DNA of 61,637 nt, filler included, from Sluysia triapertura (lineage: Eukaryota), in assembly GCA_046118255.1 (NCBI GenBank). It is 5 parts of 5 records of this genome, joined end to end, with 100 filler letters (N's around TTAATTAATTAA, not from the genome) between each part and the next. Parts side by side here need not be neighbours in the genome. Positions count along the whole stretch, not along the records: positions 35,994 to 49,250 come from JBJNIA010049561.1; 4 more parts are not named here. One strand, given 5' to 3'. How positions within the stretch are numbered: position 1 is the stretch's first letter; every line of letters begins with the position of its first letter. The notes below the pieces were generated by a model. The model saw only the letters and a program-made list of their open reading frames with translations, made no database searches and had not been told where the DNA came from. A program made the position numbers and the translations under genes. Positions 1 through 61,637 of the stretch are shown in pieces.

Positions 1-1748
1 CTTTAAGTGATTTTTACAGGTACGCCACAGATAAGTCGTATACTGTAAACGGACTCATAAATATTGATTATTTTTGCCGTAGGTAAGTCTTTAGGTTAAA
101 AAAGAACCCAGCAAGCAGTATAAAATATATTTTTTTAATAAGTTACGTCGTTTGTCAAAATAATGTCAATATTTATTTTAGATGTTCGTTTATCAAATAT
201 TCGCTTCTACTCAATCAGCATTTTCATTTGGTTAGTTTTGCATAAAATAAATAAATATTAACTCTTATGCAGTGGTGGGTTTCAAAAGTGCGATTAATGG
301 GTTCTATCACTGCAGTTGCCATAATGTTTACTGTTTACTATACTTTATATTTCATTTTGATATTAAGTAAATTTTTGAAATTGTTAAAAAATACTAAAAA
401 TGCTTTAAAACCTTCGCTACCGAGCAACACAATCAAACTTCTGCCTACGACATAATTCATAGTTGGAGGCGAACATATTAAAGTCTTTTATTCATAGTCT
501 TTCTTTTTTAAAAGTTCTTAATAGCTATTGTATTTAGCTTTGTTTTGTCTGAGGATTTTAAGCTGTGTTTTCACTAAAGGAGTGCTATCTCATAAATCCA
601 TTGAATACATCTAAGATTCATTTTCATGATCTTTTCTACGGTTTTCTTTTATCTTATTAGCAATAGTTTTGAGGAATTACCGGATTATGAAAATCTTTTA
701 GGGCACTTTTCACATAGTTACGAAAATCATAATGGTTATAGTAAAAAAATACGTTAATGTACCATTTTATTAGTTTATCGGCTATTAACAAAGTTATTTG
801 TTTCATATGAAGGGTATTAGCATGTAAAAAAATTGCATACTACATTTATCATCAATGTTAAGTTATACAAGTGTAAAATTTATAAAATAGGTTGATGCTT
901 GAGTAATAATAATAATTATTATTATCGTAATGTGGTTGTGCTTTAATCAGTCTCACGTTCTACTTCAATTTCAATCTCTAACTCTTCAAAATTTACCCTT
1001 ATAAAAAATCAAGTCTAGAGACTCAATTTCTTATTAATAAGTTCTCGATCTATGTAAAATTTAAAGTCTGTATTTCTTTAATCATTTTACCACTATAAAA
1101 ATATCGTTCACTTTAGCTTTTGTGCTTCTTTGTCCAACTGGAAACTCGAATTATTAATCTGATTATTAATGTTCATTTCCTATCATTACAATTATTCACT
1201 ATTTTAACATTATAGAATACAAATATTTTATACATACATTCCTACAAATTATTTATTTTAATCTAGTTACCTTCAGTTGAAAAATTTTTTACATACAAAT
1301 TTTATTTATTATTTTTTCACCCATGATTTACTACTAATTATTTATGACTCAATTAATAATTCTTTTCTAATTTTTCAAAAATTACTTATATTTAGTTATT
1401 CATTATTCATTTATACATTTAAAATATTTGATTAAACATTTGATTATTTAAAACATTATTTCACCATTCAGCGTTCTCGTTATTTCAGCAGACACAAGCA
1501 CTTATTTCAAACATAGCATTTAAGCATAACATTTATTCATTTATTACATTCAAAATATATTTCTTTAAACATTTTAAAAATATTTTAAACAGACATTCAA
1601 AGCGTTTATCATCCAAACATTACATTATTTATATTAGAGGATTATTTTCGTGATTTATTTATCCAAGCGTTTGGTTATAGTATTTTTATCTTCAAACATT
1701 CGATAATTACGTGAATTACATTGTATTTAATTGTGAAAATATAAACAA

Positions 1749-2979
1749 TCATAGTATTACTCTGTACTTACATTGAGTATTACATTGTGAATGTTCTTGG
1801 TGTGGGTACATTACATGATAATCTTGTAGTGGATATATTCTATTTTCGTCAGATATTTCTAATAGTTCTTTTATTAGTTTTTCTCTAAAATTTATATGTG
1901 CACCGTTGGAAGTTGCATACTTTTTATAAATGAAATAGGAATTCCAAAGTGCCAGGTCCATTATATGGAAAATTATTTTCTTATACCATCTAATAGTCTT
2001 ACGCGGACAAGAATAGTTAGAAATCATTTGGTATGTGAGATCAATTTATTGTATTCAACGACCTCCAATAGTTTCTCTAATTCTTGTCCGCATCGGTTCC
2101 TGGAGGATATTTTTTGTGGATGATATCATATAGTTATGCAGAACACATGCCTGTTGTCTCTCCATTTTGAAATATAAATATCACCTTGCCGTTTCCACAT
2201 ACGTTCGGATGTTTTTAATTTTTGTCATAATATCTTTAGGGTTTCCCACTCTATTGGAACGCAACGTTCCAGTCGAGTGCGTTTTTCGACAGTAGAAGTT
2301 TAGACAGTTGGATTAAATTATAGTAATTGTCCATAAATAAATGGTATCCCTTGTTTAAATACGAATTCATTTTACGAAGAGCTGAATTGGAAATTACTCC
2401 GGCATTATAGTCCTCCGTTTTTCCTTTATATATCTCGATGTTCAATAGAACGTAAAAATTTTGTTCAAATCTTCTATCTGACAGGTGTTCCAAAAATATC
2501 GAATGATAATATTAAGAATCATATGTAAATAGTTTGCGGACTGATGGACATTTTATTTGTCCCAGCAACAAACATAGACCCAGAAATACGTTTAGTTCTT
2601 TCCTTGTCACGGATTTAAAATTTGTTTTCCTATTGTGTCTAGTATAGGACACTATTTCCGTAACTATTTGTGCAATTTATAATTAAATTCATTATTTCTT
2701 CATCAAAAAAATTGAAAAATATTTCTGATGGTGTTGAATTTTCGTTACAGTCAAATTTTAGTATCATCAAAATTAAAATTTTTAGTGGATCGTATATTAT
2801 CGTGCCACAAATCATCAATACATTATTCTGAATTAGTAGGAGTATTATCAATATCAGATTTTTCATTTTCCGTTTTACATTCGTTGTCACTTTCTAATTC
2901 TTCACTTTCATTATATTCACTGTCACCGGAATGCCTCTTCAAATAGCTTCATTAAACGTTTTTCATCATTTTTATCCAT
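1749..2979 (-). mobile_element. piggyBac (PGBD-like) transposase remnant, frameshifted and partly deleted
   Basis: Minus-strand pieces occur in piggyBac order. There is an acidic N-terminus from ATG 2979, then PSEIFFNFFDEEIMNLIINCTNSYG (ORF 2639-2890), IYKGK...LNKGYHLFMDNYY (ORF 2251-2493) and YSCPRKTIRWYKKIIFHIMDLALWNSYFIY (ORF 1749-2027). These are typical DDE_Tnp_1_7 motifs. Confidence 0.9.
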
Positions 2980-4615
2980 ACTGTTATGATAAATGTTTAG
3001 TAATAGTGTAAATATTATTTAGTAATATTAAAATTGAGTCGTTAAATTATTGTTAATATTAAAGTTAAAATCTGTATAAAATTATTATTAAAAAATTATA
3101 TTATAGAAAAATATTATACGAATTAAAAATTAATAATAAACAATAAGTGAATAAAATAATTGTAATTAAAATTAAGAGAGAAAAATAATAACATATATAC
3201 TATGAAATAATAACAGACTATAGTGTATATGAAATCAGCCTATAGTGTAAATGAAATAATATTAAAAAAGTAATTACACTATATATTGGTGTATTGAAAA
3301 ACTGAAAAATGTCATTATTATGGAAAGAATCAAGTATAAATAGACGGGTTTCATTCAATTTGCAGTTATTATTTGGAGAATATTTGTTGAAGAAGAAGCT
3401 ACTCATTGAAGATATCAAAACTATTGTTCGAGTTCAAGGTATTTATTATATCCAACTCTAGGTATTTGAACAATTGACATTTTACAATTTAAAAACCATT
3501 AATATTTGATTTTGACTGAATTTTCATCAGAATAACATTTAAAATAACTCAAGTATTAAATTTAAATTTAATTTTAAAAGAAGTTTGTAAGCACCCAAAA
3601 TATAACTACATGTGGTACATTCTACATTGTGAATATTATTCGAGCTATTTTTGTTGACTTTGTATTTGTTACTAACATTTGATAAATAAACTTTTAGTGA
3701 GTTTAGTTTATATTATTTGTTTCATAATCAGGATTTGTTAAATAATATACTCATGCTTATTGAGTCTAAAATTAATTTAATAATTTGGATAACAAATGTA
3801 TCAAGATAACTAATAATTTGAGTACCTATTAAGGTAAATAAACTATTAAAAATTTTGTACATTAATGAGCAATTATTATACGCTAATGTGTTCCGTTAGT
3901 TTATAAACAAGTATAAAATTATACCATAATAATAAATAAACAATATTAACAATAATAAGTCTCTTGAGATTGTAAATCTAGATGTCCATACAAAATAATT
4001 GTAAAAATTTAATTCCATTATATTGTTAATCCATGAAATTTTCACTTTTCTTTAAAAAATTAAATAAATGTAGCATTTTTTTGAATATAATGTACCACCA
4101 AAAGTATTTCTAGTATAATTTAGTATTTATCGTCGAAGAAGAAAGCTGGAAGGGACATATTTTTTAGGTTCTAATGTCACGGAAAATTTTAACAACTCAA
4201 ACCATCTAGAAAATGCTTAAGTATTAAAATTGCTTAAGATTTTGAAATGTATTTACATTCAAATTTTGTAGTTTATAATTTGTCAGTTTGCTGGATCGCA
4301 TTGTTCCTAAGTGATCTGATAAAGATAAATTTACAAAGCCGTGATAATCTTATGAAAATCTGGTTTAGTAAAGAAATTGGAAAATGATTAATTTGAATGT
4401 CTTACAAGGCAGTCAAAAATTGATATTATAGATTGTCTACAATGATTGGATGTTTGCTTTTTCATTTCGAGTGGGTTGATAAGATTTTAAATGTTATAAG
4501 AAGTACTATTATTATTACTTTTTTAATGCGCATCATTTTGGTTTGGCATTTATTTTGGAATACATTAACTAAATTTGTATATTTTATGAATAAAAATGTC
4601 ATTTTAATTTTTCAG

Positions 4616-4765
4616 TATTGTTGTTTATTTGTGGATTACTGGTAAATGGACCATATGCTTTAATTACAACAGCGGTAAGTACTGATTTAGGTACAAGTTG
4701 TGAATTGAAAACGTATCGTGCCTTGGCAACGGTTACTGCCATTATTGATGGTACAGGATCTATGG
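4616..4765 (+). CDS. SLC37A: SLC37A1/2-like sugar-phosphate exchanger (MFS), penultimate exon
   Basis: Bounded by ttcag and gttag. Translates to LLFICGLLVNGPYALITTAVSTDLGTSCELKTYRALATVTAIIDGTGSM-G, matching the SLC37A signature GPYALITTAVSADLG...ALxTVTAIIDGTGS. Confidence 0.93.
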
Positions 4766-4899
4766 GTTAGTTTGTAATTTTTAAATAGATTTTAAATTAA
4801 GATAAATTTGGACATTTATTTTCAATATATTATGTACAGAATAACGTTATCCTTAGGTGATTGAAAGATCAATATACAGTTTAATTGTAACACCTCTGC

Positions 4900-5900
4900 C
4901 AATTATATAACTTTTCATTTGAAAAGAAATTGTTGATCAAACAGTGTCTAACACGAACATGTTTCTGCTAACAAATTCTATAAACTTCAAAATTACTAAG
5001 CAAGATTTTTGGATTTACGTTTGTGTTAATTTCTTTTTAGGAATTATGATGGCCAAAAGTACGTCAGCCAAAGAGATTTGAATTCCTGAAACAGGCATAT
5101 CTTTTTTATTAAAATTGAAACTTTCGTACTAAAGGTAAAATAATATGATCCGAATTTACAAGTTTTTCTAATTTTGCCGCTACTTCCGCTTTGATAATAG
5201 AGCAACAAGAGACCCAACCAAGAAATATGCTTCTATAAATCTAGTTTGGGAACTTTTTATTCAGAATACCAAAACTTGCATTTCTCACTGCAGACGAATA
5301 ACTATGTAATAATCCTAATCGTTTTCTATTCAAATGTTATACCAACCAAACCAAGGAAATATGCAATCAAAATTTGATGTTTTTGTGATTCTATGAATTA
5401 ATACTATTATTGGCCAAATTTATGCTGTAAAAAATTCGGATTCTCGAGTGTAGTCGAAATTTTTTTGCATCGATGGGATTGGCAAGAAAAACTAAAATTG
5501 TTGGAGCTAATGTTAGATCAGAATTTTTATTCAATGACATTATCCTTGAGAATGATAAACCTGAAATTATTGAGTTATACAATTAATCGAAAGCTGTGTT
5601 ATATACTTTGAACCACCTTGTACGTTTCTACGGTACAAAGCGTAAAACTAGAACGTTTTGGATATTGCAGAATACTGCAGTCTTGTTCTCTTCGCAAAAA
5701 CCTATGTGGAGTATTTGCAAACCACAAAGAATATTCCTTTTGGATTTAGAAAAAGAATAGATTTCTACAGAATATGCATTCGCGAACAAAAAATAAAACA
5801 ATCCTAGAGAAACGCACATAAAGACACTATGTTTTTGACAATATGCGAAATACCTGTGCCTATATTCGTGTAAACTGAAAAATTGTAAAAATGTATTTTG
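4900..5900 (+). mobile_element. decayed piggyBac transposase fragment inside the SLC37A intron
   Basis: Shows LTADE (about 5284), KPRKYAIKI-like (about 5348) and KPEIIELYN*SKAVLYTLNHLVRFYGTKRKTR (about 5557-5652), with stops and frameshifts. Boundaries are approximate. Confidence 0.75.
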
Positions 5901-6754
5901 AAATAAATTTGTGCTTAAAAGATTTGGTTGATAAATTTTTTGCCAATCCCCTTTGAGGAAAAAATGCATTGCATGTTATTTTGCAACTTAGCATTAATAT
6001 TAAAACGAATATGTATGAGTTGTTTTTGAAAATTGCGCTTATCATCGATTTCTGTTTTTTTTTAAAATAAAGGATATAAACGTAAAACGATATTTATTTA
6101 GACAGAATTTTATCATTATTCCACATATTATTCCCACTTTATATGAAATGAAAAGATTTTGTATAATATATAGAAAATACTGCTTTATTTAGTATTACAG
6201 TTAGAACAATAAATGTTTCAATTCAATTCCGTATTAATTTTTAATATTTTAGGTAAATTCTATTGTGTAATCAATTTCTTGTAGTAAATATCATATTTGA
6301 TTTTAATATTGTCATTTAATTTTCATTTATAATATTGACTTAACCATATCACTATTTATTTATACATTCATTTTGTAGTTACGTGTACATTTTTATCACA
6401 TCTACATTAAAGACAGATTTTTTCGATCTTTCAGTGCTATCATATGATCCATAATTGTTAATTAAATATTATGAGTCATCCTCGATGTTTCTTACATTTT
6501 ATTTTTGTTTCCTTGATTTAAGAAGATTTTGAGATGCTCTGTTGATTTCAGAACTTTTAAGATATTTTTTTAAAGCTACGGAGATATTTAAAATATATTA
6601 AGATTATTCAAATTTACTTGTAAAATTACATTTTTGTTAATGTGGTATAACATTAGATTATTATTATTCTCATTATTTCACTTTTCGATTAATACTATGA
6701 CAATAGTCTTATTAATTTTGTAATTTATTAAACTAAATTATTTTTTTACAACAG

Positions 6755-7029
6755 GTGCTGCATTAGGTCCTTTTTTAACTGGTTGGATTGTACCATATGG
6801 ATGGAATAAAGTATTTCTTATGCTCATAGTAGCCGATATTTTTGCTTTAATAACAATGTGCTACATAATATTTTCAAATATGATGATCAAATTGCGTACT
6901 CGTGCTGATAAAATTAAATTCATTAAATATTTAACGAAACTACTTCGAACCAGAATTTTTATTGTTTTTTCATTTATTATCAGTTTAAGTTTTATTATTT
7001 TCGGTGTTTATCAGTTGAAGAAAAAATGA
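6755..7029 (+). CDS. SLC37A: SLC37A1/2-like sugar-phosphate exchanger, terminal exon
   Basis: The acceptor acag|GT completes the phase-1 Gly from the previous exon. Reads GAALGPFLTGWIVPYGWNKVFLMLIVADIFALI...YQLKKK*, in frame with ORF 6820-7029. Confidence 0.9.
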
Positions 7030-8590
7030 TTAAACTGGTGTTTAGTTTATTTCTTAATTTGTAACTAGTTTTAAAATACTATTAAAATTATGTGTGACCT
7101 CTTTTTTTGTTTGTTTGTTAAGTATTATGAATTTGATTTTTATTTTTAAAATTGTGTAAATTCGTAAATGAGGCAGAATAATTTAATCCGATTGCTGAAA
7201 ATAAAAATACCTCTACACAAGTATGTAGTCAAAATTATACTCAAAATTCAGGGCTTACAGTACGTAATATAACAAAATAAAAATATATTAAAAGAGGCTA
7301 GCTAACTAACGACACTAATAATAATATCACTAGAATTTAATCAGATACTGAAAGTCATGCATCAATCACGATGTGTTGGAGCAGCTTTCATGCAGAAAAT
7401 GAAGTTTTACTTAATCGTTTTCCTGTTACTTATGTTTTCTGCATAATTAACAAAAATGAGATCGCTGCAGAAGTTTAAAAGTGGAAATTAGTAGTAACTA
7501 CTTATTCTTTTGAGTCGTATATAATTAAATTTCATTAAAAATTTCCCTTGAATTTCTGTTGACTTCCAACTTATAATATCTGAGCAATTATCTAAAGTTG
7601 ATGGTATTTGTGACAAATAATACCCTTACTTTATTATCACATTAGAATTATTAAGCTTCTCGTCACAACCTTTTAAACTTTAAAAAATAATGTTAATTTT
7701 CGAAAAAAGAAAAGATTTTCTAGAACATTTATAAGTTTGTAGCTATATAAGTTAACAATAATTGGGTACAGTTAACTGTCAATTAAAATTCAGCTATAAG
7801 AATGAGATTAATTTTTCAGAATTTATGTTTGATCCTTATTAAAATGGATCAACAAAAAACAAGGTATTTTTCTACCGATATAAAATCAATTGGTGATTAA
7901 TTAACGATCGAGTTTATGAATTTTGTAACTAGCGACTATGATTAATAATGAATTCAACAGTTAGTATTTTAGTCGTGATTAAATACACTAAAATTTAATT
8001 CGATAAATTTGTCTAATATGAAACTATAGTGATAATGAATAAGTTTAGTGATAATAAACAAAATTGAGAGATGCTATTTTAATTTAACAGATTATTATTG
8101 AAATAATAATACAGCGATTTCTAATAAATTTTTACTTTAACGATCGAACCGTATTAAAAGATTTGAAAAGATATGATACTTTAAGCAAATGTTTCAAACT
8201 TTATGAACAAAAACTAACGATTAATCTTCAGCAATTACGCCTTCTTGAATGATCACAAATTTTTCCGAATCTTATGTTTTCCTCGTTTCAAATTCAATTA
8301 AATTTTTTAACGAATAATAAAAACTTTTCCAGTAAAATTCCGATAGAATTATCTGTTAAAATTTCGTTAAAATTGTTCGTTATTAAAATATTACTGTTTC
8401 ATTGAACCTTTACACTCAGTTTTATCGCTCTAGATTAAATGCTTTAATACGACTAAATTATGTCTATTTTATTATTTATTCAGTTTTATTTCTCTGAATT
8501 ATTATTATATTATTCATCATTATTATTAATAATAAATTTATTAATCGTTAGTTTTTATTAATCCGTTACTCATAACAGATATGAAGTACG

Positions 8591-9360
8591 TTGAAGAGTA
8601 AGAAAATCGAAAGTAACATTACTTTATTACAAGAACGGCCACTTTACGATGTAACCGGACCCAGCTAAAATTTATTTTGCCGTAGGTTAAGAATTACGAA
8701 ATCCACAGCAGAAGTTAAACTTGACTTGATAATAAATGTTAGGATTTTTAAGCGTTAAGGTAAAAAATATTTTGTTAAAAATCCGTTTATTGTTGAATTT
8801 AAAATTAAAATAAATGTATTATTAAATTTAAGCGTAATTGTTAAAATTTAATCTCAACGATAAATTCTTAACTTTATCTCAATATATCAAGCAATTTACT
8901 ACTATTATTTCAACGTAAAGACATGAATTTATACGAGTGAAACTAATAAATAACTAGTCAAACCTGTTTTTATGCAGGAGATAGGGACCCTATAAAAATT
9001 CATAAAAATATGCCGAAACTTAGAAAATAGCTTTAAAATATTTTGTTTTGCAAAAAAATCAAAAAAATATCGCACAAAACAGGTGCTTTATTAATTAATA
9101 ACCAAAATTAATTAATTAGTTTATTAAATAATTACGCATGTAACTAATAGGCCGAACCAAAAAATGTACGATGTTCAGTAATTCAAAATAAAATTTAATA
9201 ATTAAAACAATATCAATACAGAACTATGAATAATGTATTTGGAGGACTGCGGTCTTCTTAACTCGTAATCTACGGCAAAATAAATTTTGGCGTGGTCCGG
9301 TTACTGTAAACAACTTACAATGTAAAGTGGGCATTCCCGTTCGATTTTCTTACACTTCAA
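8591..9360. repeat. inverted pair of a dispersed ~110-bp repeat (MITE-like arrangement)
   Basis: 8591-8710 (ttgaagagtaagaaaatcgaa...cactttacgatgtaaccggacc...aaaatttattttgccgtag) is the imperfect reverse complement of 9245-9360. Related pieces lie at about 30-115, 30211-30292 and 52954-52980. Confidence 0.75.
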
Positions 9361-10485
9361 AATACTGCTAGAAAGTTGCAGGGTCATATTCCTCAGAAAT
9401 TTCAAATAAAACTTTTTTTAATATAAATTCTTGTAATTACTTTGCTTTAACGCCACAACTTCAACACTTTGATAAAATGATTATATATCCTGCAACTAAA
9501 TCACAAACCGAATAACAAATACAAATCTTAATGTAATTAAATTTTTAATAGCAAATTTTGGCTTTTTAATTAATTACAAATTATTATTAATAGTAAAGAA
9601 ATAAAAAAATAAAACAATTTAAAATTAAAACCTTTGTAAGGTCTTTAATTTTTTTTATAAATATAAAGTATTTGAGAAATGATTTTATCCCTCAGTAAAT
9701 CGGATGATCAGTAGATGTTATGTTGAAGTAAGAACAAATAATAGTTCGCAAACACTATTGTCGGTTTAGCGAAAAACAAATTTAAGGTTTAATAGATCAA
9801 ATCTTTTGTCATTATAAATGTTTTCTCATATTTTTATTTAGTGTATTTCAACTTAGGGTAAGTCGACTTCTCACTAATCTTAATAATAAAATCATGCACA
9901 TACGAAGCATTAATGAAAGTGATAAAATAATTATAAACGAAGTAAAAGCTAATTTTATAAATTTAAATATCAAATACCTCGTATTCAAGTTGAAATAAAC
10001 CTACGCCGGAGTTTAGTATCAAAAGTAGTTTCAAATATAAGGATAACTATTAGATCAAAAAGTAAAATGAAGAAAGATACTAATAATACTGTTTATTCCT
10101 CAACAAGAAATATAAGATGAAAAAGAAAAATTGAGCACTTTCTATAATAATGTAATCTTAATAAGGCTTACTCATAAAGTACTTGTAAATATTTTAAGGT
10201 CTTCTCTCATAAACTATGCAAATATGCTGCAAGTGTTTTATCTTAAAATTAACTTACTTACAAAATATCTAAGGGTCAGATTCCGCCTAATATCCACGCT
10301 TTATACCAATTCTGGAGACGTGTTATTAGGATTTATCAAAACTTACGTTAAATATAATAATGCCTTAAAAACTCAATATTAAAACTTACTCTCTTAATTA
10401 CTTCAAATTGAACTTAATATTAAAACTTAAGCTATGCTACTTAATAATTCGAAACTTTATGTTATGTTATATTTTGATTATGTCA

Positions 10486-10660
10486 CACTAGCCATCTTAA
10501 GGTCTAGTTCAAATAAAAAATTATAAGTACCACAAGCCTTCTTAAGGTCTTGCAGAAAAACGTTTTAAAAATTTTAATTAATTACTCTAGCCTTTTTAAG
10601 GTCTAGATCAAAAATAATAAACGAATTTAAAAATTTCACTAGCCATATTAAGGCCTAGTG
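10486..10660. repeat. array of four 23-bp hairpin repeats with non-repeated AT-rich spacers
   Basis: Units: cactagccatcttaaggtctagt (10486), cacaagccttcttaaggtcttgc (10531), ctctagcctttttaaggtctaga (10585), cactagccatattaaggcctagt (10637). Confidence 0.85.
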
Positions 10661-10851
10661 TCGAGAAAGAAATTTATTTTATGTATTAATAAAAACAAAT
10701 CCACACCTTAACGTATATTAATACAAAACTTATAAAAATGCTCAAAACAAATAATTAATCCGCAAACAAAATAATGTAAGAATGTACATAAATTTTTAAA
10801 TTTTTATTTGTATTTTTTAAAAATTTTTAATTTTTAAATTTATAAAAATAT

Positions 10852-10951
10852 NNNNNNNNNNNNNNNNNNNNNNNNNNNNNNNNNNNNNNNNNNNNTTAAT
10901 TAATTAANNNNNNNNNNNNNNNNNNNNNNNNNNNNNNNNNNNNNNNNNNNN
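10852..10951. other. artificial contig linker (N44-TTAATTAATTAA-N44)
   Basis: Identical 100-nt N block with an all-frame stop cassette. Confidence 0.98.
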
Positions 10952-11237
10952 ATGTTTGCATTAATTAATATTTATGCAGGATAAAAAAATTATTTGCCAC
11001 ACACCTAAAGAAATAATTATCTTAGTTTTGGTTTTTCATATGTAAAATTATTGCAGAAAAATTATTTATTACAGATTTAATATAAAAAATGAGATTAATT
11101 GATTTTCTTAATTTTAAAAATTTTAATTTGTTAAGTTAGTATTATTTTTATATACTTTTTTAAAATATATCTAATTTATTTACCTAATCTATTTTTAGTA
11201 TGTCAAAATTTGTGTTTAACTTTTAAACAAGATAAAA

Positions 11238-12423
11238 ATGATTAATATATCTAGCAAAGGCGACGAATTGTTAGAAACTCGTTTAAGTAATATTTTAGTA
11301 TTGTGATAAAAGTATATGATATAGATGAGGTTACAAATCCTTTAAATCCTACTTTTAATGAACAAGCAGCAATTGCGTTTTGTGAACAAGTTATTAAGGA
11401 AGTTGAAGGTCATCAAGTTGCTGTTCGTTTGTTGGCACATAAAGTGCAGTCTCCACAAGAAAAAGAAGCTCTTTATGCATTTAATGTACTTTTTAAAATT
11501 TTAATTGTTAAATTTAGTTAATTGATGAATGCGTCCGCCGATGTGGTTCAAAATTTCATCAAGAAATAGGAAAATTTAGATTTTTAAATGAACTTATTAA
11601 GATAATTTCTCCAAAAGTATGTTTGTTTAAATTTCACATTATGTCTTTACAGTATTTAGCTCGTAGTATGTCATCATCAGTTAAAATAAGGTGCACAGAA
11701 TGCCTTTATTGTTTATATAAAGGTTTACCTCATGAAACGAAAATTGCTGAGGCTTATAATATGTTGAAAAAACAAAAAATAATCCAGAAAGATCCAACAT
11801 ATATGGACAGTAAAGTAATAACTTTTTCAAGCATTTATAATTCAAATAGATATTTAGAGCCGATTGCAATGTTAAAAAACCTAATAGTATATTTGATAGT
11901 AGTAAAGAATCAGAAGTTAGTTTAATTACGTTGAATAATTAATTAAATTGTGGATTATGTAATAAGTGTACTTAATTATTACTTTTTAACATTTTATCTA
12001 GAAGTTATCGCGATTACTGAAAAGCAGAAACCCTGATGATTTGAGAGAAGCAAATCGTATAATTAAGAGTATCGTGCACGAAGTTTGTTATTTTAATTAC
12101 AAAAATCTACTTTTTCGAAATTATACTGCAATAACTTTGTAATATTAATTGAATATTTTGTCACTAATATGTCAAAAAATATTGTTACAATATTTAATAC
12201 AATAAAACTGTGTAGTATTTTTATTTTGAATTAAGAATATTTTATAATAATAAATTATTGGTCATTAAACAAAATTTTATTTTAGGATAATCAACGAATG
12301 GAGATGTTATCAAAACGTGCTCTAGAAATCGAAACAATGAAAAATAATATAAAATTGCTAAGTGAAATGTTAGGATGTTACAATGTGAATGAAACCACGA
12401 CTGATGATATGGATATTATGAAG
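11238..12423 (+). CDS. GGA: GGA (ADP-ribosylation factor-binding, Golgi-localised gamma-ear adaptor), exons 1-7: VHS domain and start of GAT domain
   Basis: Exons 11238-11286, 11325-11485, 11518-11616, 11653-11814, 11850-11915, 12002-12082 and 12286-12423 are all GT-AG and stay in frame. Spliced product includes LETRLNEVTNPLN, AVRLLAHKVQSPQEKEAL, CGSKFHQEIGKFRFLNELIKIISPKY, ETKIAEAYNMLKKQ, KLSRLLKSRNPDDLREANRIIKSIVHED and NNIKLLSEML. Confidence 0.95.
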
Positions 12424-15400
12424 GTTATTAATTTTTCTGTTTAGGTAATGTAAATTAATTCATTAATAATAAGCAGGACAAATCCGTGTTATTTTTAGTT
12501 TTAACGCTAAATTCAAAATAAAATCATTGGTTTTGAAATTAGTGACTTTCCTGTGTTTAAATGTAAATTTTAAGCAGAGATATGGAGTGGAAGCCTAAAT
12601 GACCTAATATTAATTTACAAATAAACTCTTATTACTATTTTAAGAATGAAATTTTTTTCCTAATATTTATATCTGGATATCATTGACTTTTTAATGTGTT
12701 ATTTTTGCCCATCATTACTAACTCCTCATATTGTTTCCAGTTATCTAATTCATTTATATTATTTCTATATATTACTTGAAATTAACAAAATGTTAATTAT
12801 TAGAAATTATCTACATAGTATCGCAGGATTAACAACTCGAAGTTTATCACGACTTTATAATTTTATAATTATGAAACTTGACGTATTATATAGGTAATAG
12901 GTGAATTTGTAATAAATTTCTTACAAATGATTGTTCAAAATCCATTTGTTTTTAATTTGGATTAGCTTTTATTACTACATTTTATTTCTGAATTTGTCTC
13001 GATGTTAAAAGTGGAAATGCATAATTTTTATAATTATTTTATCGAAAATTGTGTATTTAATCAAAATACAGAATAAAACGATACATGAGGGTATGCAAAT
13101 TTTGCTTAAATAAATTATAATATGTACTATAATTTTGCTTAAAAGATCACAATCAAAATAAAATTACCTCTCTTAAAACATTATGAGCGAAGTGGGTATT
13201 AGTATCAGCTTCATGGACTCCTGTCTATCAGTGGATTAGGTATTTGTACCCGTTTCGTGGACTTCAATTTCACCCCTGTGTAATATATTTTGGTGTGTTA
13301 AGCTATCTGCTCATTATGTGTTAATCAAATTTAATTTAGTAGTTACGCATTAGTTTGTGATTGTTAGTATTCGTTTTTCATTTCTATTTTAATAAAATCT
13401 TGGTTTTTTGTAGTTTTGTGTTACCACCTGAGCTGTAATATTCTCTACTTGCCAAATAATTGTTCAGAATTCTAATTAGTATTGTGTACTAGTTCTTTTT
13501 TTGTTCACTTTTCGAATTTAGGATATTTTAAGTTGTTTCTTCTAAAGGCACCAAGGTATTCTTTTAAAATTACTAAGATTTATTAATTTTATTTTATTTT
13601 TAGATTATATAATAATTTACTATTAAATTATTACTCTATAATTCTCACATTGCTGAGGTAATTATTTGATTAATTTATGGGTTCGCCTACAATAAATGAT
13701 TTATAACCTTCATAGGATTTTATGGATGTTCTTTTGTAAAGTTAGTTTCCAAGGTGTACGTCTGTACGTATAGTCTATTTCAATATATGCACAACTAGAT
13801 ATATTATTTATTCTTATGCGATCAATTATTAATAATTTATCACTTAACATCACTTCTTACAACTATTCTTGAAATCAAAACAACCAGAATATGAAGGTAT
13901 AATTGTATTGCGCAATGAAATGGTAATTACAAAAATTAACAATGTAACAGAATAAAGAATAAAACCTATCAATTAATAACATGCTAGATCAACTAGTGCA
14001 CACTTTAAAAGATAAAATGAGTGTTATATATTACAATATCTTAATATTTGGATTTAAATCTGTATTTTAATGGAATTATTTTAAATTTGTTTTAAGTATT
14101 TGAGATATTTTAGTCCTGCATTAAACTTGCGAAATAATTTAACACGCTCATTGTACATGGTTTGGCAGTTTGGCCAAGATGAATTCTCGCAGGTGAACCC
14201 CATGGGATTCAACGTGTTAACCAACGATAACATATTAATCTGTTAATATCAAAGGATCATATACTTAATTCAAATATAAAATTGATGCCTAGTTTTTCAA
14301 TAGACCAAAAAACAAATTTGTGATTCCACAACCGTATAAACAATTGTTTCAATAATAACTGAAATTATGTTAAAATTGTGTCAAAAATAGTGACAACGAT
14401 TGTGAAAAATTGCGCAATAAAACGGACTCAGTATTCATGTGATTTTGGGCATTAATCGCATTAATATTAAATTTCTTTATAAGCTTATCAGTATATGATG
14501 ATGGTGATTATTATTACGATTATCATATATTATTATTAGCATACAATTCATTTTATTAATATATTATATTCATTATCGTTATAAGATTGTGAATGGGAAA
14601 TATGACACAATAGTATTGCAAAGTGTCTAGCACATCCTGAATTTGGTACTTTTTTCAAATAATAATTTAAATGTCTGTAATTATATAAGAAAAAAGATAA
14701 AAATAATGCTTTGTTATTTTATTTTTATTTATGCTTAAATTTTTTGTTAAAACGTTCGCCTATGAATGTCTACATTGATGCTATTAGGCACAATTAAATT
14801 ATTATTAAAATAAAATTATTTATAAAATCTTAACTCAATGTTAAAGTTATTATGAAGGCCAGAGTTTACTCGTCTCTGATGTAAGAGGTTGAAGTGCTTT
14901 TATATAGGGACTCTTAATTTGAATTCTCATTTTAATCTCTAATGAAAACAAACTCTAATTGTCTAAAATTTATTACAGTAAATTATTATTCAATCCAAAT
15001 AAAGTATGCACAGAAATATTGAGGAACCACAGGTTACTAGTAATGCTATAATTTTGTACAATTTTAATATTTCTCGTTGGAAATTATTAAGTAACAAATA
15101 ATTTATAATTTTTAAAAAATTAACAGTTATTGTAGAATTACCATAAATGCAAATGGCTAGTTTTCTTGACCGATAACTTCAAATTATCTTCAATTAGTAA
15201 ATGATTTCAAATTATCTAAAATTAAATGACTTTAAATATTCCCAATAGATTATGTCTTTTCAGTGAAAAACACCACTTTACAAAGCATTTTATGAATGTT
15301 ATATCTTGGCCTAAAATTTATTTATCTATTTTCTATTTGATTTATTTAATTTGATCTATTTAATTTATTTTCTTATTTAATAACATCATCCAGCCAATTT

Positions 15401-15499
15401 TGTTTTATGATAAAATATTTTTTCAATTATGTTCCATATTTCATTTATATTAGGCCAATTTATTGTATAGTTATACGTAGTTAAATACAGTTATAATTT

Positions 15500-17394
15500 T
15501 GATAGTAATTTAATACAGTATAACTGAACATTTAGTTATTGTTACATATTTGTTATTGCAATAAAGAAATAAGATAATGCTTTACACTATTTATACCACG
15601 ACTTTGTATATACCGATTTCGACCAAAAAGTGCCTTTGCGCTTGAAGTTGTCGCCGTATTTATTCTTTTATGGCGTTCTTTATACTCAACTGTGAGTTCT
15701 AACTGGAATAAAGTATTCCGATTAAATCGAGAATATTGTGCCCAGGTCATCTACGGGACTTACATTTTACACTATATTTTCTAGCCATTGGGTCAGTTAC
15801 AACGGCCACAAATTTGTGCTATTATAAAATTTAATTGTTTCTGGAAAACGTTTTATTGCTATTTTCCACTTGTACTTATTAAAAGTACTTTTTTGTTTGG
15901 CTTACTTTTATAAATTGTTAAAGTTGAACTAATAGATGCGTAAAGTTGCATTATGAAGCGTTTCATTTTTGCAGATTTTTGAAGTTCTGTAGTAACGTTC
16001 CTGACCCTGCCAGTAAATTGCTCATGAGCTTCAAAACCAGAGACTCACCTAATGAAATTGATACCGGTATTTTGTCTTTTCCCAAACATGGGAACCCGTT
16101 GATAATATGTTTATCCTTTACATCAGATGTCCGCCAAAATTTTATGTCACAACCGGTTTATTCGGTATGTATTGGATGAACCTACATCTAGCTTTAGTCG
16201 GAAGAGCTTTTCGTCAACTGCTTTAAATGAATGAATGCCATACTTTTGATACCAAAACATTTATTTTCTCTCAATTTGTCTTTTCTCGTCTTTTTCATCA
16301 ACCTGCAAGAATTTTAGTATTTTCATAAAGGAATTGGCTCATGGTATTCGAAAAAAATGAAGGATCCCATTTCTTATTCCATAAAAGCGATGCGTGGACA
16401 TTTTTTTGATCACGTAGACCACGTACGTACAAAAGAGCTATAAATGCTTCTAATTTATCTCTAGGTAATTTATTTTCCCAAACTCTTCGTGCTTCCACTT
16501 CCGTAGATTTTATAATGTATTCCGTAATGTGGTTGTCAAATAGTAAATAAAATGCTGTGCTTACCTTCCTCTTCATAACATTTCTTTCGGCATGTCCAGT
16601 TGTACCAGATATACCTTTGAAAATAATGTGAAAAGCTGGTCTCCCAGGAGAGGAACCTGTTTCGATTTTCTTCCAAACTGTACCGTCTAGAGCAATTTCA
16701 ATATTCTCTTGCTCATTGTTTTCTTCATTGTCTTCAGAATCTGTCAACAACCTATTTCTTTTTCGTCTTCTACTTGCATTCAAAGTATCTTCCTCTTCAG
16801 TGTTTGAAAATTATTTTCACATTTGCTATCGCTATCGATTTCATGGACACTTTCGGAAAATTCAGCCAACTCATCTTCTCTTTCAGATTCTGAACTTTCA
16901 TCAATCTGAGAGCATTCTTCATTTATATTACTTATATTACTCCTTCATTTATGAGATTCTGGACATCCTTAGGATTAGTTATAAACTAACGAAATAATTT
17001 AAAATAAAATATTATACATTTCTATTTACACACCTGAAATGGCAATTTCAACTAATTTTACGACTGCGAAGGAAATACAAAAACTCCAACACTATTACTT
17101 CAATGATCTGCAGTAAAATGGAACATTGCAAATAGCAACCGAATATAAAAATTATAACGGTAATTTCTCTATCTTCTATTACAATTGAAATGGTGTTGCC
17201 AAATATTAAGTGTAAATTAACTTAAAATTTGAAAATGTTGTAAAATCGTACTAGAAATAGCTATGCCAGCTGAAGTAAAATTTAAATTTAATAAATTTAA
17301 CAATTATTATACGAGAAGTCAAAACATGAATTGAGAAAAAATGGTTAAACTTAGAAAATAATTTCAAAATAAAATGTTAAAGGTAGAAATAGTG
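15500..17394 (-). mobile_element. piggyBac element remnant inside GGA intron 7
   Basis: ORF 16298-16783 has an acidic N-terminus and FYLLFD...LEAFIALLYVRG...LW...FSNTMS. Downstream are VDEKLF (about 16215), IINGFPCLGKD (about 16090) and NVTT (about 15995). The terminus ...gtagaaatagtg|TTAA lies at 17394-17398. The left boundary is approximate. Confidence 0.88.
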
Positions 17395-19687
17395 TTAATA
17401 AATTATATTATATTTAAATGTTTAAATAAATTTAGTGGAACTACTATTGTGATTATGATTATTATATTATAAGGGTTTTTGTGATGCATTACCAACTTCG
17501 TTAATAAATTTTTCAAACTAAGATTAATAATAAAACAAGAATGAAAATGTATTATATTATTAATCATTAAAAATGTGACAGTCTAATTTTTTTAATGTCA
17601 AAGTTTTTTTCAAAATTAAAACTTATTTGTCCAACGTAAATTAACTTTAGCATTATAAGTTAAATATGATGTTATATAAAGTGATTGATGTATTTAAGTT
17701 ATGAAGTTTAGACCGTACATTTTTGATTGCTTAATGAAATGTTTGGATTATGTGAATTGTGATTATATTGTATTTTCTCGAAAATAGGCGATATCCCAAA
17801 AATAGGACATTCTACTGATTTTTAATATTAGCTATATCTTGAAAATAAACCTTCCAATTGTAATCCATCCAATCAAAATCATAAAATGGATTGTTTTTCA
17901 CTTGTTTGTTTTACATTGAAATGTATAATTTACAGAAATTAAGTCAATACGTTAATCTTTGTTCCACTTTCTATTATAAACCACGGTTTATTTTCAGGAA
18001 AACACGGTAATATGAATCAACATTATTACAACCAGTACGCATTTATTTTAATAATGTAGATTTTAATTTTCTATTTTTCGATGACTTTAGTAAATACTAG
18101 TTCAAAGTGCATGGATAGTTTTATATACGCAAATATAAATAAACTTTAATAATAAATAGTATTAGTAATATTATTAATAGATAATATTTATCTATGTTTA
18201 TTGAATTTTATCTGCAGAATTACTAGATTAACACTATAATTACCAACCAGTCAAAATGATGGATTTTACATTTATTTTTATAATAGGCAATATTTTCCAA
18301 ATTTATGATGACTTTATTGTGATAGCTTTAATTTTAGCATAACTATAAATTTATGACACGTAATGAAATGTTTGCAAAGTTTAAAAGGATTAATGTGATT
18401 TATTTTTTTACAAAGTCATTTAAATTTTAATTTTATATTGAAAACCAAATTCGAAATAAGACTTAAGATCTTTAGAAATGTTTAGTATTACTAAAAAGGG
18501 CTTAAGGCAAATAAAAATACGCATAAATTCGTTGTAATTTTAAACTGGGTACCTAACAAATCAATAAATTTTTAATTCTATTACAAATTAGAACAAAGTG
18601 AGTAGTAGAGCAAAAACTTTTAAAACATAACAATCTATCTTTGTATGACAGTTAAGGAGATCAGCTTGCTGTAACTTGTAGTACGTCTCATTGTAAATCT
18701 TCAACACGTGATTTATCAGCAGCATAATTCTTCGAGCAATCGATAGTTTTCACAGTTGAGATATTGACAATACATTAGACATTTTATTTAGACTCAAACT
18801 TGTGACTCAACGATGCATTAGTACTTGTGCATAAACTGACTGGAAACAACAAATTTAACATAAAAAAGTTTACATTTGTGCTATTAATAAGAATAGCAAT
18901 GAAATATTTAATTAGCCCAGTGAATAAATATGACAGAAATGAGAAACTACTCATTTTACTACAAGAGTTTTTACTTCAGAAAATTCTGCCCAATTAGATA
19001 TTGTATCAAAAACAGAACAAATTTAATTTTTATTTATAGTTGTTTCACATTGTTATTAATTGTGAAACATTCTTAGTTACCATACTTAGTAATTGTTTGA
19101 AAAGTAATTGTGTTTATTGTAACAGTATTTGATTGTTGAATTTTTAGTAACTAATGTAATTTTCAATGATTATTTTATATTGTGCTCTGCAGTATCAGTT
19201 ATGCTCATTTATTTTCAATAGTTATTATATTGCCGCTCCTTTATATGTTAGTTTGTAATTTTGAAGCAAAAAAATTGCTTAAATTTTATCTTATCTGAGC
19301 CATTTTGAAAATCACGAAAAACTATACATTTTTGAATGACTGAAAATTATTTACAATAAAATATTTCAAATTTTGAAATTGTTTGATGCAATATTAGTGA
19401 CCTTTAATCAAATGATATTTTTTAAATGCAAAAATGTGATCACATATTTACGAAAAAATATATATAAATATCATTTTAGACTTTAAATTATGTTTAATTA
19501 TTTCATCATTTCAAGTCTTTTTTTATGGAAAAATTTTCAACTTTGTATCAACAACAAAGGATGAAAATCATTTGAACTCCGACTATATTCTTCCATTGAA
19601 GTTCTTTTAGACGAATATCTTTCGTTCAAAATTTGACGTTTTGACAATGTTTATAATAATTTTAATGAATATTGCGACTTTAATTAA

Positions 19688-20068
19688 CACTAAACACACC
19701 GTGACGGGTCAATTGATCCATTAAATTGATTTATCTTTTATTTTTGTATGCAAAAAATAATCAAAAATGTATTAATATTTATTATATAAAAATATTTAAA
19801 TTGTTTTATATGTAAAAATAGCTATTTATTTTTATTATCTGGAAAAACAAAAAATCACGAATATATTTTTCTTGTGTAAAAATAAGCTTTTTGTTATTTT
19901 ATTTTAAATCAAGATAAGGAAAAACTATAATAGTTTAATTTGATATAAGTACAACAGTTTCAAATGAAATAATTGGATGTATAACATAAAAGATAGGATT
20001 TTATAGACATGGGTCATTTGACCCGTGCTGGAAGAATAGATATAGATAGACCGACGGTGTGGTTGGTG
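19688..20068. mobile_element. piggyBac-type MITE with TTAA target-site duplication
   Basis: TTAA|cactaaacacaccgt ... acggtgtggttggtg|TTAA, with subterminal gggtca-tt-gaccc palindromes near both ends. Confidence 0.85.
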
Positions 20069-20847
20069 TTAAATGGATCGTGATTGCAATCCAGATGATT
20101 ATTTAGACACATTGAGTGTGTGTTGGACATGTGTGGATGTCTGTATCAACATAATATTTTTTATTTTAATGGCAGCTAAAAATAAAGGTTAAATTGACAA
20201 TATCCTGTTAATATTGTATTTAGATCCTACATTAAGTTTAAGATTTGTCAAGATGATATTTATTGAATCCACTTCGAATGATATTGTACGAATTATTACA
20301 AAAATTGCACCTATAAATTGATTGTACATAGTAAAATTGCATGTTAAGTTCTACAATTATACAAGTCATAACTACATATACGATAGCTATTCTAAATTAT
20401 ATATTTTCGTAATTCGTAGTTATACATTTTGACATTTTGTTTTTATATTATTTTAAGATTGCAAGTTTTATTTGTATCTAGTGGAAGGGAGATATAATTA
20501 AATAAAGTAAATTTATTCACTATCTTAAGTCGGTCATCAAAAAATTAAACAGTTAATCACTAAAATTTATTTATACCAAATATTAAGCTTAGTAAATAGA
20601 TATTGCATTACTATGAAGTCCTTGTAAACAAATTACAAATTAACATTTGGTTAAAGGTTATCAAATTCATTTTAGATTATGCACAAATTAATTAGATAAA
20701 CTGTACTATTAGCAATTGTAACTACATTCCTTACCGTGTGTGTATGATTTAGAGAAATTGTTCATTAGGATTCGATAATTTTTATTTTCCAATAAAAATA
20801 TTAAATTCACAACGAATTTCAGTTTCCAATAAAACATTGTTTTTCAG

Positions 20848-20926
20848 GAATTAATTGATAATCTTGAAAAATCTCGGTCAGAAGTGTTCAAATTGTCTCG
20901 AGAAACTGAAGATACGGAATTTCTTA
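20848..20926 (+). CDS. GGA: GGA exon 8 (GAT domain)
   Basis: ttttcag|ELIDNLEKSRSEVFKLSRETEDTEFL|gtaagt. The phase-0 join continues exon 7 (...DMDIMK) and matches the GGA GAT helix ELxxxCExxRPxLFRLASxTED. The rest of the gene lies beyond the contig end. Confidence 0.8.
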
Positions 20927-21339
20927 GTAAGTTTATCTACACGTGATCTGTATTTATCTCATATTAATAAAAATGTGTTTACAAGTTTAATAACGGAGTT
21001 CAAGACAATGAGTTTTATTGTGCGTTATTTATCTCAGTAATAAAAAACGCATTGATAATCGCTGTCATGTTACTTAATTTAAACTAATTTAATTTAGAAA
21101 AAATCCAACTTATTAAATTATGACTTAGGAATTCAGTCGCCTGTAGAAGTTTATTACATAATAATTACACTTTTTTGCCTTTTTTCATTTTCATCACTAA
21201 TGGCATGCACATAATTGTAATAATTATATAAACCTTATTTAAAATATTCTAGATTATTATGAAATTGACTTTACTATGTTTGTAATATATTTCGCTATAT
21301 TACCTTTACTCGAATTATCGTAAATATTATGAATGTTTA

Positions 21340-21417
<78 letters not shown>
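21340..21417. repeat. palindromic microsatellite (AAT)14(ATT)12
   Basis: Read directly from the sequence; centre of symmetry at 21381/21382. Confidence 0.95.
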
Positions 21418-21816
21418 TTATTGCATACACAAATAATGGAAACCATTTTTAATTAAAACAATAAAAAATTTATGCATATTTTTTCTCAAAATAGAACTGA
21501 CTAATGACTGGAATAGAAAGTTGACTATTTTAACTTTTTTATCAATATTTATTAATTCTTTTGACTATAAAGATTTAACCTTTTCAATCCTACCAATTAA
21601 TTTCTAATAAATGTTTAATTTCCTGTCTTGGGATATTTTCGCAGTTTTTGCGCATTACACATTAGTAGTATTCAGAACGTCTCATGAAGTGTATGTCTCT
21701 AGATATAAAAATACTCTGGGAAAATATACGTTCCACCAAATTGCTCAATTACTAATTTAAAATTTGACATACTGAACATATTTCACATATTAGGTTGTCA
21801 TCACAACCCTCTAAAA

Positions 21817-22070
21817 CCTGGTTTCTCAGCTTTTTAACCCGCGACCCAATAAAATTTTTTCAGACTGCTCTGTGACCCAATTTTTTATTACATAAAGGAA
21901 TTCTAAGAAATAAAAGACATTCGCGTTTTGATTGTACAAATTAATTTTTTTAATATAGTTTATATTTATATTATAATATATATTATTTATACTAAGCCGC
22001 GAGTTCGCGACCCATAAAAAATTTAACGCGACTAAATATTTGGTCACGACCCAACGGTTAAGAAACCGTG
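21817..22070. mobile_element. hAT (Charlie/Buster-type) MITE with 8-bp TSD
   Basis: TSD ctctaaaa at 21809-21816 and 22071-22078. TIRs are cctggtttctcagc and gttaagaaaccgtg, with repeated (c)gaccca subterminal motifs. An inverted second copy lies at 50730-50959. Confidence 0.92.
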
Positions 22071-22119
22071 CTCTAAAATCATTTAAAATTTTTTTAAACA
22101 TTAAAAAAAATAAATTTAT

Positions 22120-22560
22120 TTTCCAAAACAGGAAAATAATTTCCTTAAAAAGAAAACAAATTTTCGAAAAAGGAAACTTCGTTTCTAAAAATAGAATAGA
22201 AACTTATAGAATGTACTAGAACATTCAGTCGATTTAATGAGATTCGCCATTTTAAAATTTTTAATTTTGTTTTGTTAGCTATGTTGAAAAATACAGTTTT
22301 AGATATTCTTTTGTTCACGGCAAACTTAGTTAATCTATTGGCATCACAACCAGATTTCCATGTATCATGTAAGATATTTTTTAAGGGTACACTAATTTCA
22401 TTTTAAGAAATTAAATTCTTTTAAATTCTGCCTAAAATTTATTTCTTAAACGTTAAGTTTCTCCGATATATTGAGAGGTAAAATACAGGTAACATAATTT
22501 ATTATATAAAACAATTAAAGGCCTCTGCTTTAATTGTAACATTGAGTTTTCACCTTTTGC
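22120..22560 (+). repeat. dispersed repeat, copy 1 (copy 2 at about 29500-29960)
   Basis: Collinear shared blocks: ttttcgaaaaa.gaaa.ttcgtttc, aagatattttt and ccgatatattgagag.taaaat. Confidence 0.7.
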
Positions 22561-23361
22561 TATCTTAATTTTAATTTCTACAATAATTTTATTTGATTTA
22601 AATTTAATATAAATTTAAATCTGTATTTATAGTAGTCCTTATTATGCTAAAAATTAGATTCAAAAATTGTTTAGAAAAAAATCGTATTTTTTTGTCATTT
22701 GATATATAAAATTACTAATTTTATTTCAGAATTTTTGTCAATGAAACAAAATCCCATTAACATTAAAATCATTAATATACAACAAAATTCATATCCTTTT
22801 TATTTTAACTCGATTATATTATCATTATTAGTTTTTTTCTTTCGAATACTCATTATGACAACTTGTACCTTTATAAATTTTGCTTTCAGTCTTGTTATAC
22901 AACTATTAGTTTAATATCTTAAGTAAACATTTACATTGATATCAAAAACAAAACTGAACTGTTGTATACAAACTAAATATTAGAAACTTATGTATGAAAT
23001 TTGATTATTTATAATGTTTATAACAATAAAATTATCAATGTAATTAGAAATGGAAAGTGTGTATTTATGTAGTCATTTTGACATTTCCTACAAGTTACAG
23101 TTGAATAAATACTTCTGCACACACAGTGACAAAATAATTTGATTATAAATTTATTTTATAATTGAAATATTATTTGTTTTTCATTTAAAATTATTATGCT
23201 AATGTCTACTTATAAAATAAGTTCTCTTATATATTTTTCCAAATTGGAAGAAGATCCCATATAACACCCTATATCAAAGAAGTATATTGGTTGCCAATAA
23301 AAGCAAGAATAGAATTTAAAATTATGACAATAATTTACAAATGCTTACATTACGGAAGTCC

Positions 23362-23461
23362 NNNNNNNNNNNNNNNNNNNNNNNNNNNNNNNNNNNNNNN
23401 NNNNNTTAATTAATTAANNNNNNNNNNNNNNNNNNNNNNNNNNNNNNNNNNNNNNNNNNNN
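23362..23461. other. artificial contig linker
   Basis: N44-TTAATTAATTAA-N44. Confidence 0.98.
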
Positions 23462-26377
23462 CTGCTACTTACCATAGAAAATTAAGGTAAGTCTTATGTT
23501 AAAAATAAAAAAATATTACGATATTATTTTTATTCTGTTTGAAAATTTTTGTTGCTACTTCTGAAATATATCTAAAAATCGTTTATAAATTTGCAAATTT
23601 TCAATCTAAAATATGATTATCTGTACTTTATTTCATCCAATATTTATTCTTCTAAAACAAACTTCATTATATTACATTCTAATTGTAATTCTGTATTTGT
23701 ATATTGTTATTTAATCGATTATCTCCTTTTAATAGCTTCCATAAGACATTTCCAATTTATTATCGGGAAAACATGTCCACGTGAACACATTCTTCCCATT
23801 TCGGGTAACTTTCATTTATTTAACCAGGTTGGGCAAGTGATTTCCATAGATGCTTTGCTAAATAAATCGGAAATATTGTGTTGATATTTAATTTCTTACT
23901 CTGCTATTCTCACTAATTAGTGAATACTCTACATATTTTACTATAAGTTTTAATTGCTTATGTATTATTATCATTTTTAAAAATATATTTTTATCAAAAA
24001 TATATATTTAAACAAAAAATTTAAACAAAAAATTATTTATTTATAATTATTCATCATTTATTAAAATTAATATTAATTATTTTCAATTTTAATTTATTTA
24101 AATAATATATAAATATTTAAAATGTTGCAATAAATTAAAACATTTTCTAAATATAGTTTTCATTTTGTTTCATTACACAAATGAATGTAGACTTGAAAAA
24201 TTTCTGAAAATTAATATGTGAATTTACAATTTAAATTAAAAACAATGTAAAATATTGAAATAAACAAAAAAATACAAAAGAAACAAAATTTTCAATTAAA
24301 ACTAAATTTATTATTAAAATATGTTTGCGTAAAAACATACAGAATTAGACTAAAATAAAGTTTCTTTTGTAAAATTAATTTCACAGTTAATATTGCACTT
24401 GATGTTTCTCTTAAATATCATTAATATATGATAATATAATTTTTGTAAATATAATTTTAATAGCAGTAAACAAACGGTGAATTCTACTGATAATTTAAGT
24501 TATTAATTAAATTATTAAAATTTGATATAAATTCATTTAGAGACTTTAATTTAATTTATTAGAATATTTTTATGTTTTAAACTATATTTTAAATTTTTCG
24601 ATTATTTTTCTTACATTAAATTATATGTATTTAGCAATAACTGATTTAACCCTGCAGTACGCAAATTAATTTCAAATCGGAGAAATAACTAGTAACACTA
24701 TGGTGCAAAATATTAACAATTCTCACATTTGGCGATAAATAATTATTTTCAATGCTACTTCAATAATTATTTTTCATTAACAGTACATATGTTGATGTTT
24801 ATGCTGGTATATAACAGAATGAAGTTGATACCTTAACCTTTGTATTGTGTCTTTATATTAGAATTTATTTTTATCATAAATTATTATAACCTATTAATAA
24901 CTTATTATATAATTATTTAAAAATTATTTCCTCTTAAATACACTATAATATTTAATTAATTAATGGATAATATTGATAAAATTATTTACAAAATTATTAT
25001 TGAGCTTTCATAAAAAATATCAAAATTTAAATTAAACATTTGTTTGCTAAAATTGTGATTAATAATTAATAATTAATAATTATTTGTTAAATAAAATTTA
25101 AAAAAATTTAAATTTAAATTTATAATAATTTTATTGGAACAATTTTTTACGATAAAACTATTTTACATTTTAAATTCAAAACACCTTTCAAAAAACTATG
25201 GAGTTATCTGAATTTTAGATATTTTAATTAATATTATTATAAATGCAATACATAAATCGAGAAAAGAAAATATATGCAAAATAAAACTTATTTTTACCGA
25301 ATCAGTTTTTTACATAAATTTATTTTATTTTTTTAGTTACAGAAAATCATATATTAACATATACTAGACATATTTAAACTCATCTAAACCAATTATTATT
25401 AAATTACTTTGAAATAAGTAATGGGGCCCTATGAACTAAACCGGATCCAATAATTAAATCTAGAAATTTATTAAAGTTTTATTATTTTAAATGAAAGAAA
25501 CTAACTAAGAAAGTAACTAATTTTAGCTTTCTTAATAAATAAAATCGAAGGTTAAATCTTTCGTTCAGACTTTTTTTATTAATGCAATTTATACTTTAAG
25601 GAAAAAATATCAGTTAAAAAAGATTTGATCAAATTGTTGGATATTGTTCAAAATATATCGAAGAAAATGCCTTGGAACAAATGAAACCAGTAGGTTTGTA
25701 AACTTCAGCTACGTAGAAAAAAATTATTTGAGAAAATCTAATGGGTCATACATAACCCATTAGGCGTGAAGATGTTAAGATTTTAACATTTATCTGTAAA
25801 AATTCAAAATACATAATTTTAATAAAATGATAATAAAATTAAAATCGAATAATGTATTTGAAACTTTCCGTTACACTTTCATTAAACCCAGACGATTTTC
25901 AATTATTATTTAATATTTAATTATTATAATTAATAAATTACTTTTATTTTCTGTTTTTAGTTGTTGAAATAATTAATTTATAAAAATTAAAATTATCTTT
26001 CTCAAAACTTTTAACTTACTAGATTTGAAGCATATATGAAACACAAATTTATAACAGCCAAAATTTTAATAAAATGTTTTCAGATAAAATGCAATATTTT
26101 ACAAAAATGTACAAACAGAAGTAACTAATAATATATATTTTACAAAAAATGAATTAAAAAAACCATTTTAATTAATGCCAATAATTTATTTAATTAATTT
26201 ATAGTCAAAAATTAAATTTTCTAAAAGACTAATTTAAAACGGTAAAATTAATAAATAATAATTAATTTAAATAATAAAATTAGTTACTTAAAAATTGGAA
26301 AAGTTAAATTTACATTTAAATTGATTTATTTTAAATAAATTCTTGTTTTAATAAGTGCATTTGTCACAATATAAAAT

Positions 26378-26381
<4 letters not shown>

Positions 26382-26453
<72 letters not shown>
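26382..26453. repeat. perfect palindromic microsatellite (TAA)12(TTA)12
   Basis: Read directly from the sequence; centre at 26417/26418. Confidence 0.95.
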
Positions 26454-26455
<2 letters not shown>

Positions 26456-26534
26456 CATAAAATACAATATTATACTAAAAATTAACAATTTTGAAAAATT
26501 ATTTTATAATGTAAAAACTTAATTTAATATTTAC

Positions 26535-26897
26535 TTATTTCTTCTTCTTCCACATTACTAATTGCAATTTCTTTCTTATTTTTATCAACAGATGATGTGG
26601 TTGTAATTTGAGATTTTATATCAACTTGTAATTTATCGGGAATATCATCAGGAACTTTACATTTCAAACCAAATCGTCTTTCTAATATTGTAATATTTGT
26701 AACAGAAAAATCGTAAAATTTCTGATTTTGTATACTTTTGTGAATATCATCCAGAAGACTTTTATCACAAAATTGCAATTCCAATTCTTTAGGATCTAAA
26801 TTATTTCCGTCTGATGTTAAGTTTGATGTTAATTTGAAATAAAAGAACCAATCTAATATAAGATCAGATCCAGATTCAATTGATTTTACATGATTAT
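26535..26897 (-). CDS. probable internal exon of an unidentified gene
   Basis: About 120 open codons (NHVKSIESGSDLILDWFFYFKLTSNLTSDGNNLDPKELELQFCDK...NVEEEEI) between a taag acceptor and a gtaaat donor. No family recognised. Confidence 0.45.
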
Positions 26898-27789
26898 CTT
26901 AATTGAAATATAATTTAATCATCAATTAATTAAATAATTAAAAATAATAATAATAATTAAAAAAACTAATAATAATTTAGCATATTCGAGAATGCATCAA
27001 ATAATATCAAAATGGTCTAATTAAGATAGAAATCCAGGATATTTTTCTATACTATTTGATAATCTTAAATCTGAGTTGTCAGATCAGTGAAATAGCATAA
27101 TAAATAATAAACAATAATAATAAAAAATGTTTTAAGAATAATTTAATTTAAGTTTAAAACGCATTTCAAGTTATTTCTATCTAAAAGGAAAATTTAATGC
27201 TTTTATTGCCATTTAAACGGTGCTAAACATTATCTTTGAAGACTCGAGAACGGAAGTTCCGCTGTTATATTTATGAAAATAAAAATAAAAGATAAAAAAT
27301 TAAATTAATATTTTTACTAATATAAAATGTTATAAATAGATAAATTATATTATGCTATAATTATGAATAAATAATAAATTAAGCTTAAAATGTTCATTTG
27401 ATTAAGTAATTATTTAATTACTTGTAATTTATGTGCAATTAAATATTATTAATAATATTATTAAATATAAATAATAATTTAATTTGTTGTTTTTAAATTT
27501 TTTTTACAAAATTACAAAAATGTAAACTTCGTAAACAACGAAATAAGTGTAATATAGGTTCATTAAATAATAAAAAGAAAATAATTTCACTAATATTTAA
27601 CAAATCATTTATTAACAACATAAATCAATATAAAAACCATTTCGATACACGGATTATAAGATTTTTCATGATTCTAGAACAGAAGTCATTCGATTGTTCT
27701 TTGAAATATTGCATTAATTCAGAAGTTTTAAATTTCAAAATAACAAATAACAAAATTAACTAAAAAATATACTACTAATATTATATTTT

Positions 27790-28225
27790 TAGATGGGCAA
27801 AGCGGGACAACTCTGAAGGAGGGGGAAGTATCAACAAAAATTTTCATAAAGAATAAAAATAATATCGTAATATTTTTTTATTTTTAACATAAGTACAATT
27901 TATAAATATAAAAAAATGTATATTATTTTATTACTTGACATATTTTTTTATTTGAGTGAATTTGTTTCAGTAGATCGTTGTCATTTTTTAAAATATTGTA
28001 AGAAACTTCACAAGAATTTATCAAATTATATTTGACACATAAAATGGCTTTCAAAGTTTCAACACTTAATTTTGATTTGTCTGATGTCCACACTTGAGTT
28101 ACTGTAGAAAAAACCCAAAACAATGATTTTCATAAATATAAAATTTAACTTAATTCTAAGTCGGAACTTTTGAAAAACGTTGCGGGACAAATTGTGGAAA
28201 ATCGGGACTTTAATCTGGTCACTTT
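27790..28225 (-). mobile_element. hAT (Blackjack-like) internally deleted element retaining the C-terminal dimerisation segment
   Basis: ORF 27923-28123 reads VFSTVTQVWTSDKSKLSVETLKAILCVKYN...SC...LLKQIHS. The minus-strand terminus is taaagtgaccag, with repeated gtcccg/cgggac motifs at about 27803, 28183 and 28203. Confidence 0.75.
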
Positions 28226-29499
28226 AATTATATTATATATTCATCGTTATCATTAAAATATTATTATTATTATTATTTAATATTATTATTATTATTAATA
28301 TTAAACACTTCACAAATGACTATAATTAGAAAATAATTTTAAGATAATTGAAATTTAATTAAATTAAAGTAGAAGCAATATAAATTTAAAGAAAAATATA
28401 ATAACTAAAGAAAATAATTCTTAATAAATAAATGAAAAAACAAAAAAATTATTAAAGAAGAAGTAAAGAAGAAATAAATGTGTTCAAGTCAGTTCAGAAA
28501 TGTAGTACTGAAATTTGGTGAACAGATTTATTGTTATTATCCAAATTTATAGACCTTTTCATTCCGAGTGAGTCCACTATATCAAAAATTTTCTTTTTTA
28601 AAACTTATTTAGTGGCGTGAATTATGCTTTTGGTGAAGTTGTATGTTTCTAGTTGAGAATATTATTTTTATATAGATTTTTATAATATTATAAGCTTAAA
28701 ATTTAGAGTTATTAATTTTTGTTTAATTATCTTTATATTTATTTCATTTACTGACAAGGTCCTAAATCGATATTTAAATTTTATAAATATAATTATGAGT
28801 TATCGTGAATTCTTTTGACTGGTCTCTCGTTTTGTCAAAAATGGAACTGTTTTTTTTATAGTATGAGCTCAAATATTTTATTCCTCTTCAACTAATATAA
28901 TAACAAACACTAAATTCAATTATATTAGTCAAAACATATCAAATTTAAAAACCTTTTATTTTCTTTTTATTTTTAAAGATTTTAAGTTAGATTTTAAATT
29001 ATTTTATAATAACATACTTCTTTATATCATCTTTGCTGGCAGAAATGTGGGAAATGCAAATTTCTTTTTTTAATTTAATTCCATTAAAGCTTCAATTTAC
29101 TCCACTCAAAATAAAACAAAATTTGCCTAAATTATATAAAATTAGATACAAATTACAATAATATAAGAAAGTACATGTGCACAAAATTATAATATGACCA
29201 TTAACAATTAACAATTTTTTATTTTATTGATTAATTTTAATTTAATATTTTAAGAAAATTGCCAATTCCAAACCATTATTCAATTAAATGTTATAATTTC
29301 TCCCATAATCGTATATTAATCCTATCAAAGCAACATTTAATGATAGTTGAAATAAGTTTGATAAAATAACATTCAAATTAGTTTAAGATTCAGAAAATCA
29401 GAATGTTTTATAAATAATATTATTAATATTATTGTGTTAAATTGCTATCATAACTCTCTATGTCATTTAAAAATGCAATCACACTCTTTAAAATCGTAT

Positions 29500-29960
29500 G
29501 TTTCCATGAAAGAAATTCATTTTCGAAAAAAGAAAATTCGTTTCCGGAAATAGAAGAGGAGTTTCTAGAAAGTTCTAAAACGTTTCATCGATTCTAATAG
29601 ACTGATGACTAGTTTATAAAGTTTAATTTTATCTACCATTTTGGTGCTCTTAATTAATTAGTTTCGTTATCGGTAAATTCATCAATCCATCGTCAACCCC
29701 TTGGAATTCACAATTAGTAATTTTATCTATACAAGTTATTTATTCAAGATTATTCGGAAACAATATTCGCAATATTCCATGCCATTCATAAGATATTTTT
29801 ATTCAAGGAAATATTAATTTTTCTAAAAATTAATATATTAAAATATACTTAACGTTATTTTTTAAAATACATATTTATTTTCCCGATATATTGAGAGCTA
29901 AAATCTACTTAAATTCATATTTATTCAACAAAATAATTAAAGACCCTTAAGGTTTTAATT
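29500..29960 (+). repeat. dispersed repeat, copy 2 (homologous to about 22120-22560)
   Basis: Shares the same collinear blocks as copy 1. Confidence 0.7.
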
Positions 29961-30359
29961 ATAAATTTAAGCTGTTAATTGTATCACTTTTTCTGTCTTC
30001 TGCCTTTTTAGTATTATAATGAATATAATAGAACATTTTGTAAAAGGGTTAAATATGTTATATTTTAGAATAATTAAAAATGGACAAATTATAGAAATAA
30101 TAATTAAATTCAGATCCTTAGATAAGAAAGAATAACAATTATATAAGTGCATAAAAGCATCACTAATTTTATATCAAAGGTACGCTAATAATTATTAACT
30201 TAAAGTTACATGAATGCCCACTCTACGTTGTAAGTCGTTTATTGTAACTGGACACTGCTAAAAAATATTTTGTGTTATGAAAACCGCAGCAATTGGTAAT
30301 ATTGAAAATTTTATTCAAATATTCGACAATTATTTTAATTCAAACTTTTTACATTTTAG

Positions 30360-30926
30360 GTGTAACAATATGGGAAATTTTATCTTATGGTGCTACACCG
30401 TACGCAGAATTGAAAGCTAGTGAAATTTCTTCACACATTATTAATAGAAATAAATTACCGAAACCAATAATAGCTTCTACTTTGGTTTATTCAACACTTT
30501 GTTCTTGTAAATATTTTTTTATATTTTATAACATTACAAAATTATAGGTTGGTCAGAAAATCCTGCATTCCGATTGACATTTGAAGATTTATTTACACGA
30601 TTTTCTAATTACCGTCGACATTCTACTTATTTTTTAAACATTCCGGTAAATTTAATATTTTTACAAATTATATATTATTAACTAATATAAGTATGACATT
30701 TATATAAAAAAATTTCAGAACGACAAAAGTTTAATTCAATCTGCAAATAGTTGTGCGGATTATAATCATTTTGAAATGTTGAATATTAGGAATCATAAAA
30801 AAGGATATCGACAAAATTCAAATCAATCGGTTGAACAGATATCAGTTAACGATACTATTTATACAGATATTAATGATTATATGGATAACGTACATAGACA
30901 ACAATCTATTTTTAGTAACACATCAG
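30360..30926 (+). CDS. EGFR: EGFR/ErbB-family receptor tyrosine kinase: end of kinase domain and start of C-tail (3 exons)
   Basis: Exon 30360-30506 (147 nt) reads GVTIWEILSYGATPYAELKASEISSHI...LPKP. Exon 30548-30645 (98 nt) reads CWSENPAFRLTFEDL...YFLNIP. Exon 30719-30926 encodes a Tyr-containing tail. Junctions G|VT, C|W and the post-kinase phase-0 intron coincide with vertebrate EGFR exons 23/24. Confidence 0.85.
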
Positions 30927-31702
30927 GTTAGTTACGAATTTAAAATAATTAATTTTGAAAATAAACGTTGAAAATATAATGTTGTTGATTTATTAAGTTG
31001 ATAAGAAATGTTTTATTCAAAATGATTAAAAAATCAAAAACTGAAATTTCATTTTCATATTGAAATTAAATGCTCAATATTAGTTAAAATAATTTGAAAG
31101 CTTTTATCATACAAAATAGAAGAAATAACAATATAATATTCCAAAATCGTTCAAAATCAGATATTATTACTTTGACAAAATAAAACGACAATATAATTTA
31201 AATTAAATTATTTATTATTTTATTGTGAAACATTTCATACATAAATACAATGGTTTAAAATTATGATAAGCACGTTTATTATTCGTAATCGAAAGTTTAA
31301 TTTTATCATTGTATTGCTTTATTGATTAAAATGCAACTAAAGATTTATTATTCAACCAAACTAAACATTCACTGAATAAGAATAAAAAGAATTAACTATT
31401 TCATTTCTTTTAAATTATCAATATATTAATTATTTTAAAATTATCAATAAAAGTAGTAAATATTATCGGAAATATACTTAACCACTTTATCGCTAACATC
31501 AAGATTCTTATTAAACTCTCTTCAACTGACAACTTTATCATCGACATGGCGAAAAGAATCATAAACATTTAACATAAATCATCTTCAACTTTTTTAATAT
31601 ACAAACAACCTTAACTTTAACTTAAACAATCATAAGTTGTTTAATATTTACGTTAACACTCAATATCACTATACTTTCCAATTTGAACATTCTGAACATT
31701 AA

Positions 31703-31850
31703 CACTAATTCTACAAAAGGTGTCAAAAGACATCTTTTAACATTGTAATTTGAAATTATTTTCTAAGTTTAACCATTTTTTCTCAATTCATGTTTTGAGT
31801 TTTATTATAATAATTGTTAAATTTATTTAGCGGTATAATTTTCCTTCATC
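31703..31850 (+). repeat. isolated piggyBac terminus, same family as the end of the 15.5-17.4 kb element
   Basis: TTAA|cactaattctac...tttgaaattattttctaagtttaaccatttttctcaattcatgttttga is the reverse complement of about 17285-17398. Confidence 0.8.
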
Positions 31851-32129
31851 TCATCCTAGATCTAAAGATACATACCTGATATACAAAATCATGGTAGAAA
31901 TAATGTTAATATCTTTTTTCAGCATTCAATGAAACTATTACTCAAAAGACCTTAAAATAAATCAGTGTTACCACATTAAAGACAGCATGTGATGAAAACC
32001 GTATAGCCTGAATTCCCGCATATTTTGCTGAAATTATATAAATTAAAGGTAAATTATATAAAATATACGCTTGATTATATAAAATATACCAACTGATTTC
32101 GGACCCTATATATGTGATGCTGAAATACA

Positions 32130-34750
32130 ATACAAACGAAATCCTAACCTTAGCAACCTGACATCCGAGCCACCCGGCAACTCATCAGATCAACAGATCA
32201 ACCCATCTTCGAAAATCAAATCCAATCCCTGTACAACAAACTCCAAAATACTAGTGACATCCCGATAGATGAAATATTCCAATCCATATGTGATGCTATC
32301 CAACGGATTAAGCCACCCAAATTCCCAAACATTATGGCACAACACAAAAGAAGCTTGCAACGCGAAACGCTACAACCCAGATTGGACAAGATCTTCACTG
32401 AAAACCAAGCCAAAGCATTCCATATAATTACTGGAATAGCCAACTCTCCTACCAATCCCACACCAGAGGAAATCTGCCAGTACTTCAGTAGTGGAATAGT
32501 ACCACCGTTCGACCCACTTAAAGTCACTCACTTTCCAACATTCATGGACTATAGACTAGTGATCCCATCCTGGAGATTTAGATTCTCACCACTCTCAAAT
32601 ACTGCAAGCGCTCATCACCAGGTCACAACCAAATAATGTTCGAGAATTTAAAGGATGCCGATCCCACTGGTCAACCAAAAGGTCCAGACTGCTTGGAAGA
32701 ACTACAACACTGTATTGATAATCAAACCCAATAAATATGACTTGGCACAAGGCGTCGATTCATAGAAGCCTATAGCTATAGTGGACTGCAGTTATAGAGT
32801 CTTTGCCAAGATCTTGAATGACCGTTTACTGGCATGAGTCAAAAGTGGCAACCTCAAAGTACACACCAAGCTGCTCTTCTCCAATCAGATTGATACACCG
32901 AGCACAACTTCCAACTCCACTCACTTAGAGAAATAGTGGAGTCGATAAATCACAGGAAATCGCGCAAAATCGAATTACACATCGTCTTACTCGACTTGGT
33001 TCGGTGCGGCACAATCTGATATGGTATACACTTTCAAGTATGGAACTCCAACAGCAAACCCTGAACATCCTGAAGGACCTATACCAAGACAACAGTACCA
33101 CCTACAAATGCAATGGCATTATAACCAAACCCGTACCGATCATGTATGGAGTAAAACAAGGATATCCATTATCCATGACGCTATCTGATCAACCAGTTCA
33201 CGGATGATGACTACATCAAAATAACTGATGACCTAAAATTTCTTCCATACCTGGAATATGTTGACGACACAGCCCTCATCGTCACTACTTTCGACAGACT
33301 ACAACAAATTGTCAACGGAGTTGTCCAAAATGCGAAATCAGCCAACCTCATATTCCGGCCTACAAAATGCTTCTACGACAACATGCCCGGCTCGAGATAT
33401 TCACTACTAATCGAAAATACTCCGATTCCCTGTGTCACTATTCTGTGACTATAAACGGCAAAGTTTATTAATACACCGAACTAGTCTCGAAATCAAAACT
33501 GAGTGCCCGGAATAAGTTCCTCATATACAGAAACTTTGTGCAGTCCAGACTTTCGTTCCACCTAAGGAACCTGAATATCAATGTACAATCCCTCAGCAAT
33601 CCCCATCCTAAAAGCACATCCAAAGATATAAGAACTGCTGAAAATGAACAGGAGTTTCTTTCTTGCACACAGGAACCATGGAGGACTCAGCCTAACCTGA
33701 GCATATGACGACTACGTGTGTCAGAACGTGATGTGCGTTCAGACTATTCAATAGTCATAAACCGATAATACGCACACTGACACATCGGAAAGTTGTACAG
33801 ATAGCCAACAGCCGGATGAATGGAGATTGTGTGGATCTGACCCAAGCTCTCGCATGGCTCAATGGAAGTCCTACGGATAAGCGCACTCGGTTGCAAACCC
33901 GAACTTCTACCAAGAACTTGGAACAAAAGTATCGGATCAGTGCTTCATTCATCTGCTCTGACAACTACAATGTCTAACAATCCTTGAAGTCGGACATACT
34001 TGGCGACAACCCAATCATTATTAGCCACTACCAAAGAACAAAGTCGGAAAATACCTACACGAGCTGATCAGCACTTGCAATAACAATATCTGGAAGTCTA
34101 AAGTGCCAGGGTATCTATGTCGACTCTCTCATGCAGTGCCTACTCTCCAACAAATCCCTGTCACTTGAACTGGATGTTTAGTCTTAGTCTTAATTTCAGT
34201 CCACAGAACATGCGTCTCTATGTGCCAGTATCACGTCGATGGTGTGGCTTCGAATCTGAATCCCTTCTACACGTGCTCTGTCTATGTTCTCACACAAGCA
34301 CAGCCAGAACAGTCCGGCACAACAAAATCCTTAACTACCTAGTGGACAATATGACCGATAATCTCGGTCATCAAGGATTCGCATGCACCAATTATCGGTG
34401 AGTCTCGACGACCTGACATAGAGGCCCGCGGTACTTCCTCATCGCAACTGTTCTTGATTGATGCCAAAACTCCATGGACCTGAAGAAAAATTTCGAAATA
34501 GCCCGAACCACAAATATTGCGAAATATGCTGATCTCCAGGGCAAACTGCAGAAACAACTGAAGTGCAAGGTGTCTCTGGATACATTCGTCGTTGGAGCGT
34601 TTGGTTCATGGGATCCCTAGAATGACAAGCTTCTCAAGGCGCTTGGCTTCCACAAGACCGAAATCAAGACCCTAGTACGACTAGCTGTGAAGTCCTCAAA
34701 TAACGCATGCTGCGACCATGTCCTACAAGGTCCTTAAAAAGAGAAAGAAA
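32130..34750 (+). mobile_element. decayed non-LTR retrotransposon with RT and restriction-like endonuclease (NeSL/Utopia/R5-type)
   Basis: GC-richer island. RT motifs: KPI...YRVFAKILNDRL (about 32770-32830), GVKQGYPLS (about 33150-33175), YVDD (33257). Then a degenerate CCHC (RWCGFESESLLHVLCLC), RHN (34315), RRPDI (about 34407), LIDAKTP and FVVGAFGSWDP*ND (34585-34626), followed by an A/G-rich tail. Many stops and frameshifts. Confidence 0.9.
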
Positions 34751-34792
34751 AGACTAAAACTATTATATTAATACGTTTTTTTAATCATCGAA

Positions 34793-34839
34793 CTGCGCAG
34801 CGAGAAGTCCCGGGTTCGATCTCCGGTCAGTCCATTTTT
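34793..34839 (+). ncRNA. 3' half of a tRNA-like sequence (tRNA pseudogene or tRNA-SINE head remnant)
   Basis: gcgagaagtcccgggttcgatctccggtcagtcca-TTTTT contains a variable loop, a T-arm with B-box GGTTCGATC and a T-run. No A-box or matching 5' acceptor strand upstream. Confidence 0.6.
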
Positions 34840-35031
34840 CGAAGTCTAACATATATCTAATATAAATAATAAAAATTCGGAAACCAAAATGAATGTCTTT
34901 CATATAAAATCCACAGTGATAATGAAGATAGGTGATAGGGTATGAATCATTTATGGAACCAAATCACCAAAGGTTTATTAAATATTTAAGAAAACGACAA
35001 ATACTTACAATTTCAAAAATATTTTAGTAAG

Positions 35032-35886
35032 TGATTTATTTTAAGCGCTTTTGAGTACTTACTTTTTAGTAAATAGTAGCGCCAGATAAATTAATATATT
35101 AATTATTATTATTTCTTTTTGAAAATACCAAGAATATTCGAGTTCTTTGAATTATTTCTTTTTGTTAAAGTTTTAGTTAAACTATTTAAGATTAATTAAA
35201 TTAAAAATAATTTTTAACTTTATTTTTATTTTTTAAGTACTTACTTAAGTACTTATAATAATATGAGGATGAAACTTCTTTTTATGTAGTATTCTGTGTT
35301 TATACTATATTATGGCCAGTACGTTTTTGAATTCCACGCTATTATATGGCCAATCTTTTTCTATAATTAAAATCATTGAAATAATTTTAATAATATCCAT
35401 TGTCGCGATATTATTTCTATATTATCGGTGTGATTATATTATAATTTATATATTTATTTAATTTACATTCTCATTTTTTGTGTTGATTTATGGTTAATAG
35501 TTTTTGTATTTTCATTTTATTAATTTTTTTTACACTTTTGCCGTTTAATTAAGTTTGATTAATTTTCTCTGCGTTCTCTTTTTATTTTCTTTGGTTTTCG
35601 TTCAAATCTTTAAGCGTTTCCTATTTATTAATATTTTATTTTTATTTTTGGTAGTTTTGAATTTAAGTTTATTTAGATTTTAAATTATGAAAATTATAAT
35701 TTAATAAAAGTATAAGGTTTAGCTCACAATATCGAAACTGCAAATTCTAAGCTTAAATAAAACGAAGCCGATATTAGAATTTTGTTCATTACTATACTTT
35801 CATACTTTTATATTAATAATATATTAATTTATATTGCGCTCATATCTACTGCAAAGTAAGTACTCAAAAGCGCTTAAAATAAATCA
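35032..35886. mobile_element. MITE-like element with perfect 34-bp inverted repeats
   Basis: tgatttattttaagcgcttttgagtacttacttt (35032-35065) is the exact reverse complement of 35853-35886. The match extends imperfectly inward and the interior is non-coding. Confidence 0.8.
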
Positions 35887-35893
35887 TTCACCA

Positions 35894-35993
35894 NNNNNNN
35901 NNNNNNNNNNNNNNNNNNNNNNNNNNNNNNNNNNNNNTTAATTAATTAANNNNNNNNNNNNNNNNNNNNNNNNNNNNNNNNNNNNNNNNNNNN
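35894..35993. other. artificial contig linker
   Basis: N44-TTAATTAATTAA-N44. Confidence 0.98.
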
Positions 35994-37319
35994 TAATCAA
36001 TTCAAATAAAATAAAATCAATCAAATATTTTGTCTATGTCAATTAACAAATATTCGTGTTCATTACTTTTACATTTCTGACACTTTTAATTCTTAAGAGA
36101 GCTCTGATATTTATATCAATTTCTTAATAGATATTAGCAGAAATCCATTCAATTACTATTGGCTAATCCCTTAGTCCACTACAAACATTATTATTTTAAT
36201 TTTCTGTTAATTAATTAATTTTATTTTTAATCTATTAATGACTAATGGAAAATCCATTAGTCCATTATAAACATTTTATTTTTTCATTATAACTTATTAA
36301 TTTTATTTTGAAAAATTTTTAATTTTAACATTTATTATTTATTTATTAAATAAACAAATATAACAATAAATAATATAAACTCAACATAAGTAACAACTTG
36401 ATTTGTATCATTGATCAAATAAAAATTGATCGTGATAATTTGCATTTGATTTGTGAATATTAGATTCATCAGGATTTCAGATTAAATTAACTTTCTTATA
36501 GAGTTACTATTATTAATTAAATTAAAGACACAACAATACGAAGTATTAATTATCATTAATTGTCAAATAATTTTTGGTCAAAGAGTCGCAGAAATCATGA
36601 GTGAGCCACATGCAGCATAAAAGTTGGTCATGGCTTTGACATTATCTTCAATAAATTTGTAAAAATTATCAAAAAGGCGTAGTTTAATAGACTGTAAATT
36701 TTCGAACATCATGTGATGAAATAAACTATATTCCTTTTACTTTGATATTTTTAAAAAGTTTCGAAAACAAAAACAGGAAATTATAAAATTTTTCATTGCT
36801 TACCATACATTACTTTCGAGTTTTTTAATGTTAGTAAAGCTTATTATATAACCTCAGATTTACTAAAATATTATGGAAAAGTACTTTCACGTTAACTTAA
36901 TTTTTAAAAACATTCATGTTCATATATTATTTTTATTTTTTGCAAAATAAAAAGTTAATTTATCTAATATATCTGTCTTATAATATCTGCTTTTTTCCAA
37001 TTATTTTCATTAAATGCAAGATTAATTGAATATAAAATGTCAATATAACTTCGTAGGAACTTATCATGCGGAAATCCTGATCAACAAAACTAAAAGTTAT
37101 ATAATTAGATTCAAATATACTTGAAAATTTGAACATTTGTTTTAAATTTCTGATTCTAAATTGATTGACAATATATTCGAAATTATTAAAATTTTAAACA
37201 TTTTTAAGATTCAAATGCACGAAGCAAATTTAAAAATTAATTTAATAACTGTTTTTTAATTTTTTAAATATATTATGTTGCAATTATATTGAAATTCATT
37301 ATATGTTATATATTGTTAA

Positions 37320-38141
37320 ATGGGCTCTTCCAAATCTAAAGAATTGGTAAGAGATCAACCAAATGTAAGTATTTCTGAATGTCCAGTACAGCACGTAAAT
37401 AATTCATCATCCGCTGGCCAAAGTCAAGCATCTCATAAAATAAGTTTATCTTGTCCAGTTGGAGAACAAATTGATCTATCAAACATGATGCCTCCTGCTA
37501 ATCAAAATCCAAGCCCAGATCAACCTTTTTTATTGTCAACAGATAGGGTTGTATCTTCAATTCCGAAATTTGGCGATAAAGAAGATGAAAACTGGGTATA
37601 TCCGTCTGCTCAAATGTTTTGGAATGCGATGATTCGTAAAGGTTGGCGTTGGAAAGATGATGATATTAAAGTCGAAGACATGGATAATATAATAAAAATA
37701 CATAATGTTAACAATGAATTGGCTTGGCGTGAAGTACTTTTATGGGAAAGCATGCATTTTGACGAATGTAAAACTCCAAAGTTAAAAAGATTTGGTGGTA
37801 AAGCAAAAGATTATTCTCCACGTGCAAGATACCGACATTTAATAGGTTATGAATATCCTTTTGATAGACATGATTGGGTTGTTGATAGGTGCGGAAAAGA
37901 AATTCGATATGTGATTGACTACTACGATAGTGGTAATGTCGATAAGAATTTTCAGTTTGCATTGCTTGATGTACGTCCAGCAATTGATTCGTTACAGTCA
38001 ATAATTGATCGCCTTAAAGTTACTTATTGGAGATATACGAATACTAATCCAAATTTACCTTCAATTGAAAAATATTTCAAGTCAAGTAAAGAATCAAGTA
38101 TATCTAATTCAAGTAAAATGGAACAAGTTAAAAATTCATAA
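37320..38141 (+). CDS. HCCS: holocytochrome c-type synthase (cytochrome c heme lyase), single exon
   Basis: 273-aa ORF with an MGSSKSK N-terminus, two CPV heme-regulatory motifs, [66 protein letters not shown] and LDVRPA. Confidence 0.97.
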
Positions 38142-39240
38142 CTTTTAAATACATAAATTTTAGTTTATTTAATTGTTAAGAATTTAATTTTTTTGAAACT
38201 ATGAAATTAACAGAGTTTTTATATTTGATTTATATTTTTATAATTGTTTTGAGGAAAATTAACAAAAGCCTTAAATATGCATTCAATTTTTTTAAATATA
38301 TTTCAAAATATGCAAGTAGTCTTATTATTTAATAATAATACTAAGGCATGTAAGATAAAGTAGTCAAAATAATAAAAAGTTCGGAAAGAACATTATGCAT
38401 AAATATTACTACACTCATTTAAAGAGTTTCAAAGTTTAAAAATACTTATTTAAAGAGTAAAATTTTGTATATATTGGTAGCAGATAGTCGTAAGGTGGTT
38501 CATCAAGTTTTAAAGCAATGAAATCTTTCGCACTTAACCCATACGCTGCTAAGCCTAAATTATTCGCTTTGCCATTTCTGTTTTGAGTATTATTGTTTAT
38601 CTAAGTATTATTTCAAGATAAATACATTTTGAATTTTATAAAACAACTTATTTGTGGTTTTTTTTCAAGTTTTTACACTTGAAAGTATCCAGTATATTCG
38701 TGCTGGCAATGAGTAACACTCTGCCAACCACCAGTATATTCGTAATTGCCAGCGAATTATTGTAAGGTTAAATACATATATGATGAGCCAAAACATTTCA
38801 TTAATCTTTCTATAAATAGATTTCACATCTACCAGTTCCTTCTCAAGTTTACTACTTGCTCATGTCTAAATTTCATTTTATTTAAAACTAAAACTTTCAT
38901 TTTAAGACGAAAACCACATTAATTTTTACATATCCATGTAAGGAATAAAATTTCCAATACCTTAAAATATGTTAGAATTAATATTTAATCTTGATACTTT
39001 TATATATTGGAGATGATGGCTCAATCCTTGCCTATAACATGACACAAATACACAAAAGTTTGCTGCCAACACATTAAAGTCCATTTTCAATTCATTATTA
39101 CATATCACAGTTACACCTCGAACCCTTTATTTCCTACAAAACATAGCATTCACTATTTTATTTTATTGATCACTAAAACAAAAAGAGTTAATCCAATCAT
39201 ATCACCTCTAATGTTATTATCATCACTATTGTTGCCAATG

Positions 39241-39249
39241 TTATTGTTA

Positions 39250-39298
<49 letters not shown>
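39241..39298. repeat. (TTA)n microsatellite
   Basis: Read directly from the sequence. Confidence 0.9.
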
Positions 39299-39379
39299 CA
39301 ACATTGCAAATGATTTCAATATCAATCAAACACAGTCCCTTCAAATTTGAGGTTATATTTAAAAGATAGCCGCATAAAT

Positions 39380-39720
39380 AAAATAAGTCAAAGGAGTTTA
39401 TAAAGTATTACTGAAATATCAAGATACAGGACCGGCTATATAATAGTGCACAGTATAATCTTATTATTAATCTAATGGAAAATAATTTATCAATTACGAT
39501 AATCATTATGGATAATGCATGTGCCAAGAATAATCACGAAATAAAATTTATTCCACCGTATTCTCTATACTTAATCCAATTGAAGAAATATTTTTGAAAT
39601 GAAAAAAATATAAAATCCTTAATTGTTACACAGAAGATCAATTAAAATTGAAAATAATGTCAAACAAGTTTGGATATTGTAACTCATATTTTATGCATAT
39701 GCGCGAAAAGAGCAAATGAC
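39380..39720 (+). mobile_element. Tc1/IS630-type DDE transposase remnant
   Basis: IIIMDNA (about 39499-39519), then IKFIPPYS..(frameshift)LNPIEEIFLK*K (39541-39605). This matches the DDE_3 motif FLPPYSPxLNPIE. Confidence 0.75.
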
Positions 39721-39904
39721 AATGACCTCTTTTAAATAAATATCTTTTATTCTAAATTTATTGTAATTTTATTAAAAAGCATGAATGTTCGCTTATTTTA
39801 GAGTTTTATTTTATTTTATTATAATTAATTCAAAAAGATTAATTTATACGACGAAATGCTTAAATTATTTGACGTATGGATTAAATTATATTAAAACTAA
39901 GAGA

Positions 39905-39972
39905 CTTATAGAATAAATTAAGTCCACCAACGTACTAGGCTTACCAGTTAGGGCTAGCCGTTGGATTTTGCA
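39905..39972 (-). repeat. dispersed hairpin repeat (copies at 45335-45400 and 55608-55680)
   Basis: Minus strand reads aaatccaacggctagccctaactggtaagcctagtacgttggtggact. It is shared with 45346 (agctagccctgaccggtacgttgatggact) and 55611 (aaatccaacgcctggccctaactggtaagcccagtacg). Confidence 0.8.
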
Positions 39973-42900
39973 ATTAAAAAAATATAACTCAATGCTTGCA
40001 TAAATGCTTGTTAGTGAAATTAAGTTGAGTTTTGGAGGTATTTTAAATTTAATAGGATTTGTAATAGAATGGGAGTAAATTCTAATTTAGTAATGTAAAT
40101 ATTCTGTTAACTGAAATGTAACAGCTAAATTTTGTATTATTGAAATAGTTTACGCAAATCCTGTGAAAAGGATTTATAATAAATGATTTTACGAGATCAG
40201 AATTAAATTCTGATAAAGCTTTAATGCATGAGCGATTTTATGATTTTGAAACTACATAAATTATTTGGTACTCAAATATTCAAATAACAAAATTTCTTAA
40301 ATATGTATTAATATATGTATGTATTACAACAATTTAATAATTATAATAAGTAATAGAAACTTTACGTTGATTAACTATCAAAGTTAATCTTTTTTGTAAA
40401 AAAAATTTTAATTTGATTTTGCGTAGGAACCGTTAAAAGGTTCCGCATATCTTTATAAACAGATTTTAAGTGGAGTTAAGTGGAGTGGAAAATCCGTTAG
40501 AAAACTTTTGATTAGCTGGGTGTCCTTTCGACAAGTGAGAAATAGTTTTCCTTAAGAGAAATGACAAGGCTTGCATTTGATAATGTGTCCTTGCGCAATA
40601 AAATTTTATTACAAATGTTGCAGTTTAAAATTTTGTCTGAGATTAGTGAATTTTTTCATATGCATTTATATGTATTTTTTGTGATGTCCTTGGCCTTTAT
40701 TAAAACGAAATAATTTTTTAAAATTTAAAACAAAATGATAAAATATTAACTACTTAATTAATTTTATAAATTAATAAATACTTACGTTAGTTTACAAAAT
40801 TGAAATAAAATATTTCCAAAAATATAAATCAATTGTTTAAAAATATAAATAATATTGTTATTAAAAATCAATACATAAAACACAAATTGTTATTAACAAT
40901 TGTTATTAATAATAAAACAAAATAATGATAAAACAACAGTTGCTACTACTACTAATAATAATAAAACGTCACATATATATATGTTGGGATTGCCCAACTA
41001 TGGATCAGGAGATGAGTAAGAATCATATAAAACTATAAAATCAAGGAAAAATTTATATAAGTGATGGATTAAACATTATAAACATTGTTGAAATAAGAAT
41101 CATGAAAAAGAAAATATTTGTAATGATCTTAACAGCTAAAGAATATCTTAAGGTTTCAAAGACCTATATAAGGTGTCGAGACCTTATGGAATCTTGAAAA
41201 GGACTTGGAAAACCTTAAGGTATTAAGGTACCTTTGAACTTGTGAATCTTTAGACCATTTAAAACTTGATTGACCTTTAATTATTCTTGAAACCTTGATG
41301 AGCATCTACGATCTTTGAGTAATCTTATAAAGTGTCTATAAAGTGGTTATAAAGTGAACAAGTAGAAAAATGAATCAGAGAGGTGAAGGTGAAAACATCT
41401 AGAGCCTCCTGAATACCTTATAAACTACTAAATAACCTTATAAACTACTAAATAATCTTGAAACCTTTAAACATAGAATAAGATTAATAGAATTAATTAA
41501 AATCTTACGTCATTGTGAATAACTTTTGAATGCGAAATGCTATGTATATATTTGTTTTGAAAAGACCGAGTTCTTGCAAGGAAAGCCTAAAATTGAGCAA
41601 AGTCAAATTCTAATTAATTTTTAATTATGGAATGTTGAATTTTTAATACTTAGAGTAATGAAAATATGATGAATGAAATATGAGGTGAGTACTATGAAAG
41701 AGGAGAATTTAAAAGTGAGTTTGAAATGTTTGTAAACTGATTCGTAAAGAGAATAAGAACCTTAAAACATTTTTATTAGAAAAGTGGGTGTGAAAAACCG
41801 AAAATCAATTAAATCCTAAAAAATGAAATTAAATTCATTATTTTTATGTATGTTAATTGTTGATTGTTATTTTAATGTGAGAATTAATTTAAGCAAAAGT
41901 AGATTGAGTAGAGTAAAAGAAAATAATAGATAATCATAAATCAATTTTTTGTGTTTTGTATCATGTAAATGTCAGAGTTATTATTGTCGGATTAATTCTC
42001 AAAAAATGTTGTAGTGATATATGCGAGAGAGTGTTTAATCACAAAATTTGAAATTATTGAATGAGAAAATATAAAAAGAGAAACTTAAAAATTTTATCAT
42101 AAAACGCAACAACAATTACAACGACAATACAACAATAATAACAAATAGTTATGCAAATGAGAAGATCCATGCTTAAGTAATTTTTGAATTTATTTTATAA
42201 TTAAAAAAAATTATTTTTTGGAGGATTTATTAAAAAATAGTTTTAGTTCTTGTGCTGCGTTGAAAAAACTTATATATGATAATCGTGAATAAAAGTTAAT
42301 ATTTTTCTTAGTGCTGCGCCACCTATGGTTTCTTTTGATAGATTGTTATCCTTCAGACAATTATAAACGTTATTGTTAATACCGTCATTTTAATCGTTTT
42401 TAGTACTGCTTAATAGAGATTTATAATAATACTAATTTGTAATTGATTTTTATTTAACCAGTAAATTTTTGTGCTTTTATTGATTTGATTTCCAAGAGCT
42501 TAATTTTGGGGTGAATAATTATTGACATTATTAAAAATTTATATTTGATCTAGTGAATACTTAAACAATTGAGATTCTTTTTAAGCTATTCAAATTGATA
42601 TTTATTATAAGTTAATTTAATAATTTTCAAAGACGCAACATTATTATATACTTAAATTATATTCTTACATATTCTTAAATAGTAATAATTATATTACAAT
42701 TGTTGCTATTTTTTCATATGGTTGTGACAGCAACCTAACAATAATAAAATTCACTTTCAAAAAATCTGAAAAATTTATTGCGATGTTTTGAGAATTTATA
42801 TAAGGTATGTGTATAGGCACCTCCAACAAAGTGAAAACTATAGAAGTATATAGAAATCTTTCAACACCTATTCCCGACATTCCCAAATAATAAAATGCTG

Positions 42901-45423
42901 CTTCAGAAAAATGATCCATATCATAATTTTTTTATGGTTAAGCATTAGATGTCAAATGATAACATTAAAGAAATTTATCTTTGTCATATTTACCTAACCT
43001 TAATATCACTGTAATATATTGGTTACGTTAAAGAAATGTTTAGCTTGTCGTCCATTTAAAAATAACTTTAGTGTGGGAAATGATGTTTTATTTTTTTTTA
43101 ATTTTTTATGAATTTTTATTTGATTTTCCATTATTTATTATGTTAATTATTAATTTGTTGACTTGGTTATTAAAATTTTTATCAACACTCTTAAAAAACA
43201 TTACTTAGGTGCTAATTGCAGTTAGACAATTCATTATTATTCTTAAAATTTAAATTGTAGATAAGAAATTATGAAATCAAATTTTATTTCTGTTAGAAAT
43301 AGACAAAAGGAGGGATTATAATTCAATCGTACACAGGTCACTTTTGGTCAATGTTGAATAAAAATCTTAGTAACTGAGATAAATTTGGTAACAGTAGCCT
43401 TTATTACAGAACGTAATTTCCACGATAGTTGTCAGAACAGTGTCCAATCTACTTAGGTCTTAGATAGTGCCGCCGAGGGTCGATACAATTATACATACTA
43501 GATGTTTGAGCGATGAACAGCCTACACCGCCTACACTGAATACGTATGCGTAACGACTTCGACCATATCGTCAACTCGTGATGTTTAGACGAAGCATATG
43601 ATATTATTTCTATTTGTGTTAATATTACGTTGTTTGAAGGGTAATTAATTATTAAAAAATAAAACTTAAAATTATTTACAACACAAACACTCTTAAGATT
43701 AAAACTACAAATAAGAAAAGACAACTGTGCATATTCTTGTATGCAAACTAATTATATAATACGTTAAACAATTTTACTAAAAAAGAAACAGTACTTCACA
43801 ATACATTGACTAAACTAATAATCGGATCGTCAAATATAAAATTGGAAATATTGTTCGTATAGTGAACAACCTGAACATCGAACCGCAGTAACAAAATATC
43901 TAGATCTGACATAGTATGCCATGCCTGTCTGATGATAGTTTCATTTAATTAAATTATCTGTAGTTATCATACTTCTCTTGCATTTTAAATCACCATCTGC
44001 AAAATCTTTTTCTATGGCATCTGGTTTATGATATTTCAAATGGTTCGTCATGCCAACAATCTAAAACATTCGGAGCTACTAAATAACAATCATTTTAAAT
44101 GCCGAGCTGACGTCTTTACGTACGCAAACATCGGGATCGTTGTCTTGTAACTCAGGTTTTGGAATCCTCATCTGAAATCTATCTACATTAAATCCAACCA
44201 GATTAGCTCCGGATCGCACATTGTAACATTTTTATTAATTTTTGTACAATTCCAAAAATAATACCAAGGTCAACTTCTATATAGTTTTTGATTCAATGAA
44301 ACAATTTAATGTCTTTAAACAACCTATTTGTATTCTTTAATTTTTCTTTTTTTAATTCCTTGGCTTAGAAGGAATTGTATAAAATATAATATAAATATAA
44401 TATAATATAAAATGTAACATAATAAAATATAATACAAAATATAATATTGTCAAATATACATACAATATGAATGGCAAATATGAACATTGATCTGCAAATG
44501 TGGATACAACATATTGATTTATAAATGTAAAATATTCATTTGTTAATACAAATCTATTTGTAAATAACGATAATATTGATTTATATGTAATTTAAATATT
44601 GATTCATTTAAATTATTTTACGGATATTAAATTAACGTTTTAAAGAAGGTAAATTATTTTTAATTATTTTTAAAATCATCTTTATAAAGTAATAAAATAA
44701 TAAATAAATAGTTTGTTTTTTGGGAATATAAAAATTTTTATCTTTTATTTTGTTTTAAATCGTTATTGACCTTCAAGGTCACATGTTTAGTATTTAATAG
44801 AAAATATGTTAAAATCTCAAGCAAAAATACAGAAAACTCATTAATACTGACTTTCTTATATTTTGGCATTAACGTTATCAAAGCTAACCATTGTCTTCTG
44901 ATACCAGAAAAGAATCTCATTATTAAACATCCGTCATTTGTCTTGTCAAATCGTTAGTTTAATTGTTTAGGATATTTTGCAATTTTACCACTAAAATACC
45001 ACTAAAAATCTTTTAAAATATTATAGAGCTACTATTTAATAAAGTAGCTGATTAAAATACTTTTTCAAATATATACATATACCAAGATTATTGTAACAAT
45101 CCTTATAAATTCATTTATTTTATTGTTGTATTTTCATTTTATTATTTAGTAATATAATTTCATACTAATTTGGTGCATTATTATTTAACAACAAATAAAT
45201 TTAAAATTGCTTTGTGGTTCATTTTTAAGAACCAAATTAAAATCTTCTTTAATTAAAAACTTTCATAAATTACTAGAAAAGTTTTGGTTGAAGAAAGTAG
45301 AAACAAATTAATTTCCTTAAATATTAAGATTGTGGAAATCAAAAGCTAGCCCTGACCGGTACGTTGATGGACTCACTACATTTATTTTATCCACAAGCTA
45401 AAGAAAAATCTAGCAGAATAAAC

Positions 45424-45440
45424 TGGTACCCAGGTTGAGG
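45424..45440 (+). promoter_or_regulatory. candidate tRNA primer-binding site
   Basis: TGGTACCCAGGTTGAGG lies about 350 nt upstream of gag and just downstream of a dispersed repeat. It starts with TGG (complement of tRNA CCA). The cognate tRNA was not verified. Confidence 0.45.
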
Positions 45441-45789
45441 AACAGCATACAATAATTAATTGATACTAAATTATAAAAATTCCAAAGTTATATAAGTTTA
45501 AGAAGAATTTAAGAATTTAAGAATACAAGAAAATTTTTAGTTAAGGTATAATTGCAATTTCACTAAAGATATGTTATCTTTGAGTATTATTATATCCAAA
45601 GTTATTAATTAACAGTTTTATAAAGATTATACTTTAAGTAAGTGAGTTTTAAGTAAAAATAGATAAACAAATAGTATTATACAACGATTACAGAACAAAA
45701 TTAAGAAACTATATGGCATTGCATAACGATTTTAAAGAATATAAGGTCAGTTAGCAAAAGAGATACGTCCCATATTAACTTTACCAGAA

Positions 45790-46815
45790 ATGAGCAAATT
45801 TAATGGAGCAGAGGAAGACCTCTGTGATTTCCTTTTTGAATATGAAAGCATTGCCGAAGCAAATGGCTGGAATGAAATTGAGAAAGTTCAAATAATACAA
45901 AACTATTTAACACGAGCAGCAATCCAAATCTATAAGGAAATAAGTAACATTGATAAGAAATCTTGGAATGCATTTGTAAATGCTTTTACCAAGGATACAG
46001 TCCTCGATGATGTGACAAAACATTATTCAGAGAAATTAAATTTAAGACAACAAAAACCAAATGAAACTATATATGAATTCACATCCGCTCTTGTTGCCAG
46101 GACAAAAGTCCCTGAAGATAAAAAAGAATCTACATTATTGGATAAGTTGAAAACTGGCTTTCGTCCGGAATTAAGGACATATGTTACATTAATGGAGAGT
46201 AAACATTTTAAGGAGATAATTAAAAAGCTAAGAAGTATGGAAAGGTCTTATAGTGATGATAGAGATAATATTAATTATGTAAGTGATAATGATGACAAAT
46301 ATAAAAGAGATAAAAGCCCAAAATTCAAAAGAAATAAAGATAATTTTGATAATTATAATTATAGATATACGGATAATTCCTCAAATTATGACGAATATAA
46401 TAATCGAAATAATTCTTCAAATTATAATTGAAATAATTCTTATGATGGATATAATAATAATAGATTTAATGGCCCACGTAGAGGCATCTCAAATAGTTAG
46501 AAGGATAATTCAAACAATTATAGAGGAGATAATAACATAAGTAGAGGATTTCCGAATAGTAGAATAAGTAGTTATGAGAAAAGTCCAGCACCGAGATGGC
46601 CACCTAGTTCTAATTTTAATAAGAATAAGAGTATGAGTCCAATAAGATATGAAAACAATAAGACTCAAACTAATATAGATGGAAAGATAATCTGTGACAA
46701 CTGTAATAAAAAAGGACATTACGCAAGAGATTACAGAAAACTAAGGCAGAATGTGCTTACTCAAGACTTTACTAGAGTAGAGATATCAAAGCCCAAATGG
46801 AAAAGTAAGGTTTAA
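45790..46815 (+). pseudogene. retrotransposon Gag (capsid, Asn-rich linker, degenerate zinc knuckle)
   Basis: ORF 45790-46431 reads KFNG....FLFEYESIAEANGWNE..K...YL...A...W..F..AF...LNLRQQKPNETIYEF...G..PELR. The frame continues through stops to ICDNCNKKGHYARDY (ORF 46633-46815). Confidence 0.88.
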
Positions 46816-47386
46816 TAATGATAATAATAAGAATTATAAGGAAAAAATAAATTGAAATTATAGAAATCCAAAGGATTATAGAAATAACAGAAATGATTAT
46901 GAAAATGAAAACGAATATCAATGAGAAGAAAAGAAATAACAATAGAAGAAAACCAAAAAGAAGAGAAATAAGTAGCGATGAAGAAGATGATAAATACCTT
47001 AAATTAATTACCGACGAGAAAAAGAATGCTATGCTTAGAGAATTTTATATTACTGGCTTGATTGTGATAAAAATAGATTTAAAAATAAACAAGAAGAAAT
47101 CTTTATGAGTTACATGCATATTAGACACCTAGAATTTCAAAAGGATAATCAAAGAAGGACACAACGAGAAAAAGAAGAAAATAGACTAACAATACAACCA
47201 ATTCAGGTTAGAAATACAAAATCAACCAATGGATAAAAGAAATAAAAGAAGTAATTACAAACGACGATAAAAGAAAAATAATTCAAGAATAATCAATAAA
47301 TGGGAAGGTAATGTAAGGAAAATTGAACTAAATAGGAAAAATGACAAAGAGATATATTCAAAGAGATATATAACCCTAAAGATTTA

Positions 47387-47581
47387 ATGAAAATAAGTAT
47401 AATTTTTAATAGTGCTTTGAATATTACGATGGAACTCCCATTAACGTCAATTGTAAAAGATATTATAGAATTACTCGGGTTAAATTATTCAACTATAACT
47501 GATGTTGATTTATATTTTTATGATAGAAAATTATTACCTAATGATTATATAAATGATTACGGTTATCCATCAATGAATTGA
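47387..47581 (+). pseudogene. ubiquitin-like domain ORF within the retroelement
   Basis: MKISIIFNSALNITMELPLTSIVKDIIELLG...DLYFYDRKLLPNDYINDYG follows the ubiquitin pattern MxIxV...ITLEV...V.D....I...RLIFxGKxL...LxDYG. No C-terminal GG. Confidence 0.5.
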
Positions 47582-48060
47582 GACAATTAGGAAGCATCAA
47601 TGATTTCTGCAGTTATTATGTCATACACTCAACCTTCGAACTATTTAAATAAATTAAATGAGCTTATAAAAGATGATAATGATGTTGATTTTGATAGAAC
47701 TCGACTATCACTATTAAAAGAATTAATGGAAGATGATTATAATAATAATTATTATTATATGGATCGTTGTAAAATTATAGACATTACTAATGATAATGAT
47801 GATCTTATTGGAGAAAAAACTGATTACATAGTAGACTTAAATAAAAACCCATATATAGAAACAGAATATAAGGAAACAAATACATTTAAAAGAAAACAGG
47901 TAGATCTGGAAGAAATAAAGATAATGATGAAATAACAATTCCAAATCCAATACATAAATAACCCATTAATTTAAGAAAATGTACTTATAAAAATCTAAAA
48001 GAAACACTAAATACCAGAAGCATAATTTATGCATTATTATCTACTTTCGATAATTATAAA

Positions 48061-48370
48061 ACATTATTACCTGAATTAAACGAATATAAAAGGACATTAT
48101 CAAAAATAATTAAAAAGATGGAAAAAAATATAAAAATACGAATATAAGTGATTAATACAATGATAATAATTAATACAAACCTATTATAACCAAACAAGTT
48201 AACACAGGAATTAATAAAGAAAAACTTAAAATTATAAAAGCTTATATAATATTTCAATGTAATAAAGTTGATTAATAACTAATGAAATGATATATAAAGT
48301 TATAAATTTTACTGAAAAGAAACTTGGTGCTTGGATAAAGGAACAAGGAGGATGGAAAAATATTATTAAA
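48061..48370 (+). pseudogene. Bcl-2-family-like segment (clear BH2; putative degenerate BH3 and BH1)
   Basis: MIYKVINFTEKKLGAWIKEQGGWKNII (48287-48367) matches BH2 (Bax LDFLRERLLGWIQDQGGW). Upstream segments RTLSKIIKKMEKN and NTGINKEKLKII lie in other frames at Bcl-2-like spacing. Confidence 0.55.
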
Positions 48371-48459
48371 GAAAAAGAAAAGAATAGATTCAACGAACCA
48401 CTTAATATGATAACAAAGTTAATTAATAATAAAGAAATATTGGCATTATTTTGAATTCA

Positions 48460-49030
48460 TCTAGAAAATCCTATTAAACTTTTGACTGCAGTCAACCCCA
48501 AATTTTATTGGACACATTTTTTTATTGGGCACTGAAGATTGTCCAGAATCAAGACCAAACAGAGTCAAGATAAAATACATGAAAATACTTAATGTTTATC
48601 AATAAAGGAATTTAGTTAAAACACTGGTAAAGGGATGTTTAGTTAAAAGATCTGTAGTTATTTAGTATTGTGGTCATCACAGTCACTCATCGATAATAGG
48701 TATATAATCTATTATATCCATTTAAGATATCTCCTAATAATTGTCGTGACGCTTTTGAAACTGGATGTATAAGTTTAAATAAAGGGGACAAATTAGGAAC
48801 AACGAGAAAATAATTTATAATGTAAGGTCATTAGGTAACGTACTTTTGAAAGTGGGAAGAAAAATTTATCACGATGTAGTGGCTCAAGAAACATGTGTAT
48901 TAAGTTTAAGATCTTTTAATGAAAGTTTTGATTTCGAGAAAGGAAGTATGATGTCACGACCATTCTGTAGAAGTGACCAAACAAGTTGTGATACTGGTAA
49001 ATCTATACTAATATACGAATTTGAAAATTT
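48460..49030 (+). pseudogene. env-like fusion glycoprotein related to chuvirus (Jingchuvirales) G, N-terminal part, decayed
   Basis: Across frameshifts: FDCSQP...EDCP...LNVYQ...GCLVKRSVVI*YCGHHSHSS...ISPNNCRDAFETGCISL...YHDVVAQ...FCRSDQTSCDTGKSILIY. The order and spacing match chuvirus G (YDC...C...Q...C...R...YCGxHSHxS...C...ETG...VVVQ...C.....C). Confidence 0.75.
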
Positions 49031-49250
49031 TCAGTACCCATTAATTTTTTTCAAACAAATTAAATTTAATTTAATTTCGGGATTTCATCAAAATGAATAT
49101 GAATTAGCTGTAGAAGAATTTATTGTTGTTATTATTATTAAATGATTTAAATGCATAAAATCTTATAAAAGCCTCTTTTACACGATCTGTTCTTTATCTT
49201 ATGCTTTTCTTACATATATAGTGAAATAAAAGAAAAGACGCAAATGTTGT

Positions 49251-49350
49251 NNNNNNNNNNNNNNNNNNNNNNNNNNNNNNNNNNNNNNNNNNNNTTAATT
49301 AATTAANNNNNNNNNNNNNNNNNNNNNNNNNNNNNNNNNNNNNNNNNNNN
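49251..49350. other. artificial contig linker
   Basis: N44-TTAATTAATTAA-N44. Confidence 0.98.
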
Positions 49351-49425
49351 AATTAACTCGAGTGTGCTCATTTCTGCAGGTTTACCTCGCTCGAGTTAAT
49401 TCGAGTGTGCGAGTTAAGGGGTTAA
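49351..49425. mobile_element. piggyBac-type terminus at contig start
   Basis: Repeated (c)tcgagt motifs ending in ...gagttaagggg|TTAA. Confidence 0.6.
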
Positions 49426-50729
49426 AGGAAGAAGATAAAATTATGTAGTTATAATATATTTTAAAATATACAGTATAATAAGTCATAATATGTTAACATA
49501 TTAATGTAACAAATTTAAATACACAATTTAACCTCGTTATTTAACGAACATAAAACAAACAATCATCTCATACGCTCAACTTTATTCTTACGCTGATATC
49601 TATGAGTTGGTCCTTAATTGTGTAAATTCAACATCATAGATGACTCACAAAACAATATAAACTTTCAAAGTAAAAGTTTTAAAGCCTATGCAAAGTGAAA
49701 TTCTCACAATTAAAATAATAATTAAAATTTCAATTTAACTAGATTGGTCTCAATATATTAGTAGTTGTATAATGCAAAACTATTATAAAGGTTTCATAGT
49801 TTCTTGTTTCGAAGTTTTGAAAGTTGATTTCTAAAATCATCCATTAAGTATTCCTATTAAATATGCCTCAATTTCTTTTTCCTTTAAATATAGTGGAAAA
49901 CATTGACATTGTGTTTTGTGTAATTACTTATTCTTAAAACTGAATTTCGAGGCTAATTTCCCTCAACTTCCACTTTAGTGTATTCCAGCAATTACCCAAA
50001 GATAATGGAATCTGTGTAAAACAATCTTTTTATCTCTTTTACATAATAAAATCAAAATTTAACATGATTATCATAATAAATTGATTAATATATCAATTTA
50101 TAATTTTTAAAAAATACATTACACATCCATTTCAATAATATGTTTGAATTGGTATCTTAAATGAGGATTAATTTAATACATACTTCTATCATAGATGAAC
50201 ATTACAACATATATAAATTTAACTTTATATTACAGGAAATTAATTAAAACAAATATTTCTTACCTTATTTGCGTCGACATATTTCGTAAAATTTCAACAT
50301 TAGTAATACTGATGAATTTAAACATTATACTTCAGTTCATATGTTATTTTCTCATGCACTAACATCTTACATAAAAGTAAAACAAAACAATTTTTAATTG
50401 AATTAATTAATAACTGTATTTTTATATTTTCAAAGATAAAACTATGCAGAGTTTTCTTTTCATATTTAAAATATTTTACAAACATACCCAATTAACAAAT
50501 ATAATCCGTAATGGTATTTTATTTTATTATTTTATTAATACTCGTTTTATTTTTTACTGCTTATACACTATAAGCTATAACAATCTCATCTATTCTCAAT
50601 ATTATTAATGAATATTCTTCTGAAATGGAAAATAAAATAATATTTTCCAAAAATGATGGAAACAATAAAAGCACCACGAAAAATTAGCATCATAAATATT
50701 TTAACAAAAAATAATAAATTCAATAAATC

Positions 50730-50959
50730 CATTGTTTTTCCACCGCGTCAAATTTTTTATGGGTCGCGGACTCGCGCCTTAGTATAAATAATATAATGTA
50801 ATATAAATATAAACTAAATACAAAAAAATTAATTTATACGATCAAAACGATAATTAGCGCCAATAGTATATGTCTTTTTATATATGTAATAAAAAATGGC
50901 TTGCAGAACAGTCTGAAAAAATTTTATTGGGTCGCGGAGTAAAATCTTGAGAAACGCTG
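50730..50959. mobile_element. hAT MITE, second inverted copy of the 21817-22070 family
   Basis: ttttttatgggtcgcg.actcgcg.cttagtataaataatatata...cagtctgaaaaaattttattgggtcgcgg...tgagaaacgctg is the reverse complement of copy 1. Confidence 0.88.
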
Positions 50960-51737
50960 TTATAATCGATATAAAGACCATGATTGCTTCGTCAAGAATT
51001 GGATTCGATATAGAATTTTATTGGCAATTGAATGATTGAAATGGATCTTCAGCAGATTTATTATTAAATTGACTATTATCATGTTTATATGTGGTTTTTA
51101 CTTGAAGACTCTAATAACGAAGACAGTAACAGCAAGACAAATCTGAGTTCTATTTAAACTATTAATTTTAATACAATTGAGTCTATTATGAAAGTATAAG
51201 CTATGTAATAATGATCGAAAACCATTTCATATTATTAATATTTATTACTATTATCAATAAAGTCTAGCATTTGAAATATAATGTTTGTTTTATTAAACAA
51301 AAAGTCGTGTTTTTAATCAAAATAGAAATCATTCTATTGTTTATCGATATAAGTATTGGCTTAATGTCATAAATAATAGATATTTCATTAAATAATTATT
51401 GAAGCAATATTAATGTATAAATTATGAATTGAATAAATGAATAATGTTTTAATATTGTTTTCATTAAAGTTGTTTAGGAATATATCGGAAAACTCTGCTT
51501 TCTTTAATGAGACTGAATCACGCCACCAAAACGTTACCAGTGATATAATTAACCGCCTAACAGTGGGATTTTTTGAGAAAAGGGGTAAAAAATTTGTCAC
51601 TATTTTTATTTGACTACATTTATTAATACAATTAATTAATTATAATAAATTTACTCAATAAAAGTAAAACTAAGCTTCTAACTATTGAAGATTTATTGAT
51701 ATTCCAATAAAATTTATAATATTAATAATAATGATAA

Positions 51738-52100
51738 CTAGTTATACCCGTTGCTGTGTTAAAAATCTGAACAAAAAGGCAGTTTTAATACATCAAACAT
51801 AATTTATTAATGATCAAATGTATACAATACATCAAAATGAAAATTAACAATAAAATTTTCCCTACATATATGTCATTTGAATATAACATATGTACAAAAC
51901 ATAGATATTCATAGTTACGTTGGTTGCACCTAGACCCCAACTCTGATTAAAAAAAATTTTCAAAAACCTTCCCGGTATATATCTAATAATTTCCCAAGTT
52001 TTCACGACAATTGGATGTACGGTTTTTGAATCCATCGAATAAAGACAGACAAATACAAATATATATATTTGTATTTTATTTTATATTTTATTTATATTTT
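51738..52100 (+). mobile_element. Helitron/Helentron-type non-autonomous repeat (DINE-1/Lep1-like layout)
   Basis: Starts actagttatacccg and ends with aagttttcac..aattgg....cggttt...acagacaaatacaaa plus an AT-rich tail, a layout typical of rolling-circle non-autonomous elements. Confidence 0.45.
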
Positions 52101-55100
52101 ATTTTATATTTTATTTTATCCATGGATATTGTATTTACTACTGAATCCGCCGATCACACTAAATTAGCCAAATTATTCTTTCAGTAACTTACTCGAATTA
52201 AACACCAAATTACTCTAACAATGTATATGAACCAAATACCAACTTACTCCAATGATTTATTCGAACCACACTTGTCCAAATTGTGTCTGACTTGGTAAAA
52301 ATGCATCTTTTGTGAGCGCTACATTCTAACCCAAAATATATTTAATTTTCTTTTATGATAATCACTTTGTTTCTATAATTAATAGCGTTATTTAGCCAAA
52401 TATACTTTCAATTTTATTCCATATATTTTTTTCTCTTATTTCGTAAATTTCTTTTGTGTAATAATTACGTTTTATATTTTCTATAATAAATTTAATAAAA
52501 TAAATAAATATATACTGATAATGCATTGTACGAATTGAAAATTGCCTTATATTAAAAATTAAGTATGTATTGGTGAAATATTTTAATCATAAAGTGCAAA
52601 GTCCAAATTTTATTGTGTAAGTGTTTTAATTACACAACAATCACTATAACGATGCAATATAAAAAGAAAATTAAATAAAAATATATTCGGTGTAAAGTAT
52701 GTTTACTAAATGCAGATTACTGAAAAGAAAATCTAATCTCAAACTTATATCATTATTGATTTGATTTGTTAATCATTGGGATTAATAACAGAAATGATTG
52801 TTTTTCGAGTAATTTGATAACTGAAAATTCGATGTAACTGATGTGTATGTAATCGATCTACCAGATATGTACATTCTTTTGTATTAATCTTAATTAAGTA
52901 ATTAATTAAATAATGGTATTCGTCGAATTGATATAGATTCCAAATACTGCACAATTTTATTTTGTCGTAGGTTAAGAGTTAAAATAGCTACATAAAAATT
53001 TGGACCGTATAAAGAGATCTTTATTCAATGAATTACTTAAGCTCAGTAATTACTTCAAAGTAATTTGATTCCTACTTTGATGCAAAACGTAAAGTTTTCT
53101 AAGTTAAACTATATTTTAAAAATATAAGCTACATTCATTATTAAATTTTGTAAGTAGAATTGTATTCTAATGTTATTAGATTGTGAACTTTTGAGAAATT
53201 TAATTTATAAGTTTAAGTTACATTAAATTATTTGATTAAGTTTAAGTTAAACTGATATTTATTTTAATTATTTGTAACGATATAAGCCTTAATAAGTTTA
53301 TATTTTCAATCCCCATAAGTGTTGGTTATGTTGGATGATATGATAAATTATTTTTTACGATTTTATATACTGTGACAATTTATGGAAAATAAAGATTTAA
53401 TTTTACTTTTATTTTTTGTGTTTATATACTTGAGTCCTCTATGACAACCGGACTTACACACTCAAGGGCTGATGTATAGATATCAGCGTTAAAGAAAGTA
53501 GAAGTACTGGAGGTTAAAGATAATATTGTCAATGATGTTTTCGCTAATATCAGTGAAGTTGTATTTGTAAATAATTTAGATCTTTTATCAATAAATTTGA
53601 ATTTAATATCAAAATTCAGGTATTTATTATGTGTGATGAAGTTTAAAATTTGTTAAATCTTTTTAAGTTATCAGCACCGGTATTAAGATTTATTCGTTTG
53701 ACTATATTGGAATTAATTTTGAAAGAAAGAAAAATTCGTTAAAATTTCTTTAATCAATTTATCGTGTTTCTGCTAAAATTTATTTGAAAATGTTATTATT
53801 AGTAGTTGGATCCCTCAAAGTATACCAACTGAAATAAATATCGCATATTGAATAATCATTTAATTATTACAAAAGTCTGTGTAAAAATGTTTAAAGCAAA
53901 ATTGCAAAATAATTAAGTACAATAACTTGGTTATTAATAAATTACAAAATTTTGAACAATGATGTCACAATATGTACTCAAAATTATGTATCAAATTTTT
54001 TCTTTGTACAAAAAAATTCCAATATAAATTTCAAATAATATAATGTTTACGCAATATATTTTAGTAATATTGAACTTTTCCTTATGATAATCAATAATAA
54101 TTAAAAATATTAATTCTTTAAGATTAATATTTTTGCTCAATAAAAATTTATTATTTTTTATGGTTATTAGGTTAAAATTTACAAAATCTTTGTTAATAAA
54201 TTTAGTGGTAATTTATATTCTTTTAAAATGAAAAATCTCAATGAATTAACTAAACTAACGATTTATAGAAAATTTTAATTCTGTTAATTCTTCTTTTTTC
54301 AAATTGTCGGATCCCAATGTAATTTTAAGTTGTTGAGCAGAATATTGAATTAAATACAAACCGAATAATTTTTATGTAACAGTAATTTATAATGTTCGAG
54401 TAACTTTAAACATTAACAGCTAGTCAATTACAACTTTTGTGCTACTTAAAATTGTCTTCAAAAATTAACTAATAATAATTTTAAAAAATGTTTTTCAAAA
54501 GTAATAGTTCAGCTATATGTACGCTATTTAACTTTTCAGACCTTTACTACACAATTGTTGTACTTTTTAGCTGATGGAATTGTAAAACTCTATAAATAAA
54601 CAATAACTCTGTAAATAAAATCTTGATTGTTTAATTATTGTTGTTATGTTATCAATGCACATTCTTATTCAAAGCATTATTATTTTGAATTTAAAAAAAC
54701 ATTTTATTATTATTTTGAATTTAAAAATCATTTTATTATTCTTTTGATTTTTATTATTTCGATTTGGAAAATAATATTAATATTTGTTAATTTAAAAGTA
54801 AGACTTTATATTTATTTAATTATTTAACATTTGTCTAATTATTTAAATTTGTAAATTATTAAAATTATTTAATAAAATACGTGATTTTCAAATAAATAAA
54901 CTTTTAATCATTATTTTAAATATTTTAATTTTATTCTGTTTGTTTTAGTCTGACCAAGGTCAAACTAAAACAACAACTATATATACAACATAATATTTCA
55001 TAAACTTTCACAACAACAACAAAATCGCAACAAAAATTACTTAACCATTATTTTTTATAATTTTTCATCCAAGCTTCGACACAGATTCTTTCAAAGACTT

Positions 55101-55607
55101 TTTATTTATTTGAAAATCACGTTAGTTGAATTATTGTAAGTCAAGATATCGTTAAGATATCGAAAGTAAAAAACACGTAAAATAATAATAATAATTGGGA
55201 TCCTATAGACGATCCAAGGTAAAAAATGTTTTTTAAATCTTGAATTTATTTATAAAAACTTATTAAGAAAAATTAGTTTTAGGTAAAATCTTTATTTGTT
55301 TTATTCTATTTTTACATTGCTCATCTATTTATAGTGTTGTATTATATTGATAATAAATTTTTCGAATTATACTTGAATTATAGTTTCAAAATCAAAAATT
55401 TAATCGTTTGATAGCTTTCTTCAGACTAGAAGTTAATTCTAGGACGCAAAATATATTTTGTCGATTCCATATAACTGAATCTACGTAACATTGTAACTTA
55501 TTTTTAAATAATTAATTTTTCTAGTTAAATTTGACATCACTAGCAAAGTTTATCTCCAGGTAGTGTTAGATATCAAAACTCCATTACTGTATTTTTAATC
55601 TTTATTA

Positions 55608-55680
55608 ATCAAATCCAACGCCTGGCCCTAACTGGTAAGCCCAGTACGAAATCTTTGCACCTACTTATTTTATTCTAACT
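55608..55680 (+). repeat. dispersed hairpin repeat, third copy
   Basis: aaatccaacgcctggccctaactggtaagcccagtacg; see 39905-39972. Confidence 0.75.
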
Positions 55681-56748
55681 TCACAGAATTGATTTGATAG
55701 GTTAACTAACACAAATCAAAAAAACATATATGTACTTCTTTTTTCTATAAAATATAAATTTCAAAGTTATAGTAAAGTATACATAAGAAAATATTCTTTA
55801 AATATGAAAAGTCTAATTTTAAATAATTATTTTAAACCAATAATTTGAAAGTTTATATCAACAAAATATAACAAATCACTCTTCAGAATATTTCATAATT
55901 GTTATTACCTTCAAACATTTTATATATAAAATTTCATAACATCAAAATTATATTTAGCATTGAAAATCATCAATGATATACTTAAAATAATTAATTTAAA
56001 ACATTTCAAATTTATTTCAACATATCGCACATATAACCATAGTCCACAACATTTTACCTAATTCCATCAAAATCTTTTTCATATTTCATTCCTTCAGATC
56101 CACTAAAACTATTCTCATTTCAAAACATTTTAAATTTACAATTTTACAATACCAATATCACATTTACATTCAAAACCATTAACGTACATTAAAATTTATT
56201 CAAAACATTTTAATTCACAATTTCATAACATCAGAATCACAATTACATCTTAAACCATCGATCACACATCTTCAAATCAATCTAAAATATTTCAAGTTTA
56301 TAATCCTTAGCATTCAATCTCTAATATCACCGAAAAACATCTAATTAACATTTTGAAACCATTTTAGACATTACAATCAAAATAACATTTACACTTGTAG
56401 TTAAAAGAAATAATGTGTTAAGAATGAGAAAATTATTTAAAGACAGATTTTGTTGAAAAGACAAGGAATTTATGTTTTTATTTTTTGTAATTATTATTAT
56501 TATTTCATTTTATTTATTTATTTTATTATTGTTAATATTTTGATCATTATTATTATTCTTCATTATTAAGACCATTTTTCTAAAAGAATCATGTCAAAAT
56601 AATAAATTATCCTTTACCGACATTTTATCAACAGACACTCAATTATATAACATGAGTTAATCAATCAAGTTTAGAATTCTGCACAACACTATATTTATTT
56701 TGTTATTTGGTATTTCATTTCTTTCACATAAATAATTTAAAAGTTTTC

Positions 56749-56896
56749 GATTGGATACATCAGGGCACAAGTTGGTACGACAACTATGCTTGAACTTAAA
56801 CCATTTCATAATTATAATGTGATTTGTATATTAGCGATTTTATCTTGTTTATCTACTTTATTCAGTGGACTTAATCTTGACTTAATGTCATTTTGA
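56749..56896 (+). pseudogene. CNNM: CNNM/unextended (DUF21) metal transporter gene fragment
   Basis: WIHQG..(frameshift)..VICILAILSCLSTLFSGLNLDLMSF* compared with the CNNM motif HQG...LxLSxLFSGLNLGLMxxD. It has a frameshift, an immediate stop and no continuation. Confidence 0.65.
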
Positions 56897-57256
56897 AATT
56901 TTTTTAATGACTGTAGCTTCAAAGTGAAATATTGTAATGATATCATGTTATCACGTGCTTCATGAAAAGACACAAAATAATTTAAAACAAATCATTCATT
57001 AAATTTTATTAAATATTAATTATTATACATCAAAATATTCATTATTTGCATTTGTAAAAAATTATATTTTAACAATATTTAAAATATTTTACTTAAAATA
57101 ATGTAATTAATTTTATAAAATTGATAATTAGTAATTTTCTTTTAATTTTACAAGACATTATATTGAATTAATGTGCAAGTAAAACTTTATTAATTATTTT
57201 AAAAAACTATTTTTGTTTATTTATTAAATATAAGTGGTAATATTAATTATTTCGGA

Positions 57257-57750
57257 ATGTTGACAATATTATTCACCCATTTATATTGGAAGTATTACAA
57301 CACAACATTTTTCATACGCTTTTCATTTGTTCTTATTATTGCATGCATCTTCTGTGTTATATTATTTAAAGAAATTGAGCAATTTGTCAATTTTATGTAT
57401 CGTGATCTTAATAGTAATCAGTACTTTAATTTTTATGATAACTTATCTTGATATTATTTCCTTTATTATTGCTTTTTCCATTTTGTATAACAGCATTACT
57501 CAATTGTTTTTCTTTTAACTTATTAGTGATTACTAATGAACGATTTCTATTAGATGAAGATTTATCAATTAGAATATTAAAAATCAAATGCATAAAAGAT
57601 TTTGAAGCACTTTTGCGGTTTTCGCTGTATTACATTGGCTATCAATTTTAATAACTGATTTTAATTTTAAAGAATTGTATACTGAGTTAATTATAGTAAT
57701 GATACCAGTTGGATTTATTTAATAACTTATCAACTATGTTAACTATTTAT
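57257..57750 (+). pseudogene. frameshifted multi-pass membrane protein fragment, possibly TRP-channel S1-S3
   Basis: Overlapping hydrophobic ORFs 57257, 57327 and 57448 join by frameshift into ILFKEIEQF....QYFNFYDN(Y)LDIISFII, resembling TRP ExxQ...YF...N..D. Confidence 0.3.
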
Positions 57751-60255
57751 TTATCAAAGAATTATACTGACTTTCGAACAAATATTTTTAGAAGTATATC
57801 TTTGTTTTTTACATTATTTTATTAGTTAATAAAAGTCTTTGTTCCTGTGGTCGTTCAACTCATTCATTTAAAATTTTTCTCCACACAAAACATCAAACAC
57901 CTATACAACCACATAACAGTTAAACAACAAAATATATTTAAATCTTCATAATTTCAAATGCAGACTAAAAATTTCTGAAATTTCTGTAAAAACAATGTCA
58001 TCCTTTCTTAATTCTCTACCATAACTCTTTTCCTAACTTTCACTTCTTTCTAACCTTCTATCTTATTTGCTTTCCTAACTTACATTTACATGTTCAATAA
58101 CTGTTAGACATTACACACAATTCCATATTTCTCTACACTAAACATGGTTTTGTCTAAGTATTACCAAGAACTGTAATCTATAATAGATTATTATAAATCC
58201 GTAGATGAGTTCTCTTCAGATTATACAAATGAAAAAAAGTGCTTTGAAAGGTACATTTGGCAAGTGAATCATGCAAGTCCAGAAACTCGTAACAAACCCG
58301 ATGAAATTAAGCAATGCGAAATAGATAAACTGAATACCGTATTTTCTTGCTATAGCCCGCGGGCTATACATTGAAAAAAATGTATTTTTGTGGTGCGGAT
58401 TATAAATCAATAGTTTAGAAATTTATTTTATTGATCCTAAAGAAATATTGATTTTCAAATGAATCTAATGTTGTCAACAACAAAAACCAATATAATTTAA
58501 AAAGAAACATTTAAATTGTATTAAATTTATATTTATTTGGTGATATCCAAAATTTTTGTATTCAAAAATATTTAAACCAGATATATATGGTTTATTTATT
58601 ATTTATTTATTATATATGTCTGCGAGTTAAATTAAAAAAAGTTGATTTTTATAATGCGGGATATATATATATATATAAAGTGCGGATTATACACAAGAAA
58701 ATACGATAGATTAGCTGGTGCTATGAAATTTTTATCAGGTGCCGAAGATGATTCTCTTGATAATGACATTTATAAAGAACGAAATCATATTCATATTTCA
58801 TCATTTACAATTGAAGATTTGTGATTTTTGATTAAAAAATGTAGAAAAGATCTGCCAGAAGTAGATAAAATTCAAGAACAGGAATATCAAAGACATAAAT
58901 GTGAAAAGCGTTGAAAGTTCGACATAAGATCCTGTAAATAGTCAAGAAATGGAGGACAGTTATTATGGATACAGAAAAAGTGTGTTTCGAAAGAAAAAGA
59001 AAACATTATATAAGATATTTTTAAACCAACGAAAACATTAAAACAAGTGACAAATATCATATAAAAACTAAAGGCGATGATAATGAAAAATCAGAGATAG
59101 TAAATATAGATAGTAAAAAAATATAGATAGTAAATATAGATTAAAGAAGATAGTAAGTCGAAAAGCACTGTTTATAAAAGGGATATGCTGCATTAATAAA
59201 ATCATTTTAAAAAATGAATATCTTCATTTGCCATAAAAATTAAAATTTTTATGTGTGACAACGTAGAAAGTTGTTTTTTAATTCAATATAAATATAATAC
59301 TAAAATTAGTGGATACAAAAATTAAATTTTATTATCAGATAACATTCCAACATTCCATGAACGATGAATTTAAGATTAAACAATGTTAAATTACATGATT
59401 TTATGATCCTATTATTGCTAGATATTGTTAAACATTCAGAAAAGATCATAATTCCAGCTTCAATCTAATTATAAAGCAAAGATGAATTTAAAATTAGACA
59501 ATCTTAAAATACTTGATTTTATAATCATAGTACGGCTTGATATTAAGAAGACAAACGAAGTCAAACTATTGTATTAATGCAATGGGATGACGACTTTCAA
59601 GTTGAATAATGAAGTTAGAAGTTGTTCTATTGCTCAAGTACATCAAGTACTAGTGATAATTCAATTTTCCTTTTCATTTCATTTTGTGTTGCCATCTTTA
59701 TGAGTTATTCATTCTACATAAATTGTTTATTTCTAATATATGTTTCGTTGTTATTCACTTTTATTACTCTAATCGCAGTATAATCAATGTTAATACTTTT
59801 AAAACGAATATTTTTTAATCATAATTAACATTTTTATAACAAATATTATCTAATAATAATGAACTTCATAACTGTAAAGTTCCAATAAATTTTACGACTT
59901 TTGTCAAAGGCATTAAGTCTAATTTAAATGTTCTTAAAGTTATTTTTAAGTTAAATGCTTATGATGATAAAAATTTCTCATAAGTTTAATGTTTTCAATT
60001 TGCAAAAAAAGATGATAAAATTTCTTTATATAAATAAAATCTTAAAACGTATAAAGCCCTCCACTATTATTATTATATTTTATGTAATTAATGATATATG
60101 TAATTAATATATAATGCATTTAATATATCATTCAAACTCAAAAAATATTAATAAGAAAATAATTATTTTAAAAAATCAATAATTAAAATAAATTAAAACT
60201 TACTTAATGAACAGTTTTACGATATCAACTAGTTTTCATTTATCCTCACATTAAG

Positions 60256-60546
60256 AATCATGCGTTGAAACAGATATTGACATTACCGAAATTTTAATCC
60301 AATCATTTACGCATGAAAGCAAATTACCAAATAATGATAATACCGATCAAACATATTATGGAAATAAATGTAAAATGTACAACATGATTCCATTTAATAA
60401 ATACATCCGTTACATTTTATTCGATAGATCAACATTACCTCATTACACAATTCGTGAAATTGATACTAGAATATTGTCAGAACGTTTAATGCATAATAAA
60501 CCATTAACAAAAATTATTTTAACTTATAAGTTTCTAGGTGACATTG
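60256..60546 (+). CDS. probable exon of an unidentified gene
   Basis: About 97 open codons (SCVETDIDITEILIQSF...YKFLGDI) between taag and gtataa, including ORF 60375. No family recognised. Confidence 0.35.
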
Positions 60547-61561
60547 GTATAATTTTGTTTTTATCAATGCTACGTTTTATTAATATATAAAAGAATTAAA
60601 TTTGACTTATAATCGATTAACTCCTATATGTTCTTAAAATCTTAGTGAAATATTATCGAATTGCACAATTGTAATAAAAATAAAGTTAAGTCATAATCTT
60701 TTCAAAGATAACGCTTCAATAGCATTGTGTTACTTAGTGGCTACATCAATTAATTTACAATATTTATGCCCTGTCTCATATTAATTTAGGTAGTTATTTT
60801 TTTGGTAAAGTTTTACTTTGGTAAAGTATTGAATTTTCAAATTTAAGTCTTAATAATCTTGGTACATTGGATCTAAAAATTATGAGTAAATTCATCACAG
60901 GTTTATGTCATAATACTTCATTAGATTTATCTTTAATTCATTCTATAATAAAATGACTTTATATAACTTCAATAAAGTATTAAAAATAAATGAAACTTTA
61001 GAGGAATTAATTTTGGTTAATGATTATATCTATACTGAACAACTACATCAATGTCAAATAAAAAAATTTTACGATTAGGTTTAAAACCAATTTTAACAGC
61101 TGTTATTTATTAAGTCATTAATTTTTGCTTGAATATAAAAGCCAACCATTTAAAATTTCGATTTTTGAAATTGTAAAAGTAAATGATGATTTTAAAGTTT
61201 TAGTGAAAAGATTGGTGGAACTTATTCCAGATTTAATAATACTAACTGGTGTTAGATTAATCGAAATAGTAACTTCATATATTATCCATAATATCGATTA
61301 AGTTTATTGGTCAGGAAATTTGATGTGAAAATAACATATTTTTGTGCAGAATATATTAATAATGAAGATGAAAAACATTTTAACAACTCTTTTTTATTCG
61401 GGTATTGTCAAAAGTACAATTGATGATTTGTCAGAGAATCAAACTGCATAGCTGTGAGGTAAGAGAGCCTCAATTGATCAATCAATTTAATGAAGTCTCA
61501 CATCTACCAAAAAAACATTATAATAATAAGTTTAACCATTTACTCAAAATAATAAGCTCTT

Positions 61562-61637
61562 TTAACCTTTGTCCGTCAACCGAATGTAATTGTGACGTTT
61601 TAGTCAACCTGGGGGGTAATTTTACCCCCCAGAATTT
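61562..61637. mobile_element. piggyBac-type terminus at window end
   Basis: TTAA|cctttg... followed by the perfect subterminal palindrome ctggggggtaa-t-ttaccccccag-like hairpin (61609-61632). Confidence 0.55.

Follow-up and report, generated by a model that had tools for sequence, protein, structure and literature searches.

The closest described systems are the Burro/GYPSM1 elements, giant gypsy-like LTR retrotransposons of planarians, in which ORF1 follows the order Ubi2/SUMO-like (PF11976), BCL2, env, PR (PMC6431247). The Burro env has matches to mononegavirus fusion glycoproteins and is assigned there to gypsy Env by HHpred. In addition, errantiviruses with a GAG-ENV-POL order and an HSV/gB-type env have been catalogued in Platyhelminthes, Bryozoa, and Nematoda (e.g., Smed_errantivirus_1-6; PMC13524379). 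Among LTR elements, Anakin of mosquitoes has also captured a chuvirus-type glycoprotein but differs in belonging to the BEL/Pao superfamily (PMC7642597).

The window analysed here is a 61,637-nt stretch of Sluysia triapertura (GCA_046118255.1), and the element lies within the part from JBJNIA010049561.1 (positions 35,994–49,250). The module order on one strand is gag, ubiquitin-like domain (Ubl), Bcl-2-like domain, and the N-terminal third of env; the three modules downstream of gag stand in the same order as in Burro-type elements. This locus very probably represents a highly repeated element of the Ty3/gypsy type with a gag-Ubl-Bcl-2-env arrangement, in a dead copy truncated at its 3' end, and the missing pol likely belongs downstream of env as in Burro-type elements. 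The features are as follows:

44485–45420, + strand: non-coding region, moderately repeated (summed contig depth 74–1090), candidate 5' LTR, ends not fixed
45424–45440, + strand: PBS-like word beginning TGG, occurring once
45790–46251, + strand: gag capsid domain (relatives' profile iE 2e-23)
46252–46815, + strand: gag linker rich in Asn and Arg, interrupted by two stops, with a damaged CCHC knuckle at about 46693–46734
46816–47386, + strand: charged, frameshifted linker holding the word CILDT, not a protease (repeat depth 9e3–4e4)
47387–47629, + strand: putative ubiquitin-like domain, two stops near its end (shuffle tests against relatives' Ubl profiles)
47630–48180, + strand: acidic linker, followed by the disrupted start of the Bcl-2-like domain (spacing fits relatives; no Pfam match)
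48183–48260, + strand: candidate BH1-like helix in the Bcl-2-like domain, lacking NWGR (14/2000 shuffles)
48272–48382, + strand: predicted BH2 region, WIKEQGGW (0/2000 shuffles)
48383–48477, + strand: decayed spacer at the place of the relatives' hydrophobic env signal segment (best 15-residue hydrophobicity mean 1.2)
48478–49115, + strand: predicted Monjiviricetes-type (gB-type) env ectodomain, N-terminal third, in four frame pieces (PF24664 Monjiviricetes_fusion, E=1.5e-5)
49251–49350, no strand: assembly gap, with neither env continuation nor pol found beyond it

Similar to Burro, the element has a gag with CCHC followed by Ubi2/SUMO-like, BCL2-like, and env modules, which in Burro precede the protease; both are highly repeated (very high copy number in Burro), and the decay of the window copy resembles that mentioned for Dugesia japonica, where Burro copies carry stops and frameshifts (PMC6431247). 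In contrast to Burro, the window element is compact. About 570 bases separate the end of gag from the Ubl, leaving no room for the MATH/TRAF, Smc, and midasin-like parts described for Burro, and Pfam found no MATH/TRAF or other large-cargo match in this interval; the large cargo that giant Burro elements (>30 kb) carry between gag and Ubl is absent from this copy. Further distinctions are a single knuckle versus the two or three of Burro, a PF24664 env profile versus the gypsy Env assignment (PMC6431247), and the BIR of the Burro cargo, none of which was seen in the window part of the element. The element is therefore classed as Burro-like, not Burro proper, the comparison being with Burro by its published description. 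Burro-type elements have triclad flatworm hosts; HCCS, used here as a host marker, has its highest identity (64%) to a trematode, and the HCCS tree rejects none of a flatworm (p-AU 0.38), an insect (0.24), or an annelid (0.35) placement. The module combination, of which the initial annotation knew no description, is in print for planarian Burro (PMC6431247), as is a gag-env-pol order with gB-type env in flatworms (PMC13524379); a search for literature pairing gypsy with monjiviricetes and env as terms found none. As the layout is published for Burro, the element is likely a compact relative within that layout and not a novel one.

Repeat status and state of the copy

The summed depth of contigs from sequencing run X1, which measures repetition within a single run and not copy number, is 3.6e3–7.8e4 in 16 of 17 bins between 45717 and 49240. 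The remaining bin, the Asn-rich linker, has a depth of 658, and three run X1 contig pieces identical to the window have depths of 14–19. The candidate 5' LTR has no second copy within the window and is preceded by sequence with a depth of 2–25 (44314–44484); hairpins are predicted inside it at about 45215–45295 (z=-2.46, matched by 2/200 shuffles). The PBS-like site reported at 45424 is present and coincides with a local peak in repeat depth (1960 versus 74 and 63 in the adjoining bins). It has no CA immediately before it, no matching tRNA was found, and the window contains no tRNA gene.

Profile searches of the window identified no RT, protease, or any other pol domain, and neither a second LTR nor a target-site duplication is present in it. 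Consequently, gypsy membership and the position of pol rest on relatives that are 25–40% identical. The copy is dead, making none of the ancestral products, as originally judged from its stops and frameshifts: gag has two stops, the Ubl is also interrupted, and env is split into four frame pieces.

The lack of pol in the window would suit a non-autonomous family that never had pol in this genome, in which a high-copy gag-Ubl-Bcl-2-env-fragment unit was moved in trans. The env similarity and the A-rich skew both end at about 49115, about 135 bases ahead of the gap, and contig joints in run X1 jump up to 2.3 kb, indicating that deletion forms exist. This explanation is nonetheless very unlikely, as 21 contigs have loose ends at 49085, showing that other copies continue past that point, and differences at the gag start among other copies fall at the third codon position in 7 of 9 listed places, the pattern expected of coding copies.

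Gag, Ubl, and Bcl-2-like domains

A gag with a zinc knuckle at 45790–46815 had been proposed, and both a retrotransposon-type capsid and a CCHC nucleocapsid are detected, as in Metaviridae (Ty3/gypsy). The capsid matches two relatives by tblastn (E 1e-13 with P0009, 1e-14 with P0016), and a two-row alignment of the window and L001 gags matches the Drosophila dArc2 capsid (E=6.5e-5, profile positions 6–162), in a search where an unrelated designed PPR protein reached E=3e-5 over a 69-position stretch. The knuckle is recovered as zf-CCHC (E=0.002) with its fourth ligand absent, and the gag frame is interrupted by two internal stops. A gag word search among proteins of 374–2000 aa, a weak test, returned 0 of 995 candidates, and the viral contigs scanned gave 0 loci.

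The word CILDT downstream of the knuckle was initially taken as a protease-like stub (47115–47129), which would fit a gag-pol-accessory-env element in which deletion left only that remnant of pol; elements are usually ordered gag-pol-env, and some have additional ORFs between pol and env (PMC6431247). The evidence at this site makes such a history highly improbable. CILDT lies within an 8-codon, stop-terminated stretch and does not have the G of D[TS]G, which is absent from all 14 hydrophobic-D[TS] words in the six frames of the window, and a retropepsin profile built on 11 relatives' domains gives no match there. Furthermore, the knuckle-to-Ubl distance (about 231 codons) is the same as in relatives without pol at that place (197–334 codons; n=4). 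A helical domain stands ahead of the Ubl in 5 relatives; it was not detectable in the window, and searches assigned it to no family.

The ubiquitin-like ORF annotated at 47387 is upheld with modest confidence. The window Ubl has no match in Pfam or in a single-sequence PDB search, its score against relatives' Ubl profiles was reached by 1/1000 and 7/2000 shuffles, and a three-row alignment that includes it retrieves ubiquitin, ISG15, ubiquilin, and SUMO. ESM Atlas returned, at rank 10 of 30, a cluster in which 22% of the members are PF11976 (score 0.90). The neighbouring acidic stretch, proposed as a separate ORF (47600–47935), shares the frame of the Ubl up to 47932, with two stops between them, and is probably the Ubl-to-Bcl-2 linker of the relatives and not a gene of its own.

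The Bcl-2-like segment annotated at 48061–48370 stands in part. Its BH2 motif is identified by comparison with relatives (0/2000 shuffles), and 24 of the 26 PDB sequences matched by the region belong to the Bcl-2 family; the Pfam match to PF00452 (E=0.002) falls under the curated cut-off. The frame assumed for 48061–48260, on the other hand, gives no match to the Bcl-2 profile of the relatives (277/2000 shuffles). A BH1-like helix is assigned with modest confidence to 48183–48257, in a different frame from BH2, its score against the relatives' profile being equalled by 14/2000 shuffles. NWGR, the BH1 word of the BH3-binding groove in the Bcl-2 family, is absent at this position from the window copy and from 6 of 6 aligned relatives. 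ESM Atlas gave no usable match for the Bcl-2-like part of L001. The BH2 word occurs in 4 of 16 relatives' proteins, and P0006, P0008, P0010, and P0016 are among those without it, so the cargo is optional.

Envelope and the position of pol

The fold assignments of Ubl, Bcl-2, and env are predictions from sequence profiles. The env is assigned by profile as a Monjiviricetes/chuvirus-type, gB-type glycoprotein, in agreement with the chuvirus-G-like call at 48460–49030 except at its endpoint: the relatives' env profile (iE 9e-36) matches across 48495–49097, and tblastn similarity reaches 49115 and then stops. Searched (read with X) against 1.84e9 representatives, the env has 24 matches (best E=3e-21), of which P0022 and P0026 are not matched to the window by tblastn and resemble low-complexity noise. 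A sequence search with the env alignment recovered no glycoprotein of solved structure, and a word search with the P0005 env returned 4 proteins, with no named chuvirus G among them. In an env tree of 20 rows, which omitted 9 of the 24 matches for shortness or low complexity and included P0151, L001, L002, and the window in addition, the window row is unplaced on a long branch. A hydrophobic run ends right before [YF]DC in 16 of 16 listed relatives, and weak hydrophobicity remains in the corresponding window spacer. The words YQE, CG-HS, C-AF-TG, and PFC-C-TG-S are, by eye, common to the window, its env matches, and six S. mediterranea errantivirus env rows (PMC13524379).

The Pfam scan covered 16 of the 24 env matches, and all 16 contain PF24664. 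Retropepsin is present in 6 of them, 2 of these with RT-RNaseH-integrase, and lies downstream of env in every case and upstream in none. The order in relatives is gag-CCHC-Ubl-Bcl-2-env-protease-RT-RNaseH-integrase, with all or nearly all of it in a single frame and env upstream of the protease within one polyprotein. In the window, where the copy ends within env, no protease was detected upstream of env. P0009 is gag-CCHC-Ubl-BH2-env in a single frame; L001 has gag-CCHC-Ubl-Bcl-2 in a 999-codon frame, one stop, then env; and L002 has one 3426-codon frame with Ubl-Bcl-2-env-PR-RT-RH-IN. The accessory block that had been placed between pol and env thus probably sits between gag and pol, the pol domains being downstream of env in 6 of 6 scanned matches that have them, which also argues against a deleted pol at CILDT. 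By extension from these relatives, the element would share the gag-env-pol order of the gB-type errantiviruses (PMC13524379).

A chance nest, in which a gypsy gag, pseudogenes of host Ubl and Bcl-2 genes, and the glycoprotein of an endogenous chuvirus were each inserted separately, is as improbable as the protease-stub history. Jingchuvirales glycoprotein insertions often adjoin gypsy fragments with no evidence of capture (PMC10084718), and no single run X1 contig covers the whole gag-Ubl-Bcl-2-env block. Yet the modules all lie on one A-rich strand, are all highly repeated, and recur with matching order and spacing in single frames of independent relatives. The Ubl-to-GGW spacing is 320 codons in the window and 284–394 in relatives (n=4), that from GGW to the env start is about 45 and 48–81 codons (n=6), respectively, and P0009 and P0016 each match the window gag and env alike. 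The original proposal that the Ubl, Bcl-2-like, and chuvirus-type env modules belong together in an enveloped Ty3/gypsy-like element is borne out.

A BEL/Pao element of the Anakin kind would also carry a chuvirus glycoprotein (PMC7642597, PMC12440569). This is the least probable of the explanations considered, as the pol of the relatives has gypsy-type profiles (RT_RNaseH, Integrase_H2C2, gag-asp_proteas), with gypsy-type PR-RT-RNaseH-IN features in P0006, P0010, P0028, and L002. Pao-type gag/peptidase Pfam matches were found in neither the window nor the relatives, the capsid matches dArc2, and the knuckle is single. Anakin is not known to carry Ubl or Bcl-2 cargo.

Proposed mechanism and implications

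For the dead copy of a Burro-like gypsy element favoured here, the following ancestral mechanism is proposed. First, the LTR would drive one RNA, primed at the 45424 site and translated as one long polyprotein. Next, the hydrophobic segment ahead of env would enter the ER membrane, and cleavage by signal peptidase would release the env ectodomain on the lumenal side. The part comprising gag, Ubl, and Bcl-2 would remain cytosolic, with the hydrophobic segment acting as the membrane tail usual for Bcl-2 proteins. The env transmembrane helix would then bring the chain back to the cytosol, where cleavage by retropepsin would release RT, RNase H, and integrase. Finally, the most likely role of the predicted Bcl-2-like domain was to modulate cell death in the host and so keep producing cells alive, a proposal weakened by the missing NWGR word.

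The window half-copy adds little by itself, and the intact relatives L001, L002, P0009, and P0021 are more informative. It is possible, if doubtful, that these elements represent a compact, old, and widespread enveloped gypsy lineage, very large as a family in this genome, in which a non-canonical Bcl-2 without NWGR is fixed 45–80 residues before an env signal segment used as its membrane anchor, in relatives about 30% alike. Such a lineage would be infectious, retrovirus-like, and invertebrate, with a dedicated cell-death modulator, and the giant Burro elements would be one inflated branch of it. In planarians, Burro1 reportedly protects stem cells from apoptosis via a captured IAP-type part (PMC13465017, citing Lee 2026). 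The minimal cargo of the lineage is indicated by a compact family in which only Ubl, Bcl-2-like, and env are retained, and the predicted Bcl-2-like domain is its point of functional interest.

Modules of the decayed copy

The gag frame at 45790-46815 was found as the initial annotation had claimed. It is interrupted by two stops, and its capsid part aligns with those of the relatives and, in a two-row profile, also with dArc2. The ubiquitin-like (Ubl) ORF proposed at 47387 gave no Pfam match when queried alone; it is supported by shuffle tests against the Ubl domains of relatives, in which 1/1000 and, in a second test, 7/2000 shuffles reached its score, and by the ubiquitin-fold chains retrieved with an alignment that includes it. 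The acidic ORF that follows, described earlier as unknown, is present as a frame; it extends the Ubl frame past two stops and sits where relatives have their linker. Because a terminal di-glycine is absent from the Ubl alignments, conjugation by the element's Ubl is unlikely on sequence grounds. Its putative role would most likely be to dock or decoy proteins that bind ubiquitin or SUMO. A conserved helical domain of ~70 residues lies immediately upstream of Ubl in five relatives (the metagenome locus L001, at 1729-1959, and the proteins P0006, P0008, P0009 and P0021 from the env search). Pfam and PDB searches give this domain no identity, and it is undetectable in the window.

The proposed Bcl-2-like segment survives as a BH1-like helix at 48183-48257 (14/2000 shuffles reach its score) and a BH2 (0/2000 shuffles; PF00452, E=0.002; Bcl-2 family in 24/26 PDB matches), which remain in different frames. 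The NWGR word of BH1, which is needed for BH3 binding, is missing in the window and in 6/6 relatives, and this would argue against a role in cell death. The anti-apoptotic part that Burro1 is reported to carry (PMC13465017) and the retention of the Bcl-2-like domain across relatives ~30% alike would argue for one. The most probable function of the Bcl-2-like domain is still a putative one in delaying the death of host cells, at about even odds.

The chuvirus-G-like glycoprotein was recovered as a Monjiviricetes fusion glycoprotein, split over four frame pieces and ending near 49115. The supposed protease stub (CILDT) was rejected, as its frame is closed, D[TS]G is lacking and profile searches return no protease. 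PR, RT, RNase H and integrase of the relatives have no match across the whole window, beyond the gap too (best E 0.4). Every module bears stops and frameshifts, in agreement with the description of this copy as dead, and it yields no product.

Relatives, module order and repetition

The env search returned 24 proteins. Among 16 env relatives scanned, PF24664 was present in 16/16, retropepsins in 6 and RT-RH-IN additionally in 2, with pol domains always downstream of env. P0009 and P0016 each match the window's gag and also its env. Two metagenome loci have the following layouts:

L001: gag-CCHC-Ubl-Bcl-2, then env after a single stop
L002: a single 3426-codon frame with Ubl-Bcl-2-env-PR-RT-RH-IN

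The earlier placement of the accessory block between pol and env was a misreading, since pol sits behind env in relatives and the window has none. Inter-module distances of the window fall inside or adjoin the relatives' ranges. The BH2 word is present in 4/16 proteins checked, P0006 and P0008 carry Ubl without Bcl-2, and P0016 has neither; judged from these sequences, the Ubl/Bcl-2 cargo is optional among relatives. The env tree leaves the window row unplaced.

Other features were observed in these records. The L002 frame (2-10282) holds several retropepsins and two more membrane-protein-like parts, one before RT and one after integrase, and a separate downstream ORF (10617-12107) encodes an exonuclease of the RNase T type (PF00929, E=1.4e-5). 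The env-pol polyproteins P0028 (4844 aa), P0008 and P0010 carry many retropepsin domains in tandem (at most 7 stretches), besides ankyrin and C2H2 parts. A gypsy polyprotein with Ubl-env-pol, P0006 (HBK71150.1), is listed under a Flavobacteriaceae MAG and is probably eukaryotic DNA in that bin.

Repeat depth was taken from one sequencing run that contains part of the stretch (share 0.21) and may be the source sample. A total of 6830 contig pieces map to 43000-49240, 3008 of them <90% alike. Summed contig depth, which is not copy number, is 3.6e3-7.8e4 in 16/17 bins over 45717-49240 and 14-19 for three window-identical pieces. No contig piece of the run spans the whole block; the depth shows a large, diverged family that includes all modules. 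The upstream region 44485-45340 is moderately repeated, and depth peaks at 1960 in the bin holding the PBS-like word at 45424 (neighbouring bins, 74 and 63), consistent with an LTR that has a conserved primer site behind it. The candidate LTR, whose ends are provisional, has no second copy in the window. Hairpins lie inside it at 45211-45295, where other copies show many loose ends and local joints.

Setting in the window

The window has a G+C content of ~24% and also contains host-type genes and piggyBac fossils:

1752-2893 and 16298-16810, - strand: piggyBac-type transposase fossils (Pfam, PF13843)
11291-11925, + strand: pieces of a VHS-domain host gene (domain match)
30281-30544, + strand: protein kinase exon (PF07714, E=2e-8)
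37320-38141, + strand: holocytochrome c synthase, unbroken frame (PF01265, E=1e-57)

The synthase has a long branch, and none of the 120 matches listed exceeds 64% identity; the top one of these is from a trematode. In its tree, flatworm, insect and annelid placements all survive topology tests. A G+C-rich block (0.41-0.43) at 32000-35000, with an RT fragment inside at 33179-33445 (RVT_1, E=3e-4), is another decayed retroelement. A small dispersed repeat has two inverted copies (21812-22030 and 50744-50964; 78-81% alike). The four assembly gaps, at 10852, 23362, 35894 and 49251, each consist of 44 N, a 12-base A/T linker and 44 N, read as the assembler's spacer; the last (49251-49350) lies directly behind the retroelement.

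Proposed mechanism and published elements

Order, spacing and repetition of the modules are observed here, and in the relatives a hydrophobic run sits directly before the env start, with pol behind env. We infer one polyprotein that would be threaded into the ER once and out once. Signal peptidase would set env free, the leftover signal segment may serve as a tail anchor for the Bcl-2-like domain, and retropepsins would release the enzymes.

Gag-env-pol gB-type errantiviruses have been catalogued in flatworms, bryozoans and nematodes, and the likeness of their env to chuvirus envelope genes pointed out (PMC13524379); the accessible part of that paper mentions neither Ubl nor Bcl-2. The accessible part of PMC10084718 reports no gypsy capture of a chuvirus glycoprotein in arthropods, and PMC11410931 and PMC8532177 serve as context only. 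The combination of modules, of which the initial annotation knew no description, is already published. The element would work like Burro, the giant gypsy-like retrotransposons of planarians, and it is not Burro proper, because the large cargo is missing and there is no proof of its host, LTRs or RT. The feature is real, and it is a compact element of an already published kind.

Follow-up and report, generated by a model that had tools for sequence, protein, structure and literature searches.

A decayed retroelement segment with a Bcl-2-like piece directly upstream of a gB/chuvirus-type envelope gene

General structure of the retroelement segment

The window, by which we mean the whole stretch of 61,637 nucleotides that was analysed, carries a decayed segment of a multi-copy retroelement at about 45.6-49.1 kb, all parts of which lie on the plus strand within 3.5 kb. 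A capsid-like Gag comes first, followed by a zinc knuckle, then by a ubiquitin-like and a Bcl-2-like piece, and last by an envelope glycoprotein of the gB/chuvirus type; only about 2.8 kb lie between the start of gag and env. The features distinguished are the following:

45745..46428, plus strand: capsid-like Gag ORF, 228 amino acids stop to stop (PDB sequence search, Arc2)
46693..46734, plus strand: CCHC zinc-knuckle remnant in the gag frame, fourth ligand missing (Pfam zf-CCHC)
47387..47578, plus strand: ubiquitin/SUMO-like piece of 64 codons, a lead only (ESM Atlas)
47591..47932, plus strand: acidic stop-free coding stretch of 114 amino acids, between the ubiquitin-like and Bcl-2-like pieces (no Pfam match)
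48061..48144, plus strand: piece at the BH3 position, start modulo 3 of 1, placed by spacing only (top frame in the codon model)
48174..48272, plus strand: piece at the BH1/helix-5 position, start modulo 3 of 0, without NWGR (top frame in the codon model)
48275..48454, plus strand: helix 6, BH2 (W..EQGGW) and tail in a 59-codon stop-to-stop frame, start modulo 3 of 2 (Pfam and PDB)
48478..49142, plus strand: truncated and frameshifted 5' part of the envelope glycoprotein gene, gB/chuvirus type (PF24664)
49251..49350, no strand: assembly gap of two N runs with a 12-base spacer, just beyond the element copy (sequence)

The Gag ORF gave no Pfam match, and both of the two PDB sequence matches that it returned were to the Gag-derived Arc2 capsid, weakly so (best E=0.37, over residues 27-168). 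Its single-sequence fold (pLDDT 41) found no fold match, a blank result that is not counter-evidence. The zinc knuckle matched Pfam zf-CCHC with E=0.0021 and 18.5 bits, the cut-off of that family being 20.8 bits.

The ubiquitin/SUMO-like assignment comes from the ESM Atlas (recognition 3063), where the top three matches (0.91-0.93) were unnamed clusters and the four named ones (0.88-0.89) were clusters of PF11976 Rad60-SLD and/or PF00240 ubiquitin. The piece was modelled as strand-strand-helix-strand (single-sequence fold, pLDDT 58). A search with this fold gave 50 rows, none of them ubiquitin, and no match reached a Z of 5, which is again a blank and not counter-evidence; Pfam had no match to the piece, and the only two matches in the PDB sequence search were both designed proteins.

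The element copy breaks off within env at about 49.1 kb, a short way before the assembly gap. No pol, LTR pair, primer site, second element copy or tRNA gene was found in the window.

Other features of the window

The DNA of the window is AT-rich and eukaryotic, with a GC content mostly of 0.18-0.30. It is interrupted by four gaps of equal length (10852-10951, 23362-23461, 35894-35993 and 49251-49350), each made of two 44-N runs with a 12-base spacer between them; the last of these has stops in every frame. Since the gaps are assembly joints, the sequences on either side of them may not be adjacent.

A host gene for cytochrome c heme lyase (HCCS), intronless and 273 amino acids long, lies at 37320-38138 on the plus strand (Pfam PF01265, E=1e-57). 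A VHS domain (PF00790, E=1e-10) in a stop-free frame at 11518-11922 (plus strand) probably represents an exon of a trafficking gene of the host, and a weak match to an MFS transporter (Pfam E=0.001) at 6724-7026 (plus strand) is probably also a host exon. Two remnants of DNA transposases were recognised on the minus strand, at 1752-2045 and 16301-16810 (DDE_Tnp_1_7, E=2.5e-4 and 9.5e-5, respectively). Pairs of inverted repeats of 58-92 nucleotides with 83-93% complementarity occur at 8651-9304, at 35027-35891 and between 17290-17381 and 31736-31827, and are likely ends of small DNA transposons. Finally, a GC-richer island at 32001-34400 (0.42 over 32001-34000) holds stop-free frames of 160 and 99 amino acids with no clear Pfam match; at a guess, it is possibly a remnant of a non-LTR retroelement.

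The Bcl-2-like piece

A first-pass annotation of this DNA had proposed a Bcl-2-like module immediately upstream of the env-like gene, with a BH2 region preceded by divergent motifs at the places of BH1 and BH3. All three motifs are present where it had put them, that is the BH2 stretch INFTEKKLGAWIKEQGGWKNII at 48302-48367, GINKEKL at 48207-48227 and LSKIIKKME at 48097-48123, and the spacings of about 40 codons (BH1 to BH2) and about 39 codons (BH3 to BH1) hold, as do the TGA at 48452, the FDC motif within 48478-48498 and the size of the BH2 ORF, below 60 amino acids (59 codons stop to stop). LSKIIKKME, GINKEKL and BH2 lie in three different frames (start modulo 3 of 1, 0 and 2, respectively), so that a Bcl-2-like 'domain' requires two frameshifts and contains stops. 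When a codon model was trained on five stop-free stretches from elsewhere in the element, the top frame for each of the three pieces was the one that carries its motif, an agreement which depends partly on the choice of stop-free pieces, a stop penalty being included in the score.

A query made of the 57 residues of the BH2 frame matched Pfam Bcl-2 (PF00452) with E=0.003 and 18.5 bits over profile positions 78-100 of 100, and 24 of its 26 PDB sequence matches belonged to the Bcl-2 family (best E=0.085). With a longer query, in which the frame break before the BH2 piece was read as X, the Pfam match was nearly unchanged (E=0.0026, 18.7 bits, positions from 75), while the PDB matches were Bcl-2 family members in 24 cases out of 24, with 37 residues aligned and a best E of 0.0071 to A1/BFL-1; the last few residues of the BH1-position piece lengthen the match to this protein. 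The comparison with PF00452 that had been suggested thus gave a profile match over BH2 and the helix before it, but the scores of 18.5-18.7 bits lie under the curated cut-off of 31.4 bits, for queries covering just a part of the domain. A Pfam match to LuxE (E=0.02-0.08) was dismissed as due to chance, and the ESM Atlas had no usable match to the BH2 ORF.

The BH1 signature of the Bcl-2 family is NWGR. At the expected distance the window has GINKEKL instead, which takes no part in the Pfam or PDB alignments, and the piece at the BH3 position stands at the right distance, in a frame that looks coding to the codon model, but gave no profile match. On their own, the BH1-like and BH3-like pieces gave no Pfam match. 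The reading of GINKEKL as BH1 and of LSKIIKKME as BH3 therefore keeps the support of spacing and frame, although neither was matched in any search, and the module as a whole is matched at its BH2 end while its motifs are split over three frames. Beyond BH2 the sequence is only mildly hydrophobic, its highest Kyte-Doolittle mean over 15 residues being 1.17, and has no clear tail anchor. Because the PF00452 cut-off and the BH1 signature are not reached on these pieces, we call them Bcl-2-like.

Could the similarity be that of a BH2-like octamer only, which by chance arose or survived in a linker from gag to env where no Bcl-2 domain exists? The Pfam score below threshold and the unmatched BH1-like and BH3-like pieces are in line with this, and so is our control, an unrelated ORF at 60255-60587 that also reaches E=0.003 in Pfam, with another family, so that this E-value alone is not decisive. 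We nevertheless consider such an accident highly improbable. A six-frame search of the window for the pattern W-x4-GGW, picked after the fact, finds it once, and 300 windows simulated with the same composition do not contain it; the similarity continues upstream across the frame break; the BH2 core is nearly unchanged among the copy differences listed; and the position is exactly that of the BCL-2 motif in planarian Burro elements, as given in the available part of PMC6431247. The matches show what is, at the level of sequence similarity, a helix-6/BH2 remnant, and from spacing, frame and context we infer the remainder of the Bcl-2 domain.

Other copies of the element and database searches

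The element belongs to a large and diverged family: 5,374 contigs of run X1 align with 44500-49250, and 4,102 of them are less than 95% alike. X1 is the one run listed with related DNA, and no RNA run was listed. The region of the Bcl-2-like piece (47950-48620) aligns with 675 contigs of the same run. Among the eight pieces listed for this region, three cover the BH1-like piece together with BH2 and one covers the junction from the tail after BH2 to env; none of the eight covers BH2 to env. In 40 of the 77 rows of differences, a single one, silent, falls in the BH2 stretch (48302-48367). These comparisons are the partial output of a single run that is possibly the window's own source, and depth is not taken as copy number; within that output the motif is kept in other copies, contrary to the lack of conservation against which the first-pass annotation had warned.

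The same comparison bears on a different origin, in which the window copy alone received a piece of a host Bcl-2 gene by insertion. The best PDB matches are to cellular proteins (A1/BFL-1, Bax), as this origin would have it, but the BH2 region is covered by many diverged contigs, some of which link it to its neighbours, and its codon use agrees with the rest of the element; we hold such an insertion to be extremely unlikely.

Protein database searches with gag, the env piece and the BH2 ORF found no relatives, and scans of IMG/VR with env and with gag and of metagenomes with the BH2 ORF came back empty. A representative-library search returned a single match, to a bacterial SdrD-repeat protein, which was dismissed as spurious, and the metagenome scan with gag gave a single locus (L001) in a prokaryotic stretch, which was dismissed as well.

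The envelope gene and the decay of this copy

The env piece matched PF24664 (Monjiviricetes_fusion) with E=1.7e-6 and 26.8 bits, the Pfam cut-off being 27 bits. The profile match begins at about 48516, the BH2 stretch ending at 48367, and the placing of a Bcl-2-like module directly before the env gene of a retroelement is thereby supported. Two cysteines 11 residues apart precede a CG-x-[HW]SH motif, and a PFC-x6-C-x-TG-x-S motif is also present; compared by eye, these cysteine motifs agree with those of the Smed_errantivirus_1-6 envelopes, as represented by six rows of supplement 2 of PMC13524379. They would correspond to the C1a cysteine pattern of the gB-type env in GAG-ENV-POL errantiviruses of Platyhelminthes.

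The same layout might be that of an element of a different lineage, such as BEL/Pao with a glycoprotein of the chuvirus type, or the host might not be a planarian. The window copy has no pol, and glycoproteins of the PF24664 type occur in BEL/Pao elements too, as stated in the portion of PMC13524379 available. Against this stand an env that directly follows the gag region with motifs, by eye, like those in six Schmidtea envelopes of the same source, and the order ubiquitin-like, Bcl-2 and env, which is that of Burro in the accessible text of PMC6431247. We judge another lineage or host to be very unlikely.

This copy of the element is dead, broken and cut off. Over 45600-49150, the codon model counts 8-13 frameshifts and 16-24 stops, depending on the penalties used. 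Given the frameshifts and stops, the lack of pol and LTRs in view and the end before the gap, the production of a protein from this copy is very unlikely. The Bcl-2-env polyprotein that had been thought possible has been published for planarian Burro elements (PMC6431247). The window copy has no continuous ORF, and the support for a Bcl-2-env fusion accordingly comes from published relatives and not from this DNA.

Interpretation and significance

Very probably, the copy is a broken and cut-off member of a multi-copy, env-carrying retroelement, which is likely of the Ty3/gypsy type, related to Burro and resident in a planarian. Its coding region has, in this order, a capsid-like gene and a zinc knuckle, then what are likely a ubiquitin-like piece and a Bcl-2-like domain, and then env; in published intact relatives all of these are made as one polyprotein. 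We deduce a planarian host from the motifs of the envelope and from the layout, and since pol, LTRs and a primer site are out of view, the window copy does not itself show its lineage. In intact relatives, the parts from gag to env would be made as a single polyprotein, as published for Burro; cleavage at the start of env may then free a Bcl-2-fold protein, which might damp host cell death during replication of the element, as viral Bcl-2 proteins do.

Poxviral Bcl-2-fold proteins are antagonists of host defence. An unlikely variant, by our estimate, is that the element is an undescribed compact relative of Burro, whose Bcl-2-fold protein lacks the BH1 groove signature, is freed at the env signal sequence and acts as a host-defence antagonist rather than as a plain BH3 binder. 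If this variant were true, it would be the first functional Bcl-2 mimic from a transposon.

The feature, read as part of a Burro-related element, is real, and its layout is already known in print for planarian Burro elements. The novelty implied by the first-pass annotation is unsupported for that reason (the layout stands in the part of PMC6431247 available), and the window copy adds little, being another decayed and diverged member of the family. Interference of such elements with host apoptosis was called 'worthy of experimental confirmation' in 2019, in the available text of PMC6431247, and our literature search found no experiment that tests this. If a transposon did encode a working Bcl-2 mimic, this would amount to control of cell death by a selfish element within an animal dependent on stem-cell turnover; the dead fragment of the window offers no easier route to testing the mimic than intact Schmidtea copies.

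Comparison with known systems

Burro1-4/GYPSM1 are gypsy-like LTR retroelements of giant size that occur in Schmidtea mediterranea and its Dugesiidae relatives (Jurka 2007 and Grohme et al. 2018, cited in PMC6431247). As described in the available part of Arkhipova & Yushenova 2019 (PMC6431247), Burro/GYPSM1 encodes a single polyprotein in which Gag with CCHC knuckles, a Ubi2/SUMO-like domain (PF11976) and a BCL2-like motif are found, with env between BCL2 and the protease, followed by pol; in one planarian, Burro fragments are in decay, with stops and frameshifts. BURRO1 is expressed upon removal of PIWI, according to the accessible text of PMC8532177. Compared with this description, the window copy differs in being dead and ending in env, in its single knuckle remnant where Burro has two or three, in the MATH domain, which was not detected, in the distance of only about 2.8 kb from the start of gag to env, and in PR, RT, IN, BIR, ankyrin and LTRs, which are out of view. 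It shares with Burro/GYPSM1 the order, on one strand, of a Gag with a CCHC knuckle, a Ubi2/SUMO-like lead, a BCL2-like motif and env, the motif lying directly before env and env in the interval from gag to pol, and with the fragments of the one planarian its decay by stops and frameshifts.

GAG-ENV-POL elements with a gB-type env have been described in Platyhelminthes (Chary & Hayashi 2026, PMC13524379). Among these, Smed_errantivirus_1-6 have an env of the HSV/gB type, with listed copy numbers of 1-215 and listed spans of 14.5-18 kb in the material available from that paper. By eye, the window env is about 11 codons shorter than theirs, with one cysteine fewer, from the third cysteine to the PFC motif. 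A Bcl-2 cargo, as in the window element, is unmentioned for Smed_errantivirus_1-6 in the available material of PMC13524379, where 'bcl' does not occur in the main text or the seven supplements searched. As in the window, their env follows gag and has, by eye, the same cysteine motifs, and the elements are multi-copy.

Finally, the window piece is unlike the members of PF00452 (cellular A1/BFL-1 and Bax, viral BHRF1) in that it has no NWGR, no recognisable BH3 and no clear tail anchor, and in its score below the family cut-off. It is like them in helix 6 and BH2 (W..xxGGW), which align over 22-37 residues.

Follow-up and report, generated by a model that had tools for sequence, protein, structure and literature searches.

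The DNA analyzed here, referred to below as the window, is a stretch of 61,637 nucleotides (filler included) from Sluysia triapertura, assembly GCA_046118255.1, with a GC content of 24% over its whole length. The window consists of five separate contigs, set apart by spacers at 10852-10951, 23362-23461, 35894-35993 and 49251-49350, each with a 12-base stop linker between two blocks of 44 N; sequences that face each other across a spacer are without linkage. The story of this window is written at the right end of the contig at 35994-49250 (JBJNIA010049561.1), where about 3.5 kb of a retroelement are visible on the + strand: a gag gene, a decayed linker, the likely remnants of two accessory domains, and the front part of a broken envelope gene. 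The terminal segment of the contig, 49146..49250 (no strand assigned), leads directly into the N spacer that starts at 49251, and the rest of env, with any pol, lies beyond the window. The Pfam scan of the other frames took in 105 of the 276 open frames.

The gag region spans 45745..46812 (+ strand) and is composed of a gypsy-type capsid, an Asn/Arg-rich linker and a CCHC knuckle. Its likely start is the ATG at 45790, and the linker contains two in-frame stops, at 46429 and 46498. The motifs that the original prediction had quoted for this Gag were all found: FxG...ANGW as FNG at 45799 and ANGW at 45859, QxPxE as QKPNE at 46051, and the single knuckle at 46693-46734, which is degenerate because a Tyr replaces its last Cys (zf-CCHC, E 0.002). 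Retrotrans_gag (PF03732) is present in all three aligned Gags, with E 0.0075 for that of the window, and PF03564 (DUF1759) is absent from the same three at E<=1. The Gag profile matches dArc2 (E 6.7e-9) and, more faintly, PEG10 (0.057), both of which are gypsy-derived capsids. BEL/Pao elements are instead marked by a DUF1759-type Gag and by Peptidase_A17 or DUF1758 in pol, and neither of these last two domains is listed for any tabulated relative. In an Atlas search with the Gag, 23 of the 30 matches belong to Retrotrans_gag/Ty3_capsid sets; the top cluster is mixed: 22% of its members carry DUF1759 and 12% Retrotrans_gag. A BEL/Pao classification of the Gag had been set beforehand as the outcome that counts against the prediction; with its PF03732 and dArc2 matches and no DUF1759, the upstream Gag is, as judged from its sequence, of the Ty3/gypsy type and not of the BEL/Pao type. 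A word-indexed Gag search gave no match among 1267 longer candidates, and one weak Gag locus (L001, E 5e-5) was dropped; none of 21 relatives matched it.

The env fragment, the broken N-terminal part of a class III protein of the chuvirus-like/HSV gB type, is found at 48481..49145 (+ strand). A three-frame translation of this strand places FDC at 48481-48489 in frame 1; EDC, VYQ, GCLVKR and YCGHHSHSS within 48534-48692 in frame 3; NNCRDAFETG at 48736-48765 in frame 1; and VVAQ at 48876-48887, with PFCRSDQTSC at 48960-48989, again in frame 3. There are at least three frame switches (order 1, 3, 1, 3) between the two reading frames used, in-frame stops occur at 48603, 48663 and 48705, and the last open frame closes at 49143-49145. 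Every motif of the cysteine scaffold previously reported for this locus is accordingly real, on the + strand and in two frames, with the correction that the Cys just past VVAQ is not a family-conserved column. The extent given before, 48460..49030, does contain env but stops short of its end: the homology reaches about 49097, which corresponds to about position 248 of the 633-position family profile.

Several lines of evidence speak to the nature of this fragment. When queried as one reading with stops as X, it matches PF24664 (Monjiviricetes_fusion) at E 6e-6 and 24.9 bits, under the curated cut-off of 27. A phmmer search of 1.84 billion representatives yielded 25 matches with E<=1e-3, of which 11 reach E<=1e-10 and the best has E 1.3e-21 and 33% identity; PF24664 is present in 20 of the 25, and among the five without it are two unrelated proteins. 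A profile built from 16 env relatives scores 118 bits on the window, compared with at most 1.8 in 50 shuffles, and aligns over positions 28-248 of 633. In the first nine family-conserved Cys columns, the window has Cys in seven, one is unplaced and one is Tyr. The predicted identity as a chuvirus-type fusogen is borne out by these matches, and 48481-49097 represents, on sequence grounds, the front part, now broken, of a chuvirus-like class III env gene. Just ahead of it, at 48400..48480 (+ strand), the translations contain a hydrophobic stretch that, by likeness to the relatives, is probably a decayed internal signal sequence.

How close is this env to those of viruses? The fragment is 22-33% identical to retroelement-borne envs over about 200 residues, and 35% identical to P0123 over 156 columns. 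When the predicted model of P0123 (mean pLDDT 55.5) was submitted to Foldseek, the top match was the G protein of Tacheng tick virus 4 (E 4.8e-29, 21% identity), followed by other chu-like, xinmo-like and qin-like G proteins; against the PDB, it matched herpes HSV gB (E 3.9e-10). A gB-like fold was found in this way for the relative P0123 only, in a predicted model, and the identity of P0123 to any viral G is 21% at most. The window env is hence nearer to retroelement envs than P0123 is to viral G, which fits inheritance inside an old element lineage. In a tree of 20 env relatives, which had no viral outgroup, the window sits on a long branch (1.4) in an unresolved group (94/95) with P0122, P0123, P0124, P0149 and RT-bearing forms, and in no starred group.

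The gag-to-env distance is about 900 codons, within the 568-1310 residues of relatives with a whole Gag. The segment between the two genes opens with a charged, frameshifted and decayed linker to which no domain was assigned (46813..47386, + strand), and continues with a likely ubiquitin-like (Ubl) remnant at 47387..47563 (+ strand), detected with a profile of segments from the relatives. This profile scores 9.5 bits there and none of 100 shuffles of the gag-env interval reaches that score; its eight segments were hand-picked. An earlier profile of six segments, searched over the whole window, had given a weak result (iE 0.91), after which two segments were added and the search was confined to the gag-env interval. 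The remnant has no sequence match in Pfam or PDB, and the corresponding segment of one relative has a faint match to Pfam ubiquitin (E 0.031). A low-confidence model (pLDDT 55) has the strand-strand-helix-strand order; in fold searches nothing was significant (lowest Foldseek E 1.1, highest Z 2.8), and their weak rows include several beta-grasp proteins. Because of the iE of the six-segment profile and of sequence and fold searches without a significant match, the Ubl call is weaker than the Bcl-2 call that follows; the segment is likely a ubiquitin-like remnant, and it is the weakest part of the domain order.

A likely Bcl-2-like remnant comes next, at 48097..48376 (+ strand), in pieces distributed over three frames. 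It carries the BH2-type motif WIKEQGGW at 48332-48355 and matches Pfam Bcl-2 at E 0.002; 24 of its 26 PDB matches at E<=10 belong to the Bcl-2 family, the best with E 0.062. At 48281-48376, the Bcl-2-like profile built from six relatives reaches 12.7 bits, a value that none of 100 shuffles attains, and the upstream pieces in other frames are collinear, none being significant singly. The original prediction had noted neither of these two remnants, nor that the window is made up of separate contigs. Directly upstream of each Ubl, the relatives P0126, P0127, P0138, P0149, P0150 and P0151 have a conserved helical domain about 80 residues long, with two copies in P0149; judged by eye, it may resemble the N-terminal domain of TFIIS. 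This domain was not found in the window.

Pol was found neither between gag and env nor anywhere else in the window, where tblastn with 21 relatives gave gag and env matches only, and the window has no LTR pair, target-site duplication or long direct repeat; for this reason, the class of the element rests on Gag and on the relatives. A TGG-initial stretch at 45424-45440, about 350 bases ahead of the gag start, is a possible primer-binding site.

The relatives are informative in this regard. The closest are single polyproteins with the order Gag-(Ubl)-(Bcl-2)-Env-protease-RT-RNase H-integrase, and most of these long proteins come from ENA or JGI assemblies; one that is filed under a bacterial MAG is surely a contaminant. 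Gag and env of the window both match the same polyproteins, P0126 and P0131, and tblastn with the Gags of these two env-bearing proteins finds the window at E 1e-13 and 1e-14, respectively. Gag precedes env in one ORF in 5 of the 17 tabulated relatives (two of these five built the Gag profile), and a Bcl-2-like domain precedes env in 6 of the 17, the same six that built the Bcl-2-like profile. Independent Pfam Bcl-2 matches directly ahead of env were obtained for P0123 (E 0.00096), P0149 (E 0.0015), P0126 (E 0.055) and P0122 (E 0.2). All four relatives that reach RT (P0124, P0129, P0147 and P0150) place env ahead of PR-RT-RH-IN and contain YIDD and GPY/F, the latter being a mark of gypsy-type integrases (PMC12440569). 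The order in P0149 is Gag, two knuckles, two Ubl units, Bcl-2-like domain, Env, proteases and ankyrin; ankyrin repeats also occur in P0147. Related loci were found neither in viral contigs (P0123) nor in genome contigs (P0124) nor in metagenomes (P0152). Some relatives, namely P0147, P0127, P0129 and P0150, have tandem aspartic protease domains after env, some of them past the integrase, and P0147 (4844 residues) has seven stretches of PF13975.

Another point concerns the abundance of the element. One public run (X1) contains the stretch; no RNA data set is listed for it, which has no bearing on expression. Of the contigs of X1, 6358 map to 44500-49250, the interval that the mapping took in: 375 at >=99% identity, 897 at 95-99%, 2285 at 90-95% and 2801 below 90%, so that 5086 of the 6358 are less than 95% alike. 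Of the 22 bins between 45613 and 49110, 21 have a summed depth ranging from thousands to tens of thousands, with a drop to about 2,200 in the last one, and the upstream exact match is a single contig with a depth of 13.6; these depths are not copy numbers, and X1 is possibly the source sample itself. Read cautiously, the gag-to-env stretch is a large, diverged repeat family. The segment 44500-45600 is moderately repeated in X1 (summed depth 136-922) and may be a leader or an LTR.

As for the host, the contig of the element carries an intronless host gene for holocytochrome c synthase (HCCS) at 37320..38141 (+ strand; PF01265, E 1.2e-57). Its best matches include trematodes (ranks 1, 6 and 15), all animals score 54-68%, and the identity to the nearest entry of the protein collection is about 66% at most; with no closer relative of its HCCS at hand, sampling around the host appears to be poor. 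In a FastTree tree of all 121 rows, this HCCS is sister to flatworms (0.949); in IQ-TREE trees of 45 and of 46 of these rows, its place near flatworms and a leech is not resolved (supports of 82/55 and 89/80 in the 46-row tree). The AU test rejects a placement with hexapods plus branchiopods (p 0.003), and keeps flatworms (p 0.49), all arthropods (p 0.17), spiders (0.13) and molluscs (0.15). Judged by this one gene, the host is probably a flatworm, which is a best guess; it is not an insect. The expectation of a non-arthropod host stands in part: hexapods plus branchiopods are rejected, but arthropods as a whole are not.

The obvious term of comparison is the planarian Burro/GYPSM1 family of giant gypsy-like LTR retrotransposons, described with thousands of copies and with Gag-CCHC, Ubi/SUMO-like, BCL2, Env, PR and RT in one ORF; the Burro env lies in frame between gag and pol and matches fusion glycoproteins of arthropod and fish mononegaviruses (PMC6431247). 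Burro and the window have in common the order of Gag with CCHC, Ubl, BCL2-like domain and Env, together with very high repetition, and the decay of the window copy has a parallel in the Dugesia japonica Burro copies, described with stops and frameshifts (PMC6431247). There are differences too. The window has one degenerate knuckle where Burro has two or three, and no MATH, BIR or Smc piece was detected between its gag and env. Burro exceeds 30 kb and includes extra MATH, BIR and ankyrin domains; of the element in the window, about 3.5 kb are visible, and ankyrin occurs in the relatives P0147 and P0149. Finally, Burro hosts are planarian, and the host of the window is, by its HCCS, probably a flatworm.

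The second comparison is offered by Smed_errantivirus_1-6 (Platyhelminthes C1a, HSV/gB-type), elements with a gypsy Gag, a gB-type env and the order GAG-ENV-POL, so that Gag and env follow each other as in the window (PMC13524379). These elements are intact and present in 1-215 copies each, whereas the window copy is decayed and cut off. By eye, the Schmidtea rows share with the window the cysteine spacing, VYQ, CGHHSHS, PFC and C-x-TG-x-S-I-L. In the sheet of 229 gB-type sequences of that study, HSHS occurs once, VYQE five times and TGES three times, in Schmidtea rows only, and PFC occurs in two Schmidtea rows and one tunicate row; these searches used four-letter words and included 124 insect rows, and alignment gaps can hide a motif. 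The counterparts in the window are CGHHSHSS, VYQ, PFC and DTGKSILIY. The nematode, bryozoan, branchiopod and cnidarian rows inspected by eye do not follow the spacing of the window. The likeness of the window to Burro and to Smed_errantivirus has been judged by domain order, by eye and by motif search. In word searches, the main text of PMC13524379 gives no match to Burro, Bcl-2 or ubiquitin, and its supplements give none to Burro. Its table includes nine flatworm elements, six of them from Schmidtea.

More distant systems share the fusogen. Anakin and other mosquito BEL/Pao elements with chuvirus G (PMC7642597, PMC10084718) have an env of the same family, with the broad cysteine scaffold of the window; their rows differ in having neither PFC nor TG-x-S-I-L, and their backbone is BEL/Pao in mosquito hosts. 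The class III fold of Jingchuvirales/Monjiviricetes G and of herpesvirus gB is common to the P0123 model, but the window env belongs to a retroelement and has neither a nucleoprotein nor an RdRp in its vicinity. Troyka was rejected as a relative, since its available description has no env and a different knuckle (PMC12440569).

Taken together, the locus is best read as a copy, decayed and cut off, of a Ty3/gypsy-type element that is highly repeated and likely belongs to the planarian Burro/GYPSM1 kind, with a pol predicted past the contig end (probability about 0.85). It works like a Burro-type gypsy element with a gB/chuvirus-like env and very likely is one. Points that weigh against this reading are the weak Ubl call, the helical domain missed in the window, the mixed top Atlas cluster of the Gag, the IQ-TREE placement of the host and the long branch of the window env.

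Other explanations deserve to be weighed against this one. The original prediction held that the combination would imply an independent capture of the chuvirus glycoprotein or a wider host range, but gypsy elements with such an env from non-arthropod hosts have already been published (PMC13524379, PMC6431247). The available text of PMC10084718, which describes the gypsy links of this env as fragmentary only, is probably the state of knowledge behind that claim. More recently, the chuvirus-env-like glycoprotein of mosquito BEL/Pao elements has also been found beside gypsy pol in 114 arthropod elements, and gB-type env is widespread in animals, with the order GAG-ENV-POL in Nematoda, Bryozoa and Platyhelminthes (PMC13524379). 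A fresh capture by a gypsy element in this very host would suit the PF24664 match, the chuvirus and chu-like G proteins that top the structural matches of P0123, and the long branch of the window in the env tree; it is nevertheless very unlikely, given that the nearest sequences are env domains in retroelement polyproteins with the same neighbors, that P0123 does not exceed 21% identity to viral G, and that the window motifs are common to the envs of Schmidtea elements. A BEL/Pao element of the Anakin type, or a viral fragment that happens to lie beside an unrelated gag, is extremely unlikely: the Gag matches PF03732, dArc2 and PEG10 and not DUF1759, Gag and env match the same polyproteins, the entire 45.6-49.1 kb stretch is repeated, and the relatives carry a gypsy-type pol, all of which prevails over the 22% of DUF1759 members in the top Atlas cluster and the broad Cys scaffold of mosquito BEL envs.

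Two further alternatives keep the gypsy-type Gag. The element might be a gypsy GAG-ENV-POL of the same broad kind, but from a non-flatworm host or from outside the Burro lineage proper; the groups that the AU test keeps (arthropods, spiders and molluscs), the loose IQ-TREE position near a leech and flatworms and the lack of any HCCS match above about 66% leave this a small probability. Against it are the rejection of hexapods plus branchiopods (p 0.003) with flatworms kept (p 0.49), the trematodes among the best HCCS matches, the Schmidtea-type env motifs, and the order of Ubl and Bcl-2, which is that of Burro. A pol-less, helper-dependent gag-Ubl-Bcl-2-env family that borrows its polymerase would explain why the window is without pol, why env homology stops at about 49097 and why the depth is down to about 2,200 in the final bin. 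Such a family is highly improbable: the contig ends only 150 bases past the env homology, and in every relative of sufficient length, env is followed by protease or pol. Moreover, 21 X1 contigs continue with other sequence from about 49085, which fits one copy cut or rearranged.

If the Burro-type reading is right, an intact copy would encode one long polyprotein, to be cut by its own aspartic proteases and by signal peptidase into Gag, accessory domains and enzymes. An internal signal ahead of env would route Env to the secretory pathway, where it would form a gB-like trimer, and particles could then fuse with neighboring cells. The Ubl and Bcl-2-like domains would act on ubiquitin and host cell-death pathways, the latter domain keeping the producing cell alive. 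The window copy is incapable of any of these steps because of the frameshifts and stops in gag, linker and env.

What does this locus add? That gypsy elements carry a chuvirus-like env outside arthropods was already known, as was the domain order, and no new capture event is opened; its value is that of one more divergent, high-copy member, which could widen the host range of Burro-like elements. It might also represent a separate, massively amplified Burro-like lineage of flatworms outside Dugesiidae, in which the gag-Ubl-Bcl-2-env head is compact and env is divergent, a suggestion that we regard as tentative and rather less probable than its opposite. If true, the env-plus-Bcl-2 polyprotein would date far back in flatworm history, and there would be a second system for studying whether a retrotransposon spreads by blocking the death of host cells. 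The locus touches two questions: Is Env fusogenic? Is the Bcl-2-like domain anti-apoptotic? The literature search found no test of either, and an anti-apoptotic role of the Burro BCL2 has been called worth testing (PMC6431247). Intact Schmidtea copies fit such functional tests better than the broken copy of the window; BURRO1 is expressed once PIWI silencing is lost (PMC8532177).

Other features were noted in the window. A GC-richer island extends over 32000-34600 (42% GC in 32001-34000) and includes a reverse transcriptase fragment at 33179-33445 (E 3e-4), on a contig other than that of the element; the fragment has no match to the pol of the relatives and is probably, for this reason, part of a decayed non-LTR element. 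Two decayed remnants of piggyBac-like transposases (PF13843) lie at 1752-2676 and 16301-16810, both on the - strand, and a GGA-type adaptor gene of the host, with VHS and N-GAT exons, is found at 11291-12139 on the + strand.
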